A DNA stretch of 64,000 nucleotides from a virus: IMG/VR virus record IMGVR_UViG_3300025167_000008, positions 15,561 to 79,560 of that record. One strand, written 5' to 3'. Shown piece after piece: positions 1 through 64,000 of this stretch. The notes beneath the pieces are model-generated. The model worked only from the letters and a program-made list of their open reading frames with translations, was not told where the DNA came from and ran no database searches. Position 1 is the first letter of the stretch; each line of letters starts with the position of its first letter. The translations under genes were made by a program, and so were the position numbers.

Positions 1-185
1 AAGCAATACGGAAACCATTAAAAAGAGCAAAAACAGGAAGGAAGAGATTAATGAATCTCATGCAGAAATACTACAAAACTTCGAACTAATAACAACTGAT
101 TATACTGGCAAAGTGCCTATCCCAGTGGCTGTTTAGCCACTTCTTTTTTATTTATAAATAAATACTAGTAAGTTGTATCTATAAT

Positions 186-812
186 GTGGCACGTTTAATA
201 GAGTGGGAAAGTGTAAAGGAAAAATTAAGATTAAATGACGATACCCTAAAGGATGAAATGACCTTATATATTCAAGAAGTAGATGATCTTGTAAATAATA
301 GGGTTAGAAACAAATTAGGAACTCATGATTCTAATGGTAATGAAATTGTACTTCCTCTTACTGTAGATGGTCAGCCACCTATTGATGAGGAATTAAAAGC
401 AATAGCAACAGATTTAGTTATAGGTAAATTTAGACTGCAGACTTCGGAAAAGTCGTTAATTTGGGATACAGCAACAAAAAATCTTGACAATTATCTTGAT
501 AGACGATTTGGGTATACAAGAAATATACCATTTAGACACATACCACTTGTTACACTTGATCCAGCTTTTGGGCCTCCAAGCCAAGTTGTATCAATGGATG
601 CAGGAAGTGGATGGGTACCAAATTCATTATTAAGAGTAACTGTTGACGGAGTACAAGTAATAACCACTCCAGCACAGGCGTTAACAGATGGAAATGGAAG
701 ATTTGATGGTATAGAATTTACAATACCAGCTTCATCTATAGTTGATGAGATATCTGTTATAATTATTACAGATAGAAAAAATTACAAAGAAATTAACTTT
801 ACGGTGACTTAA
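186..812 (+). CDS. Head-tail adaptor-like protein with C-terminal Ig-like (IPT/TIG-type) domain
   Basis: N-terminal helical pattern (VKEKLRL...YIQEVDDLVNN) typical of gp6/gp15-type connectors; first gene of the neck/tail block; C-terminus VTLDPAFGP...GSGW.PNS...TDGNGRF...FTIP looks like an Ig-like fold. Confidence 0.55.
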   Translation: MARLIEWESVKEKLRLNDDTLKDEMTLYIQEVDDLVNNRVRNKLGTHDSNGNEIVLPLTVDGQPPIDEELKAIATDLVIGKFRLQTSEKSLIWDTATKNLDNYLDRRFGYTRNIPFRHIPLVTLDPAFGPPSQVVSMDAGSGWVPNSLLRVTVDGVQVITTPAQALTDGNGRFDGIEFTIPASSIVDEISVIIITDRKNYKEINFTVT

Positions 813-814
813 GC

Positions 815-1636
815 ATGAGTTCTTCGGGTAACTTTCAAGCGGATACTCTTACTCAGGATCAGGTAGTGGATATACTAAAAACTGGAACATATCCATATAA
901 ACTATTAAGATTTTTTACACAAAAACAAAAGTTTCCAGATTATCCGAGTGTAGAAGTAAGAAGGGTTGGTTCACCTTCAACTACATCAAAAGTTGATTCG
1001 ACTACAGTAGACACAACATTTGAAGTAACTTTATTAATTAAATATACAAGGGAAGAAGAATTTGAAGAAGCTGATAGATTGGTAACAGAAGACGAAATGT
1101 TAACATTGTTAGAAAATGCTAACATACCGCCACCGGGAAAGATATTTTTTGAACAAAAAACTTGGAACACTACACCAATAGATGAAGCAATTTATGGTAG
1201 CAGAAGCATATTAAGATTTACTTTTAGACAAGTTTTATCAACAACAGGAGCAGGAATTGTTGGTGCATATAATTCATTTGAATTAGATAGTTCTGGATTA
1301 GGTTCTCCACTTTCAGGCCCCCTTTCTATTCAAATTCTTAGACTTACCGATGTATCAGGTGTAACAGTTGATAGTCATAGTATAGATACAGGGCAAGTAC
1401 AATATGATCCAAGAGAATTGGTGGAAGGTGAATTACAAATAACATATGAATCAACTCCATCTATAGATGCACTTGTAGATCAACTTCATACTGCTAGGGA
1501 AGAATTTAGGGGAAAACTAGTGAGAAATGGGATACCAAAAAATGTGCTATTTTTGGCAGGAACAAGTACAAGAAGTAGTGCTTATGAGGAAGTTGAAAAA
1601 GTTACGACTACTTTTTATGTGGTGGGAACATGGTAG
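815..1636 (+). CDS. Putative tail completion/terminator-like structural protein
   Basis: Position in neck/tail block; beta-rich pattern PSVEV...TFEVTLLIKY...ILRFTF; extra C-terminal beta domain. Confidence 0.4.
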   Translation: MSSSGNFQADTLTQDQVVDILKTGTYPYKLLRFFTQKQKFPDYPSVEVRRVGSPSTTSKVDSTTVDTTFEVTLLIKYTREEEFEEADRLVTEDEMLTLLENANIPPPGKIFFEQKTWNTTPIDEAIYGSRSILRFTFRQVLSTTGAGIVGAYNSFELDSSGLGSPLSGPLSIQILRLTDVSGVTVDSHSIDTGQVQYDPRELVEGELQITYESTPSIDALVDQLHTAREEFRGKLVRNGIPKNVLFLAGTSTRSSAYEEVEKVTTTFYVVGTW

Positions 1637-1676
1637 GAAAACATATGTTTTTAAACGAGAAAGAGGAATATAAATC

Positions 1677-2222
1677 ATGGCTATAATCCCATTTAACTTA
1701 CAGAATTTAAGGACTCGTGCATTTAAGGGGTTTATTCAATTTCAAGATCCATCAACTAGTGATTACCTTAGATTGAAGGAAAGACAACAGGCTCAAGTTA
1801 CATTTAGATGGGATAGAGAAGGACATTATGATGATGCTGGTATAAAAGTGTTAGATCCATTTGGACATACACATACTTTTGAAATGACTTTAAAACTTAC
1901 TTCTGATTTGATAGATGATGAATATAACAAACCACCATCTAATCCAGATGCAACTGCAGATAAAAAGACAGTATCTTATTGGATGCTTAAAAATGAGTTA
2001 TATGAGCCAATTCAAATAATATTTGTTACAACCTTAGAAGCACGAGAAGGCCCCACTGGTGATTCATCAGAAAAATTCTTACATTTTAAATTTGTTTTAG
2101 ATCCACAAAAGTTTGGCCCCATTGCTTTGGGAGCAACTGGAGGTACAGTAAGCATCCCTGTTTCTGGAGAAGTAATAAGTATATCTGAAGTAAGAAGAAC
2201 AGCAACACAAGATGCACCTTGA
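1677..2222 (+). CDS. Putative tail tube protein
   Basis: 181 aa, alternating beta-strand pattern, synteny in tail block; no diagnostic motif. Confidence 0.4.
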   Translation: MAIIPFNLQNLRTRAFKGFIQFQDPSTSDYLRLKERQQAQVTFRWDREGHYDDAGIKVLDPFGHTHTFEMTLKLTSDLIDDEYNKPPSNPDATADKKTVSYWMLKNELYEPIQIIFVTTLEAREGPTGDSSEKFLHFKFVLDPQKFGPIALGATGGTVSIPVSGEVISISEVRRTATQDAP

Positions 2223-2707
2223 TCCCTTCAGTAGAAGACACACAGAAATATAAAAACAAAGTAGTACACCTACGAGACAATCTTGATTTTGTATTGTTAA
2301 GAAGTGCAGAAAGATGGGTAAATGAGTTAATCATAGATGAAATTCAAAACAGAATGAGAAACGCTAATTTTTCTCAAAAGATATGGATGAATACCAAAAT
2401 TATAACATCTAAAATTGAAGGAGATAAAGTAATAGTGACTTTACAGAATTATTATTTTTCAGAATCAGGTTTTGATGTGGCAATAGCACGGGAATATGGA
2501 ACAAAGGATCACTGGATTAGACCTAGATTCAAACAGTTATTAAGTTGGATTCAAGATGGAAGAAGATTATTCTCAAGGGGACATATAGTAAGTGGAATAA
2601 AATCACTTTACATTATAAGAAATGTTGTTAATGAAAAGACATCAGAAGTTCAGGATAAAGTAAATGAAGATGTAGAAACATGGAAGATGCATACTTTTGC
2701 ATCATAA
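2219..2707 (+). CDS. HK97 gp10-like neck/tail-completion protein
   Basis: Motif A..EYGTKDHWIRP...L.W..DGRR.F.RG typical of this family; TTG start overlapping upstream stop. Confidence 0.55.
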   Translation: MIPSVEDTQKYKNKVVHLRDNLDFVLLRSAERWVNELIIDEIQNRMRNANFSQKIWMNTKIITSKIEGDKVIVTLQNYYFSESGFDVAIAREYGTKDHWIRPRFKQLLSWIQDGRRLFSRGHIVSGIKSLYIIRNVVNEKTSEVQDKVNEDVETWKMHTFAS

Positions 2708-2742
2708 AATATGTTAATATATAACACAATGACATTATATAT

Positions 2743-3036
2743 ATGCGTAACATTAATGATGAGTATGAAGTAAAAAATGTTATATATGAATCTCAGAAAA
2801 GATATCATAAAACACAAGAAGGAAAGGAAGCACTTTATAGAGCTAACAGACGATACAGAATAAAACAAAAAATACAACAGTTATACGATATAAGTAAAAC
2901 AAAATCACCAATTTGTCGGGATTGTGGTGAAACATATTTAGGATTTTTAACGGTATATGATAATGAAATAACATGTTATAATTGTAAGTTTAGAATAGAT
3001 GAAAAAGAGATTGAAGAAATATGCAAGGTGAACTAA
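2743..3036 (+). CDS. Small basic zinc-finger protein
   Basis: CRDC...CYNC pairs, Lys/Arg-rich N-terminal half. Confidence 0.45.
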   Translation: MRNINDEYEVKNVIYESQKRYHKTQEGKEALYRANRRYRIKQKIQQLYDISKTKSPICRDCGETYLGFLTVYDNEITCYNCKFRIDEKEIEEICKVN

Positions 3037-3037
3037 G

Positions 3038-3937
3038 ATGCCAGTAGAAAAGGATATTGATTTAAACAAACCACTTTCAGACGCTGATATTAGGCAAATG
3101 GAAGCAGAAGCTGATAGACTGGAAGAGTTATCTAAGAAAGCTCATGAAAATTCAGAAAAAACTTCTGATTTACAAAATAAAGAGGATCAATTATTAAATG
3201 ATGCTATAAAGAAAGTAGAACAAATAGAGAAAGAGGCAGAAAAAGCAGAGAAAGCAAGAACAAGAATAAGAAGAACAATTACAGAAGTAAACCAATTAGC
3301 AGAACATAGAACTGCATTGAGCAACATAGGTGGTGCAGAAGATTTTGAAACAGATGAACCATTTGAAGGAATGGGAGGAAGACAAGCATTTAGCGGTAGA
3401 TTAAAAACAGGAAGAACAGCATTTGGAACAGGTCAAGAAAATGCACCAATGGGACATATTTTAAGGCTTCAAGCAGAATTAGAAGAATCTCAGAAAAAAC
3501 AGAAAGAAGTTGAAAAACAAATAAGAGATCAATTAGCAGAACAAAAAGCTATGTTACATAAGGTACAAAATGATTTTTCACAAGTTTTACAAGTTAACGC
3601 AGATCCTGTTGGATTCGGAGTAGGAAAATTAAAAGGACTTGTAGCTAAAGGTGGAATATATGGATTAATAGCTCTTGCTGTTATTGAAATGGCAGATCAA
3701 ATTTTTGAACAAGTTAAAGCAATGTACGCACCCGGTGGCCCCTATGATGTGAGGAAACAAATGGAAGATAGGGATAGAGAAATGGTAGAAATGGAACATT
3801 TATTAGATAGAAAATCTGGAAGAGTATTTTTTACTTCAGACGTTGAATTACAATCAGGGCCTCCTGATTTTTCTAATACTGTAAGATTGGGGCATAGAGT
3901 TATTCAATTTCAAAATAAAAATGTTGGTGGTGCATAG
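3038..3937 (+). CDS. Coiled-coil protein, putative short tape-measure protein
   Basis: Long E/K/Q heptad regions, Gly/Ala hydrophobic patch (GGIYGLIALAVI), located just before Dit-like and hub genes. Confidence 0.4.
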   Translation: MPVEKDIDLNKPLSDADIRQMEAEADRLEELSKKAHENSEKTSDLQNKEDQLLNDAIKKVEQIEKEAEKAEKARTRIRRTITEVNQLAEHRTALSNIGGAEDFETDEPFEGMGGRQAFSGRLKTGRTAFGTGQENAPMGHILRLQAELEESQKKQKEVEKQIRDQLAEQKAMLHKVQNDFSQVLQVNADPVGFGVGKLKGLVAKGGIYGLIALAVIEMADQIFEQVKAMYAPGGPYDVRKQMEDRDREMVEMEHLLDRKSGRVFFTSDVELQSGPPDFSNTVRLGHRVIQFQNKNVGGA

Positions 3938-3939
3938 AA

Positions 3940-4437
3940 ATGGCTGATGCATTACTTTATTTTAGAACAAATGGAACAAAAACAACTAATCCATTATTTA
4001 CAGATCCAAATGATTTGCCTATTGGACAGAAATTACAATTTACTTTGCCTGAAGAATTATTGGAATCTATTTCACTTGTACATGAAAATAATATAAAAGA
4101 TTCACCAGTATCAAATCCTGCTGGAAAAAGAGTGATTAATAAACAGGATAACGGATTAAATGGACTTACACTAACATTCAAAGGTCGTTTTAGGGATGCT
4201 AGTATAGATTTAGCAAAAATACAGAATTTTGCAATACAATTACAAGTTGAAGGACAATTTCATCAATATGGTGTATTTGGGTTTAAGGCATCTAATACAA
4301 TTTCAACTCCATTTAATTTTGATCCTACAGATAAATTTGGACTTACAATAAAAAAATTGTCAATTTCAAGAACAGGAGGCAAACCTAAAAACTTTGATTT
4401 TGAATTAATCTTAACTTCTGGAGGAGAATTACAATGA
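3940..4437 (+). CDS. Putative distal tail (Dit-like) protein
   Basis: 165 aa beta-rich protein between tape-measure candidate and hub; synteny only. Confidence 0.35.
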   Translation: MADALLYFRTNGTKTTNPLFTDPNDLPIGQKLQFTLPEELLESISLVHENNIKDSPVSNPAGKRVINKQDNGLNGLTLTFKGRFRDASIDLAKIQNFAIQLQVEGQFHQYGVFGFKASNTISTPFNFDPTDKFGLTIKKLSISRTGGKPKNFDFELILTSGGELQ

Positions 4438-7400
4438 GTTTTATAAACCCCAATGCATTTTATCAAGAAGAACTACTTTTATTAAATAAGAATTTTGAAG
4501 CACCAACTCCTATTACAGATGGACAGATAGTAAATGGTAATTTACAACCATTTAGAGCTAGATTAGAATTAGTTCATACAGGCAATGAATTACAAAACAA
4601 TGGAGTTCTTACTTTAAGAATTCCACCTGATGGTACATTTGTAAGAAAAGAACCAATATTGATAGATGAAAGTGCAAAAGATGATTACATTATACAAGCT
4701 AGACTAAAACAAGATAGAAACAAAGATGGTGTATTTGAAGAAGAAGGAAAATTATTTAGATTTTTTATAGGACAACCAACCCTGCAGGACGATGCACTTA
4801 CAGGAGAAACATTGAAAATAACACTGATTGCTGTTGAATATCATACAAGAGAAACTTTAGATTCAGAAAGAATAACTCTTCCATTTCAAACACCACAAGA
4901 AGCATTCATAAGAAGAGCAACTGCCTATAATTCAATAAAAGGTGAAACAAATACTCAATTAATATTCTTCACAAGTGGAATAAATCAAACTATAAAATTA
5001 CCCGATGCTGAATCATTGAGACAAGAATGGAGACCATTAGCACCAACAGCAACTCATGATCTGTTTAGAGAAATAACATCAAGCCAATCTTTGCCGGGTA
5101 TTGAAGGCGGTGTTTTCAGAGATTTCTTTTTTGATTATGAACCATTTGCTCTTTCAACAAAAGCAGTAACGATAAAAGCAGAGGAAGAAGGAACCATTGA
5201 CAGAGGAGTAACATTAGATCCACTTCTTTTTCAATTTGTTTCAGGTACAGAAAAAGACAAAACAATTAACATAGACTTGATTAAATTCAAAAACCATGTT
5301 ATAGTAGAAGGTAATCCATTAGGAGGAACACTACCTATGGAAAATGCTCGATTTTCTTCTACATGGGAACATGCAAAAATAAGACCTGAATGGGAGGCAA
5401 CAACACAATATTTTGACGGAACATTAGGAACAAATCAAAGTGAAGTTAGAATTCTTGATTCGGAATTAAATGAAATAAGGTTTTTTAAAGCAATAAGAAC
5501 AACAGGAAACATGTTTATAAATCCAACAATTAATTCTAACAGAGCACTTTTTTGGGAGGAAGACTTTGTAACTATTCCAGATTATAATATATATGCAAGT
5601 TATAATAAAGATGATATAATTGTTGATGATGATTCAGGTACAGTTAGATTTTATAGAGCACTTAATGATGTTCCTAATAATCCTACTGATTTAGCAATAT
5701 ATAAACCTGTGCCTTTAGCATCGACTTTTTATTGGCAAGATACAGGAAGATCATTTCCAGCAGGACTTCCTCATCCATTGGTTGATCCTAATGCACCTAC
5801 AGGATTAGCAAGAGCAGGAAGAACACAGTTTTTTAGCTATACTCCATGGACTGAAGATTTTCAAGCAATGAGAGCAGGAACATTGTTTGGTATTGGTGAT
5901 AACGCACAAGAAGATAATTTTGAACAAGCGACATATCAGGGAGTAGTTCCAGATTGGAATTTTGTAAGATCAAATTTTGATAGAATAGAGGCTGATAATC
6001 AATATGAACAAGTGGCAGGAAAAGATGTAATAAAAACTTTGAATGATAAACCGCCAGATAAAGAATGTTATACTGGTGCAAGATATTTAGTTTCAACTAG
6101 TCCAACTGGATTATTTGTTGGACATGCTAATCAAATAGCTGAATATGCTGGTGAGGATTTTAATCCAAATAATTCACCAAGTGATGATTGGCAATTTAGT
6201 ATTTTTCCAAAAGATGGTGAAAGCATTTGTCATCAAGCAAGAGGAGTTATGTTGGCATGGAGTGTTAAAACAAATTCATGGACAGATTTATGGAATATTG
6301 TAGATATATTACCAAGTGCTGTTAGTAAATCACTTAAACAAACAATAGAATCGGGGTTAGAAACTTTAGCTCATACATTCTTTGATGCTTTAGTTGGCCC
6401 TGTTGTTACTACACTTATTGGATTTTTACATGACACAGGCACATTTGGTAGTACAACAAATATGTCTCCATTACATATTTGTAAGGATATTAAATTGGTA
6501 GAAGGTGCGTCAGGAATTCCGGGTCAGGCATTTGAATTAAGATTTGATTGGAATCCATTTGAAAGCGATGTTCATTTTACTGGTGAAACAGGAGGAGATA
6601 AGAAAAATTATAATAGTTTAGGTGCTTGGTGGTATATGGCATTTCCTTATCCAAAGATACCTACATTTGGAAGAGATGTTGGTGATACATATAAAAACCC
6701 TGTTATAGATTCTAATAATTTAACACTTAATCATAAAGGAAAACTGGGTTGGAACCAAGGTCTTGATAGTGAGGATTTGGGCAGAATACAAAAAGTTCAT
6801 TTCAAAGCAAGGTTGTCATTATATGGTTCATTTACTGGTGGATTAGTTATTGGTTTTGCAGATATGCCTATGATTATTTGGGCTGTAGATATATTTGATA
6901 GAATTTGGTTTAGTAAATTTCAACTAAGAAGAAATGGTGAATATTCATATCAATCATTATCGTTTGGTGAAAATTCAATGCAACTGTTACATCACGGAAG
7001 ATATGATGAATATCTTAAATGGTATAATATTGTTTTGGAAACAGATTGGTTGTTAAAACAAAAAGAATTTAGTGGATTAGAATTTGATTGGAGATTTGTA
7101 AAAGGAATGGGAATATTTTATGAAGCTGGTTATAATAATGAAGGATTATATGTTGGAAGTCAATTTCCTGATTATGCAAATAATATAGCACAACAAATGA
7201 TGGGAGGCACATTTGCTTTTCTAGCTTCTATTGGTTTGCCGGGTGAATCATATCAACCAAATGATTTACTTGTTAATAATGCTAGATTGGCAATAGATGA
7301 ACTTCATTTTGAAAAACAATTATACACAACATCAGATGATAAACCACTTAATACATTAGGAGCTAATTCAAGAGCGATATTAGATCACAATGCATCTGAG

Positions 7401-7646
7401 GTTGATTATTTAAATTTAAAAATAAGAGCACAAGCATCAAGAGAAAGAAAAAAATTCGTTGAACAAGCTTGGTTTATGCAAGGTCACGGCGATGTAAGAT
7501 TAAGATTTGGAGAAAAATTTAGAGCAGAAGGAAGCAGAGTTCCGGGAGGTACACAGGAGTTAATATGTAGTGAAGTAAGACATATTATAGATAATGACGG
7601 ATATATGATGCAAATTACAGGCAAACGAAAGTTTGTTTTAAGTTAA
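4434..7646 (+). CDS. Tail tip/baseplate hub protein with inserted accessory domains
   Basis: 1070 aa; C-terminal hub-like strand pattern (GHGDVRLRFGEKFR...SEVRHII...MQITG); internal DUF2793-like segment (GARYLV...TGLFVGHANQIAEY). Confidence 0.6.
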   Translation: MSFINPNAFYQEELLLLNKNFEAPTPITDGQIVNGNLQPFRARLELVHTGNELQNNGVLTLRIPPDGTFVRKEPILIDESAKDDYIIQARLKQDRNKDGVFEEEGKLFRFFIGQPTLQDDALTGETLKITLIAVEYHTRETLDSERITLPFQTPQEAFIRRATAYNSIKGETNTQLIFFTSGINQTIKLPDAESLRQEWRPLAPTATHDLFREITSSQSLPGIEGGVFRDFFFDYEPFALSTKAVTIKAEEEGTIDRGVTLDPLLFQFVSGTEKDKTINIDLIKFKNHVIVEGNPLGGTLPMENARFSSTWEHAKIRPEWEATTQYFDGTLGTNQSEVRILDSELNEIRFFKAIRTTGNMFINPTINSNRALFWEEDFVTIPDYNIYASYNKDDIIVDDDSGTVRFYRALNDVPNNPTDLAIYKPVPLASTFYWQDTGRSFPAGLPHPLVDPNAPTGLARAGRTQFFSYTPWTEDFQAMRAGTLFGIGDNAQEDNFEQATYQGVVPDWNFVRSNFDRIEADNQYEQVAGKDVIKTLNDKPPDKECYTGARYLVSTSPTGLFVGHANQIAEYAGEDFNPNNSPSDDWQFSIFPKDGESICHQARGVMLAWSVKTNSWTDLWNIVDILPSAVSKSLKQTIESGLETLAHTFFDALVGPVVTTLIGFLHDTGTFGSTTNMSPLHICKDIKLVEGASGIPGQAFELRFDWNPFESDVHFTGETGGDKKNYNSLGAWWYMAFPYPKIPTFGRDVGDTYKNPVIDSNNLTLNHKGKLGWNQGLDSEDLGRIQKVHFKARLSLYGSFTGGLVIGFADMPMIIWAVDIFDRIWFSKFQLRRNGEYSYQSLSFGENSMQLLHHGRYDEYLKWYNIVLETDWLLKQKEFSGLEFDWRFVKGMGIFYEAGYNNEGLYVGSQFPDYANNIAQQMMGGTFAFLASIGLPGESYQPNDLLVNNARLAIDELHFEKQLYTTSDDKPLNTLGANSRAILDHNASEVDYLNLKIRAQASRERKKFVEQAWFMQGHGDVRLRFGEKFRAEGSRVPGGTQELICSEVRHIIDNDGYMMQITGKRKFVLS

Positions 7647-7656
7647 GGTGATATAA

Positions 7657-10600
7657 ATGAGTTATGATCCAGATACACAGGAAGGAGCAATAAGAAAACT
7701 AAGAGAAGAAATTAATAAGATAAGGGAAGAGCAGTTTTCTAAAGCATTTTCAACAAATTCAGGAGGAGGAACAGGAGGAAAATTAGGTAACAGTATTGGT
7801 AGTTCAGTGCCAAACACAGGAATAACTTCATTTTATCCTAATGCAATCAGATTAACAAAAGATACTGGAGTTATTAAAAAATTACATTATAAATTATTAA
7901 CACTAACACAAGAATTTGCAATAGGAGAATCTGTAACTGGTGCTACTTCTGGAGCAACAGCAATAATAGGAGATATAGATATAACAAGTTCTACGGCTGG
8001 TATTTTGTTTTGGGTTCCAAGTTCAGTTGTTGGAACTTTTACAGCCAACGAAACTATAAATGGAAACATAAATGGACAAGCAAAGGCAGATTTGTCATTT
8101 CCAATAACACAAACTGGAAGGGGGCATCTAAATGCTGGTTCTGCTTCAATCATAGTGGAAGGCGTGACAATGCCATATGAAATTCATTTTATAGATAATG
8201 CAAAAAATAATGGACAATTAGTGTTATTAAGAGCACAAAACGGTCAGACTATAAGAGTTAGAAGGGCTATAACAAATGACGGAAACACAGGAAACATAGA
8301 TTTAGATACTTCTTTTAATATAATAGAAAACGCAATAGTAATTCTTCAATACCAAGGAGCAAGTAACGCTACTCCAGATGGTGGATGGGTGCCAGTTTTA
8401 TCTTCTGTTTCAAGTGGTGGATCTTCTACTGGAGGTATAGATTTTCCTATATTATATCCTAAAGAAGATTTGGGAGATAAAACTGGAGTTGTAAATTTAT
8501 CATTAAATCAAACAGACGGTCATTATAAACGAATAAGAATGATAGGAAACATATCATTAACATTTACTAGTCCACCACCCGCTTCAAATGGGTTTAAGTT
8601 TTATGTTCTTCTTGTTCAAGATGGAACTGGTGGTCGTTTATTAACATCTTTACCAAGTAGTGTTAAAAATAGTGCTGATATATTACTTCAAATAGATCCA
8701 GCTTTAGATACACAAACCTTAATACAATTTGTTACTGCAGATGGAGGATCAACATATCATGCACAAGTAATACAATCTGCAAATACTGGAGCTTCACAAT
8801 GGTCATTCTTTAAGGCATTAACAAATGTAAATATGGATACGTGGGATTTATATAATATAGATAAATTAAGGTTCTTTGGTTTTGGTGGATTTAGTTTTCC
8901 TGTAGACGCAACAATGCAGGCAATTTCAACATCCCCTGTTGGACTACAATTTAACGTACCACTTGATCAAAAATATAGGTTTTACAATGCAGGATTTGAA
9001 GTTATGAGTTTAGGGTTTGAGATAAATAATACTTTAAGATTAACTGACGGTGATATAAAAGATGTACGTAGAGTATCTTTTCATGAATTGCCGGGATTCA
9101 TGGCAGAAATAAAAGTGTTTCCTAATACATTAATTTATACTGCTAATGGTGTTGGGGCAGTTCACTCATTTGTAATAGACAATGATGAAGCAAGTCCAAA
9201 CTTCGAAATGAGATTAAACGTAAATAAATCAAACAGAGATTTAAATATGGTTACAAATGATATTATAAATCTGGATCAAGCTCAATTTGATCCAAACGGT
9301 GGATTTGTTTCATCTATTAATCATGGAGATAGAAGAATCAGTGGTGGTAATTCTGGAATAAATATAAATGTACCAAAATTAAAAACTGTTAAACTGTGGT
9401 TTGAAAATACTGGACAAACTAATAGTGATTTAAAATATGAATTTAAACAAGATGGACTTTATATGAATACTAATAATCTATTTGAGGTTCAAGGAATATT
9501 TTTTCCAAATGGAGGAAGTATATCTGATTTAGCTGTTCTTGGATTAGAATTTCGAGCTGGTGTAACGCCTCCTTTTGGAACTGGTAATCCACAAAGTATG
9601 ATTTTCAAAGTAAGAGGCCCTGCACCTTCATACACTGATATAAATATATTTGAATTAACTGGCTTAGAACACAATATAACAAACGGTGGCGGAATGAAAA
9701 TGTTTACCGATCTTAATTTACAATCTCAAAATATACATAATGTTGATATGATGCGTTTTGATTCAAATAACGGGATAAGTGGAGGAGGTGCATATAAAAT
9801 AGCTGGAGACTTTCCAGTTGGAAGAGGATTTCAATTTAATATCCCTCCTGTTGGATTTGGAACAAACAAATTTAGTTTCAGGTCAAACGATGTAGAATTC
9901 ATGTCACTTACACCATCAGAATTAAAAATGGTTGGATATCCAATATTTCCATCTGATTCAAGAATAGTTGCTCAACAATTTAATTTTAACGCTCCACATA
10001 GTCAAGGCACTCTTGGAATGTTTGATGGATTTATAAGATTAGTAGTTAATGGTGGAGTAAGCGATGTATGGGTGGCAACTGGTGGAGTACTTAAGAACTT
10101 AAGCACTTTAGGTTCAACTTCTTTCATAAACCCTCTATTTACTGCTGACGGGGATCTTAATATGGGTACATTTAACATCTTTAATTTAGATGTTTTAAGA
10201 TTTGTTGTAGATGGCGGGGTAATAGGATTTGGAACATATGGTATAGCAGTAGACGCAGGAAACAATAGTTTGAGATATAGTACACCAGCTAATAAAGCTC
10301 ATTTATTTCAAATTAATCTAGATGATGTAGTATCAATAGGTAGTTCAGGAATACAAGCTATACCAAATGCTACATTTGCAAATCCTAACATAATTGCTAG
10401 AGAATTTTTGTTAAGTACACATTCAATAGGAACGGGATCGATGATTAATGGTTCATTTAGAAAATTAGGAAACGATGTTTTTGTAAGAACTGGCAATACC
10501 ACTGTTAATTTAACTACATTAAGTGCAGGAGGAGCAGATGATTTAGGTAGTCATATTGCAACACAAGCATTAGATATGAATAGTCAAGAAATTATAAACT

Positions 10601-11835
10601 TTAATGTTTTAAGAAGCACTACAAATAAGGCAATAGATTCAGTTTCAGCAGGATGGAATTATGAAACAGCTTTTTCAACAGAACATCAGTTTCTAGTAAG
10701 AAACGCAGGAAATACAGCATTTATTAATGTTGGTAAATTTAATTCATTTGGTTTTGATGCTCAGGGTTTAAATGTACAACAAGTAAATGCTATCTCTTTT
10801 GATAATGCTGGCGTTGCTATTAGTCAAACTGCTACAAATATGACTTTTGGTATACCTTCGGGTAATTTCATTTTTAGTATAGGTGTTGCAGAATATACAA
10901 TGAGTTCAACAGCATTAGGAATGATAGGAAATAACATAAATGATGTAGGGCATATTAGATTTAACGAAATAGCAGATCCTACAGCACTAGCGAATAGTGC
11001 ATTCTTATATGGAAAAGACGATGCTGGTGTAACAAAATTATTTATGAGATGGAGCAATGGAACAATAACAGAATTAGGTGCTGGTGGTGCAGGAGGAGTT
11101 CAGTTAGGGGATAGTCCAACTTGGACAGGATTACACACATTTAATAACGTTGCAATATTTAATAGTAACGCAACATTTAACGGTGCAAACGTATTCATAA
11201 ATTCACCAATAATAAATTTGGGAAATAGTAGTGCTGACACTATATTAACTGCTGGAAGATTTGGTTCTGATGTTATTACTTCTAATTTAAGTGATTTGGG
11301 AACACTTGCTCAACCATGGGCTAATGTATTTTTCCAAAACTTAAGATTACAGTTTGGAGCAACTGTAAACAATATTTCTACTCTTTCGACTACTAATAAT
11401 AATACATCTTTAATGACATCACAAGCTATTCAAACACTTGTAGCAAGTGTAGGAGGAGTATCATTAAGTGGAAATAATAATTGGACTGGAACAAATACAT
11501 TTAACGGCACAACTAATTTGGCTCAAACTAATATATTTAACTTACAAGTGAATGATCTTGCCCCCGTATTCCAATCTGGATCTATTTCAACATTTGCAAT
11601 ATCAGGAACGGCAGTAAACTTAACGGGTACTCAAACTATAACTGGAGGTAAGACGTTTAATGGGCTTGTAGATGTTAATGGATCTTTTAGTGCTAACGGA
11701 AGTATAAACTTTTCAGGTTCTGGAAGACCTTCATCAGGTGGATTTGTCAGTTCGGGTGCTACATTACAACAATTTAAAAATGCTCATAACACAATGAGAG
11801 CAAGTTTGGTTTCTCTAGGATTATTATCACCTTAA
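7657..11835 (+). CDS. Tail fibre / receptor-binding adhesin
   Basis: 1392 aa, G/N/T/S-rich; phage fibre domain (NISLTFTSPP...LLVQDGTGGR...FVTADGGSTY); repeated M-x3-[ND]-I-x-N-x3-L-x-F units; GGTDA-type SD GGTGA upstream. Confidence 0.72.
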   Translation: MSYDPDTQEGAIRKLREEINKIREEQFSKAFSTNSGGGTGGKLGNSIGSSVPNTGITSFYPNAIRLTKDTGVIKKLHYKLLTLTQEFAIGESVTGATSGATAIIGDIDITSSTAGILFWVPSSVVGTFTANETINGNINGQAKADLSFPITQTGRGHLNAGSASIIVEGVTMPYEIHFIDNAKNNGQLVLLRAQNGQTIRVRRAITNDGNTGNIDLDTSFNIIENAIVILQYQGASNATPDGGWVPVLSSVSSGGSSTGGIDFPILYPKEDLGDKTGVVNLSLNQTDGHYKRIRMIGNISLTFTSPPPASNGFKFYVLLVQDGTGGRLLTSLPSSVKNSADILLQIDPALDTQTLIQFVTADGGSTYHAQVIQSANTGASQWSFFKALTNVNMDTWDLYNIDKLRFFGFGGFSFPVDATMQAISTSPVGLQFNVPLDQKYRFYNAGFEVMSLGFEINNTLRLTDGDIKDVRRVSFHELPGFMAEIKVFPNTLIYTANGVGAVHSFVIDNDEASPNFEMRLNVNKSNRDLNMVTNDIINLDQAQFDPNGGFVSSINHGDRRISGGNSGININVPKLKTVKLWFENTGQTNSDLKYEFKQDGLYMNTNNLFEVQGIFFPNGGSISDLAVLGLEFRAGVTPPFGTGNPQSMIFKVRGPAPSYTDINIFELTGLEHNITNGGGMKMFTDLNLQSQNIHNVDMMRFDSNNGISGGGAYKIAGDFPVGRGFQFNIPPVGFGTNKFSFRSNDVEFMSLTPSELKMVGYPIFPSDSRIVAQQFNFNAPHSQGTLGMFDGFIRLVVNGGVSDVWVATGGVLKNLSTLGSTSFINPLFTADGDLNMGTFNIFNLDVLRFVVDGGVIGFGTYGIAVDAGNNSLRYSTPANKAHLFQINLDDVVSIGSSGIQAIPNATFANPNIIAREFLLSTHSIGTGSMINGSFRKLGNDVFVRTGNTTVNLTTLSAGGADDLGSHIATQALDMNSQEIINFNVLRSTTNKAIDSVSAGWNYETAFSTEHQFLVRNAGNTAFINVGKFNSFGFDAQGLNVQQVNAISFDNAGVAISQTATNMTFGIPSGNFIFSIGVAEYTMSSTALGMIGNNINDVGHIRFNEIADPTALANSAFLYGKDDAGVTKLFMRWSNGTITELGAGGAGGVQLGDSPTWTGLHTFNNVAIFNSNATFNGANVFINSPIINLGNSSADTILTAGRFGSDVITSNLSDLGTLAQPWANVFFQNLRLQFGATVNNISTLSTTNNNTSLMTSQAIQTLVASVGGVSLSGNNNWTGTNTFNGTTNLAQTNIFNLQVNDLAPVFQSGSISTFAISGTAVNLTGTQTITGGKTFNGLVDVNGSFSANGSINFSGSGRPSSGGFVSSGATLQQFKNAHNTMRASLVSLGLLSP

Positions 11836-11869
11836 TAGCCTAATAGGTTATATAGAAGAATATGGTAAT

Positions 11870-12118
11870 GTGGCTATGGCAATAAGTGATGAAGTTCTCG
11901 AAGAATTGATTAATAAACTCTATGTAAGTTTAAAAGCAAAAGTAGACGCAGAAAGACAATTAAATCAATTTATCGATGCTTTAATATCTATAAGAAAGCT
12001 AGAAGATGGTTCTTTATCTATAGATATATTTACAGGACTTCCAATAACGGAAGAAAGAAGAAGTGAAATACTAGAAGCGACAATAAGAAACTCAATTCAA
12101 TTTGTCGGGGGTGAATAG
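11870..12118 (+). CDS. Hypothetical protein after tail fibre
   Basis: ORF with normal composition, TATA-like element upstream. Confidence 0.5.
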   Translation: MAMAISDEVLEELINKLYVSLKAKVDAERQLNQFIDALISIRKLEDGSLSIDIFTGLPITEERRSEILEATIRNSIQFVGGE

Positions 12119-12120
12119 TA

Positions 12121-12426
12121 ATGAGTAAGAACAAAGGTGTAAAACAAATGGTTGGTGCAAAATCAATACCTAACCCAAAAGGAGCAGAACCAAAAACTCC
12201 ACAACAGCCAGAACAACCACAAATGACTGAAGATCAAGCATTTATGGCTTATATAAACCAACTAATGAGTAATATCATATTGGAACACGAAAATGCAAAA
12301 ACATCTTCCATAGAGGCAATAAAAAACATAGGTCAAAAACTAAATCTTTACATGAGGGAAGTAAGTCGATTAACAAAGGAAAACGAAACACTTAAGAAAC
12401 AAGTAGATGAACTAAAAAAGAAGTAG
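12121..12426 (+). CDS. Small coiled-coil protein (possible fibre chaperone)
   Basis: C-terminal heptads (EVSRLTKENETLKKQVDELKKK), GGTGA SD, position after fibre. Confidence 0.4.
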   Translation: MSKNKGVKQMVGAKSIPNPKGAEPKTPQQPEQPQMTEDQAFMAYINQLMSNIILEHENAKTSSIEAIKNIGQKLNLYMREVSRLTKENETLKKQVDELKKK

Positions 12427-12461
12427 TTCATTTATATTACCCTTTTTGGTAACTATGTGTA

Positions 12462-12872
12462 ATGGTTGAATTATCACAAGAAGAAAAAGACAAGCTTTGG
12501 GCTGACTTGAAAGTTCAATGGCAAATTGTAAAAGGTAAAGGAGAGGGAGCAGAAAAAGCAAAGAAACGGATAAATATGATACAAAAAGTGCTTGACTTAG
12601 AAATAACTGATTTTGATAAAGAAGAACCAACTAAAGAAGTAAAAGAATACACTGATTCTGAAGCAGAAGAACAATTTACAGAACCACAAATGGATTTAAT
12701 GGAAAAAGCAGTTAAAAAATCAATAGCACTGAAACATATATTGACAGGAATGATAATTAAACATGATCCAAAACTAAAAGGTAACGCACCGGGAATTGGA
12801 CAACACGTAAATATAACATATGATTTAATAAAAGAAGAATTAAAAGAATTAATGAAGAATGATAAGAAATGA
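12462..12872 (+). CDS. Hypothetical charged protein
   Basis: TTTATATT at 12431, ATG 31 nt downstream; coupled to next gene by ATGA. Confidence 0.6.
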   Translation: MVELSQEEKDKLWADLKVQWQIVKGKGEGAEKAKKRINMIQKVLDLEITDFDKEEPTKEVKEYTDSEAEEQFTEPQMDLMEKAVKKSIALKHILTGMIIKHDPKLKGNAPGIGQHVNITYDLIKEELKELMKNDKK

Positions 12873-13108
12873 ATGTAAAGTCAATGATAAAACTTGATGG
12901 TGAAATTGCTAGTTTTGATGAAAAATTATTTGGATCGAGTGATTCGTTAAAAGGTATTAAAGTTCTTATAGAAGTGGCAGTAAAAGAAATAGAGGAAAAA
13001 AGACCTGAAATGAAAGATAAAAAAATAGAAATAATTACAGAATTTGAAGATGGATTTTTTCTCGTATTGGGAAAAAACCCACAAGAGGTAACTGAATTTG
13101 ACACCTAG
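12869..13108 (+). CDS. Hypothetical protein
   Basis: ATGA overlap with upstream gene, overlaps radA start. Confidence 0.5.
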   Translation: MNVKSMIKLDGEIASFDEKLFGSSDSLKGIKVLIEVAVKEIEEKRPEMKDKKIEIITEFEDGFFLVLGKNPQEVTEFDT

Positions 13109-14360
13109 AAAGAGTAAAGAAGGTATAGATAATGAAGATGGACTAGTCGTAGAGAAAACTAAAGAAGAAATTGAAAAACAATTAGAAGAAGTAGAAAAAG
13201 TATGGGAGTTTAATTTGTCAGACTTGGAGGGAATAGGCCCCATAAAATTAAAAAAATTAAACAGTCATGGTATTTTTAAAGCGGAAGATTTGTTAATTAG
13301 AGGAGCAAACGAATTGGCAGAATTATTGGAATTAACTCCAGATAAAACCCAAAAAATGATAGACGATGCAAGGGATTATTTAGAAAAACATGATGTTGTA
13401 GGTAAAGCTGTAATAGATGGATTATCGTTACTTAATTATAGAACAGAAAAAATAAAATATTTACGAACAGGTGCATCAAATTTAGATGAAGCATTGGGGG
13501 GAGGATATGAAACAGGTGTTATAACAGAATTATACGGAGAATTTGGTAGTGGAAAAACACAATTTTGTTTGGTAGCATCAGTTTTAGCACAACTACCAAT
13601 AAAAAAACAATGTTTTGAATGTCATGAACAATTTGATGACTCTGAATTAATTAGATGTCCTAAATGTAATGTGAAATTAGAAACAAAAGGAGGAGGGTTA
13701 TCATTGCCTAATCACCCATGTAAAGTATTATATATGGATACTGAAAATTCTTACAGATCTGATAGAGTACTTACAATAGTAAAAGAATTAGGTTTAGTAA
13801 AAACAAAACCACAATCAATAACAGAAGAAAAAAGAGGAGATGAAAAAGAATTTTTAAATGAAGAAGAAAAACAAAAAGCATATGATTTTATAAGAAACAC
13901 ACTAGTAATGAAACCAAGTAATGCATCTAGTCAATGGATGATGGGACAAAAATTTGTGGAATATATGGAAAAAGATAAGGAAAAACAAGTAAAATTAATT
14001 ATTATTGACTCTTTAACTAATCACTTTAGATTAGATTATAGTGGAAGGGGAGAATTGTCTAATAGACAAGTGCTTTTAAATCAACATGTGAAACACATAT
14101 CAAGATTGGCAGAATATAAAAATGTTGTAATTTTAGTAGCGAATCAAGTACAACAAGATTTATCAATGCTTGGTTATGGTGATAAAACAAAACCTATTGG
14201 TGGTATGACTTTAGGTCATGTTATAACACATAGAATATATTTAAAAAAGAAAGGAAATAAAGGAATAATTATAGCCCACTTGGTAGATTCACCAAATCAT
14301 GCTAAAACAGAAGCTGTATTAGTACTTACTAAAAAAGGCATCGAAAACGGAGAAGGATAA
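13098..14360 (+). CDS. radA: Archaeal RadA recombinase with zinc-ribbon insertion
   Basis: N-terminal HhH (LSDLEGIGP), TGASNLDEALGGG, Walker A GEFGSGKTQ, Walker B LIIIDS, YSGRGELSNRQ, NQV, PIGG, LVDSP. Confidence 0.95.
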   Translation: MTPRKSKEGIDNEDGLVVEKTKEEIEKQLEEVEKVWEFNLSDLEGIGPIKLKKLNSHGIFKAEDLLIRGANELAELLELTPDKTQKMIDDARDYLEKHDVVGKAVIDGLSLLNYRTEKIKYLRTGASNLDEALGGGYETGVITELYGEFGSGKTQFCLVASVLAQLPIKKQCFECHEQFDDSELIRCPKCNVKLETKGGGLSLPNHPCKVLYMDTENSYRSDRVLTIVKELGLVKTKPQSITEEKRGDEKEFLNEEEKQKAYDFIRNTLVMKPSNASSQWMMGQKFVEYMEKDKEKQVKLIIIDSLTNHFRLDYSGRGELSNRQVLLNQHVKHISRLAEYKNVVILVANQVQQDLSMLGYGDKTKPIGGMTLGHVITHRIYLKKKGNKGIIIAHLVDSPNHAKTEAVLVLTKKGIENGEG

Positions 14361-14362
14361 AC

Positions 14363-14399
14363 ATACATTTATATACCCCATGGTATATAGGTTCTTATA
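14363..14399 (+). promoter_or_regulatory. Conserved palindromic TATA promoter, copy 1
   Basis: TTTATATACCCC ATGGTATATAGG at 14368; ATG at 14400. Confidence 0.78.
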
Positions 14400-14507
14400 A
14401 TGAATGAAAAATTAATATGTCAAAAACATCCTGAAGCAGGAGTACATTTTGGCGAAATAACAAAAACAGTAAGATGTAATTATTGTAATGGAGAAATAAA
14501 AAAATGA
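14400..14507 (+). CDS. 35-aa micro zinc-binding protein (not in ORF track)
   Basis: MNEKLICQKHPEAG...VRCNYCNGEIKK; follows conserved promoter; ATGA-coupled to next gene. Confidence 0.55.
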   Translation: MNEKLICQKHPEAGVHFGEITKTVRCNYCNGEIKK

Positions 14508-14950
14508 CCTGTAAAGGCGTATGTATAAGACATAAAGCTACCAAACCAAGAGGTATAGGAAGATATGCTTCTGGACAAAAGAGATGTCAGATTTGTGAAA
14601 TTTACATTAAATATGAAGGATTATGGTGTCCATGTTGTGGATACAGATTAAGAGGAAAACCAAGAAATGTTACATACAAGGAAAGACTAAAGGAAACTAT
14701 TTTCAAATCTGGAGCCCATGTAAAGATATTCAAAGATTGGAGAAATTGTGAAGGATATGAATTCAGTGCTATTTTGGTGGAATTAACAGAACCATATTGT
14801 AAAGGTGGTGGTGCAGAATGGAGTATAAGAAGGTTAGATGACTTTAAAAAGAATCCAGAATGTTCAACTGAAAAACGAATCATTAATATAGAGAAGAAAA
14901 CCATAGATAAAAAGGGAAAGGAACACTACGTGGTATTAGATGAAGTATAA
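14504..14950 (+). CDS. Thaumarchaeal-type zinc-finger protein with C-terminal extension
   Basis: MTCKGVCIRHKATKP...RYASGQKRCQICEIYIKYEGLWCPCCGYRLR.KPRN matches a small family recalled from Nitrosopumilus/Nitrososphaera genomes. Confidence 0.7.
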   Translation: MTCKGVCIRHKATKPRGIGRYASGQKRCQICEIYIKYEGLWCPCCGYRLRGKPRNVTYKERLKETIFKSGAHVKIFKDWRNCEGYEFSAILVELTEPYCKGGGAEWSIRRLDDFKKNPECSTEKRIINIEKKTIDKKGKEHYVVLDEV

Positions 14951-15104
14951 TATTGAAGCACATCAGAATGCAAACGGTAAATGGAGAGTTAATGTTAAAG
15001 CAGATATACCATATTTTCAGTATTTAGAGTTTAAGAAACAAGTAGAAGAGACAATGGAAGATCATGGATTTCCAATTCAAAAATTTTTGGGTGTTGAACA
15101 ATGA
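14940..15104 (+). CDS. 54-aa hypothetical protein, paralogue of downstream ORF (not in ORF track)
   Basis: AHQNANGKWRV...MEDHGFP aligns with AHANASGKWQI...MRQKGFP of 15101..15343. Confidence 0.6.
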   Translation: MKYNIEAHQNANGKWRVNVKADIPYFQYLEFKKQVEETMEDHGFPIQKFLGVEQ

Positions 15105-15343
15105 GTCAAAACAACGAAAAAACTGTAAATGCGAAAATTTATAATTTTAAAACTGGATGGAGATATAAATTAGGAGCACATGCAAATGCATCAGGTAAAT
15201 GGCAAATAGAAGCAGAAGCACAATCAGATACATTGGATTTGTTTGTTGAGGAATTTGTAACTCTTTTGGAAGATTCACATAAGTTGATGAGACAGAAAGG
15301 GTTCCCTCCAGTTGAACCAAAAGATAAAAAGGATGAGAAATAA
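15101..15343 (+). CDS. Hypothetical protein
   Basis: ATGA-coupled; paralogue of 14940..15104. Confidence 0.6.
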   Translation: MSQNNEKTVNAKIYNFKTGWRYKLGAHANASGKWQIEAEAQSDTLDLFVEEFVTLLEDSHKLMRQKGFPPVEPKDKKDEK

Positions 15344-15598
15344 ATGAGTGAAGAAGGAGAAGATAGAGTTGTTCATATAGAAAAAACTGATGATGAAGAG
15401 GAAATAAATGCCAGAAATGAAGTAAACATTTCCATCAATGACAGCACAAATGAGTATAATAGAAATGCCAATGTAACAGTTAAGAGTAAAGTTTTAGATG
15501 TTAAAGAACTATCCGAAACCGCATTAGAAATATACGATAAAATCAAAACCACCAAACAATCTAATAATAAGGATAGCAAAGGAGGACACTTTGGTTAG
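15344..15598 (+). CDS. Hypothetical acidic protein
   Basis: Abuts upstream stop. Confidence 0.5.
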   Translation: MSEEGEDRVVHIEKTDDEEEINARNEVNISINDSTNEYNRNANVTVKSKVLDVKELSETALEIYDKIKTTKQSNNKDSKGGHFG

Positions 15599-15845
15599 AA
15601 TGTTTGGCAAAAAGAAAAAAGAAATAATAACAGATAATTCTAACTCTACTCCATTAGATGCCTCTGTATACTTTGGCGGTTCTAAGATAGGTGACATCAT
15701 GGCAGTAAGAGCAAAAGAAATTATGGGAAAAGATCATATGGAAATATTGATACGATTAGAAGTAGGTTCAGGTATCGAACCACAAATTGTTCAAGTATTG
15801 GGTAGACAAGGGCTTTACATCGGAAGACCGCTAAATGACTCTTGA
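15591..15845 (+). CDS. Hypothetical protein
   Basis: TTG start with GGAGG SD; overlaps NAMPT start. Confidence 0.5.
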   Translation: MVRMFGKKKKEIITDNSNSTPLDASVYFGGSKIGDIMAVRAKEIMGKDHMEILIRLEVGSGIEPQIVQVLGRQGLYIGRPLNDS

Positions 15846-17217
15846 TGATATTTATTCTAATCCATTAGTATTAACTGATTGTTATAATCTAAGTCACTTC
15901 TTTCTTAAAAAGAACCAAGATTATGAAATATCACATATTTACAATAGATCAAAACCAATGATATTGTATGGGTTTAATGAAATTGTCATAAAGTTATTAA
16001 ATCAGAAGATTCAAGAATCAATGGTTATGGAAGCAGAAGATTGTGCCAGAAAAATGGGTATGCCATTTCCTACCGAAATGTGGATGAATTTAGTTGATAA
16101 ACTACATGGATGGATACCACTTCAGGTAGAAGCACTTCCAGATGGTACATGGGTTCCACAGGGAACGCCTTTTGCTCAGATAACTAATACAGACGAAGAT
16201 TTTGGTGAATTAGTAACGTGGTGGGAAGGAGTACTTTTACATTCGTATTTTCCTAGTGCATGTGCAACTAGAGCACTTGAAATGAGAAGATACTTAGAAG
16301 AAAACAATCTGCCATTACATAGACTCCATAGCTTTGGTTTTAGAGGGCATCGTTCTATGGAAGACGCATATTGGGCTACAACAGCATGGAATATGTTTTT
16401 AACAGGTACTGATGACTTTCATGGTAAATATCATTGTCCTAATGCTTCATTAGGAAGTATTCCAGCAACTGCACATAAAACTATACAACAATTTGATGAT
16501 GAAAAACAGGCATTTATTTATTCAATAGATCAAGCAAAAGCCCACGGTCATAATATTGTTGCACTTGTAATTGATACATATGATCCAAGTCGTTTCATTC
16601 ATGAAATGATGCGAGATGTACTAGAACATGCAGAAAAACAGGGAATACATGTAGTACTTAGACCTGATTCAGGCGATGTGTTAAGCCAAACTATACAGAT
16701 TTATGGATTAGTGAAGCTTTGGGAATTTAAGAACGTATCAATGATAATAGGAGAAGGAATGTCACTTGAAAAAGTACAGAAATACGATAAAATATTAAGG
16801 GAAAAACGCATACCATTGGAATTTATGAGTTATGGAGTAGGTGCTGGCTATTATAATGACTTGGATAGAGATTATTTAGGTCATGCTATGAAAACTGCAT
16901 ACTCTGATGGAGCAGATAGAATGAAATTAACTGTATCAAATCCATATAAGAGATCAATTCCCGGTTGCGTAAATATTGTCAAAGAAAATGGTAAATTAGT
17001 TGTAGATTATTCTAGAAAAGGACTTTATCAAACAGTTTATGAAATGGATGAACATTCTACACGTCCTAAGTTATTGAAACAAAAATGGGAAAGTATAAGA
17101 GATCTGGCACTTTCACAAGATACATCACAAAGAGAAATAATATTATCAGAGTTGGTAAAAGCAAATATAAAGAATTTCGAGGGGAAATACTTACATGAAA
17201 AGATGCCCACAGTGTAA
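15835..17217 (+). CDS. nadV: Nicotinamide phosphoribosyltransferase (NAMPT/NadV family)
   Basis: LTDCYNLSH, LHSFGFRG, GTDDF, SIPATAH, VIDTYD, VLRPDSGD, YGVGAG and AMK motifs in family order; 460 aa. Confidence 0.9.
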   Translation: MTLDDIYSNPLVLTDCYNLSHFFLKKNQDYEISHIYNRSKPMILYGFNEIVIKLLNQKIQESMVMEAEDCARKMGMPFPTEMWMNLVDKLHGWIPLQVEALPDGTWVPQGTPFAQITNTDEDFGELVTWWEGVLLHSYFPSACATRALEMRRYLEENNLPLHRLHSFGFRGHRSMEDAYWATTAWNMFLTGTDDFHGKYHCPNASLGSIPATAHKTIQQFDDEKQAFIYSIDQAKAHGHNIVALVIDTYDPSRFIHEMMRDVLEHAEKQGIHVVLRPDSGDVLSQTIQIYGLVKLWEFKNVSMIIGEGMSLEKVQKYDKILREKRIPLEFMSYGVGAGYYNDLDRDYLGHAMKTAYSDGADRMKLTVSNPYKRSIPGCVNIVKENGKLVVDYSRKGLYQTVYEMDEHSTRPKLLKQKWESIRDLALSQDTSQREIILSELVKANIKNFEGKYLHEKMPTV

Positions 17218-17293
17218 TACAGAATGGAAAGACGAAGTACTTCATTGTTTGAAGTGCTCTGGCTATATTGAGGTACATAAAATTGGGGACTAA
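17195..17293 (+). CDS. 32-aa micro zinc-ribbon protein (not in ORF track)
   Basis: MKRCPQCNTEW...CLKCSGY. Confidence 0.5.
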   Translation: MKRCPQCNTEWKDEVLHCLKCSGYIEVHKIGD

Positions 17294-17435
17294 TATTTTT
17301 TGTCCAAAATGTGGAAGAGAAACAACAATACTTACAATTCTTTCTATGCTTTATTATCGTTGTGAATATTGTAATATAGAATGGGATGAAGATACAGTAA
17401 TGTACAGTCTTTTTAAAAAAAGGGAACAAGAATGA
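17283..17435 (+). CDS. 50-aa micro zinc-ribbon protein (not in ORF track)
   Basis: TTG start; CPKCG...RCEYC; stop overlaps next ATG (ATGA). Confidence 0.5.
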   Translation: MGTNIFCPKCGRETTILTILSMLYYRCEYCNIEWDEDTVMYSLFKKREQE

Positions 17436-18076
17436 AGATAGTATCTATAGCAGATACACATGGGTTTCATCATCATGTAAATGTTCCAGATGGTGATATA
17501 TTACTTCATGCTGGAGATTTAACAATGAGTGGAGAAATAGATGTGTTAAAAGATGTTAATAAATGGTTTGGTAAGTTACCACATTCATATAAGATAGTAA
17601 TAGCTGGTAATCATGATTTGTCATTGGGAAAGGACAAATCACTTGGATATAAGATATTTAGTAATGCATATTATTTGTTAAATAATACTGTAGAAGTAGA
17701 GGGAATAAAAATTTGGGGTTCACCTTATACACCATGGAATAGTGAAGTTTATAACTACTTTGCATTTGGCAAACCTAGATATGATATGAAAGGAGCATGG
17801 AAGGGGATGCCAAAGAATGCAGATATATTGTTAACCCATTGTCCACCAAAAGGCATCTTGGATAAGGTGGCAGAAACAGGATTTAATCCCAACGAACATG
17901 TAGGTGATGAGTTATTACTAGCCAAGATTGAAAGAAACAAGCCAAAATATAACATATTTGGACACATCCATGAAGGATATGGAATTCTTAAGAAAAAAGA
18001 CACTACATTTATAAACTGTTCAGTGGTAAATGAACATTATAATTTGGTTAATGAACCAGTAGTGATCAACCTATAA
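17432..18076 (+). CDS. Calcineurin-like metallophosphoesterase
   Basis: IADTH, HAGDLT, AGNHD, LLTHCPP, FGHIHE motifs. Confidence 0.92.
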   Translation: MKIVSIADTHGFHHHVNVPDGDILLHAGDLTMSGEIDVLKDVNKWFGKLPHSYKIVIAGNHDLSLGKDKSLGYKIFSNAYYLLNNTVEVEGIKIWGSPYTPWNSEVYNYFAFGKPRYDMKGAWKGMPKNADILLTHCPPKGILDKVAETGFNPNEHVGDELLLAKIERNKPKYNIFGHIHEGYGILKKKDTTFINCSVVNEHYNLVNEPVVINL

Positions 18077-18107
18077 GTATATATTCAGTTAGGTATATAC
18101 CATTTTC

Positions 18108-18314
18108 ATGGGGGATAAGTTTAGTTACTTACGAGCACCAAAACGTTCATGTAATAGATGTGACTATGAATGGTTTCTAAGAGCAATAATAAAAAGAAAC
18201 AACATAGGAAAAAAGATTCTTGGTGTAGAAATAATTGAGCCTAAAAATTGTCCAGATCCAAGATGTAAGTCGCCATATTGGAACAAAATTCGTAAGTTAA
18301 AGGTGAAGGCTTAA
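18108..18314 (+). CDS. Small zinc-finger protein
   Basis: CNRCDYEW...CPDPRCKSPYWN. Confidence 0.6.
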   Translation: MGDKFSYLRAPKRSCNRCDYEWFLRAIIKRNNIGKKILGVEIIEPKNCPDPRCKSPYWNKIRKLKVKA

Positions 18315-18341
18315 TTTTTATTTTTTATTCATGGTGGTAAA

Positions 18342-18788
18342 ATGGGAAACAGTAATTGGATTTTAAGAAACATGGGCGAACAAGGAAATACTGAATATCG
18401 CCGAGAACAAGTTAGATGTGCTAGGATTTTGAGAGATAGATTAGGAGTGGCTTTAGTTAAACAGGAATATACAGTGAAAAATTTAAAGATTGATGGTGCA
18501 AGTGCTCCCAACTGTACTTTGGATATAGCTATTCCATCTGAGAAAATAGCAGTTAGATTAATGGGTAAAATTCATGACAAGTCTAAAAAGAGAGGAGCAA
18601 AAGATTGGTATCAAAAAGAAGCTCTGGCTCAGGCAAAATGGGCAGTTTATGACTTCCATGCAGATGATTTTCCAAATTTATGGAATCCTAAACGAAGCCA
18701 TGAAATAGATATGGCATCTAAAGAAGAAGTATTAAGAGCATTAGGTTTATGGGATGATCCAAGTGAAGCGAGAGCCTCCAAAGTGTAG
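18342..18788 (+). CDS. Vsr/DUF559-like PD-(D/E)XK endonuclease
   Basis: KQEY...TLDIAIPSEKIAVRLMGKIH...D..QKEAL...W.V pattern. Confidence 0.55.
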   Translation: MGNSNWILRNMGEQGNTEYRREQVRCARILRDRLGVALVKQEYTVKNLKIDGASAPNCTLDIAIPSEKIAVRLMGKIHDKSKKRGAKDWYQKEALAQAKWAVYDFHADDFPNLWNPKRSHEIDMASKEEVLRALGLWDDPSEARASKV

Positions 18789-19020
18789 AAATTGTAATAA
18801 GGTTTTAAAGTGGAAACCATGGACGGGAAAACCACAGCCACCAGTAGACCCAGCAACAGGCGAACCATGTAATTGTTGGAGAACAGACAAAAATGATAAA
18901 CAACGATTTTTAGGAAAAGACTCATACGCAAAATGTCTTTATTGTGATGGTTATTATCAGAAAGACAGTGGAAACAAGGAACATGAAAGACTTTATCATT
19001 CAGAACAAATTACAAGTTAA
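18754..19020 (+). CDS. Small zinc-finger protein
   Basis: CRNC, CNC, CLYC...H...H. Confidence 0.5.
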   Translation: MIQVKREPPKCRNCNKVLKWKPWTGKPQPPVDPATGEPCNCWRTDKNDKQRFLGKDSYAKCLYCDGYYQKDSGNKEHERLYHSEQITS

Positions 19021-19080
19021 ATTTTTATTTAACTTTAAATCTGCTTAATTCACAAACGTTTATAATACAGTTAAAGATAA

Positions 19081-21069
19081 ATGATTACAATGGATGATTT
19101 TGAATATATTGAAAAAATAGCTGATTTTTTCATACAAGATAGAATAAATGATATTAATAATCTAAAGCCAGATTCGACAATTAACATTTCACTATATGAA
19201 AACAAAATATTTGGTGAATTGTTGAACGACAAAAGAGAAAAATTTAGAAAGATTTTAAGAGAATCAATAATAAGGGCATATATAAAAAATAACCTGAAGG
19301 ATACTGATGTATCAGAAATAGATAAAATAATAAATCAATATAGAAAAATAAGCATGATAATTCATATTGATAAATCAGTTGAAATGGGAGAGATTAATGC
19401 AGAAGAACATGAAAGAAGAATAATAACATTTCCATGTGAAATACAAACCATATCTGATCCAAAAACAATACCAATAACAGAAATATTTGTTTGTAATGAA
19501 TGTGAGGAAGATATAACATATAATTATGATCCAGACAGAAGACGGGCTCCAGACTGTCCAACATGTAGAGGAAGAACAAAAAATGATGGAATAGGAGAAA
19601 GTGAAACTGTTGTGACAGTATATTTAAAAGAAATAGTTGGTGATAAAAATAAACGTAATCCAATTAGATTTATGGCTGATATACACGGAGAACAAGCAAG
19701 ATTAATAGACTATAATCAAAAGGTAATGGTAACTGGTATATTCAAATCAATACCTCCAAATAATGCCAGAAACAAATCAAAAATTAAAAGTGAAATTTTG
19801 ATAGATGTAGTTACATTAAAATCAATGGAAATAGACAAATCGGGAAAAATGGATATTTCATCTGCAGAGAAGATGAAACAATTAGCAAAAGATGGCAAAT
19901 TAATAGACATGTTGGTAAACAGTTATGCACCACACATAAAATATGGTGATGAAGGAAAATTAGCATGTATTTTGAATTTAACAGGAGGAGTAAGACAAGA
20001 TAACTATAAAGATCGAATTCATATTTTTCTTTGTGGTGATCCTGCTACTTCCAAAACAGAAATTGCTAATTGGGCGATTGAAATTACTCCCAACTCAATT
20101 ATAGTTGATGGAACAGGTTCAACAGGTGTGGGACTTGGTGCTGGTCAAATCAAATTGCCAGATGGTTCACCAAGTATGTCATTGGGGCCTCTCGTAAAAA
20201 ACGACTACGTTGTTATAAACGAACTGGATAAAATGAAAAGTGAAAATTACAATATGTTATTAGAAGCTTTTGAAAACGGAAGATGTAGTAGAGATATAGC
20301 TGGTATGAACGTATCATTCCATACAAATGTTTCCATAATAGCGACTGCTAATCCTATTGGTTCCATATGGGATTTAAAACATCCTAGTATAGCAGAAAAT
20401 GTTGACATCAAACCTCACATGTTATCAAGATTTGATTCGATGATTAGATTTTTAAACATACCAAACAAGATAAGAGATAGGGCTATTACAGATCACATTA
20501 GAAAATGGAGAGCTGGTAAAATAATACCACCATTTAATAAAGATGAATTAATGCGTTATATTAATTCTGTTAGAGATTTAATTCCCCACATGTCAGAAGA
20601 AACGGAAAAATATTTGTCAGATTTTTATGTAGAAAGAGAAAATTATCAACAGGACGAAAACTCAATTAATATGGATCAAAGACAATACGGAGCATTGGTT
20701 AGAATTGCATATGCATTCGCTAAACTTTTGTTCAAGGAAGAAGTTGATAAAGAATGTATAGATATAACATTAGATTTTTATAAAAGATGTATAGAAAGCT
20801 TTGGGTTATCATATGAGAAAGGAGGAAGCTTCAGTGAGGCAAGCAATAATTTAATGAAGTATACTGAAACAAAAGATAAAACATTTCTTCGTCTTTTTAG
20901 AGAATTGGAAAAAGAAAAAGGAGATGTATTTAAAAGCGAGTTAGCAACAAACATGAGTAAAGAAATACACTGGAAAACTTATGATGACGCAATTACTCAT
21001 ATAAATGCACAACATGATAGAAATATCATTATAGAAAAGCCAAATGAAAGGTTGAAATTGGTTAATTAA
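19081..21069 (+). CDS. mcm: MCM replicative helicase
   Basis: Zn finger CNEC...CPTC, OB fold (KVMVTGIF), IHIFLCGDPATSKT, STGVGL, INELDKM, LLEAFE, IIATANP, SRFD arginine finger. Confidence 0.93.
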   Translation: MITMDDFEYIEKIADFFIQDRINDINNLKPDSTINISLYENKIFGELLNDKREKFRKILRESIIRAYIKNNLKDTDVSEIDKIINQYRKISMIIHIDKSVEMGEINAEEHERRIITFPCEIQTISDPKTIPITEIFVCNECEEDITYNYDPDRRRAPDCPTCRGRTKNDGIGESETVVTVYLKEIVGDKNKRNPIRFMADIHGEQARLIDYNQKVMVTGIFKSIPPNNARNKSKIKSEILIDVVTLKSMEIDKSGKMDISSAEKMKQLAKDGKLIDMLVNSYAPHIKYGDEGKLACILNLTGGVRQDNYKDRIHIFLCGDPATSKTEIANWAIEITPNSIIVDGTGSTGVGLGAGQIKLPDGSPSMSLGPLVKNDYVVINELDKMKSENYNMLLEAFENGRCSRDIAGMNVSFHTNVSIIATANPIGSIWDLKHPSIAENVDIKPHMLSRFDSMIRFLNIPNKIRDRAITDHIRKWRAGKIIPPFNKDELMRYINSVRDLIPHMSEETEKYLSDFYVERENYQQDENSINMDQRQYGALVRIAYAFAKLLFKEEVDKECIDITLDFYKRCIESFGLSYEKGGSFSEASNNLMKYTETKDKTFLRLFRELEKEKGDVFKSELATNMSKEIHWKTYDDAITHINAQHDRNIIIEKPNERLKLVN

Positions 21070-21096
21070 TATGGGGGATAAAAGGTAGATATTATA

Positions 21097-21375
21097 ATGT
21101 TAGGAAGATTCAAGTGTTTATGGAATGGTCATGAATGGAATATAAAAGATGTTAATAAAGAGATAAAAAAACATTCTAATGAGATTGGAGAAGAGATTTT
21201 TATTAGGTGTAGTAAATGTAATAAAATATTAATAGGATTTGAAAAAACGACAGAAGGTTGGTTAAAATGGAATTCATATGATAAAGAAACAATATTATAT
21301 GACATTAATCCTGAATATATGAAAAAAGAAGGGTTGAGCCACAACATTGAAAAATTTAAAGAGGACAACAGATGA
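21097..21375 (+). CDS. Hypothetical protein with C/H metal-binding motif
   Basis: KCLWNGHEW...RCSKC. Confidence 0.5.
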   Translation: MLGRFKCLWNGHEWNIKDVNKEIKKHSNEIGEEIFIRCSKCNKILIGFEKTTEGWLKWNSYDKETILYDINPEYMKKEGLSHNIEKFKEDNR

Positions 21376-21986
21376 GAAAAAGAATGACAAAGAAAGAAAG
21401 AGCAGAATATATTAAAAAGAGATATACAGCTAAAGTATCTACAATATGTGTAAATCTATTTGCGGGAGCAGGAGCTGGAAAAAGCACATGTGCCACAGGA
21501 GTATTTACATTATTAAAACATCACAATGTAAATGCTGAATATGTATCAGAATATGCAAAAGATTTGGTGTGGGAAGAAAGACTTCATATTCAAAGAAATG
21601 ATTTGGACATTTTTACAGAACAGGCAAAAAGACAATTTAGGCTTAATGGAAAGGTAGATGTAATGGTTACTGATTCTCCAATTCTATTAAGTAGTGTATA
21701 TCAAGATCCACTTGATGAGTTATCCCATGCTATGGTAATGAGAGAGTTTAAGAAATATAATAACTTAAACTTTTACATAAAGAGAGTAAAACCATATATG
21801 AAGATAGGAAGACAAGAAAGTTTTAATGGAGCAAAACTAATAGATAATAAAGTTCAATCATTCTTAAAGAGAGAACAAATCAAATATGAGGAAAGACTTG
21901 GTAACAATGAAACAGTTAACCATGTTACTGGACTTGTATTAAAACAATTAGGAAAGAAACAGGAGTACTTTATCACGAGGAAATAA
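21372..21986 (+). CDS. AAA_28/NadR-like P-loop kinase
   Basis: VNLFAGAGAGKST, EYVSEYAKDLVWE, VTDSPILLS. Confidence 0.75.
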   Translation: MRKRMTKKERAEYIKKRYTAKVSTICVNLFAGAGAGKSTCATGVFTLLKHHNVNAEYVSEYAKDLVWEERLHIQRNDLDIFTEQAKRQFRLNGKVDVMVTDSPILLSSVYQDPLDELSHAMVMREFKKYNNLNFYIKRVKPYMKIGRQESFNGAKLIDNKVQSFLKREQIKYEERLGNNETVNHVTGLVLKQLGKKQEYFITRK

Positions 21987-21987
21987 T

Positions 21988-22236
21988 ATGGTTTGTGAAG
22001 GAGAATTTAATGTTCATGTGTATGATGGTTCAGTTCATTTTGGTCGTAGTAGATTAATAGATTTTATTCCAGAAGTACAAGAAATTTTAAAGAAAGGAGG
22101 AACAGTTACTGAAGATACTGGTTTACATATTTGGTGGGATTGTGAAACAGAAATGCCAGAAAGATGGAATAAAGATCCAGTATCATATAGTTTATTGGAT
22201 AATAGATATGATAAATATAAATCGGGGTTATGGTAA
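21988..22236 (+). CDS. Hypothetical protein
   Basis: ORF in coupled operon. Confidence 0.45.
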   Translation: MVCEGEFNVHVYDGSVHFGRSRLIDFIPEVQEILKKGGTVTEDTGLHIWWDCETEMPERWNKDPVSYSLLDNRYDKYKSGLW

Positions 22237-22352
22237 ATGACAGTTGAAATATACATAGATGAAGATAAAGAAGTATTGATTGTAGGTAAACCTAGTTTTG
22301 AGTATGAAGTAACGCATACTGAATATAACCAAGAAAGAGACATAAAAAAGAT

Positions 22353-22652
22353 ATGGGTGAAAAGAAAATGAAAGAAGAACACGCATTTAGTGAATCATGG
22401 ATTCATATAGATATTGACAAAGATTCAGAAGAATCAAAACATTGGGCTTCACTTTTTCCACAAACAATGTATTGGGGCGACATAAAAAAAGGGAAGCGAT
22501 TTACAATATCTTATTCATATAATACAAATGAAGAATCATTAGATAAAACCACAAAAATGCATTCTGTTATAACAAAAACATTTCCAGTTAAAATAATAAA
22601 GATTAAGCGAAATAAACCAAGATTGGATGTTTATGTTGAGAGGGTGGAATAA
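22353..22652 (+). CDS. Hypothetical protein
   Basis: ORF in coupled operon; stop overlaps next start. Confidence 0.5.
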   Translation: MGEKKMKEEHAFSESWIHIDIDKDSEESKHWASLFPQTMYWGDIKKGKRFTISYSYNTNEESLDKTTKMHSVITKTFPVKIIKIKRNKPRLDVYVERVE

Positions 22653-23410
22653 TGGATTCATTAGAAGATAAACGACTTGGTGAAGAAGTAATAAGAAGAT
22701 TTAAAGAAGCACAGAAACAGTTAGTAGTTGGCGGTGAAAAACGTAGCAGAACAGTTCATGCATCACATATTACGGGAGCATGTATGAGAAAGAGCTGGTA
22801 TGAATTTAGGGAAAAGCCAGAGCCACTTAGTGCAGAATCTATTGCCAACTTCTATGTTGGACAGCTTTTACATCAATTAACACCATTGGCAAAGAAAAAT
22901 GAGATTAAATTTAGTGCTAATATAAGAACTATGAAGCCGATAGATGTAAAGGATATTAATGATTATAATCTATTTGATTGTGTTACAGGCACATCTGATG
23001 ATTTAATCGAATGGGAAGGGGATTTGGTAATAGCAGACAAGAAAACATGGTCATCATTGAAGATAAATTACAAAAATGGAGGTACTTATGAAAAGAAAGA
23101 ATTGACAGAGCCAGACGAAAGTTATGTTAATCAGCTTAACATCTATAAGTTATTGAATTATATTTGTGATGGTGTACAGGCAAAGAAAGGCGTTCTTCTT
23201 TATTTAGACAAAGCCACTTCATTTAAAGATCCTTTACCTTTTGTGTTTGACTTGAAACCAGTAGATGAAATTAGATCATGGGTAATAGATAGGTTAGATA
23301 AGATAAAACAATTAGTGGAGCCAGATAGGGTTATCACTAAATATTGTAGATATTGTCCATTCAGAACAATCTGTAACCCTCCAAAGGAGTTGATACCACC
23401 ATGGTCTTAG
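22652..23410 (+). CDS. Cas4-like PD-(D/E)XK exonuclease (stand-alone)
   Basis: ASHI..ACMRK, GTSDD, IADKKT, QLNIY, C-terminal CRYCPFRTIC (Fe-S-type Cys set). Confidence 0.8.
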   Translation: MDSLEDKRLGEEVIRRFKEAQKQLVVGGEKRSRTVHASHITGACMRKSWYEFREKPEPLSAESIANFYVGQLLHQLTPLAKKNEIKFSANIRTMKPIDVKDINDYNLFDCVTGTSDDLIEWEGDLVIADKKTWSSLKINYKNGGTYEKKELTEPDESYVNQLNIYKLLNYICDGVQAKKGVLLYLDKATSFKDPLPFVFDLKPVDEIRSWVIDRLDKIKQLVEPDRVITKYCRYCPFRTICNPPKELIPPWS

Positions 23411-23820
23411 GATTTGGTAAAAAAGATATATTTTATGCTGGAGGCAAATTAAGACCGGGCGAAACTAGGATTCAAAAGAATTTTAGACTTGGTTGGAAAC
23501 CAAAAGGATTTCTTATTGATGAAAACACCGCAATGTCTGATGAAGATATTGAATTGTTTCCACAATATAAAATAATGAATAGTAAAAAGAAGTTCAAACG
23601 TGGAACAGATGATAGGTTGCTTATTCAATGGGTAAAAGAAAGCGGATGGGTTTTAGTTACCAAAGACATTAGAATGGCTATTAGAGCACTTATGGAAGGT
23701 GCTCCAGTATTGATGATTAATGAGGATTATAAGATTATTTCATTAATGGAAACTAAGGTACATCCAATAAAAGAATACAAGGAGTTGTTTGATTATTTTG
23801 TCAATCGATATGAGTTTTAA
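23401..23820 (+). CDS. DUF5615/Mut7-C-like PIN-domain protein
   Basis: FLIDEN...TDD..LI.W......VLVTKD. Confidence 0.6.
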   Translation: MVLGFGKKDIFYAGGKLRPGETRIQKNFRLGWKPKGFLIDENTAMSDEDIELFPQYKIMNSKKKFKRGTDDRLLIQWVKESGWVLVTKDIRMAIRALMEGAPVLMINEDYKIISLMETKVHPIKEYKELFDYFVNRYEF

Positions 23821-24400
23821 AAAGTATAATTTTCAGAACAAGGAGTTCAATATCATAGCCGATATATGGTTATGTGGTAGTGCTGAAAAAGATAGTGAAG
23901 GAAATAAATTTTCTGGAGCTTACCCTGCAGGATTTTTAAAACGATTAAAATCAGCTTTTCAAGATTTTTATCCTACTAATCCAGTTGATATTCTTCATGT
24001 CTGTAGTGGTAGAATTTCTTGTAAAGAAGGAATGAGATTGGACATTGATCCAAAATACAAGCCAGATTTTCTTTGTAATGCCGAGAATATGACAGAAATA
24101 AAAGATGAAGAATTTTTATGGGTTCAATCTGATACTCCTTATAATAAAGAAGCAAGTTTAAAATATTATGATAAGCCAATGGTAAATAGAAGTAAAGTAA
24201 TTAAAGAAATGACAAGGGTTTGTAAAATAGGAGGATTTATCGCCATGTTAGATCAAATAAGCCCTAATAATGTACCAAGATGTTTAAAGAGATTCGCACT
24301 TATTGGAGTGACATCCATTCCCAACCAAGATATGAGAATATTTTCAGTATTTCAAAAGGTGAAAAAATATGAGTCAACTGCATCAAAGAAAAAGAAGTAA
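23789..24400 (+). CDS. Putative amino-methyltransferase (atypical DTPY motif)
   Basis: ILHVCSG (motif I-like), RLDID...PDF, SDTPY (motif IV-like); real start may be ATG 23810. Confidence 0.6.
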   Translation: MIILSIDMSFKKYNFQNKEFNIIADIWLCGSAEKDSEGNKFSGAYPAGFLKRLKSAFQDFYPTNPVDILHVCSGRISCKEGMRLDIDPKYKPDFLCNAENMTEIKDEEFLWVQSDTPYNKEASLKYYDKPMVNRSKVIKEMTRVCKIGGFIAMLDQISPNNVPRCLKRFALIGVTSIPNQDMRIFSVFQKVKKYESTASKKKK

Positions 24401-24872
24401 AAAAAGTAAATCAGACGAATGGTGGACTCCAGACTGGTTTATTCCATCAGTAGAAAAAGAATACAGAATGAAGTTTGAAGTGGATGTGGCATGTACTCAT
24501 AGAAACTGTAAATGTATGACTGGAATTACAAATGCTTTAAAAGATGATTGGAACATCAAATCTGTACATGGTAAAAGAAAATGGGGAGATGTTTGGTGTA
24601 ATCCTCCTAATTCTAAGTTACAACTTTTCCTTCCAAGGGCGTACCAACAATGGACTAAATATGGTATGAGAATATTTATGATTGTGCCTGCTAATGTAAT
24701 GTCTTCTAAAGGATTTTGGAATGGTGTAGAAATTCCACGAAGGAAGGGAGAACGAATAACATATGAACCAGTGTTTAAAAGAATTGCATTCCTAGATAAC
24801 GGTAAAAAACCAAAGTTTTCAGCCAGAAATGCTTATATTGTAATAATTTGGGGAAAGAAATCAAGATTTTAG
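24369..24872 (+). CDS. Phage Dam-family N6-adenine DNA methyltransferase
   Basis: SDEWWTP, FEVDVAC, VWCNPPN, MIVPAN, R(I)AF. Confidence 0.75.
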   Translation: MSQLHQRKRSKKSKSDEWWTPDWFIPSVEKEYRMKFEVDVACTHRNCKCMTGITNALKDDWNIKSVHGKRKWGDVWCNPPNSKLQLFLPRAYQQWTKYGMRIFMIVPANVMSSKGFWNGVEIPRRKGERITYEPVFKRIAFLDNGKKPKFSARNAYIVIIWGKKSRF

Positions 24873-24907
24873 TATATGCTTATAAACAAGAAAAACTAAT
24901 TATTTCT

Positions 24908-26530
24908 ATGCCTGACCTTTCATCTAGAGATATCAGCAATGATATGTCCTTAGCGACAGCAAGTGAAAGTGAAATTTGGAACAGTTTAAGTCCAGAAACA
25001 AGAGCTATAATTCTAGGTCGGGATATAGCAAATGAGGCAAACATTTCTAATAACACAAAAAATGTATACCAAGGAGATTTGAAAAGTAACTCATACGAAA
25101 CTATGAGTTATTATTCACTTCCTCCCTCAGCACAATTCTATGTTTCTAATAGATTGCATGAAATGGGATACTTTAGTGATTCTTATGGAGCAAATGTATA
25201 TGAAGTAGAGGGTGACAGTAGATACAAATGTAAAGATTGTGAAGAAACATTTACTGCAGAAGAAGATTTTAGAGTTCACAGAAAAGTGAATCATGACAAT
25301 GAAGAAAGCGAAACAGAAAGTCGAGAGGCTTATTCTCGATCACTTTATATTGATCCAGACTTGACAAAAGATAATTTAAAGTGGGCAAGACAAATATTAA
25401 GAGGAGAATCTGCAAGACAAACATTTCCACAAAATGATGCACCAACAGTAACAGAACCAAAACTTCCAAAAGGAAAGAAAGGATATGATGATAATCCAAA
25501 TCATTACTTTTATGATAATAAATTATTTAAGAGAGGAACAAGAACACCATATGAACAGGAAGGAAGACCAGCTTCAGAAGCAAGTCTTTTAATTGAGTTA
25601 GAATCAGAAATTCTAGACAAATATGGATGGGAATCTACCAAGGATGTAGAAAAAGATCCTGCTAACAGAGAAATATATACATCAGAAGTGGCACAAAAAG
25701 TTACTGCAAATGAATTACATCCAAGAACATTAAGAATTTTAGATCATGTTAATAAACCACTTTTATTTAAGACATTGTTAAGACTTGGTGCAGTAGAAAC
25801 ACAGCCAGAAGAATGGAAAGAACAAGTAATAGATGAAAAACCAATACATCAAGATTATGATCCAGAACATCCACATGAACACAATGACTTTGATACATAT
25901 TTTAGTGACAAAGTAGCAGAAGAAGATATTTCAGAAGAAGAACACACAGGCAAACACACAGAGATGGCAGATGCAATACAAAGAGAGAATCCAGATTATT
26001 CAAGGGATAGAGCAATGAAAATAGCAAATGCACAAATTAACAAATATGGATTAGAATCACATTCAAACAAGAAAGTGCCAGATTTACTTAAGGAGGTAGA
26101 TATAAGTGTAATGGAAGTGGAAGCAGAAGAATATAATGCTGATGAGAAAGAAGATGTAAAAGCAACCGAAGCAAGAATATTATCATCTTATGTAGGAAGT
26201 AAAACTAAAGGCGGGGAATCACTCGCGGATATTATGGAAGGTGCATTAGATGTACCCGTAGAAAAAGAAACTGTTAATGAAGTAATTTATGACAGAAAAC
26301 TTGATGGTTATCATGAGGATAAAATAGCAAGAGAACTATTTATTAATCACGGATTAGAATATGAAGACGCTATAAGACAAATAAGAAGCGTTGAAGTTTC
26401 AGATGACGATAGAGTAGCAAAGACTTTATTTGGAAAAAGGTTATCTGAATGTAATAAAGCCGAGGTTGGTGAAATGAGACTGTACGCTGGTGAAGCCAAA
26501 AAGAATACTACGGGTGTAAGATATGATTGA
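24908..26530 (+). CDS. Large acidic modular protein 1 (putative virion cargo polyprotein)
   Basis: TATA-like 24871-24887 favours ATG 24908 over 24848; C2H2 finger; A-x-E linkers (IANE, TANE, VAEE, KATE). Confidence 0.75.
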   Translation: MPDLSSRDISNDMSLATASESEIWNSLSPETRAIILGRDIANEANISNNTKNVYQGDLKSNSYETMSYYSLPPSAQFYVSNRLHEMGYFSDSYGANVYEVEGDSRYKCKDCEETFTAEEDFRVHRKVNHDNEESETESREAYSRSLYIDPDLTKDNLKWARQILRGESARQTFPQNDAPTVTEPKLPKGKKGYDDNPNHYFYDNKLFKRGTRTPYEQEGRPASEASLLIELESEILDKYGWESTKDVEKDPANREIYTSEVAQKVTANELHPRTLRILDHVNKPLLFKTLLRLGAVETQPEEWKEQVIDEKPIHQDYDPEHPHEHNDFDTYFSDKVAEEDISEEEHTGKHTEMADAIQRENPDYSRDRAMKIANAQINKYGLESHSNKKVPDLLKEVDISVMEVEAEEYNADEKEDVKATEARILSSYVGSKTKGGESLADIMEGALDVPVEKETVNEVIYDRKLDGYHEDKIARELFINHGLEYEDAIRQIRSVEVSDDDRVAKTLFGKRLSECNKAEVGEMRLYAGEAKKNTTGVRYD

Positions 26531-29500
26531 TTGTGGAGTTTGTGGAAAAGGGTTTAATACTAACGAAGAATATAAAAATCATGTAGAACAGGCTCATGAA
26601 GCAATGAATGATACTTATTCAGAAGCATTTTGTAAAGCAAATGAAGAAACCACAGCATGGGATTTACAAGTTTGTCGTAAATGTGGAAATTCAAGAGTTC
26701 TTCAAGAGGATACAGGTTATTGTGCCCAATGTTCAAAGAAATTAGAATCAAGGGAAGTCAACTGGAGAGATATAGGAGATAAAAAAGTTATAGATAAGGG
26801 ATCACATTATGAAACTGAAGATGGTACATTAGTTGATTGGTCATCATATGATGCAACAGACGCACAAAAATACTTAAGTAAAAAAGTTAATGAATCAAAA
26901 GCAAATGAAGATGATATGGATGATTTGCAATATAAACAACAGTTTGGACATGATTGGCGTGATGATAAAGCAAAATCAAAGAAAAAAGAAAAAGAAGGCG
27001 ATGAAGGAGGGGCAAGAGGATTATCAAGTCAAGAACAACCATTAAAAAAAGTAGATTCATTATCAGAATCATGGGGAGTATTAGAAAAAGAAAAGAAAGC
27101 ACAATTATTTGAATCATTAGGAATTAATCAAGGTAGTGCATATACATTAGCAGATTTAGATTGGTTTAACTTATCTCCACAACTTAAAGCCGATGCTTCA
27201 GAAGCATATGCAAAAGAAGAAGATGAGTTAGTAATAGATAATGATGAAGATTTGTTTGCTTTACATAAAGGACTTATGGATAAACCAATAAAAGATGATA
27301 AGGAAAAAGAGGTTAATGAAGCCTATGCAGATATTTATAACATAGAGAAAAATCATTTATCGCCTGATTATAAAAAAAAAGCTATAGAATGTAGTAGATG
27401 TAACGAGAAGTTTTATAATAGTAAAGAAAGAGACGTTCATTTTAATGAATTCCATGCAACTGAACAAGAATATAATTTACCTGAAGAATGTCCTTTTTGT
27501 AAGGAATTAATTAAGGAGCCAGAAACATTGGATTATCACATGCAACAAGAGCACGGAGCCCATGTACCAAGTCAATATACTCAAACAGGAATTCAAGGAG
27601 CAATGGCAGATACAGATTTTGATTCTTTAGGTTCTGATTTTTATTCAGAAGCATTTGATAGTGATTGGGCTTGTCCTAGATGTGGTAATAAAAAAGTAAC
27701 TATAAAGAAAGATGAAAATGGAAATCCTATTGGTAGAGCATGTCCTAAATGTGGTTTGGGAAATGAAGTAAAAGCAACTGAATCAAAGTGGAGAGTTAAT
27801 ACAATTACACATGGTAAGGTTAACGTTAATTTGGGTAAAGATGCAAATGAAGAAGATGCATTAAACGCAGTTAAAAGAATGTATTTTGATGATGGATATA
27901 TAGATGATAGTGATATTTTATCTGCAAACAAACTTAGTGATGAAGCAATTAATTTTGGTAAACATCAAACATGTTCGATATGTGGACAAGATTTTGAATT
28001 GAGTGGTGTAAGTGCTGATAGTGGATGGGGTTCACATGACACAGAAGGAAACAGAATAGTGCGTAATGACAGATTAAATCAAATTGCACATTATGACTGC
28101 GTAGAAGCAAGTGGTGAAGATATGAGTCCTTTAGGTGAATCTTATGCAAATGAAGAACATACACATAATTGGGAACAAGTAGGAGATGCTGATGGAGACA
28201 GAACATTTGAATGTACTGGATGTCCAGCGAAATTATGGGCTCATCCCGGTCAAAGTAAAGAAGAAGGAGATATTTATTATGGATATCTTGGTCAAGAATC
28301 AAAAACAAATGAAGCAAATTGGACAGATTTCGGACATGTAAGTGATCCTAATTTTAGAACTAATTGTACTGATGGAGAACCACACGTTCCAAAAGAAGAC
28401 AAACAAAATGATATATGTATTAAATGTGGTAAAAATATACGAGAAACAGGAGAAGGTTCAGGTTATTGGTTTACAGATGAAGATAACAGAAATTGGAATA
28501 GAACATATAATGAATCAAAAGCAACAGAATGGAGTACTGGAATATCAAGTAAAGATCCAACTGCAATAACACAATTAGAAGCAAAATTAGCAAGACTTGA
28601 AGAAGAAAAAACAGAGATAAAAGCAAGACCAATAGTACCACGAGATTGGAGTTTTTCGCCAGAAGATAGTAGGGGATTTGAATTAACAAATATAAATGCA
28701 AACATTAGAAGTGTAAAACAAAGAATAGAAGATTTAAAAAACAGAGCAGGAGAAGCAAAAATTCCAAGCGGTGATCTTTATCAACATGGGCAAAAAGTTG
28801 GAACTATTACAGATTATAATCCAAAAAAACATGAAGGGTATGTAACACTTGATGGTATTGGTATAAAAGAATTTGGAGCAATGACATCAGATTATGAAGT
28901 AAGAGTTAATGGTGAAAGAATTCCTAACAAATGGGATGGTAAACACGATTATAATTTAGATTTGTTTGGAGAAGCATATAACGATGATATGGTATTACGA
29001 GCACTTGATACTCCAGACGCAAATAATGAAGGTTTACCAATACATGCACAAGGAGTATATTGGAGATGTGATTTGTGTGATTATAAAACATATTTCATGG
29101 GAACTTTTGATAATGCAGATCCAATAAAACCACATTTAAAAGAAGAACATGGTATAGGTGAATCATATGCAAAAGAAGACGGAGGTTATGCAAATTTTGG
29201 TGATAAACCAAAAGAAGAATCATGGTCAGTATTAACAGTAGGATCAGATTTATGGTATTTTAATTCAGAACAAGAAGCAAGAGATTATGTCAAAAACTTT
29301 CCAAAAGGAACATATCAAATTAACCGTCCACGAGAAGGAAGAGAATCATATGCGAAAGAAATAAGCGGACAGTTTACGAGACAATGCCCTCATTGTGAAA
29401 AATTAATTAATGTTGATAAATTAAATGATCATATCAAAAAAGAACATAATGAAATAACTGAGGGTTTAGAAGATCCAGAATATAGAGTAAAATTATTTAA

Positions 29501-29696
29501 AGATATTGAGAAAAAACAAAAAGAAGATAAAGAAGAATCAAACGAAGACGATGATCATCCAAAAGGATGGGATAAAAGAAAGCCTGATATAGGTGGATAT
29601 GATCCAGAATTAGATGTTGATGATCCTCCAAGAAGACGGGATAAAAGACAACCTGAAATTGGAGGTTATGATCCAGAATTAGATTATGATGGTTGA
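26523..29696 (+). CDS. Large acidic modular protein 2 (putative virion cargo polyprotein)
   Basis: 1057 aa; nine E-x-x-[AT]-x-E linkers; multiple C2H2/C4 fingers; DUF3560-like helical module. Confidence 0.8.
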   Translation: MIDCGVCGKGFNTNEEYKNHVEQAHEAMNDTYSEAFCKANEETTAWDLQVCRKCGNSRVLQEDTGYCAQCSKKLESREVNWRDIGDKKVIDKGSHYETEDGTLVDWSSYDATDAQKYLSKKVNESKANEDDMDDLQYKQQFGHDWRDDKAKSKKKEKEGDEGGARGLSSQEQPLKKVDSLSESWGVLEKEKKAQLFESLGINQGSAYTLADLDWFNLSPQLKADASEAYAKEEDELVIDNDEDLFALHKGLMDKPIKDDKEKEVNEAYADIYNIEKNHLSPDYKKKAIECSRCNEKFYNSKERDVHFNEFHATEQEYNLPEECPFCKELIKEPETLDYHMQQEHGAHVPSQYTQTGIQGAMADTDFDSLGSDFYSEAFDSDWACPRCGNKKVTIKKDENGNPIGRACPKCGLGNEVKATESKWRVNTITHGKVNVNLGKDANEEDALNAVKRMYFDDGYIDDSDILSANKLSDEAINFGKHQTCSICGQDFELSGVSADSGWGSHDTEGNRIVRNDRLNQIAHYDCVEASGEDMSPLGESYANEEHTHNWEQVGDADGDRTFECTGCPAKLWAHPGQSKEEGDIYYGYLGQESKTNEANWTDFGHVSDPNFRTNCTDGEPHVPKEDKQNDICIKCGKNIRETGEGSGYWFTDEDNRNWNRTYNESKATEWSTGISSKDPTAITQLEAKLARLEEEKTEIKARPIVPRDWSFSPEDSRGFELTNINANIRSVKQRIEDLKNRAGEAKIPSGDLYQHGQKVGTITDYNPKKHEGYVTLDGIGIKEFGAMTSDYEVRVNGERIPNKWDGKHDYNLDLFGEAYNDDMVLRALDTPDANNEGLPIHAQGVYWRCDLCDYKTYFMGTFDNADPIKPHLKEEHGIGESYAKEDGGYANFGDKPKEESWSVLTVGSDLWYFNSEQEARDYVKNFPKGTYQINRPREGRESYAKEISGQFTRQCPHCEKLINVDKLNDHIKKEHNEITEGLEDPEYRVKLFKDIEKKQKEDKEESNEDDDHPKGWDKRKPDIGGYDPELDVDDPPRRRDKRQPEIGGYDPELDYDG

Positions 29697-29699
29697 TTA

Positions 29700-32600
29700 A
29701 TGATGAAAGAATATGAATCAGACGAAGGAAGATGGGATTATACGGAAGGCGACAAGCCTGAATCACAAACAACTGATTATGATCCAGAAGAATTAGAAAG
29801 AGCAAGAATAAGAATGAAAGCAGAAAAGAAAAGAATAGAAGATCCAGAAATAGGTGTATTCGATTGGGAACTTGAAAAATCTGGAGAACCATTTCAAAAG
29901 GGACAAGAAATGGATATAAGCCACAAAAAATGTCCACATTGTAATTTTGAAACTTCATTTAAACCTGATGACCTTTGGCAAGAAACAGATGCTGATACTG
30001 AATTAGATACACATATTAGAAATAAACATGGAATTAATGAGTCAACATCAACAGAAAGTGTAACAAGTTGGTGGGGTAGTGCAAGTCCAAAGAACTTAGA
30101 GTTCAGAAGCAAGGCATTAGATAAAATTAATGCAAATACAGATTTACAAGATAAAGAGTTTTGGGAATTACCTGAAGATATACAAGATAATATTTATGAA
30201 CTTTATACAAGTGGATATAGTAATGAAGCAACTGAGGAACGAATTAATACAGATACATACCACTATGATTATAGTGATTATTGGAAAAAAGGAGATTCTT
30301 ATGTAAGAGCAGGATTAGCAATGGGATCTGGACTTTCAACAGATACAGCTAATAAAGAATGGGATGAACTTACGAAAGAAGAACAAATAAAGATTTTAGA
30401 ATCGGGTTATGTAACGTCTTATGAATCAGTGGCAGAAGAAGATGGACAATGGGTAGACTTTGATGATAATCACAGAGTAAGACAACCAACAATTAGTGAT
30501 ATTCCAGATATAGCAAAAAGCATGTTTCAAGGTTATAGTCAAAAATTAAAGAAAAAATTTGGTGATGAAGATATAGACGGTCATACTCCAGAGGAAATGA
30601 TAAAAAGAGAACATGAATTAATGGGAGAACAACCAAAGGAAGAAGAAAAGAAAATACATCAACAACTTGAGAAAGAATTTGGTGATGAAGAATCAACTGT
30701 AAGTGTATCAGGCCCTCCCGCGGGAACACAACCCCCAGCAAATATATGGGATGATTTAGATAAAGCAGAAGAAGACTTTGTAGAACAAGAACATCCACGG
30801 GAACAAACAGGAAAATTTACAACTAAAGGTGGAGGAAGTTCAAAAGCAGGACAACCAAAAGAAAAAAGCAAGAAAGAATTTACACTTAAAGATTATGAAA
30901 GAAATGAAGGTAGAAATGCTCATACATTAAATGCATTAAACTTGGTAAAAAAATATGGTACGCCAGAAGAAATTAAAGAAATGGAAGAAATAAAAGATAG
31001 ACATGATAAAAGTGAACACGGTATCAATCATGATGATTATAAAAGAAGATATGATATATCACAAAAATATTATGATAAATTAGTTGAAGATGAAACAGGG
31101 GAAAAACCATTTTGGGCTAAAGATGAACCAAAAACAGAAAAACCAAAAGAAGAAAAGAGGTTTACACTTAAACAATATGAAAGAAACGAAGATGTAAATA
31201 ACCATGGTAAAAATGCACAGTTATTGGTAAAACAATATGGTACTCCAGAAGAACTTGAAGAAATAAATGCTATATTAAAAAGAAATCCAAATGGATATAG
31301 TGGTGTTGATGGACATGCTGATTATCAAAGAAGACATGAAATATCAAACAAATATTATGATAAGTTAGTGGAAGATGAAACTAAATCTAATGAATCAAAT
31401 GCAAATGAATTTGAGCCAGAAAGACAAGGAAGAAAAGTTAAGATTAACAAGGGAACTTATGCGGGACAAACAGGGAGAGTAGGAGCAATACCATTAATAG
31501 ATGATAGTTCATTTTTTGTAAGAGTAGATGGAGTTCACAATGAATATGAAGATGGGATACAAGTAAATGTAAACGATGTCACATTCTTGGGGGGAGAAGT
31601 AAAATATGATTTGTATGAAAAAGTTGAAGAGGTCAAAATACCAAATCAAGATATAGAACTTCATAAATATGTATGGGAATCAATGTACGGATATGGTAGT
31701 GCAACAGGAAGAATGTCACCAGTTGAAGATTGGAACCAAGGAGGAAGTTTTGAACATCCATACAGTGAAATATTTCGTGAATTTAGAGGATTAAAATGGA
31801 GTGAATTACCCAAAGATATACAAGATGCATGGAAAGCAGAAAGGGATTATGCACCATATGATAGTGAATCACATGTAAAATCTGATATAAAAGGTTGGTT
31901 AGATAAAACTTTTCCTACAGAATATGAAGAACCACAAAAAGGACTTGATTCAGAAACAAAAGCCGATGAAGATTGGTATGATACAGATGATTCAAATTAC
32001 AAGCCAGAAGTATTAAAATATAAAATAGTAACGTCATTAGGAAATGACTGGGGACTTCAAACTAATAGTAAAGCAGAAGCACAAAGAGCAGTTGATGAAT
32101 GGAATAATGATTATGAGAAATCAGTTAGTGGATCATTACCATATACATTAAAAATAGTTGATAATGAATCAGTAGATGATCCAAAAGATATTAAACTTTT
32201 AGATAGATTATTGGATAATGAATTAGAAGAGGAAAAAGAAGGTGAAGATGAAGAAGAAGATATTGCAATATTACTACAATTATTAGCCCCTGATGAAAAA
32301 GCCAATGAAGTAGATCCAAATTGTCCAGAATGTGGAGGAGATGGATATATAGACGTACCAAGTAGATGGTCTTCTGATGGTTTAAGACAAGAACCATGTC
32401 CTAGATGTGGGGGAGAAGATGATTATCATGATACATATGATGAATCATACAAAAAAAAAGCTACTGAATTAGATTCTATTTATAAACAATTCACAGGTCA
32501 AATAAATGCACCAACAGGTAAAGGTATAATGGATAGTGTGAGGGGATATAGTGAACCTGAAGCAGATGGACAAGATTTGACTGGTACTACAGCAAATGAG

Positions 32601-33467
32601 GAAATAATAGAAAAAACTCCACCTAAAATTAATTATCAATATTATAAACAATATCCATTTGGTAGAATACAAAAAGGATTTTTTGGGGAAGTAGATAGAA
32701 AATGGTGGGAAACTGCATCATATGAAGAGAAAGCAAAAGAATTAAGTGATATAGGATTTGGAATGGGTGCTGATATAGGCGAGAAAGGAAATCCATTAGC
32801 AAGAAGAAGTTGGGACGACCTACCAAATGAAGCAAGACAACAATGGGGTTATTTTGGTAATGAAGTGGAGCTGTCAACAATGTACCAAGCAAGAGATTGG
32901 TGGGACAAAAAATATCCAGATAGACTATGGAAGGATATGCATATAGACGGAAGACAAAGAGCAATCATGGCATTTTTAAGAGATCCAGACACTGAGTTAA
33001 AATCAGAGGAAGGAGGTCAAGGTAGTGGAAGAAAACCATATGCAAGTAAAGACCCAGCAAGAAAAGACAGAGCACATGTAGGTTGGAAGAATCAAGGAAT
33101 AGATAAATATACAGATTTGGCAATGAAAGATTATTTAACGGGAAAAAAATCAACTCCAGAAGAATATGAATATGCTGGATATCATGCCTCAAAAGAAGTA
33201 GAGGATCAAAAATGTGAAGGTTGTGGTAGAGAAGAAGATTATTTAAATGATGATAATTTATGCGAAGATTGCGAAAGAGAAGCAGGGATAGATCGCGAAG
33301 AATCAAAACGTGATGCTTATGAAGGTGGAAAAGGAAGTGGTAAAAAAGGACATCAACAATGGATGAGATCATTGGAAGAAGATCCATCTTATGGTGAATG
33401 TAAAAATTGTAAAGTTATTACCGAAAAAGTTAATAATAAATGCCAAATGTGTGGTAGAAAGTACTAA
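29700..33467 (+). CDS. Large acidic modular protein 3 (putative virion cargo polyprotein)
   Basis: 1255 aa; ESVAEE/ESNANE/ETKADE linkers; HPR...GKF and GGxGSG motifs; internal tandem duplication; several Zn fingers. Confidence 0.8.
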   Translation: MMKEYESDEGRWDYTEGDKPESQTTDYDPEELERARIRMKAEKKRIEDPEIGVFDWELEKSGEPFQKGQEMDISHKKCPHCNFETSFKPDDLWQETDADTELDTHIRNKHGINESTSTESVTSWWGSASPKNLEFRSKALDKINANTDLQDKEFWELPEDIQDNIYELYTSGYSNEATEERINTDTYHYDYSDYWKKGDSYVRAGLAMGSGLSTDTANKEWDELTKEEQIKILESGYVTSYESVAEEDGQWVDFDDNHRVRQPTISDIPDIAKSMFQGYSQKLKKKFGDEDIDGHTPEEMIKREHELMGEQPKEEEKKIHQQLEKEFGDEESTVSVSGPPAGTQPPANIWDDLDKAEEDFVEQEHPREQTGKFTTKGGGSSKAGQPKEKSKKEFTLKDYERNEGRNAHTLNALNLVKKYGTPEEIKEMEEIKDRHDKSEHGINHDDYKRRYDISQKYYDKLVEDETGEKPFWAKDEPKTEKPKEEKRFTLKQYERNEDVNNHGKNAQLLVKQYGTPEELEEINAILKRNPNGYSGVDGHADYQRRHEISNKYYDKLVEDETKSNESNANEFEPERQGRKVKINKGTYAGQTGRVGAIPLIDDSSFFVRVDGVHNEYEDGIQVNVNDVTFLGGEVKYDLYEKVEEVKIPNQDIELHKYVWESMYGYGSATGRMSPVEDWNQGGSFEHPYSEIFREFRGLKWSELPKDIQDAWKAERDYAPYDSESHVKSDIKGWLDKTFPTEYEEPQKGLDSETKADEDWYDTDDSNYKPEVLKYKIVTSLGNDWGLQTNSKAEAQRAVDEWNNDYEKSVSGSLPYTLKIVDNESVDDPKDIKLLDRLLDNELEEEKEGEDEEEDIAILLQLLAPDEKANEVDPNCPECGGDGYIDVPSRWSSDGLRQEPCPRCGGEDDYHDTYDESYKKKATELDSIYKQFTGQINAPTGKGIMDSVRGYSEPEADGQDLTGTTANEEIIEKTPPKINYQYYKQYPFGRIQKGFFGEVDRKWWETASYEEKAKELSDIGFGMGADIGEKGNPLARRSWDDLPNEARQQWGYFGNEVELSTMYQARDWWDKKYPDRLWKDMHIDGRQRAIMAFLRDPDTELKSEEGGQGSGRKPYASKDPARKDRAHVGWKNQGIDKYTDLAMKDYLTGKKSTPEEYEYAGYHASKEVEDQKCEGCGREEDYLNDDNLCEDCEREAGIDREESKRDAYEGGKGSGKKGHQQWMRSLEEDPSYGECKNCKVITEKVNNKCQMCGRKY
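30879..31382 (+). repeat. Tandem ~73-aa coding duplication (30879-31097 and 31161-31382)
   Basis: FTLKDYERNE...KYGTPEE...KYYDKLVEDET versus FTLKQYERNE...QYGTPEE...KYYDKLVEDET. Confidence 0.92.
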
Positions 33468-33499
33468 TCATTTAAATTAGACTGTAATGTGAATATAAC

Positions 33500-33934
33500 A
33501 TGGGTAAAAATTGGCAATATAAGAAAGGTGCTTCTTTTGAATATGAATGGTTATATTATTGTCTTTACCATCATTTTGATAATGTAAGATCATATGCATC
33601 TAAAGGAGTTGCTGACGTTAGATCAATTCCTCCACGATGGGCAAATAATTCAATAGCCCTTTATGCCCAATGTAAAAATACGGCAAAAGAAGATTATGTT
33701 CCTCCAGATGAAAGAAACGAATTGGAAGAATGTAGTAAAAAGTTTTTTTGTTTGGTTATAGAACCATTTAAGAAGGATAGAACATGTTTGGTTAAAATTG
33801 AACCATGGAAGTTAAATGGGGAAATAATGACTCCAGAAGCGTTTATGGCTAAGTATTATGGGTTACAGGCATCGACATGGGCGGAATGGCGAAAAGACTG
33901 GTATACGAACAAAATAAAAAGAAAACCTTTATAA
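33500..33934 (+). CDS. hjc: Archaeal Holliday junction resolvase (Hjc-like)
   Basis: YKKGASFE, RSYASKGVADV, AQCK. Confidence 0.75.
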   Translation: MGKNWQYKKGASFEYEWLYYCLYHHFDNVRSYASKGVADVRSIPPRWANNSIALYAQCKNTAKEDYVPPDERNELEECSKKFFCLVIEPFKKDRTCLVKIEPWKLNGEIMTPEAFMAKYYGLQASTWAEWRKDWYTNKIKRKPL

Positions 33935-34044
33935 GTAGTATATATATAGAAATAATGACGGTTGAAAAGCCATTCGGACATTCTAGATACGGTCTGATAA
34001 AATACCTTTTATCTATTAATATATGAGAAAAGGTTATACAAATT

Positions 34045-34875
34045 ATGCAAAAACTGGCATCACTATTAGCGATTTTGTTAATCGTGGGATTATTAGGTAC
34101 AAATTTCGCATATGGGGATTATACAGAATACATGAAAATAAGAATAGAATCTGATAAACCAAATGTTTGTGTATTTGAAGCCGAAAACCCACAAGTAGAT
34201 TTTGCAAAAAGAGGACTTTATAAAAAAACCGTAAAATGGATAAGTGAATGGTCTAAACAACTGGAAAAAGAAGCCAATGGAGGTAATTGGGATTTTACAT
34301 ATGAATTCATACATAATTCTACTCACTTTGATAAAAAACCAACAGATTTCCCTCAATGTAATGTATTGATAGTATTTGATGCCGAGAATTTAAATCCAAT
34401 AGAAAGTGATTTAGGTATGGCACAAGGATACACATCTTTTGATTATAGAAGTTCAACTCATAAATTTTCATTTATAGATATTTTCACATTTGCACCAACA
34501 AATGAAATAAATTTAGGTCAATTAGATTTTACCAATATGACAAAAAATGCAGATGGCTCATATGAAGTAAAATTAGGTAAAGAAATGTTTACATCAGAAC
34601 CAATTTCTGATGAAGCAATTAGAATAGTTATTCAACATGAATTTGCTCATGCAATGGGATTAGGTCATTGGAGTGATACAACCAAAAATGATTTTAAATC
34701 GATCATGGTTCCACAATTTGATGTACGAGCAAAAGGATTAGAAAATATAAAAATAACACTTGATGATATCAAGGCATTAATAGAACTTTATGGTGAAGAT
34801 GGATTTAGTAAATATTATCAAGTTCTAATTCCAGATTTAGCATATGGATGGGAAAAATCAGTAATGAAAAATTAG
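34045..34875 (+). CDS. Secreted matrixin-like (M10/metzincin) zinc metalloprotease
   Basis: N-terminal signal peptide (MQKLASLLAILLIVGLLGTNFAYG), HEFAHAMGLGH, Met-turn SIMVP. Confidence 0.82.
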   Translation: MQKLASLLAILLIVGLLGTNFAYGDYTEYMKIRIESDKPNVCVFEAENPQVDFAKRGLYKKTVKWISEWSKQLEKEANGGNWDFTYEFIHNSTHFDKKPTDFPQCNVLIVFDAENLNPIESDLGMAQGYTSFDYRSSTHKFSFIDIFTFAPTNEINLGQLDFTNMTKNADGSYEVKLGKEMFTSEPISDEAIRIVIQHEFAHAMGLGHWSDTTKNDFKSIMVPQFDVRAKGLENIKITLDDIKALIELYGEDGFSKYYQVLIPDLAYGWEKSVMKN

Positions 34876-34896
34876 ATTTCTGTACGTTTATATTGG

Positions 34897-35106
34897 GTGA
34901 TCTGGCTTTATATACAGGGCATGACGCGTTGTAGACTTTGTGAGAGTGTTCACCGTAAGGGAAGAGGGGAATCTTGGGATAATATGATGTGTAAAACATG
35001 CTACATACTTTTGGATAATTTTACATGGAGTAATAGATGGGGTATAGTAAAAACATATCTATCAACAAAAGATTTCTTAATAGACGCACAACTGATTGAA
35101 AAATAA
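34897..35106 (+). CDS. Small zinc-binding hypothetical protein
   Basis: CRLC...CKTC; stop overlaps next ATG. Confidence 0.45.
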   Translation: MIWLYIQGMTRCRLCESVHRKGRGESWDNMMCKTCYILLDNFTWSNRWGIVKTYLSTKDFLIDAQLIEK

Positions 35107-36176
35107 TGGAAATTATATTTAATGAAAAAGAATGGAAGGAAGCTAACGAAAAATACATAGAAGAATCAATAAAAGATGAAATTTTAAAAAGAATAAGAAA
35201 AAGAAAAATGGAGTTACCATATCCTAAAGTAACGTTGGATGAGGCAAAAGAAGATTTTAAAAAATTACAGGGATTAAACACTGAAGAATTATGGAAAAAT
35301 GGTGATTTTTATTTCAAATATGATTACGAATTACCTCATGGAGATACATATATTGAATTATCCACAATAGGAAATAAGTCGTCAAATTACTTTCATCAAG
35401 AAAACAGAATGAAATGTGACTCGTTAAATTCACCTAGTCCTTATAGGGTATGGAATTCTGATAAGTTTATGAAGACATTATTTGGTTCGTTATGGACAAT
35501 GAATGTAAAAGAAGTAAACAGTAAGACTTTATGGAGTTCAATAGTTTTAAGAAAATATGTAGCATCACAATTTAAACCATCAGTGGCAAAAGCAATTTAT
35601 AATAAATATAATTCTAAAAACGTTCTTGATTTGTCAATGGGATGGGGTGATAGATTAGCTGGTTTTCATGCATCTAACGCGGAAAGATATATTGGTATAG
35701 ACCCCAACGAGAAATTGTTTAGTGGATATGGAGATCAATATCTGACATATAGGACTGGAAAAGAGTCATTATTTATAATAAAGCCTGCAGAAGAAGTAGA
35801 GTATAAAGGAGAAGAATTTGATACAATATTTACTTCTCCACCATATTTTGATACTGAAAGATATTCCATTGCAAATACTCAGTCATGGATAAGATATAAA
35901 ACATTGGATGATTGGCTTACTAAGTTTTTGTTTACTTCAATAGAAAAGGCGTGGGGTGCGTTAAAAAGAGATGGAATTCTTTTAATTAATGTTTCTGATG
36001 CATATGGTCATCATAAGGTACAAAAAATATGTGACCCCATGAATGAGTTTATAACTACTTTAAAGGGTGCTGAATATGAGGATGCCATAGGAATGAGAAT
36101 GGCTAAAAGACCAAATCAGAATACTCATAAAGAAGGAATATTTTGTGAACCAATATGGGTATTTCGTAAAAAGTAA
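35106..36176 (+). CDS. DNA amino-methyltransferase (N4-C/N6-A, SPPY type)
   Basis: VLDLSMGWGDRL (motif I), YIGIDPN, FTSPPYF (motif IV). Confidence 0.85.
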   Translation: MEIIFNEKEWKEANEKYIEESIKDEILKRIRKRKMELPYPKVTLDEAKEDFKKLQGLNTEELWKNGDFYFKYDYELPHGDTYIELSTIGNKSSNYFHQENRMKCDSLNSPSPYRVWNSDKFMKTLFGSLWTMNVKEVNSKTLWSSIVLRKYVASQFKPSVAKAIYNKYNSKNVLDLSMGWGDRLAGFHASNAERYIGIDPNEKLFSGYGDQYLTYRTGKESLFIIKPAEEVEYKGEEFDTIFTSPPYFDTERYSIANTQSWIRYKTLDDWLTKFLFTSIEKAWGALKRDGILLINVSDAYGHHKVQKICDPMNEFITTLKGAEYEDAIGMRMAKRPNQNTHKEGIFCEPIWVFRKK

Positions 36177-36336
36177 ATGAGGCTATTTTTTGGTGGCTGA
36201 ATCCTGCCTCAAGGCTTCAATGCATTTCAGTTTTTTCCTTTTTTTATACTTGTTAGGAGTCTCAATGACTGCGTGACTTTCAAGCACTTTTAATAAGAAC
36301 AATAGGAAATATAAACTTTATTTTGTACAACTTTAC

Positions 36337-36375
36337 ACACAAGGGTTTATATACCCCTTAGTACATACCCATGAT
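36337..36375 (+). promoter_or_regulatory. Conserved palindromic TATA promoter, copy 2
   Basis: ACAAGGG TTTATATACCCC TTAGTACATA; ATG 30 nt after TTTATATA start (36346 to 36376). Confidence 0.8.
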
Positions 36376-36891
36376 ATGAAACAAACATTAACAACAGAAG
36401 ACGTAGACTCAATTATTGGTGCTATTGAAATTGCTGAAGATGAAAGCGGTGGAGATTATTCCGACTTAAAAACAAAACTTTTAACCATTTATCCAGAAAC
36501 AAAAGACTTGATTGATGAACGTAATAGAAAATGGCAAGAAGAAAGTGATACACAAAGACTTGCAAGAGAGAGAATAACAAGAATTATATTTCATGCACTT
36601 AAAAAAGGTGAACCAATTATATCTCAATTACAGTACATGATTGGTGGTACAAAAACCTATAATATGATTAGAAAAAACTATAGTGATGAAATATGTTTAT
36701 CTGCCGATTTATTCAAGTACCACTTAGAAGATTTAATAGAATTGGGATTAATAGCAGAACTTAGAGATTACATTAAACAGGAATCTAAAGAAGATGGCAA
36801 TGAATGGATGAAAGATCATTATAAAGATAAAGCAGATGACCAATTATGGCATGTATTGGTAAAAATCTTAGACAGAGTAAAAAGATCCTAA
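36376..36891 (+). CDS. Hypothetical protein (leaderless)
   Basis: Directly downstream of conserved promoter. Confidence 0.65.
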   Translation: MKQTLTTEDVDSIIGAIEIAEDESGGDYSDLKTKLLTIYPETKDLIDERNRKWQEESDTQRLARERITRIIFHALKKGEPIISQLQYMIGGTKTYNMIRKNYSDEICLSADLFKYHLEDLIELGLIAELRDYIKQESKEDGNEWMKDHYKDKADDQLWHVLVKILDRVKRS

Positions 36892-36987
36892 TCATTTATA
36901 TTATGTAATTAGTAACTACTTATGATACATATTCCCAAGACAAGCGACCATCATATCGTTTTGTAACTTGGGGTAATATGTATTTGA

Positions 36988-37061
36988 CCACGGACAACGG
37001 TTTAGGGAATTTTTCCGTGATTTCATTGTCAGATAGGTGCCTCTGTCCGTGGAGCCCTATC
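36988..37061. other. Overlapping inverted repeats upstream of prim-pol (structured RNA or origin candidate)
   Basis: CCACGGACA 36988-36996 / TGTCCGTGG 37044-37052; GATAGG 37032-37037 / CCTATC 37056-37061. Confidence 0.5.
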
Positions 37062-37095
37062 AATTTATATTAAGGCTTAACATAAATGTGGTAAT

Positions 37096-38079
37096 ATGAT
37101 TCAAGGATTTGTAAAGCTTTACAGGGAAAAAGGACTAAATGTAATACCACTTAAACCAAAGTCTAAATTTCCAGATGAAACAAACATGCCAATAAATCCA
37201 CAAACTGGTAAGCGTGGTTGGAAAATATATCAAACTGAAAAGTGTAATATAGAAATTAAAGAAGGGCAAAATGGAGCAGTGCTTTGTGGTGAATCATCGG
37301 GTAATTTAGTGGTTATAGACCTTGATGATCGTGAGTTATCAAAAGTTTTTGATGACTGGGAAAAAAGAAAAAATGAAACATTAATAGTTGAAACTGGAAA
37401 AGGATATCACGTATGTGTTAAACCAAAAGGAAAGTTGCCAGAAAAAAGCTTAAGATTAATAAATGATAAAGGTCAACGTATAGACATTCAATCACAAGGA
37501 ACTTACGTATTAATTCCGGGTTCAATTAATCCAGAGACTGGTAAAGAATATAAAATAATTTCAAGTACATTGGATATACAGGATATAGACTTGGATGGTT
37601 TCATTAATAGTTTATCGAATCATGGGTTCAATCCAGAACGTATAAAGAAAGGAGTTGTTGAAATTTTAAAAGGTGTAAAAGAAGGAGAAAGAGATTATAG
37701 TGTATACACGCTTGGGGTAGCGATGAGACATAGTTTTGGTTTAAAAGATGCTGGATTATTATCATATCTAAATCATTTTAATCAAACATCGGTATTTCCC
37801 CCACTGCCAGATGTAGTGATAAAACAAAAAGTTCAAAGTGTGATGAACGCCGATGTTGAGAAAATTAGATTTAAAGAATTTTTAGAGAAATTTGATTTAA
37901 AAGAAGTAAAATTGAAATATGACGATAATTTTTGGAAAGATGTAGAAGATTTACGTATACACAATAAACTTCAATCTAAAGATTTAAAACTTGAATGTGT
38001 AATTTGTAAAAAATTGGTAGCATATAATCCACAAGATACTACACATAGGGGGCACATCATTACAATTATATACAAGTAA
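37096..38079 (+). CDS. Bifunctional DNA primase/polymerase (Prim-Pol) with PriCT-like domain
   Basis: GLNVIPL...K.P, GAVLCG...LVVIDLDD, VETGKGYHV, IDIQSQGTYVLIPGS, EGERD. Confidence 0.88.
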   Translation: MIQGFVKLYREKGLNVIPLKPKSKFPDETNMPINPQTGKRGWKIYQTEKCNIEIKEGQNGAVLCGESSGNLVVIDLDDRELSKVFDDWEKRKNETLIVETGKGYHVCVKPKGKLPEKSLRLINDKGQRIDIQSQGTYVLIPGSINPETGKEYKIISSTLDIQDIDLDGFINSLSNHGFNPERIKKGVVEILKGVKEGERDYSVYTLGVAMRHSFGLKDAGLLSYLNHFNQTSVFPPLPDVVIKQKVQSVMNADVEKIRFKEFLEKFDLKEVKLKYDDNFWKDVEDLRIHNKLQSKDLKLECVICKKLVAYNPQDTTHRGHIITIIYK

Positions 38080-38087
38080 TACATTAT

Positions 38088-38258
38088 ACTATGTAGGACT
38101 TTCAAGGGGTTTCAATATGAGGGCTAATAACCCAATGACCTGATAAAGCTGAAGTCGTGGTGGCTTTATCAAACGTGTAGTGGTGATGAAGGTATTAGAT
38201 TGTTCGATAAACTGAGCCACTTTAAGAACACGCAATTTAAATAGAACCACTGTATAGT
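38088..38258 (+). ncRNA. Candidate multi-stem structured ncRNA with juxtaposed box C and box D
   Basis: Closing stem ACTATGTAG/CTGTATAGT; hairpin TGATAAAGC/GCTTTATCA; nested CGTGT/ACACG and AGTGGT/GCCACT stems flanking GTGATGA...CTGA. Confidence 0.55.
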
Positions 38259-38287
38259 AATTATGTGAAAAGTATGAGTCATACATA

Positions 38288-38470
38288 ATGCCTTATACAA
38301 GAGTACCATATACCGACACTCGTAAAAAGCGACAAATTTTACGATATCGCCGATATGTGCGAAGAAAAGCACGAGGACATAGCCACCAAATATATGAAAT
38401 AAAGAACACAAAAGGGCTAATCGTGAGCAGATGTAGAATCTGCAAATTTCATTTTTTTAAATTTATATAA
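38288..38470 (+). CDS. Small Arg-rich protein
   Basis: RKKRQILRYRRYVRRKARGHSH...CRIC. Confidence 0.5.
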   Translation: MPYTRVPYTDTRKKRQILRYRRYVRRKARGHSHQIYEIKNTKGLIVSRCRICKFHFFKFI

Positions 38471-38492
38471 GGATGATATGTTATAGGATAGT

Positions 38493-38741
38493 ATGGCAAA
38501 TAGAGGAACCAAAAAGAGCAAACTATCTGAAAACCCTGAAAATTGGACTGGTAAGGAATTTAGAAAGTTCTTAGATAAATCACTTGATAAATTAGATGAC
38601 GAAGCGTCAGTATCAGTAAATAGAGGAACAGGGCAAATAAAAGTAAAAGACTTGAAAAAGAAAAAAGGCACTGACAGAAAGAAAGCCTCAAAAGGCAGAT
38701 ATGTTTCTACTGGAAGAGGAACTGGGCGAAGAAAGCTTTAA
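38493..38741 (+). CDS. Small highly basic protein
   Basis: Own TTTATATA at ~38462; KKKKGTDRKKASKGR...GRGTGRRKL tail. Confidence 0.65.
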   Translation: MANRGTKKSKLSENPENWTGKEFRKFLDKSLDKLDDEASVSVNRGTGQIKVKDLKKKKGTDRKKASKGRYVSTGRGTGRRKL

Positions 38742-38774
38742 AAAGTTATATACTAATTACATCCATTAATTATT

Positions 38775-39029
38775 ATGGCATTTCACTCAGAAAGAGCAAA
38801 AGCAGGAACTCGAAAGCAAATAGACTTACAGATTAAGACTATTAAGGCTAATATAGCAAGTTTAGAGAAAGAACATGTAAAAACTGAAAAATATTTAGGA
38901 AAAGGTCTTAATGATGCATTCATTAACAAAGCATTAAAAAACATTAATGCTACTATTGCACTAAAAGAGAAACAACTTGCAGATTACGAAGCAACACGAG
39001 CAAAATACGAAAAAGACGGACTAATTTAA
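38775..39029 (+). CDS. Small basic coiled-coil protein
   Basis: Own TATA; followed by T-tract. Confidence 0.65.
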   Translation: MAFHSERAKAGTRKQIDLQIKTIKANIASLEKEHVKTEKYLGKGLNDAFINKALKNINATIALKEKQLADYEATRAKYEKDGLI

Positions 39030-39055
39030 GTCTTCTTTTTATTTTTATTTTTATA
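39030..39055 (+). terminator. T-rich archaeal-type terminator
   Basis: GTCTTCTTTTTATTTTTATTTTT immediately after stop. Confidence 0.55.
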
Positions 39056-39160
39056 AGCAACCTCATGTAATGTAAATTGTGAGAGAGTCAGAGAACGACT
39101 GCGTGTCAAATGCGGTGTCCTTATCCGAAGAAAATTTATTAGGCTCTGCAACATTATATA

Positions 39161-39252
39161 ATAGATGTGGTAGTGTGAATTTGCATACTTGGATGACAAA
39201 TAAAACCTTAACATAGACAAGAGGACTGGAGTAATTACCCAGCCACATCTAT
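39161..39252. other. Three-way-junction-like inverted repeat element
   Basis: ATAGATGTGG/CCACATCTAT perfect 10-bp stem enclosing TTTGCAT/ATGACAAA and CTGG/CCAG hairpins. Confidence 0.5.
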
Positions 39253-39260
39253 CATATCAA

Positions 39261-39297
39261 ACAAGCATTTATATACCCCATAGTATATAAGATAATT
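39261..39297 (+). promoter_or_regulatory. Conserved palindromic TATA promoter, copy 3
   Basis: ACAAGCA TTTATATACCCC ATAGTATATAAG; ATG 30 nt downstream (39268 to 39298). Confidence 0.82.
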
Positions 39298-39762
39298 ATG
39301 AAAACAAAAAGTAATCGACCTGAAGTTCAAAAAGGTTTACAAATTTGTTTTAAAATCACCAATATGGTAAAAGAACAATTTCCTAACGAAGTATTTGCAA
39401 TCAAACAAAATTCTATTGTACCTTTTACTTCCAATAAAAGACTTTGTAATAATACTTCTTTGGGTGGTTCATTTGCTCATTTTCACAATACTAAACCTCA
39501 CAGAGTTTGTTGTAAACAAAACTTTCTTATTAATGGTAGAAATTGGCATAGTGAATACGAATTTGGTAGGCAAAAAAGAGGAACTGGATATTATGTAAAT
39601 GGAACACTTGGCTACGTGTTGTTAATAGTTCATGAATTAGCACATCATAGAACAAAGGGACATGGGAAGAAATGGGTTATTAAATGTAAGAAATTTCAAA
39701 ACTTTATGATAAATCAATTAATCAGTGGTGAATATTATAAGTATATATTACCTATTCATTAA
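39298..39762 (+). CDS. SprT/zincin-like metallopeptidase-motif protein
   Basis: LLIVHELAHHRTKGHGKKW (HExxH...H). Confidence 0.58.
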   Translation: MKTKSNRPEVQKGLQICFKITNMVKEQFPNEVFAIKQNSIVPFTSNKRLCNNTSLGGSFAHFHNTKPHRVCCKQNFLINGRNWHSEYEFGRQKRGTGYYVNGTLGYVLLIVHELAHHRTKGHGKKWVIKCKKFQNFMINQLISGEYYKYILPIH

Positions 39763-39890
39763 CTTATTATAATGAATGGAAAGCCGAAGGAAGAAAAAAT
39801 CGACTTAAAGGTTACACTTTTATTGGGTATTATACTAGGAGCGGTAGTATATGGAAGTATCAAAGTCGTCCAAATGGGAGGTCTTCATCC

Positions 39891-40205
39891 ATGACTGAAA
39901 CATTATATAAAGGATTGGTTGGAAATGCCAAATCGATAATGGCTCATTTACCAAAAGAGAATTGGTTTCATACATATGCATTGTGGTTAGCAAATGAAAC
40001 TAAACCATTTACAAAAGAAGAATGCAAAAAAGCACAAAAAATAGCAGATGAAATGTCTCATTGGGTTAATTGTCAACATCATTCAGGTGGTTCTCATATG
40101 GTTTTACTTCAATATACTTTGGATTATCTTGGTGCTCGTACTATGTCTGAAGTAGAATTGGCTTATATGAGAGAAAACAAGGAGTTTGGTAAAAAAGATG
40201 ATTGA
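39891..40205 (+). CDS. Hypothetical protein
   Basis: GGAGG SD; ATGA-coupled. Confidence 0.55.
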   Translation: MTETLYKGLVGNAKSIMAHLPKENWFHTYALWLANETKPFTKEECKKAQKIADEMSHWVNCQHHSGGSHMVLLQYTLDYLGARTMSEVELAYMRENKEFGKKDD

Positions 40206-40512
40206 TTTTAACACAATAATAAGAAACCCAACACCTGACAACGCATTTAGTTTATGGAATTTTATGGTTCCTAATGAAGTTAAAGGCATTATGCCAGATG
40301 TATTAAGTGGAATAAATTCTGGAGAAGATACCACACAGTTAGCAAATCAAACAGTTTTCAAAATAATAGATGTGGTAGAAGAAAGAGTATTAAAAGAAGG
40401 AGTGGATCATGTATTTCAAAACGGAATAGCAGATAGAATAATGGACATGATGACTGGGCAATATATGGTTAGTATATTCGAAAGAGTCGCAAATATGCTT
40501 GTTGGAGCATAA
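40186..40512 (+). CDS. Hypothetical protein
   Basis: Overlaps upstream gene; probable ATG 40198. Confidence 0.5.
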   Translation: MVKKMIDFNTIIRNPTPDNAFSLWNFMVPNEVKGIMPDVLSGINSGEDTTQLANQTVFKIIDVVEERVLKEGVDHVFQNGIADRIMDMMTGQYMVSIFERVANMLVGA

Positions 40513-40569
40513 TCAGGCACGGCTAAGCGTGAGTTTAAGTTTAAATACTACATTCAAGAAGTCAAGTCT

Positions 40570-40749
40570 ATGGTAAGCAAATCATGGTTAGTCACCGTAA
40601 CACCATTAGTCATAGCTGTAGTAACATTCCTAAAATCGTTTGTCTATGGTACAGATCTGACTGAATCAGAACTTGAATTAATCAAGCTAGCTGTTGGTGC
40701 ATTTGTAGGTTCAGGTGCAATAGGAGCCTATTTGTCTGCAAGGGCATAA
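40570..40749 (+). CDS. 59-aa two-TM membrane protein (holin-like; not in ORF track)
   Basis: MVSKSWLVTVTPLVIAVVTFLKSFVYG...LAVGAFVGSGAIGAYLSARA; TTTAAATA 30 nt upstream; terminator downstream. Confidence 0.7.
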   Translation: MVSKSWLVTVTPLVIAVVTFLKSFVYGTDLTESELELIKLAVGAFVGSGAIGAYLSARA

Positions 40750-40753
40750 GTAA

Positions 40754-40790
40754 AGAGTAGGTAATACTCTAATTTTTTCTTTTTTTTATT
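40754..40790 (+). terminator. Hairpin plus T-tract terminator
   Basis: AGAGTA-GGTAA-TACTCT then AATTTTTTCTTTTTTTT. Confidence 0.6.
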
Positions 40791-40829
40791 ATCATTATGT
40801 TTATAAAGGAGTAAATATAATTTATTTTT

Positions 40830-40893
40830 GGTGATAAGGTAGGATATTCGCTGATAGGGCGTAAGTACCATCCGTCTATTCTACTATATCACC
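40830..40893 (+). ncRNA. Candidate small hairpin ncRNA
   Basis: GGTGATA/TATCACC closing stem, inner GTAG/CTAC and ATAG/CTAT pairings; TTTATAAA about 30 nt upstream; no ORF. Confidence 0.4.
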
Positions 40894-41089
40894 ATATAAG
40901 TTAATATTATTGATTAGGCTAAACTAAGCATTGGAAGATAGTGGCAAAAGAACAGATTATGATTTACCATGTAGGCTATGTAGAAAAGAAAAGGCATCAG
41001 CTCTTGGAGTAATTTGTGTTGATTGTTTAAAGAGATATGGTTTTATAAAGTGACAATACGGTTATATAGAGATTAATGGCAGATAAGGT

Positions 41090-41548
41090 ATGCCAGCTAA
41101 TCAGATAATTCATGATATATGGATAGGTGATTTAGAGGACGCTCTAGTATGGGATGGTAACTTATTATGTGTTTTAGAAACTAGACCTGAAAGACTACCA
41201 GTAGATGCATTACATATTCCTATTCTGGCATTAAGATTTGAAAAAACATTCATGAAAGATAAAGATGGAAATGATACCAATTACCAAATATCTGGATTTG
41301 TTGATAGAGCATTACCAGTACAATTAGACGCAGTTGCACATGTTATTCAAAACCATATAGACGCAAAAGAAAGGCTAATGGTTCATTGTGGGGCTGGGAT
41401 GGAACGAAGTCCGTTAGCATTAACATGGTACTTACACACTAGAATGGGTCTTACATTAGAAGATGCATTTGCGTTAGTAAAGACAAAAAGACCACAAGCA
41501 CAGAACAGATTAGAATGGTTAAATATCAGCAATCCATTAAACAAGTAA
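41090..41548 (+). CDS. Dual-specificity protein phosphatase
   Basis: IWIGD, LMVHCGAGMERS (HCxxGxxRS), AFALVKTKRP. Confidence 0.88.
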   Translation: MPANQIIHDIWIGDLEDALVWDGNLLCVLETRPERLPVDALHIPILALRFEKTFMKDKDGNDTNYQISGFVDRALPVQLDAVAHVIQNHIDAKERLMVHCGAGMERSPLALTWYLHTRMGLTLEDAFALVKTKRPQAQNRLEWLNISNPLNK

Positions 41549-41823
41549 TGGGTAGTGAAGACTGGCGGGATTGGGAAATAGATGAATGGAACATTAGACC
41601 AAGATTCAAAGGAGAAGATTTAACTAAAAAACGACAACTAAAGAAAGCCGAAGAACTAACAAGGGACGATGTATTAGGAGCAAGACATCATATAAAAGAA
41701 GTCTATTGTAAAGTTTGTGAAAAAGAATGGAATCGTGGAGCAATAAATGTTTGTAATGAATGTATCGAATATTATTGCGATGAACACATAACTAGACATC
41801 CAAATTGTACTAATGGTCGATAA
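41548..41823 (+). CDS. Hypothetical protein with Cys/His zinc-binding C-terminus
   Basis: CKVC...CNEC..YYCDEH..RHPNC; ATG 41548 coupled to upstream stop (track start 41515). Confidence 0.55.
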   Translation: MGSEDWRDWEIDEWNIRPRFKGEDLTKKRQLKKAEELTRDDVLGARHHIKEVYCKVCEKEWNRGAINVCNECIEYYCDEHITRHPNCTNGR

Positions 41824-41969
41824 AAATTGAAATGTTGTAATAGATTTTGCAATGAAAAAGCAACCAATAGGGTTGGTTTAGGTGGTTTGTTTCATTATGT
41901 ATGTTTTGATCATGCCATGGATTCTACATTTGACTAATTAGTTAAATACTACTTCATTATAACTACTTT

Positions 41970-42194
41970 ATGGCAACTGTATTTATAATTGATGGAAAAC
42001 CACAAATGAAACAGCGATTACCATATATTCCACGAGAAGGTGAAGTAGTAGAAATTGTTTCACCCAATGAAATTGGTGTTTATGTGGTTGATTTGATTCA
42101 ACATAGAATTGATCTGAAAAGTACTATAGGCGTTGTAGATACGATGGTTCACATTACTAAAACTGAAAAAAAGAAAACAAAAAAGAGTGATTAA
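41970..42194 (+). CDS. Small beta protein, IPREGE family
   Basis: PYIPREGEVVEI; similar to 59212..59442. Confidence 0.55.
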   Translation: MATVFIIDGKPQMKQRLPYIPREGEVVEIVSPNEIGVYVVDLIQHRIDLKSTIGVVDTMVHITKTEKKKTKKSD

Positions 42195-42551
42195 ATGGTT
42201 GGTTCCATTATTGGAAACATAAAAAACTCTGTTTGTGGTTGGGATGGCAAAATTTTAGGTAAGGGTTCATCTAAACAAGGACATTCTCACAAAGAACTTA
42301 TGAAGTGTTTATACAAAAGTAATATGGAACTAAGTAAATCTATGCAAATATCTAGAAAGTTAGAAGAAGAGGTAAAAGCACTTCAAGAACAACTTGCCCA
42401 TTATATTATCAAAGAACAAAAGGAAAAAGAAAATACAGGATTAATGGATGTAAAAGAAGTAATAAATGTAGATGATAGTAAAACTGAGGCAAAAGACCTT
42501 TTAGAAGCAGAATCAATAATAGATGAATCACTTGGAAACAATACCGCATAA
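42195..42551 (+). CDS. Coiled-coil hypothetical protein
   Basis: ELSKSMQISRKLEEEVKALQEQL heptads. Confidence 0.5.
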   Translation: MVGSIIGNIKNSVCGWDGKILGKGSSKQGHSHKELMKCLYKSNMELSKSMQISRKLEEEVKALQEQLAHYIIKEQKEKENTGLMDVKEVINVDDSKTEAKDLLEAESIIDESLGNNTA

Positions 42552-42771
42552 GTATTTGATATCGAAAGGAATATCTTTTCCTATTTTAGAGGAAGGAGAT
42601 CCAGTACCAGTAATACAATTAGAATGTTATGAATACATAATAAAAGAAGGTGAAGATGGATGGTACTCAGCAGAATGTGAAGAATTACATGCCATAACTC
42701 AAGGAAAAACATGGGACGAAATAAAGAATAATATACTAGAAGTTCATTCCTTAATGTTAGAGGCACAATGA
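42523..42771 (+). CDS. hicB: HicB-family antitoxin domain protein (orphan)
   Basis: YIIKEGEDGWYSAECEELHAITQGKTWDEIKNNILEV. Confidence 0.75.
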   Translation: MNHLETIPHKYLISKGISFPILEEGDPVPVIQLECYEYIIKEGEDGWYSAECEELHAITQGKTWDEIKNNILEVHSLMLEAQ

Positions 42772-43049
42772 TATTAAACCACGAAAAAAATACAGATCCC
42801 ACTCTTTATGAAGCAAGAGTAGGTTGTATGAATTGTGATGCAGTTAAAGTAATGGGAATAAAAAAAGGTAAGTCAGTTGATGACTGGTTAAAAACAGAAA
42901 AAATTAAATGTCCTTCATGCGAGTGTCTAGAAACACTCCAGTCATGGAAACAATATCTGGCAGGAAGAGCAATGATAACACAAATTGTAAAAATGTCTGA
43001 AAAAGAAGAAGATATTGAAGGAAAAGGAAGGTTAGGTCACTTTGGCTGA
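42768..43049 (+). CDS. Zinc-ribbon protein
   Basis: CMNC...CPSCEC. Confidence 0.6.
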   Translation: MILNHEKNTDPTLYEARVGCMNCDAVKVMGIKKGKSVDDWLKTEKIKCPSCECLETLQSWKQYLAGRAMITQIVKMSEKEEDIEGKGRLGHFG

Positions 43050-43176
43050 GAGATGCCCACAATGTGGTAAAAAAATGTGGAATATGCAAACTTGTCATTT
43101 GTTTTGTGGAAATTGTGGTGCTCATTTAGATTGTGCTGATAAAGGATGTTCTAATAATCCCGAATCAACATGGTAG
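43042..43176 (+). CDS. 44-aa CPxCG micro zinc-finger (not in ORF track)
   Basis: MAERCPQCGKKMWNMQTCHLFCGNCGAHLDCADKG; TTG start overlapping upstream stop. Confidence 0.6.
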   Translation: MAERCPQCGKKMWNMQTCHLFCGNCGAHLDCADKGCSNNPESTW

Positions 43177-43562
43177 ATATAAATCTTTTTCATCAAATTA
43201 ATCTTTAAATGTTATTAGTGTTATACACTTTTATGATTACTAATCATTGTAACAATGATATGCATAATCTTTGTAATAAACCAGTAAGCTGTGAATGTAA
43301 ATGCCATAAAAATAGATGGGGTACATATCGTGTAGGTGGTGGTTAATGATGAATAACGAACTTCCTAAAGGTGGTGGTATATGTTTTATATGTAATGAAC
43401 CATGCTTACCACTTCATTATACACACCCGCAGTGCAGAATAGATTTTCAAAAAATTGAAAAAAGATGATTAGCTTTGACTAAGTATTGTGCAGAATGTGG
43501 AAAAGAAACAAATATTACCTATAAGAATATATGTTTGTCTTGTCAAATGAAAGTGAACAAAG

Positions 43563-44027
43563 ATGGTTAAACAAACGTTTTCTATATTTAAAGAGAAGTT
43601 TACACAAACAGATTTGGATAGAATAGATCCAAGAATAAAAAAATATCTCGATGGATGGAAATTAGTTGAACTTTATAAAGGAAAAGTAGTAACTCTTCCA
43701 CCTGATTGGAATTCTGAGATATTTCCATACAAATATTGTGAAGTCTATAAGGATGCAAACAGTCCAAATCCCGGCGAAGAAGAGAACGAAATTCAATTAT
43801 ATTTATCATGTGGATGGCGTGGATATGACGATGAAGTTGTAATTGTTTTAATGATTGTAGGAACTAATGTATTAAATGGTACAGATAAGGTAAGTGCAGA
43901 AATACATAAAATGAGTGGTGCATCTATGAAATTATATAAGAATAATAAACTAATCACTGACTTTACAAAACAAAGCTTTTGGCGAAAAGAATCATTGGAT
44001 AAGGTTTGGATTGAACGCTTGGACTAG
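43563..44027 (+). CDS. Hypothetical protein
   Basis: 154-aa ORF with normal composition. Confidence 0.55.
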   Translation: MVKQTFSIFKEKFTQTDLDRIDPRIKKYLDGWKLVELYKGKVVTLPPDWNSEIFPYKYCEVYKDANSPNPGEEENEIQLYLSCGWRGYDDEVVIVLMIVGTNVLNGTDKVSAEIHKMSGASMKLYKNNKLITDFTKQSFWRKESLDKVWIERLD

Positions 44028-44280
44028 CTTTTGGAACTGGTACGAAAATAAGGTACTTGGTTCAGTAATTATTATTGCAATTATTCAAATAATTCAAATC
44101 CCACACATGATTTGGAATCTTGACCTTTATCTACAATGGGGACAAATTTCTAGAGTAAATCCTGTATTAGATTGGCTCTTATACGGTGTGGATTTGATTG
44201 AAATAGTATCAATTATTCAAGTATCATTTATATTATACTCAATGATTAGAAAGAGGTTGAAGAGAAAATGCCAAAAATAA
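44011..44280 (+). CDS. Two-TM membrane protein
   Basis: Hydrophobic helices VLGSVIIIAIIQIIQI and LIEIVSIIQVSFILYSMI, basic C-tail. Confidence 0.65.
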   Translation: MNAWTSFWNWYENKVLGSVIIIAIIQIIQIPHMIWNLDLYLQWGQISRVNPVLDWLLYGVDLIEIVSIIQVSFILYSMIRKRLKRKCQK

Positions 44281-44912
44281 TAATTAAGGTAAAGGAAGAG
44301 TATTTAGTATTAGTTCCAAGACCAACAAAAGAAGAACGTATGGCATTAAAAGAAGATATAATGCTACGCGGACAACATGATCCAATAGTAATTAATAGAG
44401 ATGGATTCATATTAGATGGATATACAAGATATGAAATTTGTCAAGAACTTGGAATAGAAGTTAAATATAGAATACAAGAATTTGCAACAAAAGAAGAGGA
44501 AAAAAGATATGTAATAAACTGCAATGTAAGAAGAAGACATCTGAATGCATTTCAACGAGTAGGATTAATGTACGACATGTATGTTATGGAAAAAGCACTT
44601 GCATTAAAAAGACATTATGGTAATAAAGATTATAACGGCATAAAAAGAGGAAATGTAGGTGACATAGTAGGAAAAACGATAGGAGTAAATGGTATGACAG
44701 TATCAAAATCAGTATACATAATGGAACATGCAAGTACTGAAATACAGGATAAGGTAAAAAATGGGAAAATAAGTATAGAAAAAGCCTATCTTGATTTAAA
44801 AAACCTCAGTCATGCAAGAATACTTCGTAAAAGCTATATCAAGAATGAAACAAAGTTAATATGTCCTCATTGTCAACAAATATCAAAGAAAAAAGAGTGG
44901 AAAATAGCATGA
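44268..44912 (+). CDS. ParB/Srx-like domain protein with HTH
   Basis: LKEDI..RGQHDPIVI...ILDGYTRYEIC, NVRRRHLN..QR, HTH region, ISIEKAY. Confidence 0.8.
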   Translation: MPKIIIKVKEEYLVLVPRPTKEERMALKEDIMLRGQHDPIVINRDGFILDGYTRYEICQELGIEVKYRIQEFATKEEEKRYVINCNVRRRHLNAFQRVGLMYDMYVMEKALALKRHYGNKDYNGIKRGNVGDIVGKTIGVNGMTVSKSVYIMEHASTEIQDKVKNGKISIEKAYLDLKNLSHARILRKSYIKNETKLICPHCQQISKKKEWKIA

Positions 44913-45151
44913 CTGAACAAACAAAACTAGACTTGCGTGGGCTTTTTGTGCCAGAGACTTTGTTTAAAATAGAAATAGAAATGAGTAAAATGGAAGACGG
45001 TGATACTGTATTAATACTAACAGATGACCTTAACTCGGAAGAATGGGTAATAAGATGGGCTCACAAAAATGGTCATGAGTTAATAGCATCAGAGAAAGTT
45101 GCAACTGGATTAAACATAACATTAAAGAAAGGTGGGTATTCTATACAATGA
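44909..45151 (+). CDS. TusA/SirA-like protein lacking the catalytic Cys
   Basis: LDLRGLFVPE...M..GD.V.ILTDD...W...NGHEL...LKK; canonical CP is VP; ATG 44909 preferred over track start 44861. Confidence 0.7.
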   Translation: MTEQTKLDLRGLFVPETLFKIEIEMSKMEDGDTVLILTDDLNSEEWVIRWAHKNGHELIASEKVATGLNITLKKGGYSIQ

Positions 45152-45306
45152 AATGCTGGTTTTGTGTAAAAGAAAGGCATAAGGATTGTATGAGAATTAT
45201 TCCAGAAAGTGCAATACAGATAAAAGGAATTAAGGAGGATTGTTCATTCGATGTTGTTAATATACCTTGTGAGTGTTTTGAATCAGACAGAAAATTACAT
45301 GAATAA
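45148..45306 (+). CDS. 52-aa Cys/His micro protein (not in ORF track)
   Basis: MKCWFC...HKDC...PCEC. Confidence 0.55.
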   Translation: MKCWFCVKERHKDCMRIIPESAIQIKGIKEDCSFDVVNIPCECFESDRKLHE

Positions 45307-45320
45307 TTGTTATTTTGTAC

Positions 45321-45359
45321 AAACAAGGGTTTATATACCCTATAGTATATAGGTATAAT
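45321..45359 (+). promoter_or_regulatory. Conserved palindromic TATA promoter, copy 4
   Basis: ACAAGGG TTTATATACCCT ATAGTATATAGG; ATG 30 nt downstream (45330 to 45360). Confidence 0.82.
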
Positions 45360-45494
45360 ATGAATCAAAAAGAAGCACAAGATTTGATCAAGGAATTGCG
45401 AGAGATTGGAGCCATTGTTGATTTTAGACCAGCACGGGCAAAAGAACGACTTGATCAAGTGATTGCAACTTTACGGAATGGGATAACTTCATGA
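45360..45494 (+). CDS. 44-aa leader protein (not in ORF track)
   Basis: MNQKEAQDLIKELREIG...; leaderless start, ATGA-coupled to helicase. Confidence 0.6.
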   Translation: MNQKEAQDLIKELREIGAIVDFRPARAKERLDQVIATLRNGITS

Positions 45495-46651
45495 GTGTTA
45501 ATCTTCGTGACTATCAAACTGATGCAAAAGACAAGTTCTTTAATGCTAACAAACGGGGGACATTTTTATTCGCAACAGGAACGGGCAAAACCGAAATAGC
45601 AATAGGAATCATGGAACAATACTTACAAGAACGAAAAGAAGTTAAAATCTTGTTTCTTGCTCCTAGAATAACATTAGTAGAACAAACCACTGAACGAATA
45701 AGGGGTTATGGTTTAATTGCTGGCTCATATTATTCACTTGAAAAGGAATTAGAGCAACCAATAATTGTTTCAACTTATCAAAGCATTAGTAATGAATTAC
45801 ATCTTATCAATGAGTTTGACTTTATTGTTTTTGATGAAGTACATTTGGCTTCTGATTATGCTGAGAAATTCAGTGAAATAATGAAAGTTGCTGATGATCA
45901 AGGCTTGCATATGTTATGTTTAACCGCTACTTTGGATAAATTCAATTATGAACGATTTGGTACAATTCTACGAACTTGTCCAGTATTAGGCGAAATAGAT
46001 TTGAATGATGCCATTAACAATGATTATCTTTCTCCAGTCGTAGTTGAAGATCATAGCGTCAATCTTTCACCTGAAAGTCAAAGACTTTACAATGAATACA
46101 GTAATGCAATTAAAAATTTAAGTGATGCATTAGGTACATCAAATCCGCGAGATATACAACGAATGCTTGGACGGGTAAGAGAAGCAGGAATGTGGTTTAA
46201 AACAGTTCAAGCAAGAAAGCTTCTTATGGAATATAATCATGAAAAAGCAGATAAAGTATTAGAATTAGTAAAAACCTTCAATGGTGAACAAACCATAATA
46301 TTTTGTGAAAGAACAAAGACATTAGAATTACTCAAGGAAAAAATGGGTGATTGTTTTGAATTCATTACAGCAAAAACGGGGAAGAAAAAGAGAAGAGAAA
46401 TACTTGAAAACTTTGGTAAAACATTTCATGTAATTGGCACAGTTCACACATTAGACTTAGGTTATGATGTACCAAACATACGACACGGAATCATAGTGGC
46501 TAGCAATAAGAATGAAACTACCATAGTTCAGCGTATCGGGCGTGTGGTTAGAAAAGCAGAAGGTAAGACTTTATCAAAAATTTATGTCATTTACGCAAAA
46601 GGAACACACGAACAAGGCTTATTCCAAAAAATCAAAGACGCGGTAAAATAG
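45491..46651 (+). CDS. Superfamily 2 helicase (XPB/Rad25/UvsW-like)
   Basis: LRDYQ, ATGTGKT, ILFLAP, VFDEVH, LTAT, IIFC, LGYDVP, QRIGRVVR. Confidence 0.92.
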   Translation: MSVNLRDYQTDAKDKFFNANKRGTFLFATGTGKTEIAIGIMEQYLQERKEVKILFLAPRITLVEQTTERIRGYGLIAGSYYSLEKELEQPIIVSTYQSISNELHLINEFDFIVFDEVHLASDYAEKFSEIMKVADDQGLHMLCLTATLDKFNYERFGTILRTCPVLGEIDLNDAINNDYLSPVVVEDHSVNLSPESQRLYNEYSNAIKNLSDALGTSNPRDIQRMLGRVREAGMWFKTVQARKLLMEYNHEKADKVLELVKTFNGEQTIIFCERTKTLELLKEKMGDCFEFITAKTGKKKRREILENFGKTFHVIGTVHTLDLGYDVPNIRHGIIVASNKNETTIVQRIGRVVRKAEGKTLSKIYVIYAKGTHEQGLFQKIKDAVK

Positions 46652-46683
46652 TTTATATTACGGCAAAAACCTATAATAGTGAT

Positions 46684-46908
46684 ATGACAGAAAAACACTA
46701 CGTAGTAAAATGTATACATGACGAAGATGATAAAGAATGTCTTCATAAAGAAGTATGTGCTATCCATTGCCACAATAATAAAAAGGAAAATTGTTACAAA
46801 CACTGTAATAAAACATGGGCATGTGAGACAGAAGCTCAAGCCCAAGTATTGAAGCAAACACATATAGCAAACGAAACACTGCACAAACCATACATAAAGA
46901 AGATGTGA
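46684..46908 (+). CDS. Cys/His-rich small protein
   Basis: CIH...CLH..VCAIHCH...CYKHC...C. Confidence 0.5.
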   Translation: MTEKHYVVKCIHDEDDKECLHKEVCAIHCHNNKKENCYKHCNKTWACETEAQAQVLKQTHIANETLHKPYIKKM

Positions 46909-47372
46909 TGGAAACATTCAGTAGAGATTTAATCGGCGGAAAGGAAATAGAAAAAACAGTATTAAACATAGTTAAAAAAACATATCCAGATGCACACACG
47001 GTAGATGGTTATTGTAAAGATTGGGACATATACATTCCATCATTAAAAAAAGGAATAGAAGTAAAGTCTGATCAATATTCACAAAAAAGTGGGAATATTG
47101 TAGTTGAAGAATCATTCAATGGAAAACCAAGTGCTTTATCTACAACAAAAGCATCATTATGGGTTTTTCATACTGGCAACAAAATAATTCAAATAACTCC
47201 AGATTTATTGAGAATAATAATAGCGGAGAACAATTTAAAAACAGTTCAATTTATAGCAAAAGGGGATACACAACCAAAAAAGGCATATTTCGTAAAACAA
47301 TATCTAATAGAACCCCGTGCTTTAGCCGTGAATGACGTAAATGACCATGATATAACAATACGAATGGTTTAA
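46905..47372 (+). CDS. PD-(D/E)XK restriction-endonuclease-like protein
   Basis: GKEIE...WDIYI...GIEVKSD...SGNIVVE. Confidence 0.55.
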   Translation: MMETFSRDLIGGKEIEKTVLNIVKKTYPDAHTVDGYCKDWDIYIPSLKKGIEVKSDQYSQKSGNIVVEESFNGKPSALSTTKASLWVFHTGNKIIQITPDLLRIIIAENNLKTVQFIAKGDTQPKKAYFVKQYLIEPRALAVNDVNDHDITIRMV

Positions 47373-47400
47373 ATTACCCTGTTAATCACATAACGATAAC

Positions 47401-47574
47401 ATGGCAACAAATGGTAACAACAATACTGAACTAGCCCTAATAGGTTCAACAACCGCTTTAGGATTAGCTGGATTGGCTACAGGAGTAGTAAGCGATGCTA
47501 ATACATTGTTTGTACTCATTGGAGCACAACTAGTAGCATTTGGCTTTGTAATAGGTAAGAAACTATTCGGCTAA
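47401..47574 (+). CDS. 57-aa two-TM membrane protein (holin-like; not in ORF track)
   Basis: LALIGSTTALGLAGLATGVV...LFVLIGAQLVAFGFVIGKKLFG; TTTAAATT 33 nt upstream; T-tract after stop. Confidence 0.7.
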   Translation: MATNGNNNTELALIGSTTALGLAGLATGVVSDANTLFVLIGAQLVAFGFVIGKKLFG

Positions 47575-48071
47575 ATCTTTCTCTTTTTTTTCAAGAATCA
47601 TGCCTCAGAAAAAGCTCGATTTTTCATCCACTAGAATTTATATATTAGTTGCACTATTAGTACAACCAATCGAAATAGTTATATTACACATTATGTATAT
47701 AATATATCGATAGTGAGTAATTCCATAGACTCTTACTTCAACTATGAATCGGAGCATCGCCAAAAAGCCGAAAGAGTTGGCAAAGGATTTATCCCAATGA
47801 GAGGAATGGGTTCACTATTAGACACTTCTTTATATAATCACCAATGAAGTACAAGTCAGTTCTTTATATAATTAAAAAATATCAATACATGGTTCTTTAT
47901 ATAATGAGTCGCGAAATGTGCAAAATGGCGACTTATTAGGCATGATAGGATGCCATATGGCAAAACTATGGTATATATACTAAGTAACCATAAATGGAAA
48001 TATTATCAATTAACAAGCCTTTATATACTTGGTATCCGTAAATAGACTAAATACTCTTTAAAGTGTAACAT

Positions 48072-48230
48072 ATGATTACGAGAGTATGCCCAATTTGCGG
48101 GGGAATAGTGGAAATAACACTAGAGCAACTATACATAAGGAAGAGTTTTCAAGGTAATAAGAAGGAATTCATTGAAAGAGAACTAAGGCTATGCATAAGA
48201 TGTAAATGGTATAGATTCAGTGCTCGTTAA
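48072..48230 (+). CDS. 52-aa zinc-ribbon protein (not in ORF track)
   Basis: CPICGG...CIRCKW. Confidence 0.55.
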   Translation: MITRVCPICGGIVEITLEQLYIRKSFQGNKKEFIERELRLCIRCKWYRFSAR

Positions 48231-48272
48231 GAAGCAATAACTTTATAGGCTATAAGTTTATTGTTAATCGCA

Positions 48273-48351
48273 TTAACAGTTAATGGAGTTAACAGTTAAC
48301 AAGTGGTCAGCTTTCTTGATATTGGTCAGCTTATTCCGACCACATGTGGTC
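48273..48351. repeat. Direct repeats and 14-bp palindrome upstream of terS
   Basis: TTAACAGTTAA x2, TGGTCAGCTT x2, GACCACATGTGGTC. Confidence 0.75.
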
Positions 48352-48481
48352 ATAATTAGGCTGAGCTAATACTATACACCCTCCTATACAACTTTTGTGC
48401 CTAAAAGGTAATATATGCTTATATGGTAACTAAATCATGCAATGCAGGCACGAGAATAATGCAAAATAAAGGGGATATACA

Positions 48482-48925
48482 ATGAGCGAAATACAAGAAC
48501 CAATGGAGCTAACTACCATAGATGTAGAAAACATGACTCCTAAAGAACAGGAGATATACCATAGAAGAATGCGTGTATTTGCTAATCTATTCGTACCGCC
48601 TGCAGTTAGGCTAACCCATGAAGCACTTGCCGAAAACGAAAAGGTAGAAAGGGATACTATAACAAGGGACATAAGGTGGATAAAGATAACATATCCAGAT
48701 TTATGGTCAAATGAACAAATAAAGCATGGATTTGCCTATAGTATGCTAAAAGTATCTAATATGTATGAAGTCATGATTAGGGAATTATACGATAGTTTTC
48801 AAGCCACAACTGATATATTCGAGAGAATAGCAATAGCTAAAGCGTTGAATGATTTAATGCCAACATACACCAATTCAAAGGCACATGGAGTAATCTTGGA
48901 AAAAATCAAAGGCACGGTGAAATGA
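48482..48925 (+). CDS. terS: Putative terminase small subunit
   Basis: HTH-like LTHEALAENEKVERDTITRDIRWIK, helical C-terminus, ATGA-coupled to terL. Confidence 0.6.
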   Translation: MSEIQEPMELTTIDVENMTPKEQEIYHRRMRVFANLFVPPAVRLTHEALAENEKVERDTITRDIRWIKITYPDLWSNEQIKHGFAYSMLKVSNMYEVMIRELYDSFQATTDIFERIAIAKALNDLMPTYTNSKAHGVILEKIKGTVK

Positions 48926-50760
48926 ATAAAAAATTCATAGATGATAAGTTTTACTCTGACTTTGAAAAAATAACATCTTCGGAAGTAGATTTACCAACAT
49001 TACCAATGGATCCAATGAAGTGGATAGAAGAAGCTAGACCATTTGTTGAAGGAAGACCACGTTCATTCCTAATAGCACCATTTTGGGATGACATTTACAG
49101 GGATAACAATACACATAAGTTTATTATAGGTGGGCGACAAATATTCAAATCTACTTATACTACCGATATATTGGCACATGAAACAACAGCTTTTCCAAAG
49201 TCTCAAGTTTGTTACGTTACTTTTGATGATGTGAATAAGGCAGGATTTTCAAGGCAGAAATTACAATATGGTACATTTGAGCCAAATCCAATACTAAAAC
49301 AATTTCCAAGGCATGATTTGGGTAACGTGGGGGAAATTTCGCTAAAGAATGGTAGCACAATATACATTACTACAGATCATGGACAATACAGGCATGTAGA
49401 AGGTAAATCATTAGATCATGTTATGTTAGATGAAGCACAATATCAAGATATACAATATTTTGACAAAGTAACATTAACAATGACACAAACCATGGGTAAG
49501 ATTACAGTATTAGGAATTGGTGGAGAAAGTGGATCACCTTATGAAGAATTATGGCGTAGAACAGATCAACGAAAATGGATATATGATGATCTTAATTGGC
49601 GTGAGAAATTGCAGTTTGGACTAGTTAAGAATCACAGAGGACAAGAAAAACATGGATTAATTATAGGCGAATACTTGAAAGAAGTATTGCGTGGACATTG
49701 GGAAGTAACAAATCCACGAGCAACACATTGGCACGGATATTATTTACCACAACATATATTTCCATCTATTCCATTAACAATAGAATCAGCAATTAATGAT
49801 TATGATGTAGATCCAATTTACTCAATAGAATATAAGAGAAAACATATGAATAGAGCACTTTATACTTCTCACGTATTGGGATCATTCTACAAGGCACAAA
49901 GAAGACCAATTACAAACGAAATGATAGAAGCATGTATGAAGAATTATTATTACATGAAATTATTGACTCCAGAGCAAATAGGAGATATTAAGGATACATA
50001 TGGAGACAGAGTATTTATTTCAATGGGAGTGGACTTTGGTTCTGGCAGTCCGTCACAAACTGTTATATCAATTTTAATTACATGGAAAATAAAAGAATCC
50101 GATAAATTGCAGACAAGTACACATAGAATTCAATTAGCTCTTCTTGAGCCAAGACCACAGGAAAATCAATTAGACCAAGCCGAATATATTAATTGGATGT
50201 TTAAAACGGCAAAATGTGATATAGGAATAGGAGATCTTGGTTATGGAGCTAATCAAGTAATGATCATACAGGAAGGTGGTTATAACAGACAAACAGGAGT
50301 TAAATTCGCGGGAGTAGGTGCAAATAAATTTTATGGTTCAAGAACTATAGGAGACGAAACAAAACCACTAATGGAATTCACTGAGAAACAGGACGAACAT
50401 GGTAAACAAAATCCACACATTAAGTTAGACAAATCACAAATTATACAGGAATTCATAGACTTTATGGAAGAATACGTACCACATCCAGACAATCCATTTG
50501 TTGAGGATTATCAAAGACTAAGGTTTATGATACCAAATCATCCAGACAGCAGATCACAAATAGATTTCATATTCCATGATTGGGTGCAATTAGTTAGAGT
50601 TGACTTGCCAGAAGAATTAGAAAAAGAAGAAATTGACAAAAGAATTTTTGCTCGGAAACAATTTTCACATCCTAGCGATTCGTTAATCTCAGTTATTTAT
50701 AGTTTGCAAGGATCGAAAATTAAACAAGGGTTTCATTGGGTAACTGTCGGCAACGATTAA
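48922..50760 (+). CDS. terL: Terminase large subunit
   Basis: IIGGRQIFKST (Walker A-like), VCYV, VMLDEAQ (Walker B), MGVDFG nuclease Asp, C-terminal HPSD. Confidence 0.85.
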   Translation: MNKKFIDDKFYSDFEKITSSEVDLPTLPMDPMKWIEEARPFVEGRPRSFLIAPFWDDIYRDNNTHKFIIGGRQIFKSTYTTDILAHETTAFPKSQVCYVTFDDVNKAGFSRQKLQYGTFEPNPILKQFPRHDLGNVGEISLKNGSTIYITTDHGQYRHVEGKSLDHVMLDEAQYQDIQYFDKVTLTMTQTMGKITVLGIGGESGSPYEELWRRTDQRKWIYDDLNWREKLQFGLVKNHRGQEKHGLIIGEYLKEVLRGHWEVTNPRATHWHGYYLPQHIFPSIPLTIESAINDYDVDPIYSIEYKRKHMNRALYTSHVLGSFYKAQRRPITNEMIEACMKNYYYMKLLTPEQIGDIKDTYGDRVFISMGVDFGSGSPSQTVISILITWKIKESDKLQTSTHRIQLALLEPRPQENQLDQAEYINWMFKTAKCDIGIGDLGYGANQVMIIQEGGYNRQTGVKFAGVGANKFYGSRTIGDETKPLMEFTEKQDEHGKQNPHIKLDKSQIIQEFIDFMEEYVPHPDNPFVEDYQRLRFMIPNHPDSRSQIDFIFHDWVQLVRVDLPEELEKEEIDKRIFARKQFSHPSDSLISVIYSLQGSKIKQGFHWVTVGND

Positions 50761-50791
50761 TTTATATTACCTACATTACTACATTATATTA

Positions 50792-50873
50792 GATTCAAGC
50801 CTTTTCCAAGCCGTTAAGGTAATCTGAATCCATCATTTAATCCATGGGCGAGCACCATGTAAAAAACGCTCAC
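50792..50873 (+). ncRNA. Candidate small RNA with hairpin plus H-type pseudoknot
   Basis: TTTATATT at 50761; GATTCA/TGAATC hairpin; CATGG/CCATG stem, loop GAGC pairing with GCTC after an A6 linker. Confidence 0.45.
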
Positions 50874-50973
50874 TAATATTTTAGTATCAAATTATCACAA
50901 TAGTATATAAAGATCGGTGGTTTTATGATACTAAAGCATTAGTATATATTATCTATCCAACTCAATAAATGAA

Positions 50974-51297
50974 ATGGTAAAGAAGAAAATATCACATTCA
51001 AGAATATCAAGAAATTCATTGTTGTCTATTCCCAAAATAGGAAAAATTAAGTTAAAAAAGGGTTCAATAATATATGTTGCAACAGATCACGCAGAATATC
51101 ATAATGTACAAGGAAAATCATTAACTCAATTATGGTTGGATGAATTTAAAGATCCAATAGGTGATATGCAAAAACGTTTAAAGAGAGCAAAAAGATATGT
51201 ACATCAGGATTTATATCGATTATCTCTTTATGAGATAGAAGAAGCATTAAAATTGTTTGAAATACTTAAAGAATATTTGGGCGATAATGAAAAATGA
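50974..51297 (+). CDS. Mini-paralogue of the TerL ATPase Walker B region
   Basis: KIKLKKGSIIYVATDHAEYHNVQGKSLTQLWLDE, 19/34 identical to the TerL segment. Confidence 0.75.
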   Translation: MVKKKISHSRISRNSLLSIPKIGKIKLKKGSIIYVATDHAEYHNVQGKSLTQLWLDEFKDPIGDMQKRLKRAKRYVHQDLYRLSLYEIEEALKLFEILKEYLGDNEK

Positions 51298-52889
51298 TAG
51301 AAGTACCAATTAAGGATTATCAATTTACGGGGATAATTGCACTAATAGGAACTGTAATGTGGTTATCAGTAGTAAGTAACATAAATGCAAGTATAGGTCA
51401 TATGTTTGTTTTTGCTATAGGTGCTAGCATGAGTGCATTAGGATTATTAACAACATTGGTTTGTTTCTTCATGGGAGATAATGTGAGGTTTAAGATATGA
51501 ATAAATGTAAATTTTGTGGAAGCTATGATGGTATGAGTATGCATAACAAACCATATGAATCAAGTGAGCCAGACTTTGGTTTTATTTGTAGAACATGTGG
51601 AAGAGTTTCACTAGAGGAGCCAGAATGACCGCAGAAGAAGACGAAATCATAGTAAAAGCTAATGAGATTATAAGTAGAAGAAATAACGAAAAACGAAATA
51701 AAGAAGAACAAAACATTATAAAAACATTACAGAATAAGGTAGGCAAATATTATAGAACATATGAATTTAATGATGAGAAGAAAAACTTTTATCGAGTATT
51801 TTATGATGATTGGAGAGATTCACAGGTCAAGGTAGAAAGATGGAATTATTCTCATGATGGATATTATGGTGTTAATCTGGAAACATGGTATAATGATCGT
51901 TCAAATGATAGCGATAAAGAGATATCCGAAACTGAATTCATGCAGGCAGTAAGTTGGTGGATGAAGAAAGTAGGGGTTTATCAAATTCTTACAATGGAAA
52001 GTGATCATTAGTGAAAAAGGTTAAGATAAAAGGGCTCATTAAAATTGGCGATGAAACATTTGAATTAGGAGAAAATATCGAAGGAAAGCCAATAATGAAG
52101 GATAATAAGAAAATAGGTGAAATAACAAAAATGTATTTTGAAGGTGGAGACTTGAAATTTGAAGGAACATTAGAAACAGATAAATTGCCCGAAGTAAGCT
52201 ATTCCTATAAGAAAGAGGAGAATAAAGATGCATAAAATAGTTGAACCCGAAGAAAGATGTAAAACTTGTAATAAGGTAGACAAGTGGGCAGAAGAAGATA
52301 TATTCTGTGATACTTGTGAAATAAAGATTAGTGATAAACAAGATAATTATAGGGGATATCCATTTAGCTTCAATTCGGTGGGATGTAATAATAGCGATAG
52401 TAGGAATATGGAATTTTGTTCTACAAGATGTGGGGTTGAGTGGTTGATAACAAAAGGAGCAAAATATCTCAAAAAATACCGTGAACAGGAAGGTAGAGGA
52501 TTCTTTTCAATATATCTATTTGAAGATGACTTAAAATACTTGACAAAGGTGATAAAGAAATGAGTAAATTAACTACTAAAGAAGTGTTATTTATAACAAT
52601 TTGTTCTCAATTTCCTATTGGAATGATAATGGGAGTTTTATTATCACATACAACGACTAATATACATGAATTTACTTTTATTCTTGCAAGTGTTCTTTTT
52701 CCATTGAGTTTTCTTTTTTGTTGGTTCGCGGAACAGGTGAAAAAATAAGAAATGATTAGAACATATTGTGATAAATGTAAAAAGGAATCTGAATTAAAAG
52801 AAATAGATGTGTATGGATGTGGTCATGATTTTAGGAGTTCTAGGTCTTTTTGTGCAGTTTGTTATGAAGAAAATAAAAGTCTCATTAAG

Positions 52890-53017
52890 AAAATCATGGA
52901 GAGTAAGAAATGAAAACTCTAATCGATTTACTTATTTTTATTTCAATTCCAATAAGTTTCATTTTATTATTAAGATGGAAGATGCCACGAATTAAAATCA
53001 TGGAGAGTAAGAAATGA
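52890..53017 (+). repeat. Identical 24-nt gene-junction repeat (52890-52913, 52994-53017)
   Basis: AAAATCATGGAGAGTAAGAAATGA twice. Confidence 0.9.
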
Positions 53018-53772
53018 GTGAGAAATGCCTATGCTGTAAATCATGTACACCATTTTTTAAGAAAGGTATATGTCATAATTGCTTTGATTACATTACTAAG
53101 AAATTAGGGGGTAATGATATAGCATTAGTAATGTCATCATATCATCACAGACATCCAGAGGATAGGGAATTTGAAAAGATATTTACATATGCATACGCTG
53201 TATGGTGTGGTAGAAAATGATAGACTTTGAAGCATATGAGAAATGGTATAATGCACATATCATTTTCTGGCGAAGGGTAATAAAGAAATACTTTGAAAAA
53301 GAGTATGGGTTTATATTATGCTTTGAACCTAAAATAGAGGGAGAATAAGGAATGAAAAAAGAACAATGGGAAAAATTAGAAATGGAAATGCAACGAAGTT
53401 TAAAACTTGCAGAGAATGATAGACGGTGGATAGTCCAACATTATTTCGATAATAGGGCTAATCCAGTTGAAACGAGAATACGATTTGATAATGAAACTAG
53501 AACATCAATAATGTATCTTAAATCAGTAATAGAAACTTTAAATTTATTACGTTCAGATGTGGGGATTGATCCAATATGAATAAGGATAGAAAAGAATTAC
53601 AGGAAACATTAAACAAATTCAAAGGTAAAAAACTTACTAACATTAATGTTGATGAGTTTTGGTTAAATTTTGAGTTTGATGATAAAGAACTTTTAGGCAT
53701 AATGGATGTAAAGTCAGAAGAAAAGAAATTGGAAAAAATAAGAGCGATATTAGATGAGTTGGTGTAATTATA

Positions 53773-54111
53773 ATGATACCACGTTCAATGTGTATTACTG
53801 AAGAAGAGTTTCTGCCCGAATGGACTGCTTTCATGGAAAGATATTTAACAGAAGGAAAACGTATTGAATTACAACGTAAACATGGATTGGACATATATGA
53901 AGCAGGCAAGTGTTTAGTTGGAGAAGCACATTTTTTTGAAAAAGTATATTATAATTGTTCGTATTGTGCTGGTGTAGCATGTGGGATGATTACAATCAGT
54001 GGTTATTCATACAATGGAGCATTAAAAACACTTACAAGATTTTATCGATTTAAGGAAGGATTATATAATCATTTTATGGAATCACATAGAGAAAAGTTGA
54101 GTAGAAAATGA
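53773..54111 (+). CDS. Cys/His protein, paralogue of 58857..59219
   Basis: LDI...CLVGE...CSYC...H...HREKL. Confidence 0.6.
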   Translation: MIPRSMCITEEEFLPEWTAFMERYLTEGKRIELQRKHGLDIYEAGKCLVGEAHFFEKVYYNCSYCAGVACGMITISGYSYNGALKTLTRFYRFKEGLYNHFMESHREKLSRK

Positions 54112-54647
54112 CTGAGACATATATTTCTGTAGACATAGAAACTACTGGACTTATAGTAGGGGAAGATAACATAGCTAGTATCGGGGCATGTGTTGTAGGT
54201 AATACAAAAGACAAATTCTACATAGAACTAAAACCATTTACAGATAAGTTCAGGCAAGAATCAGTTGATGTATGTGGGTTTAGTATAGAATACCTAAAGG
54301 AAAATGGGATTGATATAATATATGGACTTGGCAAGTTTAGGGAATGGATTGAAAAACATCAAAGACCAGTATTTGTAGGATTTCCATTATGTTTTGACTT
54401 TGCTTTTGTTCATCAATACTTTTTAAAATATACTGGAAATGATCCTTTTGGAAGAACTTCTGCAGGCTTGGATATCAAAACATATGCCATGGCTCTATTA
54501 AAATGTGATCTAAGAGATACAGCAAAGAAGAAATTAAAGGAAAGGATTAAATGGGAAGGAAAACATAGTCATAATGCCTTGGATGATGCAATAGAACAAG
54601 CTAATTTAATGACCGAATTGTTTAAAATTGGTGGAATACATGACTAA
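54108..54647 (+). CDS. DEDDh 3'-5' exonuclease
   Basis: SVDIETTG, FVGF..CFDF.F, HSHNALDDA. Confidence 0.87.
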   Translation: MTETYISVDIETTGLIVGEDNIASIGACVVGNTKDKFYIELKPFTDKFRQESVDVCGFSIEYLKENGIDIIYGLGKFREWIEKHQRPVFVGFPLCFDFAFVHQYFLKYTGNDPFGRTSAGLDIKTYAMALLKCDLRDTAKKKLKERIKWEGKHSHNALDDAIEQANLMTELFKIGGIHD

Positions 54648-54909
54648 AGAACGAATAAAATTAGAAGAGGGAAAAATAGACATATTAAAAGGAATTTTAT
54701 GGAATTATGAATTACGTATATCTATAAATGGTAGTTTTAAAAAAGCAGAACAATTCAAATCTCAAATCCTACAAGACCATGAGATAGTAAACAGATTACA
54801 GTGGGAGATAGATAAAATTCAAACTGTATATGAAATTGATCATGGATTGACAGATGAACAACAGAGTTTATTGGTTTTACTTCAAAAAATCATGGAGAAT
54901 AAGAAATGA
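54628..54909 (+). CDS. QILQDHEIVNRL family protein
   Basis: Shares two near-identical DNA blocks with 60711..61046. Confidence 0.65.
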   Translation: MVEYMTKERIKLEEGKIDILKGILWNYELRISINGSFKKAEQFKSQILQDHEIVNRLQWEIDKIQTVYEIDHGLTDEQQSLLVLLQKIMENKK

Positions 54910-57462
54910 CTAAATGTAAACATAAACAATCACATATGAGAAATAAAATGTGGGCTTGTGTTGAATGTGGTCAATTTACTCACGCGAGATGTTCTGTAAA
55001 AAGCAAACAAGGAGAACAGTGTTGGCTAGTAAAGGGACATGAATATTCTAAATGTGAAATGGATAGATCACATATGGCATTAGTAATCGGTGAAATAAAT
55101 GAGTAAAACAATAATTATACTTGGTAAGGAAATAAATCCTCATTGTTCCATGGATGAATTTCAAGAAAAAGCAGAAAAATTAGGATTAGGAGATGGTGTA
55201 GCTACTAGTGGTTATTCAATGCATTCTAATTTAAGATATGGAGATTACTGGCACGAAGGAGAATATCATGTTGTAGGAGATTATCACGGGAAGAAGGTTC
55301 AAATGATTATATATAGAAAAGCACTTAAATGGGGGATGGAAAGAAAAACAGTATGGAAAAGACATTGGTGGATATCTTAAATGAAAACTAAATTTACCAA
55401 AAAAGAAAAGGCAAGAGTAAAAGAAATACAGAAAAGATATACAGAATTAGAGGAAGCAATAGAAAGACAAGAGAGATTATTAACTAGTATGAATAGAGAA
55501 AGAAACGTAATCTTTAGTGAATTTTGTAGAATAATCAATCCAGATCCATTGCCATTTGATAAGAGGCTTTTGCCATACGGGTGGTAATAATGCAAACATA
55601 TGAAGAATTCTTAGATGAACCTATACCTGTTAATGTGAGCAACCCAATGAGGCGTGAAGACTATTATAAGCATTATATGAAGGGTATAGATCCCAAAGAT
55701 TTTTATAACCAATTAGTGAAGATAGAGGAAGAGAAGAATGAAAACAAGAATAATTAATGGTAAGAAAATTGAAATTGCCGAAACATACAAGAATATGGAA
55801 GAAGCGATAAAGGCGATTATGAATGATTGAAAGAAAGTGGAAAAAACGTCATTTTGATATTGTAGATGAATCAGAAGAGATGTTTAAAACACATACAGAA
55901 GGTAAAGAGGTAGATATATAATGTGGAAATGTACAATATGCAATTACAAAAATAACAATTCAAGTCGAAAGTGTCACAAAAGGGGATGTAATGAAATTAA
56001 ACACAGTTGAATCATTATTAAAGAAATATCATGAGATGACACCAAAGGATATATGGTGGGAATTAGCAATCAATGAACCTGACTTGGAGATAATACACAA
56101 ATGGCAAACAACATTTTATCAAATGATGAATCAAATAGACCGACTAGTTAAGGAGAATAAAATAATGTTATGCAGTGATGGAACATACGTATGGATAAGT
56201 GCAGAAGGCAATAAGAAGTTGCAAAAGATGTTAGACGAGGCGGTGGAACTATGAAAGCTTGTTTTGGTTGTGACAATATAACGTGTATATGTTCTGACGA
56301 GGAAAGACAATGGGCTATAGAACATTATCCAGAAGAGTATAAAAAATATTGTGAGGATGACGAATAAATATGAAAAAGTGCAACGGTTGTAAAAAGAGAA
56401 TATTTTCATGGCAACAACAATGTAGTGCTGGATTAGGAAAAGATAAACAGATGTTTGACTATCATAAAAAGTGTTTTAAGTCATATCATTATAAAGAATG
56501 GAAGTTCTTTTTTCCAGAAAAAGTTATTCGTGTATTTAACGGGGATAAAATACCCAAAACTGGTTATTATGCAATAGTAGAACATGATAAGAAATGCGAT
56601 AAAATAATGTATACAGAGCGTCTTATATTAATGGTAAAGGGTGATGAAGCACCAAAACCAATGATATGTCAGCATGATGTACAATGGGAGTGTATGAAGG
56701 AATATGAATGATTATTACGTTGAGATGTATCATGGTGGAAAACCAAAAATTTACTTAGACAATATGTATACTTTGCCAATGTGTGAAGTATGTAAAGGTA
56801 AGGGAATATTCTATTTTACAAGGGAAGAAAGATTAGATGATTCACAAGTATGTGGACACTGTAATGGTAGAGGATGGTTATATGAATGAAGAAGGTTATT
56901 ATACACCAACAATAGATCATTCTAAGGATATAGAGATACATGAAACGCCAGATGGTACAATATTTGGGATTAAAAATATTAGGCAAGAGATAGAAGGCAA
57001 TGTAGTAACATTCAAAGCCGATATTGCGGGCGATACTTATCATGGTCAAATATATTTAAACGAATATGCCGAAAGGATTATAGGTAGGGTATTAGATAGT
57101 ATGGTGAAGTAATAATGGTTAGAGCAATGATATGTCATTATTGTGGAGTGGAATATAGTAATTGTTTTGGTAGCACGGGTAAATCACATAAGAGAGACTG
57201 CCCGATGTATGTTCATAGGTGTTAAAATGAATCGAAGACAAGGAAGAGAAAACAAAATAGTTCGGGATATCAAGCTTACTTCACATCAAATAGAACTATT
57301 CAGAAGTTATAGATACATTACTCATTGGCTAATAGATCATGCCATTCAATGTGATAATAAACAATGTATATGTAGGGCAAGCACATTTGAGGATGAATTG
57401 CCAAATTTGGAAAGAATAGATATAGAATATGCTAGAACAATCCGCGAAGTGTTGGACAAACC

Positions 57463-58644
57463 ATGAGTCAACAATTTAAACCATGGCAGAAAGGATATGA
57501 ATTAGAATATTTAAAACATCTAGAAGGGAAATTCTCAGAGTATAATAGAGTATGTTTATCACCATTTGCACAAATAAAGAAAAACAAAATCGCCGAATTA
57601 TTGGATAAAAACCAATTAAGCATAGGTTTTAGTGATTATACAAAAGAACCAGTATTTTTTATTCCTACACGGATATCAAAGACAAACACACCAGTTAAAA
57701 TGCTGAATGGTATAATATTGGGAATAAAACAAAAAGGAGAAAGAACGATTGATAATCCTACATGTGATAATGGTCATATTGAAGACCTAATGTCACGAAT
57801 AAAAGGCTATGCGGAAAATTGTTGGTTCTTTGCTAATGTGGATTATGTATTGGGGAATGTAGTAGCAGAGCAAACAGGGTTCAAGAAAATAGGAGTTAAG
57901 ATATCAAGCTTTGCAGATATTACCAATGTATACTGTAAGAGAAACAATGATAATGAAATGATAATAAATAGGATTCCACCACTAGCCAAGGTCAATATAA
58001 CAAAGTTAAATGTTGATATTCCTAAAGAAACCATGCAAAACTTCAAAAAGAAGTTGGATAACATTATGGAAAAATTTGCGAACCATTATTCCAATTATAA
58101 TAAGAACAAGTCTTGGAGTGCCATATCATTAAGAGGATTTTCAAATGACTTTAGAATGATAGAAAAGCCTGCCGAAATGAATGATAAATGGAAAGAAAAA
58201 CATAAAAATGATGAATATTTTATTCAAGATACGGAATTAATGCAATATTTTGAACCATGGATAAGTAATGTTTTAAAACAAATACCAGTAACTGATTATA
58301 GATTTGAACGAATTAGATTTATGAAACTAGAACCAAAAGGCGGAGAGCTGGATAGGCATACGGATCAAACCGATGAAGAGATGGGAATAAATGACGGGGA
58401 TTTGGTAAGGCTTCATATTCCTATTACAACAAATGATAAGGTAATATTTTCATCATGGGATCATGAAGGCAAGGAAATAAAGGCAAATATGAAGGAGGGG
58501 GAATTGTGGTACCTTGATATTAGGAAGCCACATAAGGCAATAAACGGCGGAGATAAGGCTAGAATACACCTAGTAATAGATGTCAGACTAACAGAAGAGT
58601 TGAGAAAACTAATAGTTAATATAGGGAATAACGACAAGATGTAA
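57463..58644 (+). CDS. 2OG-Fe(II) oxygenase (Asp/Asn beta-hydroxylase-like) fused to N-terminal GNAT-like domain
   Basis: WSAISL, RIRFMKL.P.GG...RHTD, RLHIPI.TN, GELWYLD..KPH.A.NGG...RIHLVID; N-terminal N...EQTGF..IG.K. Confidence 0.8.
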   Translation: MSQQFKPWQKGYELEYLKHLEGKFSEYNRVCLSPFAQIKKNKIAELLDKNQLSIGFSDYTKEPVFFIPTRISKTNTPVKMLNGIILGIKQKGERTIDNPTCDNGHIEDLMSRIKGYAENCWFFANVDYVLGNVVAEQTGFKKIGVKISSFADITNVYCKRNNDNEMIINRIPPLAKVNITKLNVDIPKETMQNFKKKLDNIMEKFANHYSNYNKNKSWSAISLRGFSNDFRMIEKPAEMNDKWKEKHKNDEYFIQDTELMQYFEPWISNVLKQIPVTDYRFERIRFMKLEPKGGELDRHTDQTDEEMGINDGDLVRLHIPITTNDKVIFSSWDHEGKEIKANMKEGELWYLDIRKPHKAINGGDKARIHLVIDVRLTEELRKLIVNIGNNDKM

Positions 58645-58856
58645 GTTAATGGGTAAAATAATTAAAATACACATTAAAAGACATCATATAGTTAAATCAA
58701 AAGATATCAAGGACTTGTTTGAATTATCAAAAAATGAAACAATAATAGACTTTGGTATGTGGAGAGGCAGATCACCATACGAGGTAGAGCACGGGGCAAA
58801 TCCAGATACACATGATGAATGGTTTATAGAAACAGATGAGGTAACGGGGAAACAAA

Positions 58857-59219
58857 ATGGAAATTAAAATACCAAAAACATTTCAACAGACTAATCCACG
58901 TTGGACTAAAAAGATACAAAATAGAGAGACAATAGGGGAATTACAGGAAGTTTGTATGATAGATAATAAGGAATTAAATATTAGAAAATTTAATTGTTGC
59001 ATTGTAGGGGAGACATTAAACCTTTTTGATAAAGGTCATATGTATGGATTAGAAGAAGAACAACTAATTGCAATACATAAAGGGTGCAAAAAATGTTTAG
59101 AATTCAGTAGAAGGTTTGATAGTGTAATAGCCGAGTATAATTTAAAAGGGTTAGAAAAGAAACTAAAAGAATTTTCTAAGCATATTGAAAAGAAACATAG
59201 GGAGTTATTAAATGACTAA
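58857..59219 (+). CDS. Cys/His protein, paralogue of 53773..54111
   Basis: LNI...CIVGE...CKKC...H...HRELL. Confidence 0.6.
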   Translation: MEIKIPKTFQQTNPRWTKKIQNRETIGELQEVCMIDNKELNIRKFNCCIVGETLNLFDKGHMYGLEEEQLIAIHKGCKKCLEFSRRFDSVIAEYNLKGLEKKLKEFSKHIEKKHRELLND

Positions 59220-59442
59220 AATAAAAATCTATAATTCAAAAGGTTCTACATACAATCCTATATTAGAATATAAAAATAAATGGATTCCAAGAGAAGGAGA
59301 AACGATTATTCTAAGTGGTAGATATTGGTATATCTCTGGCGTTCTTCACAACTTTGATGAAAATGAAGTAACTGTTTATGTTCAAAACAATAAAGGTGAA
59401 ATTGCAGAATGGGTAGATATTATGGATAAAATAAAGATATGA
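59212..59442 (+). CDS. Small beta protein, IPREGE family
   Basis: WIPREGETIIL; similar to 41970..42194. Confidence 0.55.
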   Translation: MTKIKIYNSKGSTYNPILEYKNKWIPREGETIILSGRYWYISGVLHNFDENEVTVYVQNNKGEIAEWVDIMDKIKI

Positions 59443-60710
59443 CTAAAATAGTAGAAGGCCCCACAATAACAGAATCATATTCAACAATGAACGGTATAGT
59501 TTGGAAACATAGACTTAACGCACATGTGATAGATGCAGAAATACCAAGAAGAATATATCAGCCACCAATGCATACAGATTCATTTTTAAATTACTTGGAG
59601 TTTAGAATGAACCAAAAATCCACGTTAGCAGAAAAGATATTCGGGAAGAGATTTATAAAATGACTTGTAAATTAGAATCCAGTGAAAAAGCAATGAGACA
59701 ATCATTACGTTACATGAAATCAATTATAAATAAAATGTTAAATAAAAGAATATATCCTGACAGCTTTTCTTTTGAAACTGGATTTGAAGAAGTAATGGTA
59801 GAACTATGGGGTGGAAAGGAAATATTAGATAATGGAATGAGAACAATAACATTTAAATATCATGCACCAACATTAAAGAAGGGGAAGAAAAAATGATTGA
59901 AGGTCAAGAAGTTACAGTTTATTATAATACCAACAAAAAGACAATAGAAGGTATTGGAATAGTTAAGAAAGTACATCAATTATTATTTAATAATAAGATT
60001 GCATTAGTAGATATAGAGTTTAAGACTGGACTTTTCAAGGATAAAGTAGGAACAAGGATGATAAAAAATGATACTAACTGAAGACGACTTTATAGAAAAT
60101 AATGATGAAGATGCAATGGAATACGGTTGGACTCTTAATCTAGAAGATGATGAAGAAATGGATGAAGTTATACAGGCAGTTAAATTAAAAGAATTGGTGG
60201 AAGAAAAAATGAAATTATATGATGATATATCTGGACATGAATGTGGATTAACTAAACAAGAAACGAATGAATTCATGGTTTTAGAGCAACTTTTAGAGGA
60301 TAGTAAGAAATGACTAAATTAAGGGAAGAATTAGAAAAAATAAACTTTAACGAAATTGTTAGAAGAATCGAGGAAAGTTGGAATGATTACAACAATGGAC
60401 ATAAATTAAGCAAGGAAGACTTTACTTCTATTATAAAACAGTTCAAAAGAATACAACATATTCTAAAGGGAAGCAAAGATGGTTAAATCAGATACAGTTT
60501 ACGAATACAAAAAAATAAAACCATTAGAGTTTATGGACTCTATGAATTTTAGCTTATCGGATAGGGAATTAAAAAATAAAATCAACGAATTGTTAATAGA
60601 ACAGAATAAAATGGCAAAGGACTTTGAATTGTATAAGAAAGCACACAAAAGCTTGCAGATTAATTTTAATATACTTGAGAGTTGGTTTTTAGATTTGGAG
60701 AGGAAGCACG

Positions 60711-61046
60711 ATGGATAAACGAATAACAGAAAAAGAAATATTGGATGAGATTCAAGCACATAGAAAAGAAAAACGAATGAATGAAGAATTTATTAATGAA
60801 GGATATCTTGATATGTTAATTCAACAATCATATTCTAATGAAGAAAAGGCTGGAGCAAAAGCCGACAGTGTAGCCTCTAAATTAGAAATGATTAAATCTC
60901 AAATCCTTCAAGATCATGAGATAGTAAACAGATTGAGAAGGAGATTGGAAGGATGTAAAGTGATTATGGCAGTTCATGATGATGATTTTACTTATTTTTA
61001 TGATTTGGAAAAAGAACTTCAAAAACTCATGGAGAATAAGAAATGA
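60711..61046 (+). CDS. QILQDHEIVNRL family protein
   Basis: Shares two near-identical DNA blocks with 54628..54909. Confidence 0.65.
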   Translation: MDKRITEKEILDEIQAHRKEKRMNEEFINEGYLDMLIQQSYSNEEKAGAKADSVASKLEMIKSQILQDHEIVNRLRRRLEGCKVIMAVHDDDFTYFYDLEKELQKLMENKK

Positions 61047-62820
61047 ATTATACAACAAAATTAGCTGTTATTTTATGTGTATTAGTAACACCATTTATTC
61101 TAATTATCTTATTTGTGCCACCTTATGAACAGCCAGAGTTTAAAGATCAATGTGTAAAGGATCATATTGAGACTGTTTGGATAGTAATGTATGCTGGAAA
61201 TGGTATATATTACCCCATGCAAATACCACAAGTAGTGTGTGATGAATATAAACAAGTTCCGAATACATTGTACAAGGGGAAGGTAAAATGAAAACAGAAA
61301 TAACATTATTTTATAAATGTGGATGTAGATATGAATTCATTAAAACAGGAAAGGGAAGTTCGGAGTTACTTTCAACTGATTTTTGTGTATTGCATTCAAT
61401 AGAACATGATAAACAATTAGTGATGAATTAATGAAAACAAATAATCCATTAAAGTGTTCAAAGTGTAAAGCAAGCAAAGCAGAAGATAAATATTACCCAT
61501 ATTGTTCTATAGAGCATTGGACAGAAGCGGTGACTAAACCATGAGATATTATTGTGGAATATGTTGGAACACAGTAAATCCAGATGGTTGTGCTTTTTAT
61601 TGTCCTAATGATAATCATCTTATGGATAAAGAAATGATAAACTGGATAGATGCAAGTATTGTTTTTGATATAGAGAAAGCTGATTTTGTGACGCATTATC
61701 ATGAACCCGCATATCAAAAGGTGGATAAACTATGAACTTTAAAAAATGCTTAGTGTGTGGTAGTAGATTTTTTTGCCCTAGAAAAATATTAGATTGGGGA
61801 ACAGCAGAAAGACTCTATGGGGTAAAAAAACCATGAAAATTGAAATCACAGTAGGAAAAGATGTAGAACGTATAGAGATGCCAGATAAATGCGATAGGTG
61901 TTTTGAAGGTCGTCATTGCTATGGAGGAGGAAAGAATTTATTAGGTAAGATATGTATGTGCATATGTGATAAACCATGACTTGTATATGCTGTTGGTATG
62001 CAGGAATGACAGAAGAAGAAAGTGAGGAATATCATAAGAATGACTGAATGGGGAAATTTCTGGATAACATGTTTAACATGTGGTAATAAAAGACATACAG
62101 GAACTGACTTTAACGCTAGATTAATAAAGGAGGCACATGAACACAATCATATAGGGCATATGTGTGAGATAAAAAATGAAAAGATGTAAGAATAGACACC
62201 CAACATATGGAATGCGTTGTACTAGAGAATTCGGGCATAAAGGACAATGTAAAGGAAACCCAAAAGATATACAAGATGTGGTAAATGATGCGTATTAAGA
62301 TATTCAAGTGGTATATTGATTGGATTATGACACCAGTAGCATATGCTGAACACGAGTGTTTAAATCAAATAATGGAAGGAACTTATTCTTGCGAGTATTG
62401 CTATCCCCCATGTAAGAAATGTGGAAGAGATACTGCAGAATGGGGAGTTAATTGTAATAGTGTAGACGGATGTGATTTTGATGTCAGAAAAAGAATAAGT
62501 GATTCTTGTGGAGGAGAAAGCATTGACTAATCCTTTTGAATGTGGAACATTGGCACATGGAGCATGGGAAAGCATGACGGGAGAATCTAACTGTGATAAG
62601 AAAAAGGAAGAACCAACAAGACCAAGAAAACACAGACAGCCAATAACAATACCTGATTGGAAATCATTCGAAGACTTTAAGAAAGCTTGTGGATCGGCAT
62701 AATGAGCCGAATGATGAGGGGCGAATCAAAGACATCACGCTTTGAAACTGGTAAGCCCTCGGCTCGTATATTACATATAAACAACTAATTAAATAAACTT
62801 TAGTTTGTAATTTTTTACAA

Positions 62821-62857
62821 ACAAGCATTTATATACTCTTTAGTATATAGGTATAAT
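62821..62857 (+). promoter_or_regulatory. Conserved palindromic TATA promoter, copy 5
   Basis: ACAAGCA TTTATATACTCT TTAGTATATAGG; ATG 30 nt downstream (62828 to 62858). Confidence 0.82.
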
Positions 62858-63064
62858 ATGACCAAAACCGCATTATGTGATCTTTGTCTCATTGAGGATA
62901 AAGTTACCATTGCAAAATTTTCTACATCTACTGTGATAAGTGGTACTAGAATAGCAGTTTGTACAAGTCATCGTATAGCTGTTAAAAAAATCGCTGTAGA
63001 TACAAATCAGGTTATGGCTCTAATAAGTAATGCTACAAATAAAGTAAATACTTTAAGAGTATAA
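62858..63064 (+). CDS. Small zinc-binding protein (leaderless)
   Basis: CDLC...VCTSH; monocistronic between promoter and T-tract. Confidence 0.65.
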   Translation: MTKTALCDLCLIEDKVTIAKFSTSTVISGTRIAVCTSHRIAVKKIAVDTNQVMALISNATNKVNTLRV

Positions 63065-63084
63065 TCATATTTTTTTTTAAACAT

Positions 63085-63120
63085 ACAAGAATTTATATAC
63101 CCCTTAATACACAATATATT
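63085..63120 (+). promoter_or_regulatory. Conserved TATA promoter, copy 6 (no ORF downstream)
   Basis: ACAAGAA TTTATATACCCC TTAATACACA at 63092. Confidence 0.75.
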
Positions 63121-63121
63121 T

Positions 63122-63304
63122 GCTGACGGTAAGCTTAGTCGCTTCACAGACAGAACTCCTTCCGAAGCTGGGAGATTGCTGATATCTGAGTGATTGAAAA
63201 ACAAATCCCTGTTATGCTTCGGCACAGGGTAAAATAATCGTAGGCGTTGACTGTAAATCAGTTGCCGTTGGCACTCTTACTAATAGGTTAAATACTTCCT
63301 TTTT
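63122..63304 (+). ncRNA. Candidate ~180-nt structured ncRNA
   Basis: Starts 30 nt after conserved TATA; GC-richer; CCCTG...TGC-TTCG-GCA-CAGGG hairpin; TCAC/GTGA long stem; ends in T-tract. Confidence 0.65.
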
Positions 63305-64000
63305 GTATAATATGGTATGGATTTATACTGTGATGTAATAGAAACAATAGAATCAAAAGAAGGACTAACATGGATATACATAAAAGATAATCATATTAAA
63401 GATACAGTCTTTTGGACTTGGGAACAATTATACAAATGTGTGATATCTAAATGAAGTGTAGATTTTGTGATGATGAATTTACTATGGTAATAGCACCAAG
63501 AGATAAGGAAACTGATTTATCATTATGCAAACAGCATTTAATGTATATTACGAGGATAGGTAATAGGATATGAGTTACACAGCGGAATTTTGGAAATTAA
63601 GGAAATGTGGAAGACATAAAGGGCAATATATTTATTATAAAAATCTAACTGTAGATCATATCTCAGATCTAATAGTTGGTAGCTTCTTCAAAATGATGAA
63701 CAAAAAGGGGAACCTCCACAAGTATTACATAGATAGAAAAGAACATATATATTATGATACCAAGAAAGAATACTACGTGCAATACTTTATCAGGGAGATT
63801 AGATAATGGTTACAATACAAGAAATAAATGAAGACATACAAAAGGAATATGAATTTATTTTGACTGTAAAAAGGAAATCTGACGGACATGAAATCAAAAT
63901 GGCATTTACAAAACTACATGAAGTATTTGATATAGATTTTGTGGCACAATTAGTTCAACACATAAGAAAAACTGAAGGTGAAAAACATGAATAAAGATTT

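Follow-up and report, generated by a model that had tools for sequence, protein, structure and literature searches.

Making polyproteins that are cut at defined sites is characteristic of RNA viruses and of a small number of large eukaryotic DNA viruses, and to our knowledge the strategy is not established for viruses of bacteria or archaea. The secreted MARTX toxins of bacteria are modular arrays of enzymatic effectors arranged like beads on a string; they contain an embedded cysteine protease domain, are cut between modules at short sites, and differ in repertoire from strain to strain through recombination. In phages and conjugative elements, polyvalent proteins join 2-15 or more disparate domains in one polypeptide, and the analogy with polyproteins was drawn by the authors who described them (Iyer, Burroughs, Anand, de Souza and Aravind, 2017, J Bacteriol; PMC5512222). 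According to the same work, archaea show a paucity of polyvalent proteins and nearly all examples above 1000 aa are bacterial; a conserved linker between modules is not described there (the word “linker” has 0 occurrences). A further precedent is the prohead protease gp245 of phage SPN3US, which cuts after A-X-E (PMC10052503). The locus reported here is, overall, a real and undescribed variant of phage polyvalent proteins or of polyproteins, in an archaeal virus.

The DNA belongs to IMG/VR record IMGVR_UViG_3300025167_000008 (80.7 kb in full), of which one stretch of 64 kb is called the window below. The source is a large tailed virus of archaea (~145 kb) with kin from soil and sediment, and TerL, MCM and PolB give the viral context of its genome. 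Three consecutive, very acidic ORFs had been pointed out in the earlier note, and their coordinates and lengths (540, 1057 and 1255 aa) were verified (Table 1); the pI is 4.7-4.9, and Glu makes up 10-13% of the residues. ORF A could also start at a TTG at 24848, which gives 560 aa. The start of ORF B overlaps the stop of ORF A by 8 nt, and ORF C is in frame with ORF B, separated from it by one stop codon and one more codon. ORF A shares 83.5% identity with its orthologue in the sister record G002, and its N- and C-terminal parts are kept in a 131-kb relative. Most of the flanking genes reach 85-95% identity with G002, whereas ORF B shows only 54% over 411 aa; ORF C shows 49% over 476 aa. In two other proteins, P0022 and P0026, A-type N-termini are joined to B-type modules. 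A (more loosely), B and C belong to a hypervariable family of cassette proteins of large archaeal tailed viruses. Neither tblastn of ORF B against a phage collection nor a single-protein scan of IMG/VR with it returned a relative, and scans of GTDB genomes with MCM and RadA found none either.

The operon lies in the replication module, with Dam on one side, an Hjc-like nuclease, a metzincin and PrimPol on the other, and MCM upstream. The series MCM, Cas4-like, PIN, Dam ... PrimPol has the same synteny in the distant 131-kb relative. For about 50 ORFs nearby, Pfam and PHROGs searches identified replication genes and TerL, with no match for a capsid, portal or protease. The operon is not among the head genes, and the head, packaging or transfer gene context that is expected of polyvalent proteins is absent.

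Table 1. Features of the operon (positions in the 64-kb window).
Feature	Position	Strand	Description
ORF A	24908..26530	+	540 aa from ATG; first gene of the operon, conserved; C2H2 finger
ORF B	26523..29696	+	1057 aa; cassette protein with 8 strict linkers
ESKANE	26892..26909	+	linker; helix 111-124 ends and a low-pLDDT stretch begins here
EAYAKE	27201..27218	+	motif copy within a conserved core domain, in confident helix 219-236
EFHATE	27447	+	contains the last His of a C2H2 finger
EVKATE	27765..27782	+	linker; edge of a homology block; strain-variant joint at 27776
ESYANE	28137..28154	+	linker; within a low-pLDDT stretch
ESKTNE	28296..28313	+	linker; homology block starts at residues 588-592
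ESKATE	28512..28529	+	linker; homology block ends at residues 665-669
Small beta-barrel (SH3-like) module	28743..29006	+	residues 741-828 of B; five strands in the AF2 model
ESYAKE	29160..29177	+	linker; homology-block edges at residues 877-886
ESYAKE	29343..29360	+	linker; homology-block edges at residues 939-946; strain-variant joint at 29358
ORF C	29700..33467	+	1255 aa; cassette protein; 3 strict linkers, several A-[NKT]-E sites
ESVAEE	30423..30440	+	linker; hexamer match in ORF C
ESNANE	31392..31409	+	linker; strain-variant joint at 31397
ETKADE	31953..31970	+	linker; strain-variant joint at 31972

All of the twelve E-x-x-[AT]-x-E hexamers that had been read from the DNA were found in place (12 of 12). 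Under the narrower pattern E-[STVA]-x-[AT]-x-E there are 11 matches in the six frames of the 80.7-kb record, and 11 of 11 fall in ORF B or C, where shuffles expect about 0.04 per protein. For the tighter E[ST]x[AT][NKTED]E, translating the 64-kb window in six frames gives 6 matches in B and 3 in C, where shuffles expect 0.01-0.02, and none outside these two ORFs. The sister record (98.4 kb) contains 10 hexamer matches, all inside the orthologues of B and C, and in genome pieces of this type that add another 81 kb there are zero. Overall, the pattern is stronger than the earlier note had stated, since the hexamer is enriched at least 100-fold and is confined to B and C across about 260 kb of related sequence in six frames. 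Among metagenomic homologues of ORF B, 28 of 30 bear the motif, with 1-10 copies each (0.02-0.13 expected). The standard junction is [G/N]-E-S-[K/Y]-A-[K/N/T]-E, and it marks the module border. In a logo of 161 unique instances the information is at the motif alone (flanks at most 0.7 bit); position 4 is Ala in 92%, and position 2 admits small residues only.

Proteins so rich in Glu, Lys and Ala could produce such a motif by chance or composition, and the generic [AGS]-x-E sites, also noted earlier as numerous, are indeed not enriched in C (p=0.63) and marginal in B (p=0.06). However, composition-matched shuffles expect 0.01-0.13 hexamers per protein against the 3-10 seen, the DNA pattern GAATCANNNGCANNNGAA has 5 matches where dinucleotide shuffles expect 0.01, and other acidic ORFs lack the motif. 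The shuffles and the family-wide conservation refute an artefact of composition, whose chance is practically nil. The shorter A-[NKT]-E has 10 copies in B and 6 in C, compared with 1.3 and 1.4 expected.

To see where the motif lies with respect to the modules, we can look at the ends of the BLAST homology blocks: 38 blocks begin exactly at the first Glu of a motif, 39 finish exactly at its last Glu, and 234 block ends lie near motifs, compared with 109 +/- 12 under random placement. ORF B has at least 8 motif-bounded modules, and in 36 family proteins 105 short segments fall into 84 module clusters, so that many disparate domains stand in one virus-encoded polypeptide, as in polyvalent proteins. 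When two motif-bounded modules are homologous, the right-hand neighbour differs in 56 of 58 pairs; for example, one module of 62 aa is bounded by motifs in 10 proteins, at differing positions. The beads-on-a-string architecture of short unrelated modules, as the earlier note had described it, is thus borne out, and module order differs among related genomes with breakpoints at the motif. Co-occurring strains tell the same, since 6 of their 24 breakpoints fall on linkers (1.6 expected, p=0.005). Besides, a 66-codon module after linker ETKADE is missing from G002. The linker is therefore the place at which the viruses gain, lose and trade modules.

Dozens of such small unrelated modules follow each other, with a median of about 90 aa from one to the next. 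Most of them are C2H2, BED or zinc-ribbon fingers; a small beta-barrel and helical units occur as well. The SH3-like module has 15 relatives among 1.84 billion representative proteins, and 4 of the 15 are proteins of 75-89 aa which start with Met and end in ...FFGE, where the linker begins. Two modules also occur as stand-alone small genes; for the module at residues 884-944 no small protein of this kind was found. Such stand-alone homologues show that a module can function as a small protein of its own.

The motif is a true module junction, but two of the twelve hexamers are not free linkers, since EAYAKE sits in a confident helix and EFHATE in a C2H2 finger. ORF A has zero strict motifs. The AF2 model of ORF B shows confident islands between low-confidence stretches (mean pLDDT 57.5; half of the chain below 50). 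Seven of its eight motifs are in low-pLDDT stretches, which is weakly informative on domain boundaries because over half of the protein is of low confidence, and three motif copies are in predicted helices, one of them confident. A short, conserved element in many copies per protein, set in mostly disordered and unconserved surroundings, is also what would be seen if the hexamer were bound, or modified at residues such as Ser, Lys or Tyr, by a host or viral factor, with B and C serving as multivalent decoys or sponges. We consider such a docking or modification motif very improbable, as the model does not require strict placement between modules and at recombination joints, and it has no known partner.

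A conserved linker DNA had been proposed as well. Its consensus is mostly codon bias, except that the Ser codon of the linker is always TCN (27 of 27) where the background is about 40% AGY; linker Glu codons are GAA in 99 of 100. This codon use points to shared descent or to a DNA-level constraint on the linker. The Ser and Glu codons, together with the excess of the exact DNA pattern and the coincidence of breakpoints with linkers, would also be expected of an uncleaved connector: a neutral, soluble, perhaps helical spacer kept as crossover point, where cassettes are exchanged through microhomology or gene conversion, while the proteins act at full length as multivalent zinc-finger scaffolds, much as most polyvalent proteins are transferred intact. 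The helical prediction at three copies and the failure to detect a protease (see below) agree with it, and N4 vRNAP, ArdC and TraC1 travel uncleaved (Iyer et al., PMC5512222). However, the exact DNA runs common to any two linkers are just 5-6 nt, a poor microhomology since positions 3 and 5 vary, and the constraint on the peptide is strong at positions 2 and 4. Moreover, linker length variants with 1-3 added basic residues (e.g. ESRKRAKE) retain both half-sites, which is easier to reconcile with a signal in the peptide than with one in the DNA, and the stand-alone homologues of modules also speak against an uncleaved connector. We regard it as possible but doubtful.

The best explanation, to which we give a probability of roughly 0.45, combines the cassette family, which is observed, with a linker that would serve as cut site and, more speculatively, with a head-linked cutter encoded by the virus. 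Judged from the sequence, cleavage at the linkers is likely. The linker would be the recognition site of an endoprotease, cut probably after the second Glu (A-x-E|), and if so, B and C would be polyprotein precursors that free many small zinc-binding proteins. The released proteins may be the counterpart of the roughly 100 tiny genes that this genome carries separately at other places. The cutter might be encoded by the virus and linked to head assembly, either as an assemblin-type protease that escaped detection or as the M34-like zincin P0048 described below; on this more speculative, head-linked reading the fragments would travel inside the capsid.

The earlier note went further and supposed that the procapsid takes up B and C, that a prohead serine protease of T4 or phiKZ type cuts them after Glu, and that the products are injected with the DNA as an arsenal of effectors. 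For this, the A-x-E core resembles the SPN3US gp245 site, but no S77, S78 or ClpP-type prohead protease was detected by profile search: PF03420 (in the sister records G001 and G002 only), PF04586 and PF00574 gave no hit at E<=10, a search that divergent enzymes could escape. In G000 and G002, the profiles of T4 portal, gp23, HK97 capsid, MuF and MPTase-PolyVal (Phage_Mu_F, Portal_T4, Gp23, Phage_capsid) came back empty as well, and for the other genome pieces the precomputed Pfam annotation contains no peptidase. Two candidates from the operon region can be set aside. The metzincin at 34045-34875 is considered unlikely as processing enzyme because it has an N-terminal signal peptide, and ORF A was rejected as processing protease, being poorly foldable and only zinc-finger-like (an Atlas search gave zinc fingers alone).

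P0047 is the probable major capsid protein, a lead that comes from language-model feature similarity (0.90-0.91) and gene position only; a PDB sequence search with its profile gave noise only. Among 59 ORFs it is the only other one enriched in A-[NKT]-E, with four sites (0.74 expected), all within residues 8-185 in the N-terminal coiled-coil part. In its orthologues at about 60% identity, A-[KR]-E-S-A-[KR]-P-R is invariant; P0047 has A-K-E-S at residue 184/185. Directly upstream of its gene, P0048 (G000, 11156-12028) encodes an HExxH...E peptidase with a zincin fold, in which H165, E166, H169 and E251/H253/E255 are invariant in 34 sequences. At sequence level (Pfam, PDB) P0048 has no family match. 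Its AF2 model (pLDDT 87) best matches the catalytic domain of the M34 lethal factor (Z 9.0), followed by Pro-Pro endopeptidases (Z 6.9-7.3); the top twelve fold matches are all zincin-type (HExxH) folds or lethal-factor-like domains, at weak Foldseek E-values. The viral proteins nearest to it in fold are minor capsid and polyvalent proteins. P0048 shares HExxH and a downstream Glu with M34 zincins of extended sequence specificity (lethal factor, PPEP-2, PPEP-3). In a distant relative, the head module encodes a small motif-bearing module protein just ahead of the zincin. That P0048 might cut the linker motif is a conjecture. A predicted complex of P0048 with a 35-residue linker segment scored 0.01, which is uninformative either way.

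In favour of the packaged effector polyprotein of the earlier note, then, are the A-x-E core, the sites in the capsid candidate, the motif-bearing protein beside the zincin gene, and LPD29, a polyvalent-protein domain near threshold in three homologues. Several points speak against it. No assemblin-type protease was detected, the operon has a non-structural location, and the full hexamer is seen in B and C alone, not in any of the probable virion proteins. Nor was a capsid-targeting sequence, an enzymatic domain or a known anti-defence domain found. In that form, with a classical prohead protease, we think it rather unlikely. Still less probable, taken as a whole, is a version in which a head-associated protease (best candidate P0048) cuts B and C, dozens of zinc-finger proteins are packaged and delivered, and the codons of the cut site double as recombination joints.

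As for domain content, A, B and C have no signature domains of polyvalent proteins (MPTase, MuF, ART, DarB-type helicase/methylase, ArdC-N, LPDs). In 40 family proteins we found no peptidase or enzyme domain (E<=0.001 for peptidase families) and no PF12699 domain; LPD29 is borderline in 3 of the 40 (best 26.7 bits, cut-off 27). The label “effector” is therefore unfounded, since the 40 proteins yield only zinc fingers and the borderline LPD29.

Comparison with the known systems gives a mixed picture. Like polyvalent proteins, the members of the B/C family are very large, are built from many modules whose arrangement is shuffled rapidly, and are encoded by tailed viruses; a zincin peptidase is encoded in the head module, and three homologues have the borderline LPD29. 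Unlike them, it is without enzymatic effector domains and without embedded MPTase, MuF, ART or methylase, its modules are tiny (mostly zinc fingers of 30-120 aa), and its genes lie in the replication module. With the internal head and ejection proteins of T4, phiKZ and SPN3US it shares acidity and repeated A-x-E sites, a resemblance of sequence only, and the same tripeptide is clustered in the N-terminal part of the probable capsid protein of this virus. However, what those head proteins lose is an N-terminal propeptide, and they do not consist of unrelated modules in a row; the motif here is a hexamer in which Ser and a second Glu are invariant, and no protease of gp21 or gp175 type was found. 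MARTX toxins resemble the family in their beads-on-a-string layout and in a module repertoire that recombination varies between strains. The embedded peptidase of MARTX toxins and RNA-virus polyproteins was not seen in the 40 family proteins, and neither was an enzymatic effector.

In conclusion, the operon would, if confirmed, be a simple case in which one standardised junction couples protein processing to cassette exchange. An uncultivated lineage would also have yielded a cleavage motif that is short and portable, along with the protease that matches it. Should the linkers never be cut, they would still illustrate clearly how modular proteins evolve, as a conserved connector between modules at the recombination joints. 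For the virus itself, confirmation would explain how a large repertoire of small zinc proteins is diversified, which may serve host takeover or counter host defence.

Three consecutive acidic ORFs, A, B and C, lie in the window, A and B overlapping by 8 nt. The earlier note had pointed to twelve E-x-x-[AT]-x-E hexamers in them, and it turned out that all twelve are present at the positions claimed. B contains 6 copies of the pattern E[ST]x[AT][NKTED]E and C contains 3, compared with 0.01-0.02 in composition-matched shuffles, and the six frames of the window hold no others; a strict copy is absent from ORF A. A slightly wider motif, searched in six frames, gave 11 matches in the 80.7-kb source record (G000), all within B or C, 10 in the 98.4-kb sister virus record (G002), all within the B and C orthologues, and none in 81 kb of remaining genome pieces. 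The supposed enrichment holds for the six-residue pattern, which lies far above shuffles, but not for generic [AGS]-x-E sites, which are unenriched in C and marginal in B. At the DNA level, the pattern GAATCANNNGCANNNGAA has 5 matches (0.01 expected). B and C are also in frame with each other in both viruses, with a stop codon plus one more codon between them; read-through, if it occurs, would yield a fused protein of ~2300 aa.

Positions of the cassette ORFs and of other features in the window, in G000 and in related viruses
Feature	Sequence	Position	Strand	Remark
MCM helicase	window	19081-21069	+	
MCM helicase	G002	35592-37568		
ORF A	window	24908-26530	+	540 aa; pI of A-C 4.7-4.9
ORF B	window	26523-29696	+	1057 aa; pI of A-C 4.7-4.9
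Variable C2H2 finger	window	27350-27482		within B
B-C boundary	window	29694-29702		
ORF C	window	29700-33467	+	1255 aa; pI of A-C 4.7-4.9
Metzincin	window	34045-34875	+	276 aa
TerL	window	48922-50760	+	
RelA/SpoT-domain protein	G000 (L001)	4105-8304		1399 aa; upstream of window
P0048	G000 (L001)	11156-12028		290 aa; just upstream of probable capsid gene
P0047	G000 (L001)	12331-14103		590 aa; probable major capsid protein (Atlas feature similarity and gene order only)
RelA/SpoT gene	distant relative (L022)	3949-4401		150 aa
CCA-adding enzyme	distant relative (L021)	8584-10305		
CCA-adding enzyme	distant relative (L022)	7367-9043		

B has 30 metagenomic homologues, none of them named and each matching just part of it, and 28 of these carry the motif in 1-10 copies (0.02-0.13 expected). 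The logo of 161 distinct instances from 36 proteins reads [G/N]-E-S(66%)/A/V-K(41%)/Y(30%)/R/H-A(92%)/T-K/N/T-E-[D/A/E], with flanks essentially without information, and longer variants such as ESRKRAKE retain both halves. In all-against-all BLAST, 234 block ends fell near motifs, compared with 109 +/- 12 under random motif placement; the first Glu was a block start in 38 cases and the last Glu a block end in 39.

To define modules, we split the family proteins at the motif. The resulting segments have a median of 88 aa, and 105 short segments fell into 84 clusters. As the earlier note had proposed to compare, module order differs among related genomes: for homologous full-length modules the right-hand neighbour is different in 56 of 58 pairs, and one 62-aa zinc module has the motif on both sides in ten proteins at differing positions. 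Between G000 and G002, A is 83.5% identical and most flanking genes 85-95%, while B can be aligned over just 411 residues (54% identity) and C over 476 (49%). Contigs of co-occurring strains show 12 block replacements or deletions relative to the window, with 6 of 24 block ends on linkers (1.6 expected; p=0.005); one block has both ends within linkers, EVKATE and ESYAKE, 527 codons apart. In one strain variant precisely one C2H2 finger of B is missing: KKK-A-I-E ... FH-A-T-E of this virus corresponds to KKK-A-N-E in the sister virus protein P0006, which amounts to the gain or loss of a cassette flanked by two A-x-E sites.

These breakpoints bear on the main rival to processing at the junction, namely that the junction is an uncleaved connector doubling as a recombination joint. 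The conserved linker DNA that had been claimed is mostly codon bias, but beyond it Ser codons are TCN in 27 of 27 cases (background AGY ~40%) and Glu codons GAA in 99 of 100, with p-values inflated by duplicate G001 and G002 copies. This uniformity suggests that the linkers have a common origin or that some constraint acts at the DNA level, which fits a recombination-joint role. Any two linkers have just short exact runs in common because positions 3 and 5 vary, and the peptide pattern, in which position 2 takes small residues and position 4 takes Ala, is the stronger constraint. We consider the uncleaved connector rather unlikely.

The modules are autonomous. For the small beta-barrel module (B residues 741-828), a set of 1.84 billion representative proteins contains just 15 relatives, and four of them are proteins of 75-89 aa that start with Met and end ...FFGE, the exact point where the linker starts. 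Similarly, a stand-alone 57-aa gene of G002, ending ...GERHAE-stop, matches one whole linker-bounded module in the polyprotein of another virus; a search for B module 884-944 as a stand-alone protein found none. In 40 family proteins, Pfam detected C2H2, BED and other zinc fingers only, plus LPD29 in three (about threshold), and no peptidase or enzyme domain. In the AF2 prediction for B (mean pLDDT 57.5), confident islands have low-confidence stretches between them; as a weak test, 7 of 8 motif copies map to these stretches or to the borders of islands. EAYAKE is embedded in a confidently predicted helix, and a further two copies fall in predicted helices.

Every gene in the window is on the + strand (GC ~32%), and those recognised encode RadA, NAMPT, MCM, an AAA_28 kinase, a Cas4-like nuclease, PIN, Dam, a secreted metzincin, a DNA methylase, PrimPol, a ParB-like protein, a helicase and TerL. 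The window covers positions 15,561-79,560 of G000, an IMG/VR virus record (80,748 bp; completeness rating 73%), which was extended outward via identical proteins on longer metagenomic contigs. Downstream of its right end follow ~36 kb with ~100 ORFs of 30-150 aa, the gene of a family-B DNA polymerase (PolB), and large proteins with fn3 and Laminin_G domains. Since the extension joins the left end of the syntenic G002, which also encodes PCNA, the composite genome is ~144.5 kb, in agreement with 131-145 kb contigs bearing a more distant homologue; closed at this size, it far exceeds the ~110-120 kb implied by CheckV figures (73% and 83%). Judging by its replication proteins, this is a tailed virus of archaea, and its DNA is present in soil and sediment metagenomes. 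The MCM helicases of G000 and G002 share 33% identity, against 85-95% for most neighbouring genes, which suggests that the replicative helicase gene was replaced. In sister records G001 and G002 (L011, L012) the 600-residue TerL match is spread over ~2.4 kb, and directly next to the gene is an HTH-containing ORF of 212 aa; TerL there seems to be split by inserted DNA, which might be an intron or a homing element.

Because SPN3US gp245 is published to cleave after A-X-E, we sought the head module and located it immediately upstream of the window (a 732-aa ORF, P0048, an 85-aa ORF and P0047). P0047 has language-model features like HK97-type capsid clusters (scores 0.90-0.91) and no supporting sequence-level match; it is probably the major capsid protein, taken as a lead only. 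Of the 59 ORFs that are 100 aa or longer, A-[NKT]-E is enriched at p<0.02 only in B, C and P0047; A, which has three sites, is borderline (p=0.05). The expectation of the same site in the capsid N-terminus was borne out circumstantially: all four P0047 sites fall in residues 8-185, within the ~190-aa low-complexity and coiled-coil part before the conserved body, where A-[KR]-E-S-A-[KR]-P-R and S-A-[VL]-E-A-E-x-S-K-P-S-A-W are invariant in ~60%-identity orthologues. Classical prohead proteases were sought and not detected. The sole protease-like gene detected in the vicinity of the capsid gene encodes P0048, with HEIGH and N-E-x-H-x-E invariant across 34 homologues and a well-folded predicted model (pLDDT 87) of zincin type. 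Its top match is the M34 lethal-factor catalytic domain (Z 9.0), followed by a putative Bacteroides zinc metallopeptidase, Pro-Pro endopeptidases and other zincin folds; its viral fold neighbours, which are weak, are minor capsid and polyvalent proteins. P0048 may be a metallopeptidase for head maturation or processing of packaged proteins; predicting its interaction with a segment containing a linker neither supported nor contradicted binding. That B and C are packaged in the procapsid, cut by a prohead protease and injected, as the earlier note proposed, seems to us improbable.

Two genes downstream of C lies a metzincin (HEFAHAMGLGH, Met-turn; 92% conserved in G002). Its N-terminal signal peptide makes it probably extracellular or envelope-directed, and it is therefore unlikely to process B and C. 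Besides, the RelA/SpoT-domain protein of G000 carries a C-terminal nucleotide pyrophosphokinase domain (E 1e-19) that in a distant relative is a separate gene adjoining the zincin gene; it could represent an alarmone or toxSAS-like enzyme carried in the virion. Distant relatives also have an archaeal-type CCA-adding tRNA nucleotidyltransferase gene between the zincin and capsid genes.

The nearest described concept is the polyvalent protein (Iyer et al. 2017; PMC5512222), for which neither a conserved linker nor large archaeal members were reported there, and we found no description of this family in the literature searched. In conclusion, cassettes, a standard junction and exchange at this junction are established, and we regard processing there as the most economical interpretation, with a probability of about 45%.

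Follow-up and report, generated by a model that had tools for sequence, protein, structure and literature searches.

A 151-nt segment on the plus strand of a viral genome (63122..63272), which begins exactly where a conserved promoter is predicted to start transcription, is very probably a real structured RNA gene, and a genuinely undescribed one. It is delimited by matches to a covariance model (R1) and by covariation among relatives. Taken as a whole, our best explanation, which we regard as reasonably likely, is a stand-alone structured RNA gene whose product would most likely act in trans as a protein-binding scaffold or decoy. The window, that is, the whole 64-kb stretch of DNA that was analysed, is part of an 80.7-kb IMG/VR virus record, has a GC content of 32% and carries nearly all of its genes on the plus strand. 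These genes include an MCM helicase, a Rad51/RadA-type recombinase, a Prim-Pol and a large terminase, and PCNA is encoded on related contigs. Considering this gene content together with the promoter architecture described below, the source fits an archaeal tailed virus. Near-identical DNA was present in many soil and sediment metagenomes, and single-protein scans of genome contigs with the MCM and RadA proteins gave no match.

Relatives of the RNA were recovered from ENA, JGI and Logan assemblies by means of the proteins that flank the element. Together with the window version (W), five distinct sequences from one narrow clade were obtained; the four further variants came from soil and sediment metagenomes and were 75-97% identical to W. 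The L024-type was 97% identical (R1 score, 184 bits), the L021-type 96% over the shared core (271 bits), the L020/L048/L180-type 88% (266 bits for L020/L180), and L178, the most divergent and detected with R1, about 78%, with ~23% of core positions different (128 bits, E value 1e-30). Three of the four variants (L020, L021, and L178) contained an extra domain of 65-96 nt, giving total lengths of 217-247 nt compared with 151 nt in W.

The promoter motif is about 35 nt long, takes the form ACAAACAAG..TTTATATACCCC..TAGTATATA.., and occurs in six copies in the window, all of them on the plus strand. Five of the six copies are followed by an ATG that lies 30 nt (once 32 nt) past the first T of TTTATATA. 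Copy 6 (63080..63121, plus strand) comprises an upstream ACA(T/A)ACAA block, the TATA box TTTATATA at 63092-63099 and the spacer that separates this box from the predicted start; the nearest ATG is 122 nt on and opens a frame of only seven codons. The first-pass annotation had remarked that this copy has no open reading frame (ORF) at +30, and it is the GC-richer RNA of 151 nt that begins exactly at this position (63122). A TATA-like box (TTTATATA or TTTTTATA) starts exactly 30 nt before the terminal helix of the RNA, P1, in all five variants (W, L024, L021, L020/L180, and L178), and this spacing is the same as that between the TATA box and the ATG of the five sister genes (32 nt in one of them). 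Moreover, the first base of P1 was a purine (G or A) in every variant, and where it was A, the 3' pairing partner had changed to U. In archaea, the TATA box is normally centred about -26/-27 from the transcription start, the start is a purine, and a start at the A of the ATG gives a leaderless mRNA. A box beginning at -30, as found here, has its centre near -26/-27 of the predicted start, as expected of an archaeal TATA-box unit. Since the box lies 30 nt before P1 in all variants, the predicted first transcribed nucleotide coincides with the first paired nucleotide of the RNA, and we infer that transcription starts at G63122.

Promoters of this class contain an inverted repeat, TATATAC-N6-GTATATA, which is degenerate in the RNA copy of the window (63092-63121, with TACACA) and nearly intact in the RNA promoter of L021 (with GTATATG). 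Given this difference, a regulator that binds the palindrome may act on the RNA gene differently between strains.

The segment does not look like a protein-coding gene. Its GC content (0.41-0.44, against 0.32 for the window) agrees with the GC-richer tract that had been reported behind copy 6. No ORF of at least 25 aa was found on the plus strand within 63065-63316, and the plus strand of W has stops in every frame; one plus-strand frame is open in L021, and it is closed in W and L020. A TTG-initiated frame of 20 codons was rejected because it is not kept (TTA in L020). On the minus strand, an ORF of 72-140 aa is open in W, L024, and L020, is split in L021 and is frame-shifted between variants. 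A public gene call of 140 aa made by a gene finder (L020:702-1124, minus strand) runs antisense across the RNA locus; this call is almost certainly spurious, considering the frame shifts between variants, the split in L021 and the antisense orientation relative to the virus genes. Indels of 1, 2, 3, and 65-96 nt distinguish the variants and break the reading frames on both strands. To judge from these changes and from the covariation described below, selection is on the RNA fold and not on a protein. Four runs labelled as metatranscriptomic contained a small share of the sequence words, and these runs were flagged as probably DNA.

Folding of the single sequence was not better than that of shuffled sequences (z = -0.87 for 185 nt and -1.86 for 157 nt), so relatives were needed as evidence. 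In an ordinary MAFFT alignment of the five variants (A5), which was not fitted to any structure, the final fold comprised 63 pairs, and 98.2% of the cells were paired. Compensatory double changes occurred at 15 pairs spread over ten helices, four of them contributed by lineage L020 and most of the others by L178. The mean for shuffled alignments was 5.0, none of 500 column shuffles reached 15, and structures slid by 1-3 columns had only 0-2 compensatory pairs. The alignments A3 and A4 gave similar results. The presence of eight G-U pairs and of changes among G-U, G-C, and A-U identified the plus strand as the folded strand. In W and L024, the final fold was 1.7-3.2 kcal/mol above the minimum free energy.

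These data bear on the alternative that the segment is a decaying gene remnant or a spacer that folds by chance and hence no functional RNA at all. The unremarkable single-sequence z-scores and the very narrow distribution of the family would suit such a remnant; the 15 compensatory pairs in ten helices, the 98% of cells paired, the start of P1 exactly at promoter +30 in all variants and the retention of the element while neighbouring genes were exchanged do not, and we hold this alternative to be very improbable. The claim of the first-pass annotation that the promoter drives a non-coding structured RNA is well supported by the position of P1 in five of five variants, by the compensatory pairs and by the frame-breaking indels on both strands. 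Conservation in relatives extends to helices P1, P2, P3, P5, and P6, and does not extend to a GAC/GTC helix or to the loop of P6, both of which had been part of the original proposal.

The overall layout consists of two nested three-way junctions, P1/P6/P2 and P2/P3/P5 (all features on the plus strand). The 5' strand of P1 (63122..63130) pairs with its 3' strand (63264..63272) over 9 bp, three of them G-U, and two P1 pairs are compensated: G1-C is replaced by A-U in L020 and L178, and G8-C by A-U in L178. The 3' strand of P1 had been read as a TGCC/GGCA hairpin, which is not supported. A 2-nt linker (AA) after the 5' strand leads to P2 (63133..63137 with 63241-63245), which is paired in all five variants; two of its positions vary, exchanging only G-C or C-G with G-U or U-G. 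P2 is followed by the long, irregular P3 arm (63138..63194), with its tip loop at 63161-69. Its basal helix P3a (63138-43/63189-94) shows a U-A to A-U replacement in addition to changes among G-U, G-C, and A-U, and its tip helix (63156-60/63170-74) a C-G to U-A replacement; P3b (63147-50/63185-88), P3c (63151-53/63179-81), and P3d (63154-55/63176-77) are invariant in all variants and carry no covariation information. The CTCC/GGAG helix described earlier is the tip of P3 and is backed by covariation. A first RNAalifold fold based on four sequences had five compensatory pairs and contained a hairpin GUC/GAC and a helix AUUGCU/AGUGAU in place of P3a. L178 breaks three pairs of these helices, and the very substitutions responsible act as exact compensations in P3a (GUCGCU/AGUGAU), a helix that the minimum-free-energy fold of W contains as well; the first fold was therefore abandoned. 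The GAC/GTC helix of the first-pass annotation is likewise broken in L178, and its long TCAC...GTGA stem is supported by covariation in another register (TCGC/GTGA).

Within the P3 arm, an AUA bulge (63182..63184) is the single insertion point of the extra branched domain of L020, L021, and L178; the point is flanked by a GAU repeat, and the inserted domain has helices of its own with four compensatory pairs. We also compared this region with box C/D (K-turn) sRNAs. In the long variants only, UGAUG and CUGA sit astride the insertion point, beside a short helix, which resembles the box C/D arrangement (UGAUGU with CUGA). However, a 3-nt bulge with tandem G-A pairs cannot be drawn, only a 1-nt bulge, and there are neither C'/D' boxes nor guide spacing; the short variants W and L024 do not have the domain, and Rfam has no C/D match at the locus. 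With no canonical K-turn or C/D geometry drawable, this candidate was rejected.

An A-rich joining strand, parts of which are invariant, connects P3 to P5. The P5 hairpin (63207..63229) has an internal loop and a C(UUCG)G cap, with GCUUCGGC invariant; in L020 it shows C-G to U-A and U-A to A-U replacements, and in L178 the stem is kept with one bulged U. It corresponds to the CCCTG-TGC(TTCG)GCA-CAGGG hairpin with a C(UUCG)G tetraloop recognized in the first reading, and covariation supports it. A second joining strand leads from P5 to the 3' strand of P2, and a linker (GUU) from there to the P6 hairpin (63249..63263; GACUG, loop UAAAU, CAGUU), which adjoins the 3' strand of P1. Four of the five P6 pairs are compensated, the stem being GGGGA/UCCCU in L178 and GACC/GGUU in L024.

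P6 was the centre of the earlier suggestion that the RNA is a tRNA mimic, serving as a decoy for anticodon nucleases or synthetases. In W, the sequence TTGA-CTGTAAA-TCAG can be drawn with a 7-nt loop that has the U33-GUA-A37 features of a tRNA-Tyr(GUA) anticodon arm; furthermore, as in tRNA, no spacer separates P6 from the 3' strand of P1, and the 5' strand leads into a 2-nt linker. The hairpin itself is real, in a different register (GACTG/CAGTT with a 5-nt loop), and its loop is not conserved: it is UAAAU (CTGTAAA in the other register) in W and L021, AAA in L024, AAAA in L020, and UAGUA in L178, that is, 3-5 nt. Because both the length and the sequence of the loop change between close relatives, there is no conserved mimic of an anticodon loop, and the stem co-varies while the loop differs between lineages. 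A T-arm with a GTTCRANNC-type loop, a D-arm, and CCA are all absent, and P1 has 9 bp rather than 7 and is followed by A-C-(U/C)-U. ARAGORN detected no tRNA gene in the window, nor any in 63000-63400 when introns were permitted and the thresholds relaxed to 70-80%, and Infernal searches against Rfam gave no tRNA or tRNA-like match. A tRNA mimic is accordingly scarcely credible. The stacking of a hairpin on the 3' strand of a terminal helix, with a 2-nt linker after the 5' strand, is a likeness shared with tRNA, viral tRNA-like structures and bacterial YrlA-type Y RNAs, from which the RNA differs in lacking a T-loop, a D-arm, CCA and a conserved anticodon loop and in its 9-bp P1.

Outside the five variants, no homologue was encountered. 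Rfam 15 at the gathering threshold assigned no family in the window and nothing in the long variants L020 and L021, and at E values up to 10 only four chance-level matches (14-19 bits) were listed for the window. Blastn against the INPHARED phages gave no match to the RNA. Sixteen distant viral relatives were found through a neighbouring 393-aa protein (about 42% identity), and blastn, nhmmer and the covariance model recovered no RNA homologue from them, nor was there one in the whole records of nine of these relatives, including one complete 172-kb genome. One distant relative carries a short ORF (L006:20690-20790), the product of which we take to resemble a PqqA-type precursor peptide. Exact-pattern scans of IMG/VR and JGI metagenomes returned the known variants and chance matches only. 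Among the latter, the coding sequence of an unrelated IMG/VR contig (L238:650-690) is identical to the P3 tip region at 28 of 30 nt; no RNA is detected at this site by the covariance model, so we attributed the match to chance in the pattern scan. In 156 Nitrososphaeria genomes (5 + 151), a group to which the assignment of the host is indirect, R1 had no match at E < 0.09 and only noise at ~0.1-0.6, and an origin of the RNA as a viral copy of a cellular RNA is not supported, as no homologue was found in the genomes searched. A mimic of a host repeat or CRISPR repeat was rejected, since the matches of a conserved 17-mer in 401 genomes equalled those of the reversed-pattern control. No paralogue was found elsewhere in the 64-kb window. 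Being missing from the rest of the window, the Nitrososphaeria genomes, host repeats, and IMG/VR and JGI beyond the known variants, the RNA family appears to be specific to viruses and is known so far from a single narrow clade in soil and freshwater sediment. In a survey from 2025 that covers the viruses of ammonia-oxidising archaea (10.1101/2025.08.23.671958), we came across no mention of non-coding RNA.

The 3' boundary is less sharp than the 5' one. The first-pass annotation had extended the RNA to 63304 (~180 nt); the start at 63122 holds, and 63272 is the last base of the structured core. Directly after P1, A-C-(U/C)-U is present in all variants, and the following tail (63273..63304, plus strand) contains T-rich runs that form a possible termination zone. 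These runs are TT and then TTTTT (63299-63303) in W, TTTT and TTTT in L024, and TTTT and TTT in L020, and L178 has none of at least 4 nt, so that the T-tract at 63299-63303, which had been listed as part of the RNA, is not conserved among variants. Without a conserved T-tract after P1, the 3' end is undefined and read-through into the next gene is possible. That gene has its own TATA-like box (TTAAATAC, 63287..63294, plus strand) with an ATG at 63317, 30 nt downstream; the box is conserved in W, L024, L020, and L021, and in L178 a separate box (TTATATAG) precedes the next ATG by 30 nt. The next gene is thus equipped with a TATA-like box about 30 nt before the ATG in each context.

The neighbours of the RNA vary. 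Upstream of the RNA and its promoter there is a 68-aa gene in W, L024, L020, and L021 and a 113-aa gene in L178; downstream there is a 45-aa gene in W and L024, a homologue of the 78-aa gene (63570-63806 in the window) placed directly after the RNA in L020, L021, and L178, and an SNase-domain gene in L180. The 45-aa and 40-aa genes of the window (63317-63573) are absent in L020 (1066-1100) and L021 (582-600), where the 78-aa homologue follows the RNA directly and the junction TTTGTATAAYAT is shared; this suggests cassette exchange at gene starts. From the arrangement of these contigs, the RNA gene travels as a cassette with its own promoter, and its position between varying neighbours, along with separate downstream promoters, indicates a stand-alone unit and not a leader.

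The reading of the element as a cis-acting 5' leader, a riboswitch-like or processing signal that serves the downstream small genes by read-through of a weak T-tract, has to be weighed at this point. A multi-helix junction closed by P1 right after the promoter resembles the layout of an aptamer, and the T-runs after P1 are weak and variable enough for read-through to be plausible; in riboswitch aptamers such as the lysine and cobalamin classes, P1 likewise closes nested junctions and the joining regions are conserved. Yet in every context a promoter intervenes before the next gene (a TATA-like box 30 nt before its ATG), the downstream gene is not constant (45-aa, 78-aa or SNase-domain), the neighbours are not metabolic, no riboswitch family matches, and the virus is archaeal. 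We consider a cis-acting leader distinctly unlikely. The put RNAs of phage HK022, as stable small RNAs of a phage, offer a comparable situation, a short structured RNA directly after a viral promoter in a block of small genes; they show no similarity to the present RNA in sequence or fold, and they act in cis on a bacterial RNA polymerase, unlike the archaeal polymerase and separate next-gene promoter here.

Two further features of the neighbourhood deserve record. The 68-aa protein (62858-63064), whose gene is placed under promoter copy 5 and is absent in L178, has a CxxC...CxxH pattern and is a possible zinc ribbon; it has no Pfam match, and the homologues found were only the variants' own copies (at least 90% identical). 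Directly upstream of promoter copy 5 lies a GC-rich element of ~66 nt (62704-62769) with a 7-bp terminal inverted repeat (GAGCCGA/UCGGCUC) and AUGAUGA right after the 5' arm. It is kept in W, L024, L020, and L048 despite different upstream genes, and contains one or two extra repeat units of ~20-25 nt in L020 and L048; it may represent another small RNA, a structure at a 3' end or a site bound by a protein.

Several unpaired or capping parts of the RNA are strictly conserved. CCGAAGC in the apical loop of P3 (63162..63168, plus strand) is identical in five of five variants, with differing flanking loop bases. Also invariant, even in L178, are the P5 cap GCUUCGGC, CAGACAGAA with its partners, GAUAUCUGAG, and parts of the A-rich joining strands. 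CCGAAGC is a perfect 7-nt complement of 63216-63222 in the P5 cap, with a predicted duplex energy of -10.4 kcal/mol, and the 7-mer GCTTCGG or its complement has three occurrences on either strand of the 64-kb window, including these two loops. The P3 loop and the P5 cap could hence make contact within or between molecules; both loops are invariant, and the cap, a UUCG tetraloop, is closed by a UGC/GCA helix with a compensatory change.

Such contacts raise the idea of a self-associating assembly RNA, in which the P3 loop CCGAAGC would pair with the P5 cap GCUUCGG either of another copy or, as kissing loops, of the same copy, giving a multimeric scaffold or a conformational switch. In phi29 pRNA, a terminal 5'/3' helix and a three-way junction are combined with "hand in hand" loop-loop pairing between copies. 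The terminal helix and three-way junctions of our RNA match that layout, and the perfect complementarity and duplex energy of the two invariant loops agree with it. The closed, covarying UGC/GCA helix and the stable UUCG tetraloop, however, leave the bases of the P5 cap unavailable; by our estimate, chance alone would give about 0.6 inverted repeats of seven nt in a 150-nt sequence, and pairing between invariant loops gives no covariation signal. Rfam yields no pRNA match, and the gene lies 12 kb from the terminase gene. Self-association therefore has only a slender chance of being correct. The comparison with phi29 pRNA (RF00044) can be drawn further, since both are encoded by a virus, are about 120-170 nt long and have a promoter of their own, and both join a 5'/3' terminal helix and a three-way junction core with two mutually complementary loops. 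This resemblance is topological only: there is no sequence or covariance-model similarity to RF00044, the RNA here belongs to an archaeal virus whose large terminase, 12 kb distant, is of the ordinary kind, a closed UUCG tetraloop hairpin takes the place of one of the "loops", and multimerisation is putative. A self-associating scaffold that builds a multimeric ribonucleoprotein by linking copies or by switching the fold, as an archaeal counterpart of phi29 pRNA or as an anti-defence RNA sponge with no cellular relative, would be a bold reading, and we give it a small chance.

The invariant single-stranded segments might instead be seeds of a base-pairing regulatory RNA that pairs with viral or host mRNAs and alters their translation or stability. 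Base-pairing small RNAs are established in archaea and phages, and an own promoter, the size of a small RNA and the invariant P3 loop and A-rich joining strands would all be in keeping with one. On the other hand, typical seed-based regulators have much less structure than this RNA, the conserved loops here comprise few nucleotides, there is just one further copy of the 7-mer GCTTCGG in the 64-kb window, and no target was identified; such a regulator seems unlikely to us.

We propose the following for the stand-alone RNA gene. An independent gene of an archaeal tailed virus would give rise to a stable, highly structured small RNA, 151 nt long here and 217-247 nt among the relatives. Transcription by the host RNA polymerase would begin at G63122, which lies 30 nt past the first T of the TATA box and corresponds to the A of a leaderless ATG in the sister promoters. 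The ends of the transcript would then pair, its first nine and last nine bases making up P1, so that P1 would close a three-way junction with P6 and P2, and P2 a second one with P3, bearing the optional branched extension, and the UUCG-capped P5. During infection, the RNA may act in trans as a protein-binding scaffold or decoy, recognized through its invariant unpaired parts, namely the P3 loop CCGAAGC, the P5 cap GCUUCGGC and the A-rich joining strands. That the RNA stands alone and acts in trans is likely in our judgment; that it is a protein scaffold or decoy rather than a base-pairing regulator is a tentative preference only. The data show the promoter spacing, the lack of a coding frame, the covarying fold with its plus-strand polarity and the mobility of the gene as a cassette; the transcription start, the extent of the transcript at its 3' end, action in trans and protein binding are put forward on the strength of the architecture.

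To our knowledge, archaeal viruses have hardly been explored for structured non-coding RNAs. Considering the narrow distribution of this family, its importance is potential rather than established, and its function is read from anatomy and context. The RNA gene is nevertheless compact and well delimited, with a predicted start, a fold backed by covariation, an optional expansion domain, invariant loops and the behaviour of a cassette among small, early-type genes. The TATA +30 rule would supply a promoter-to-transcript model for a lineage in which viruses and hosts are not routinely cultured together, and the RNA may offer a handle on how archaeal viruses use stable RNAs in host takeover, anti-defence or assembly.
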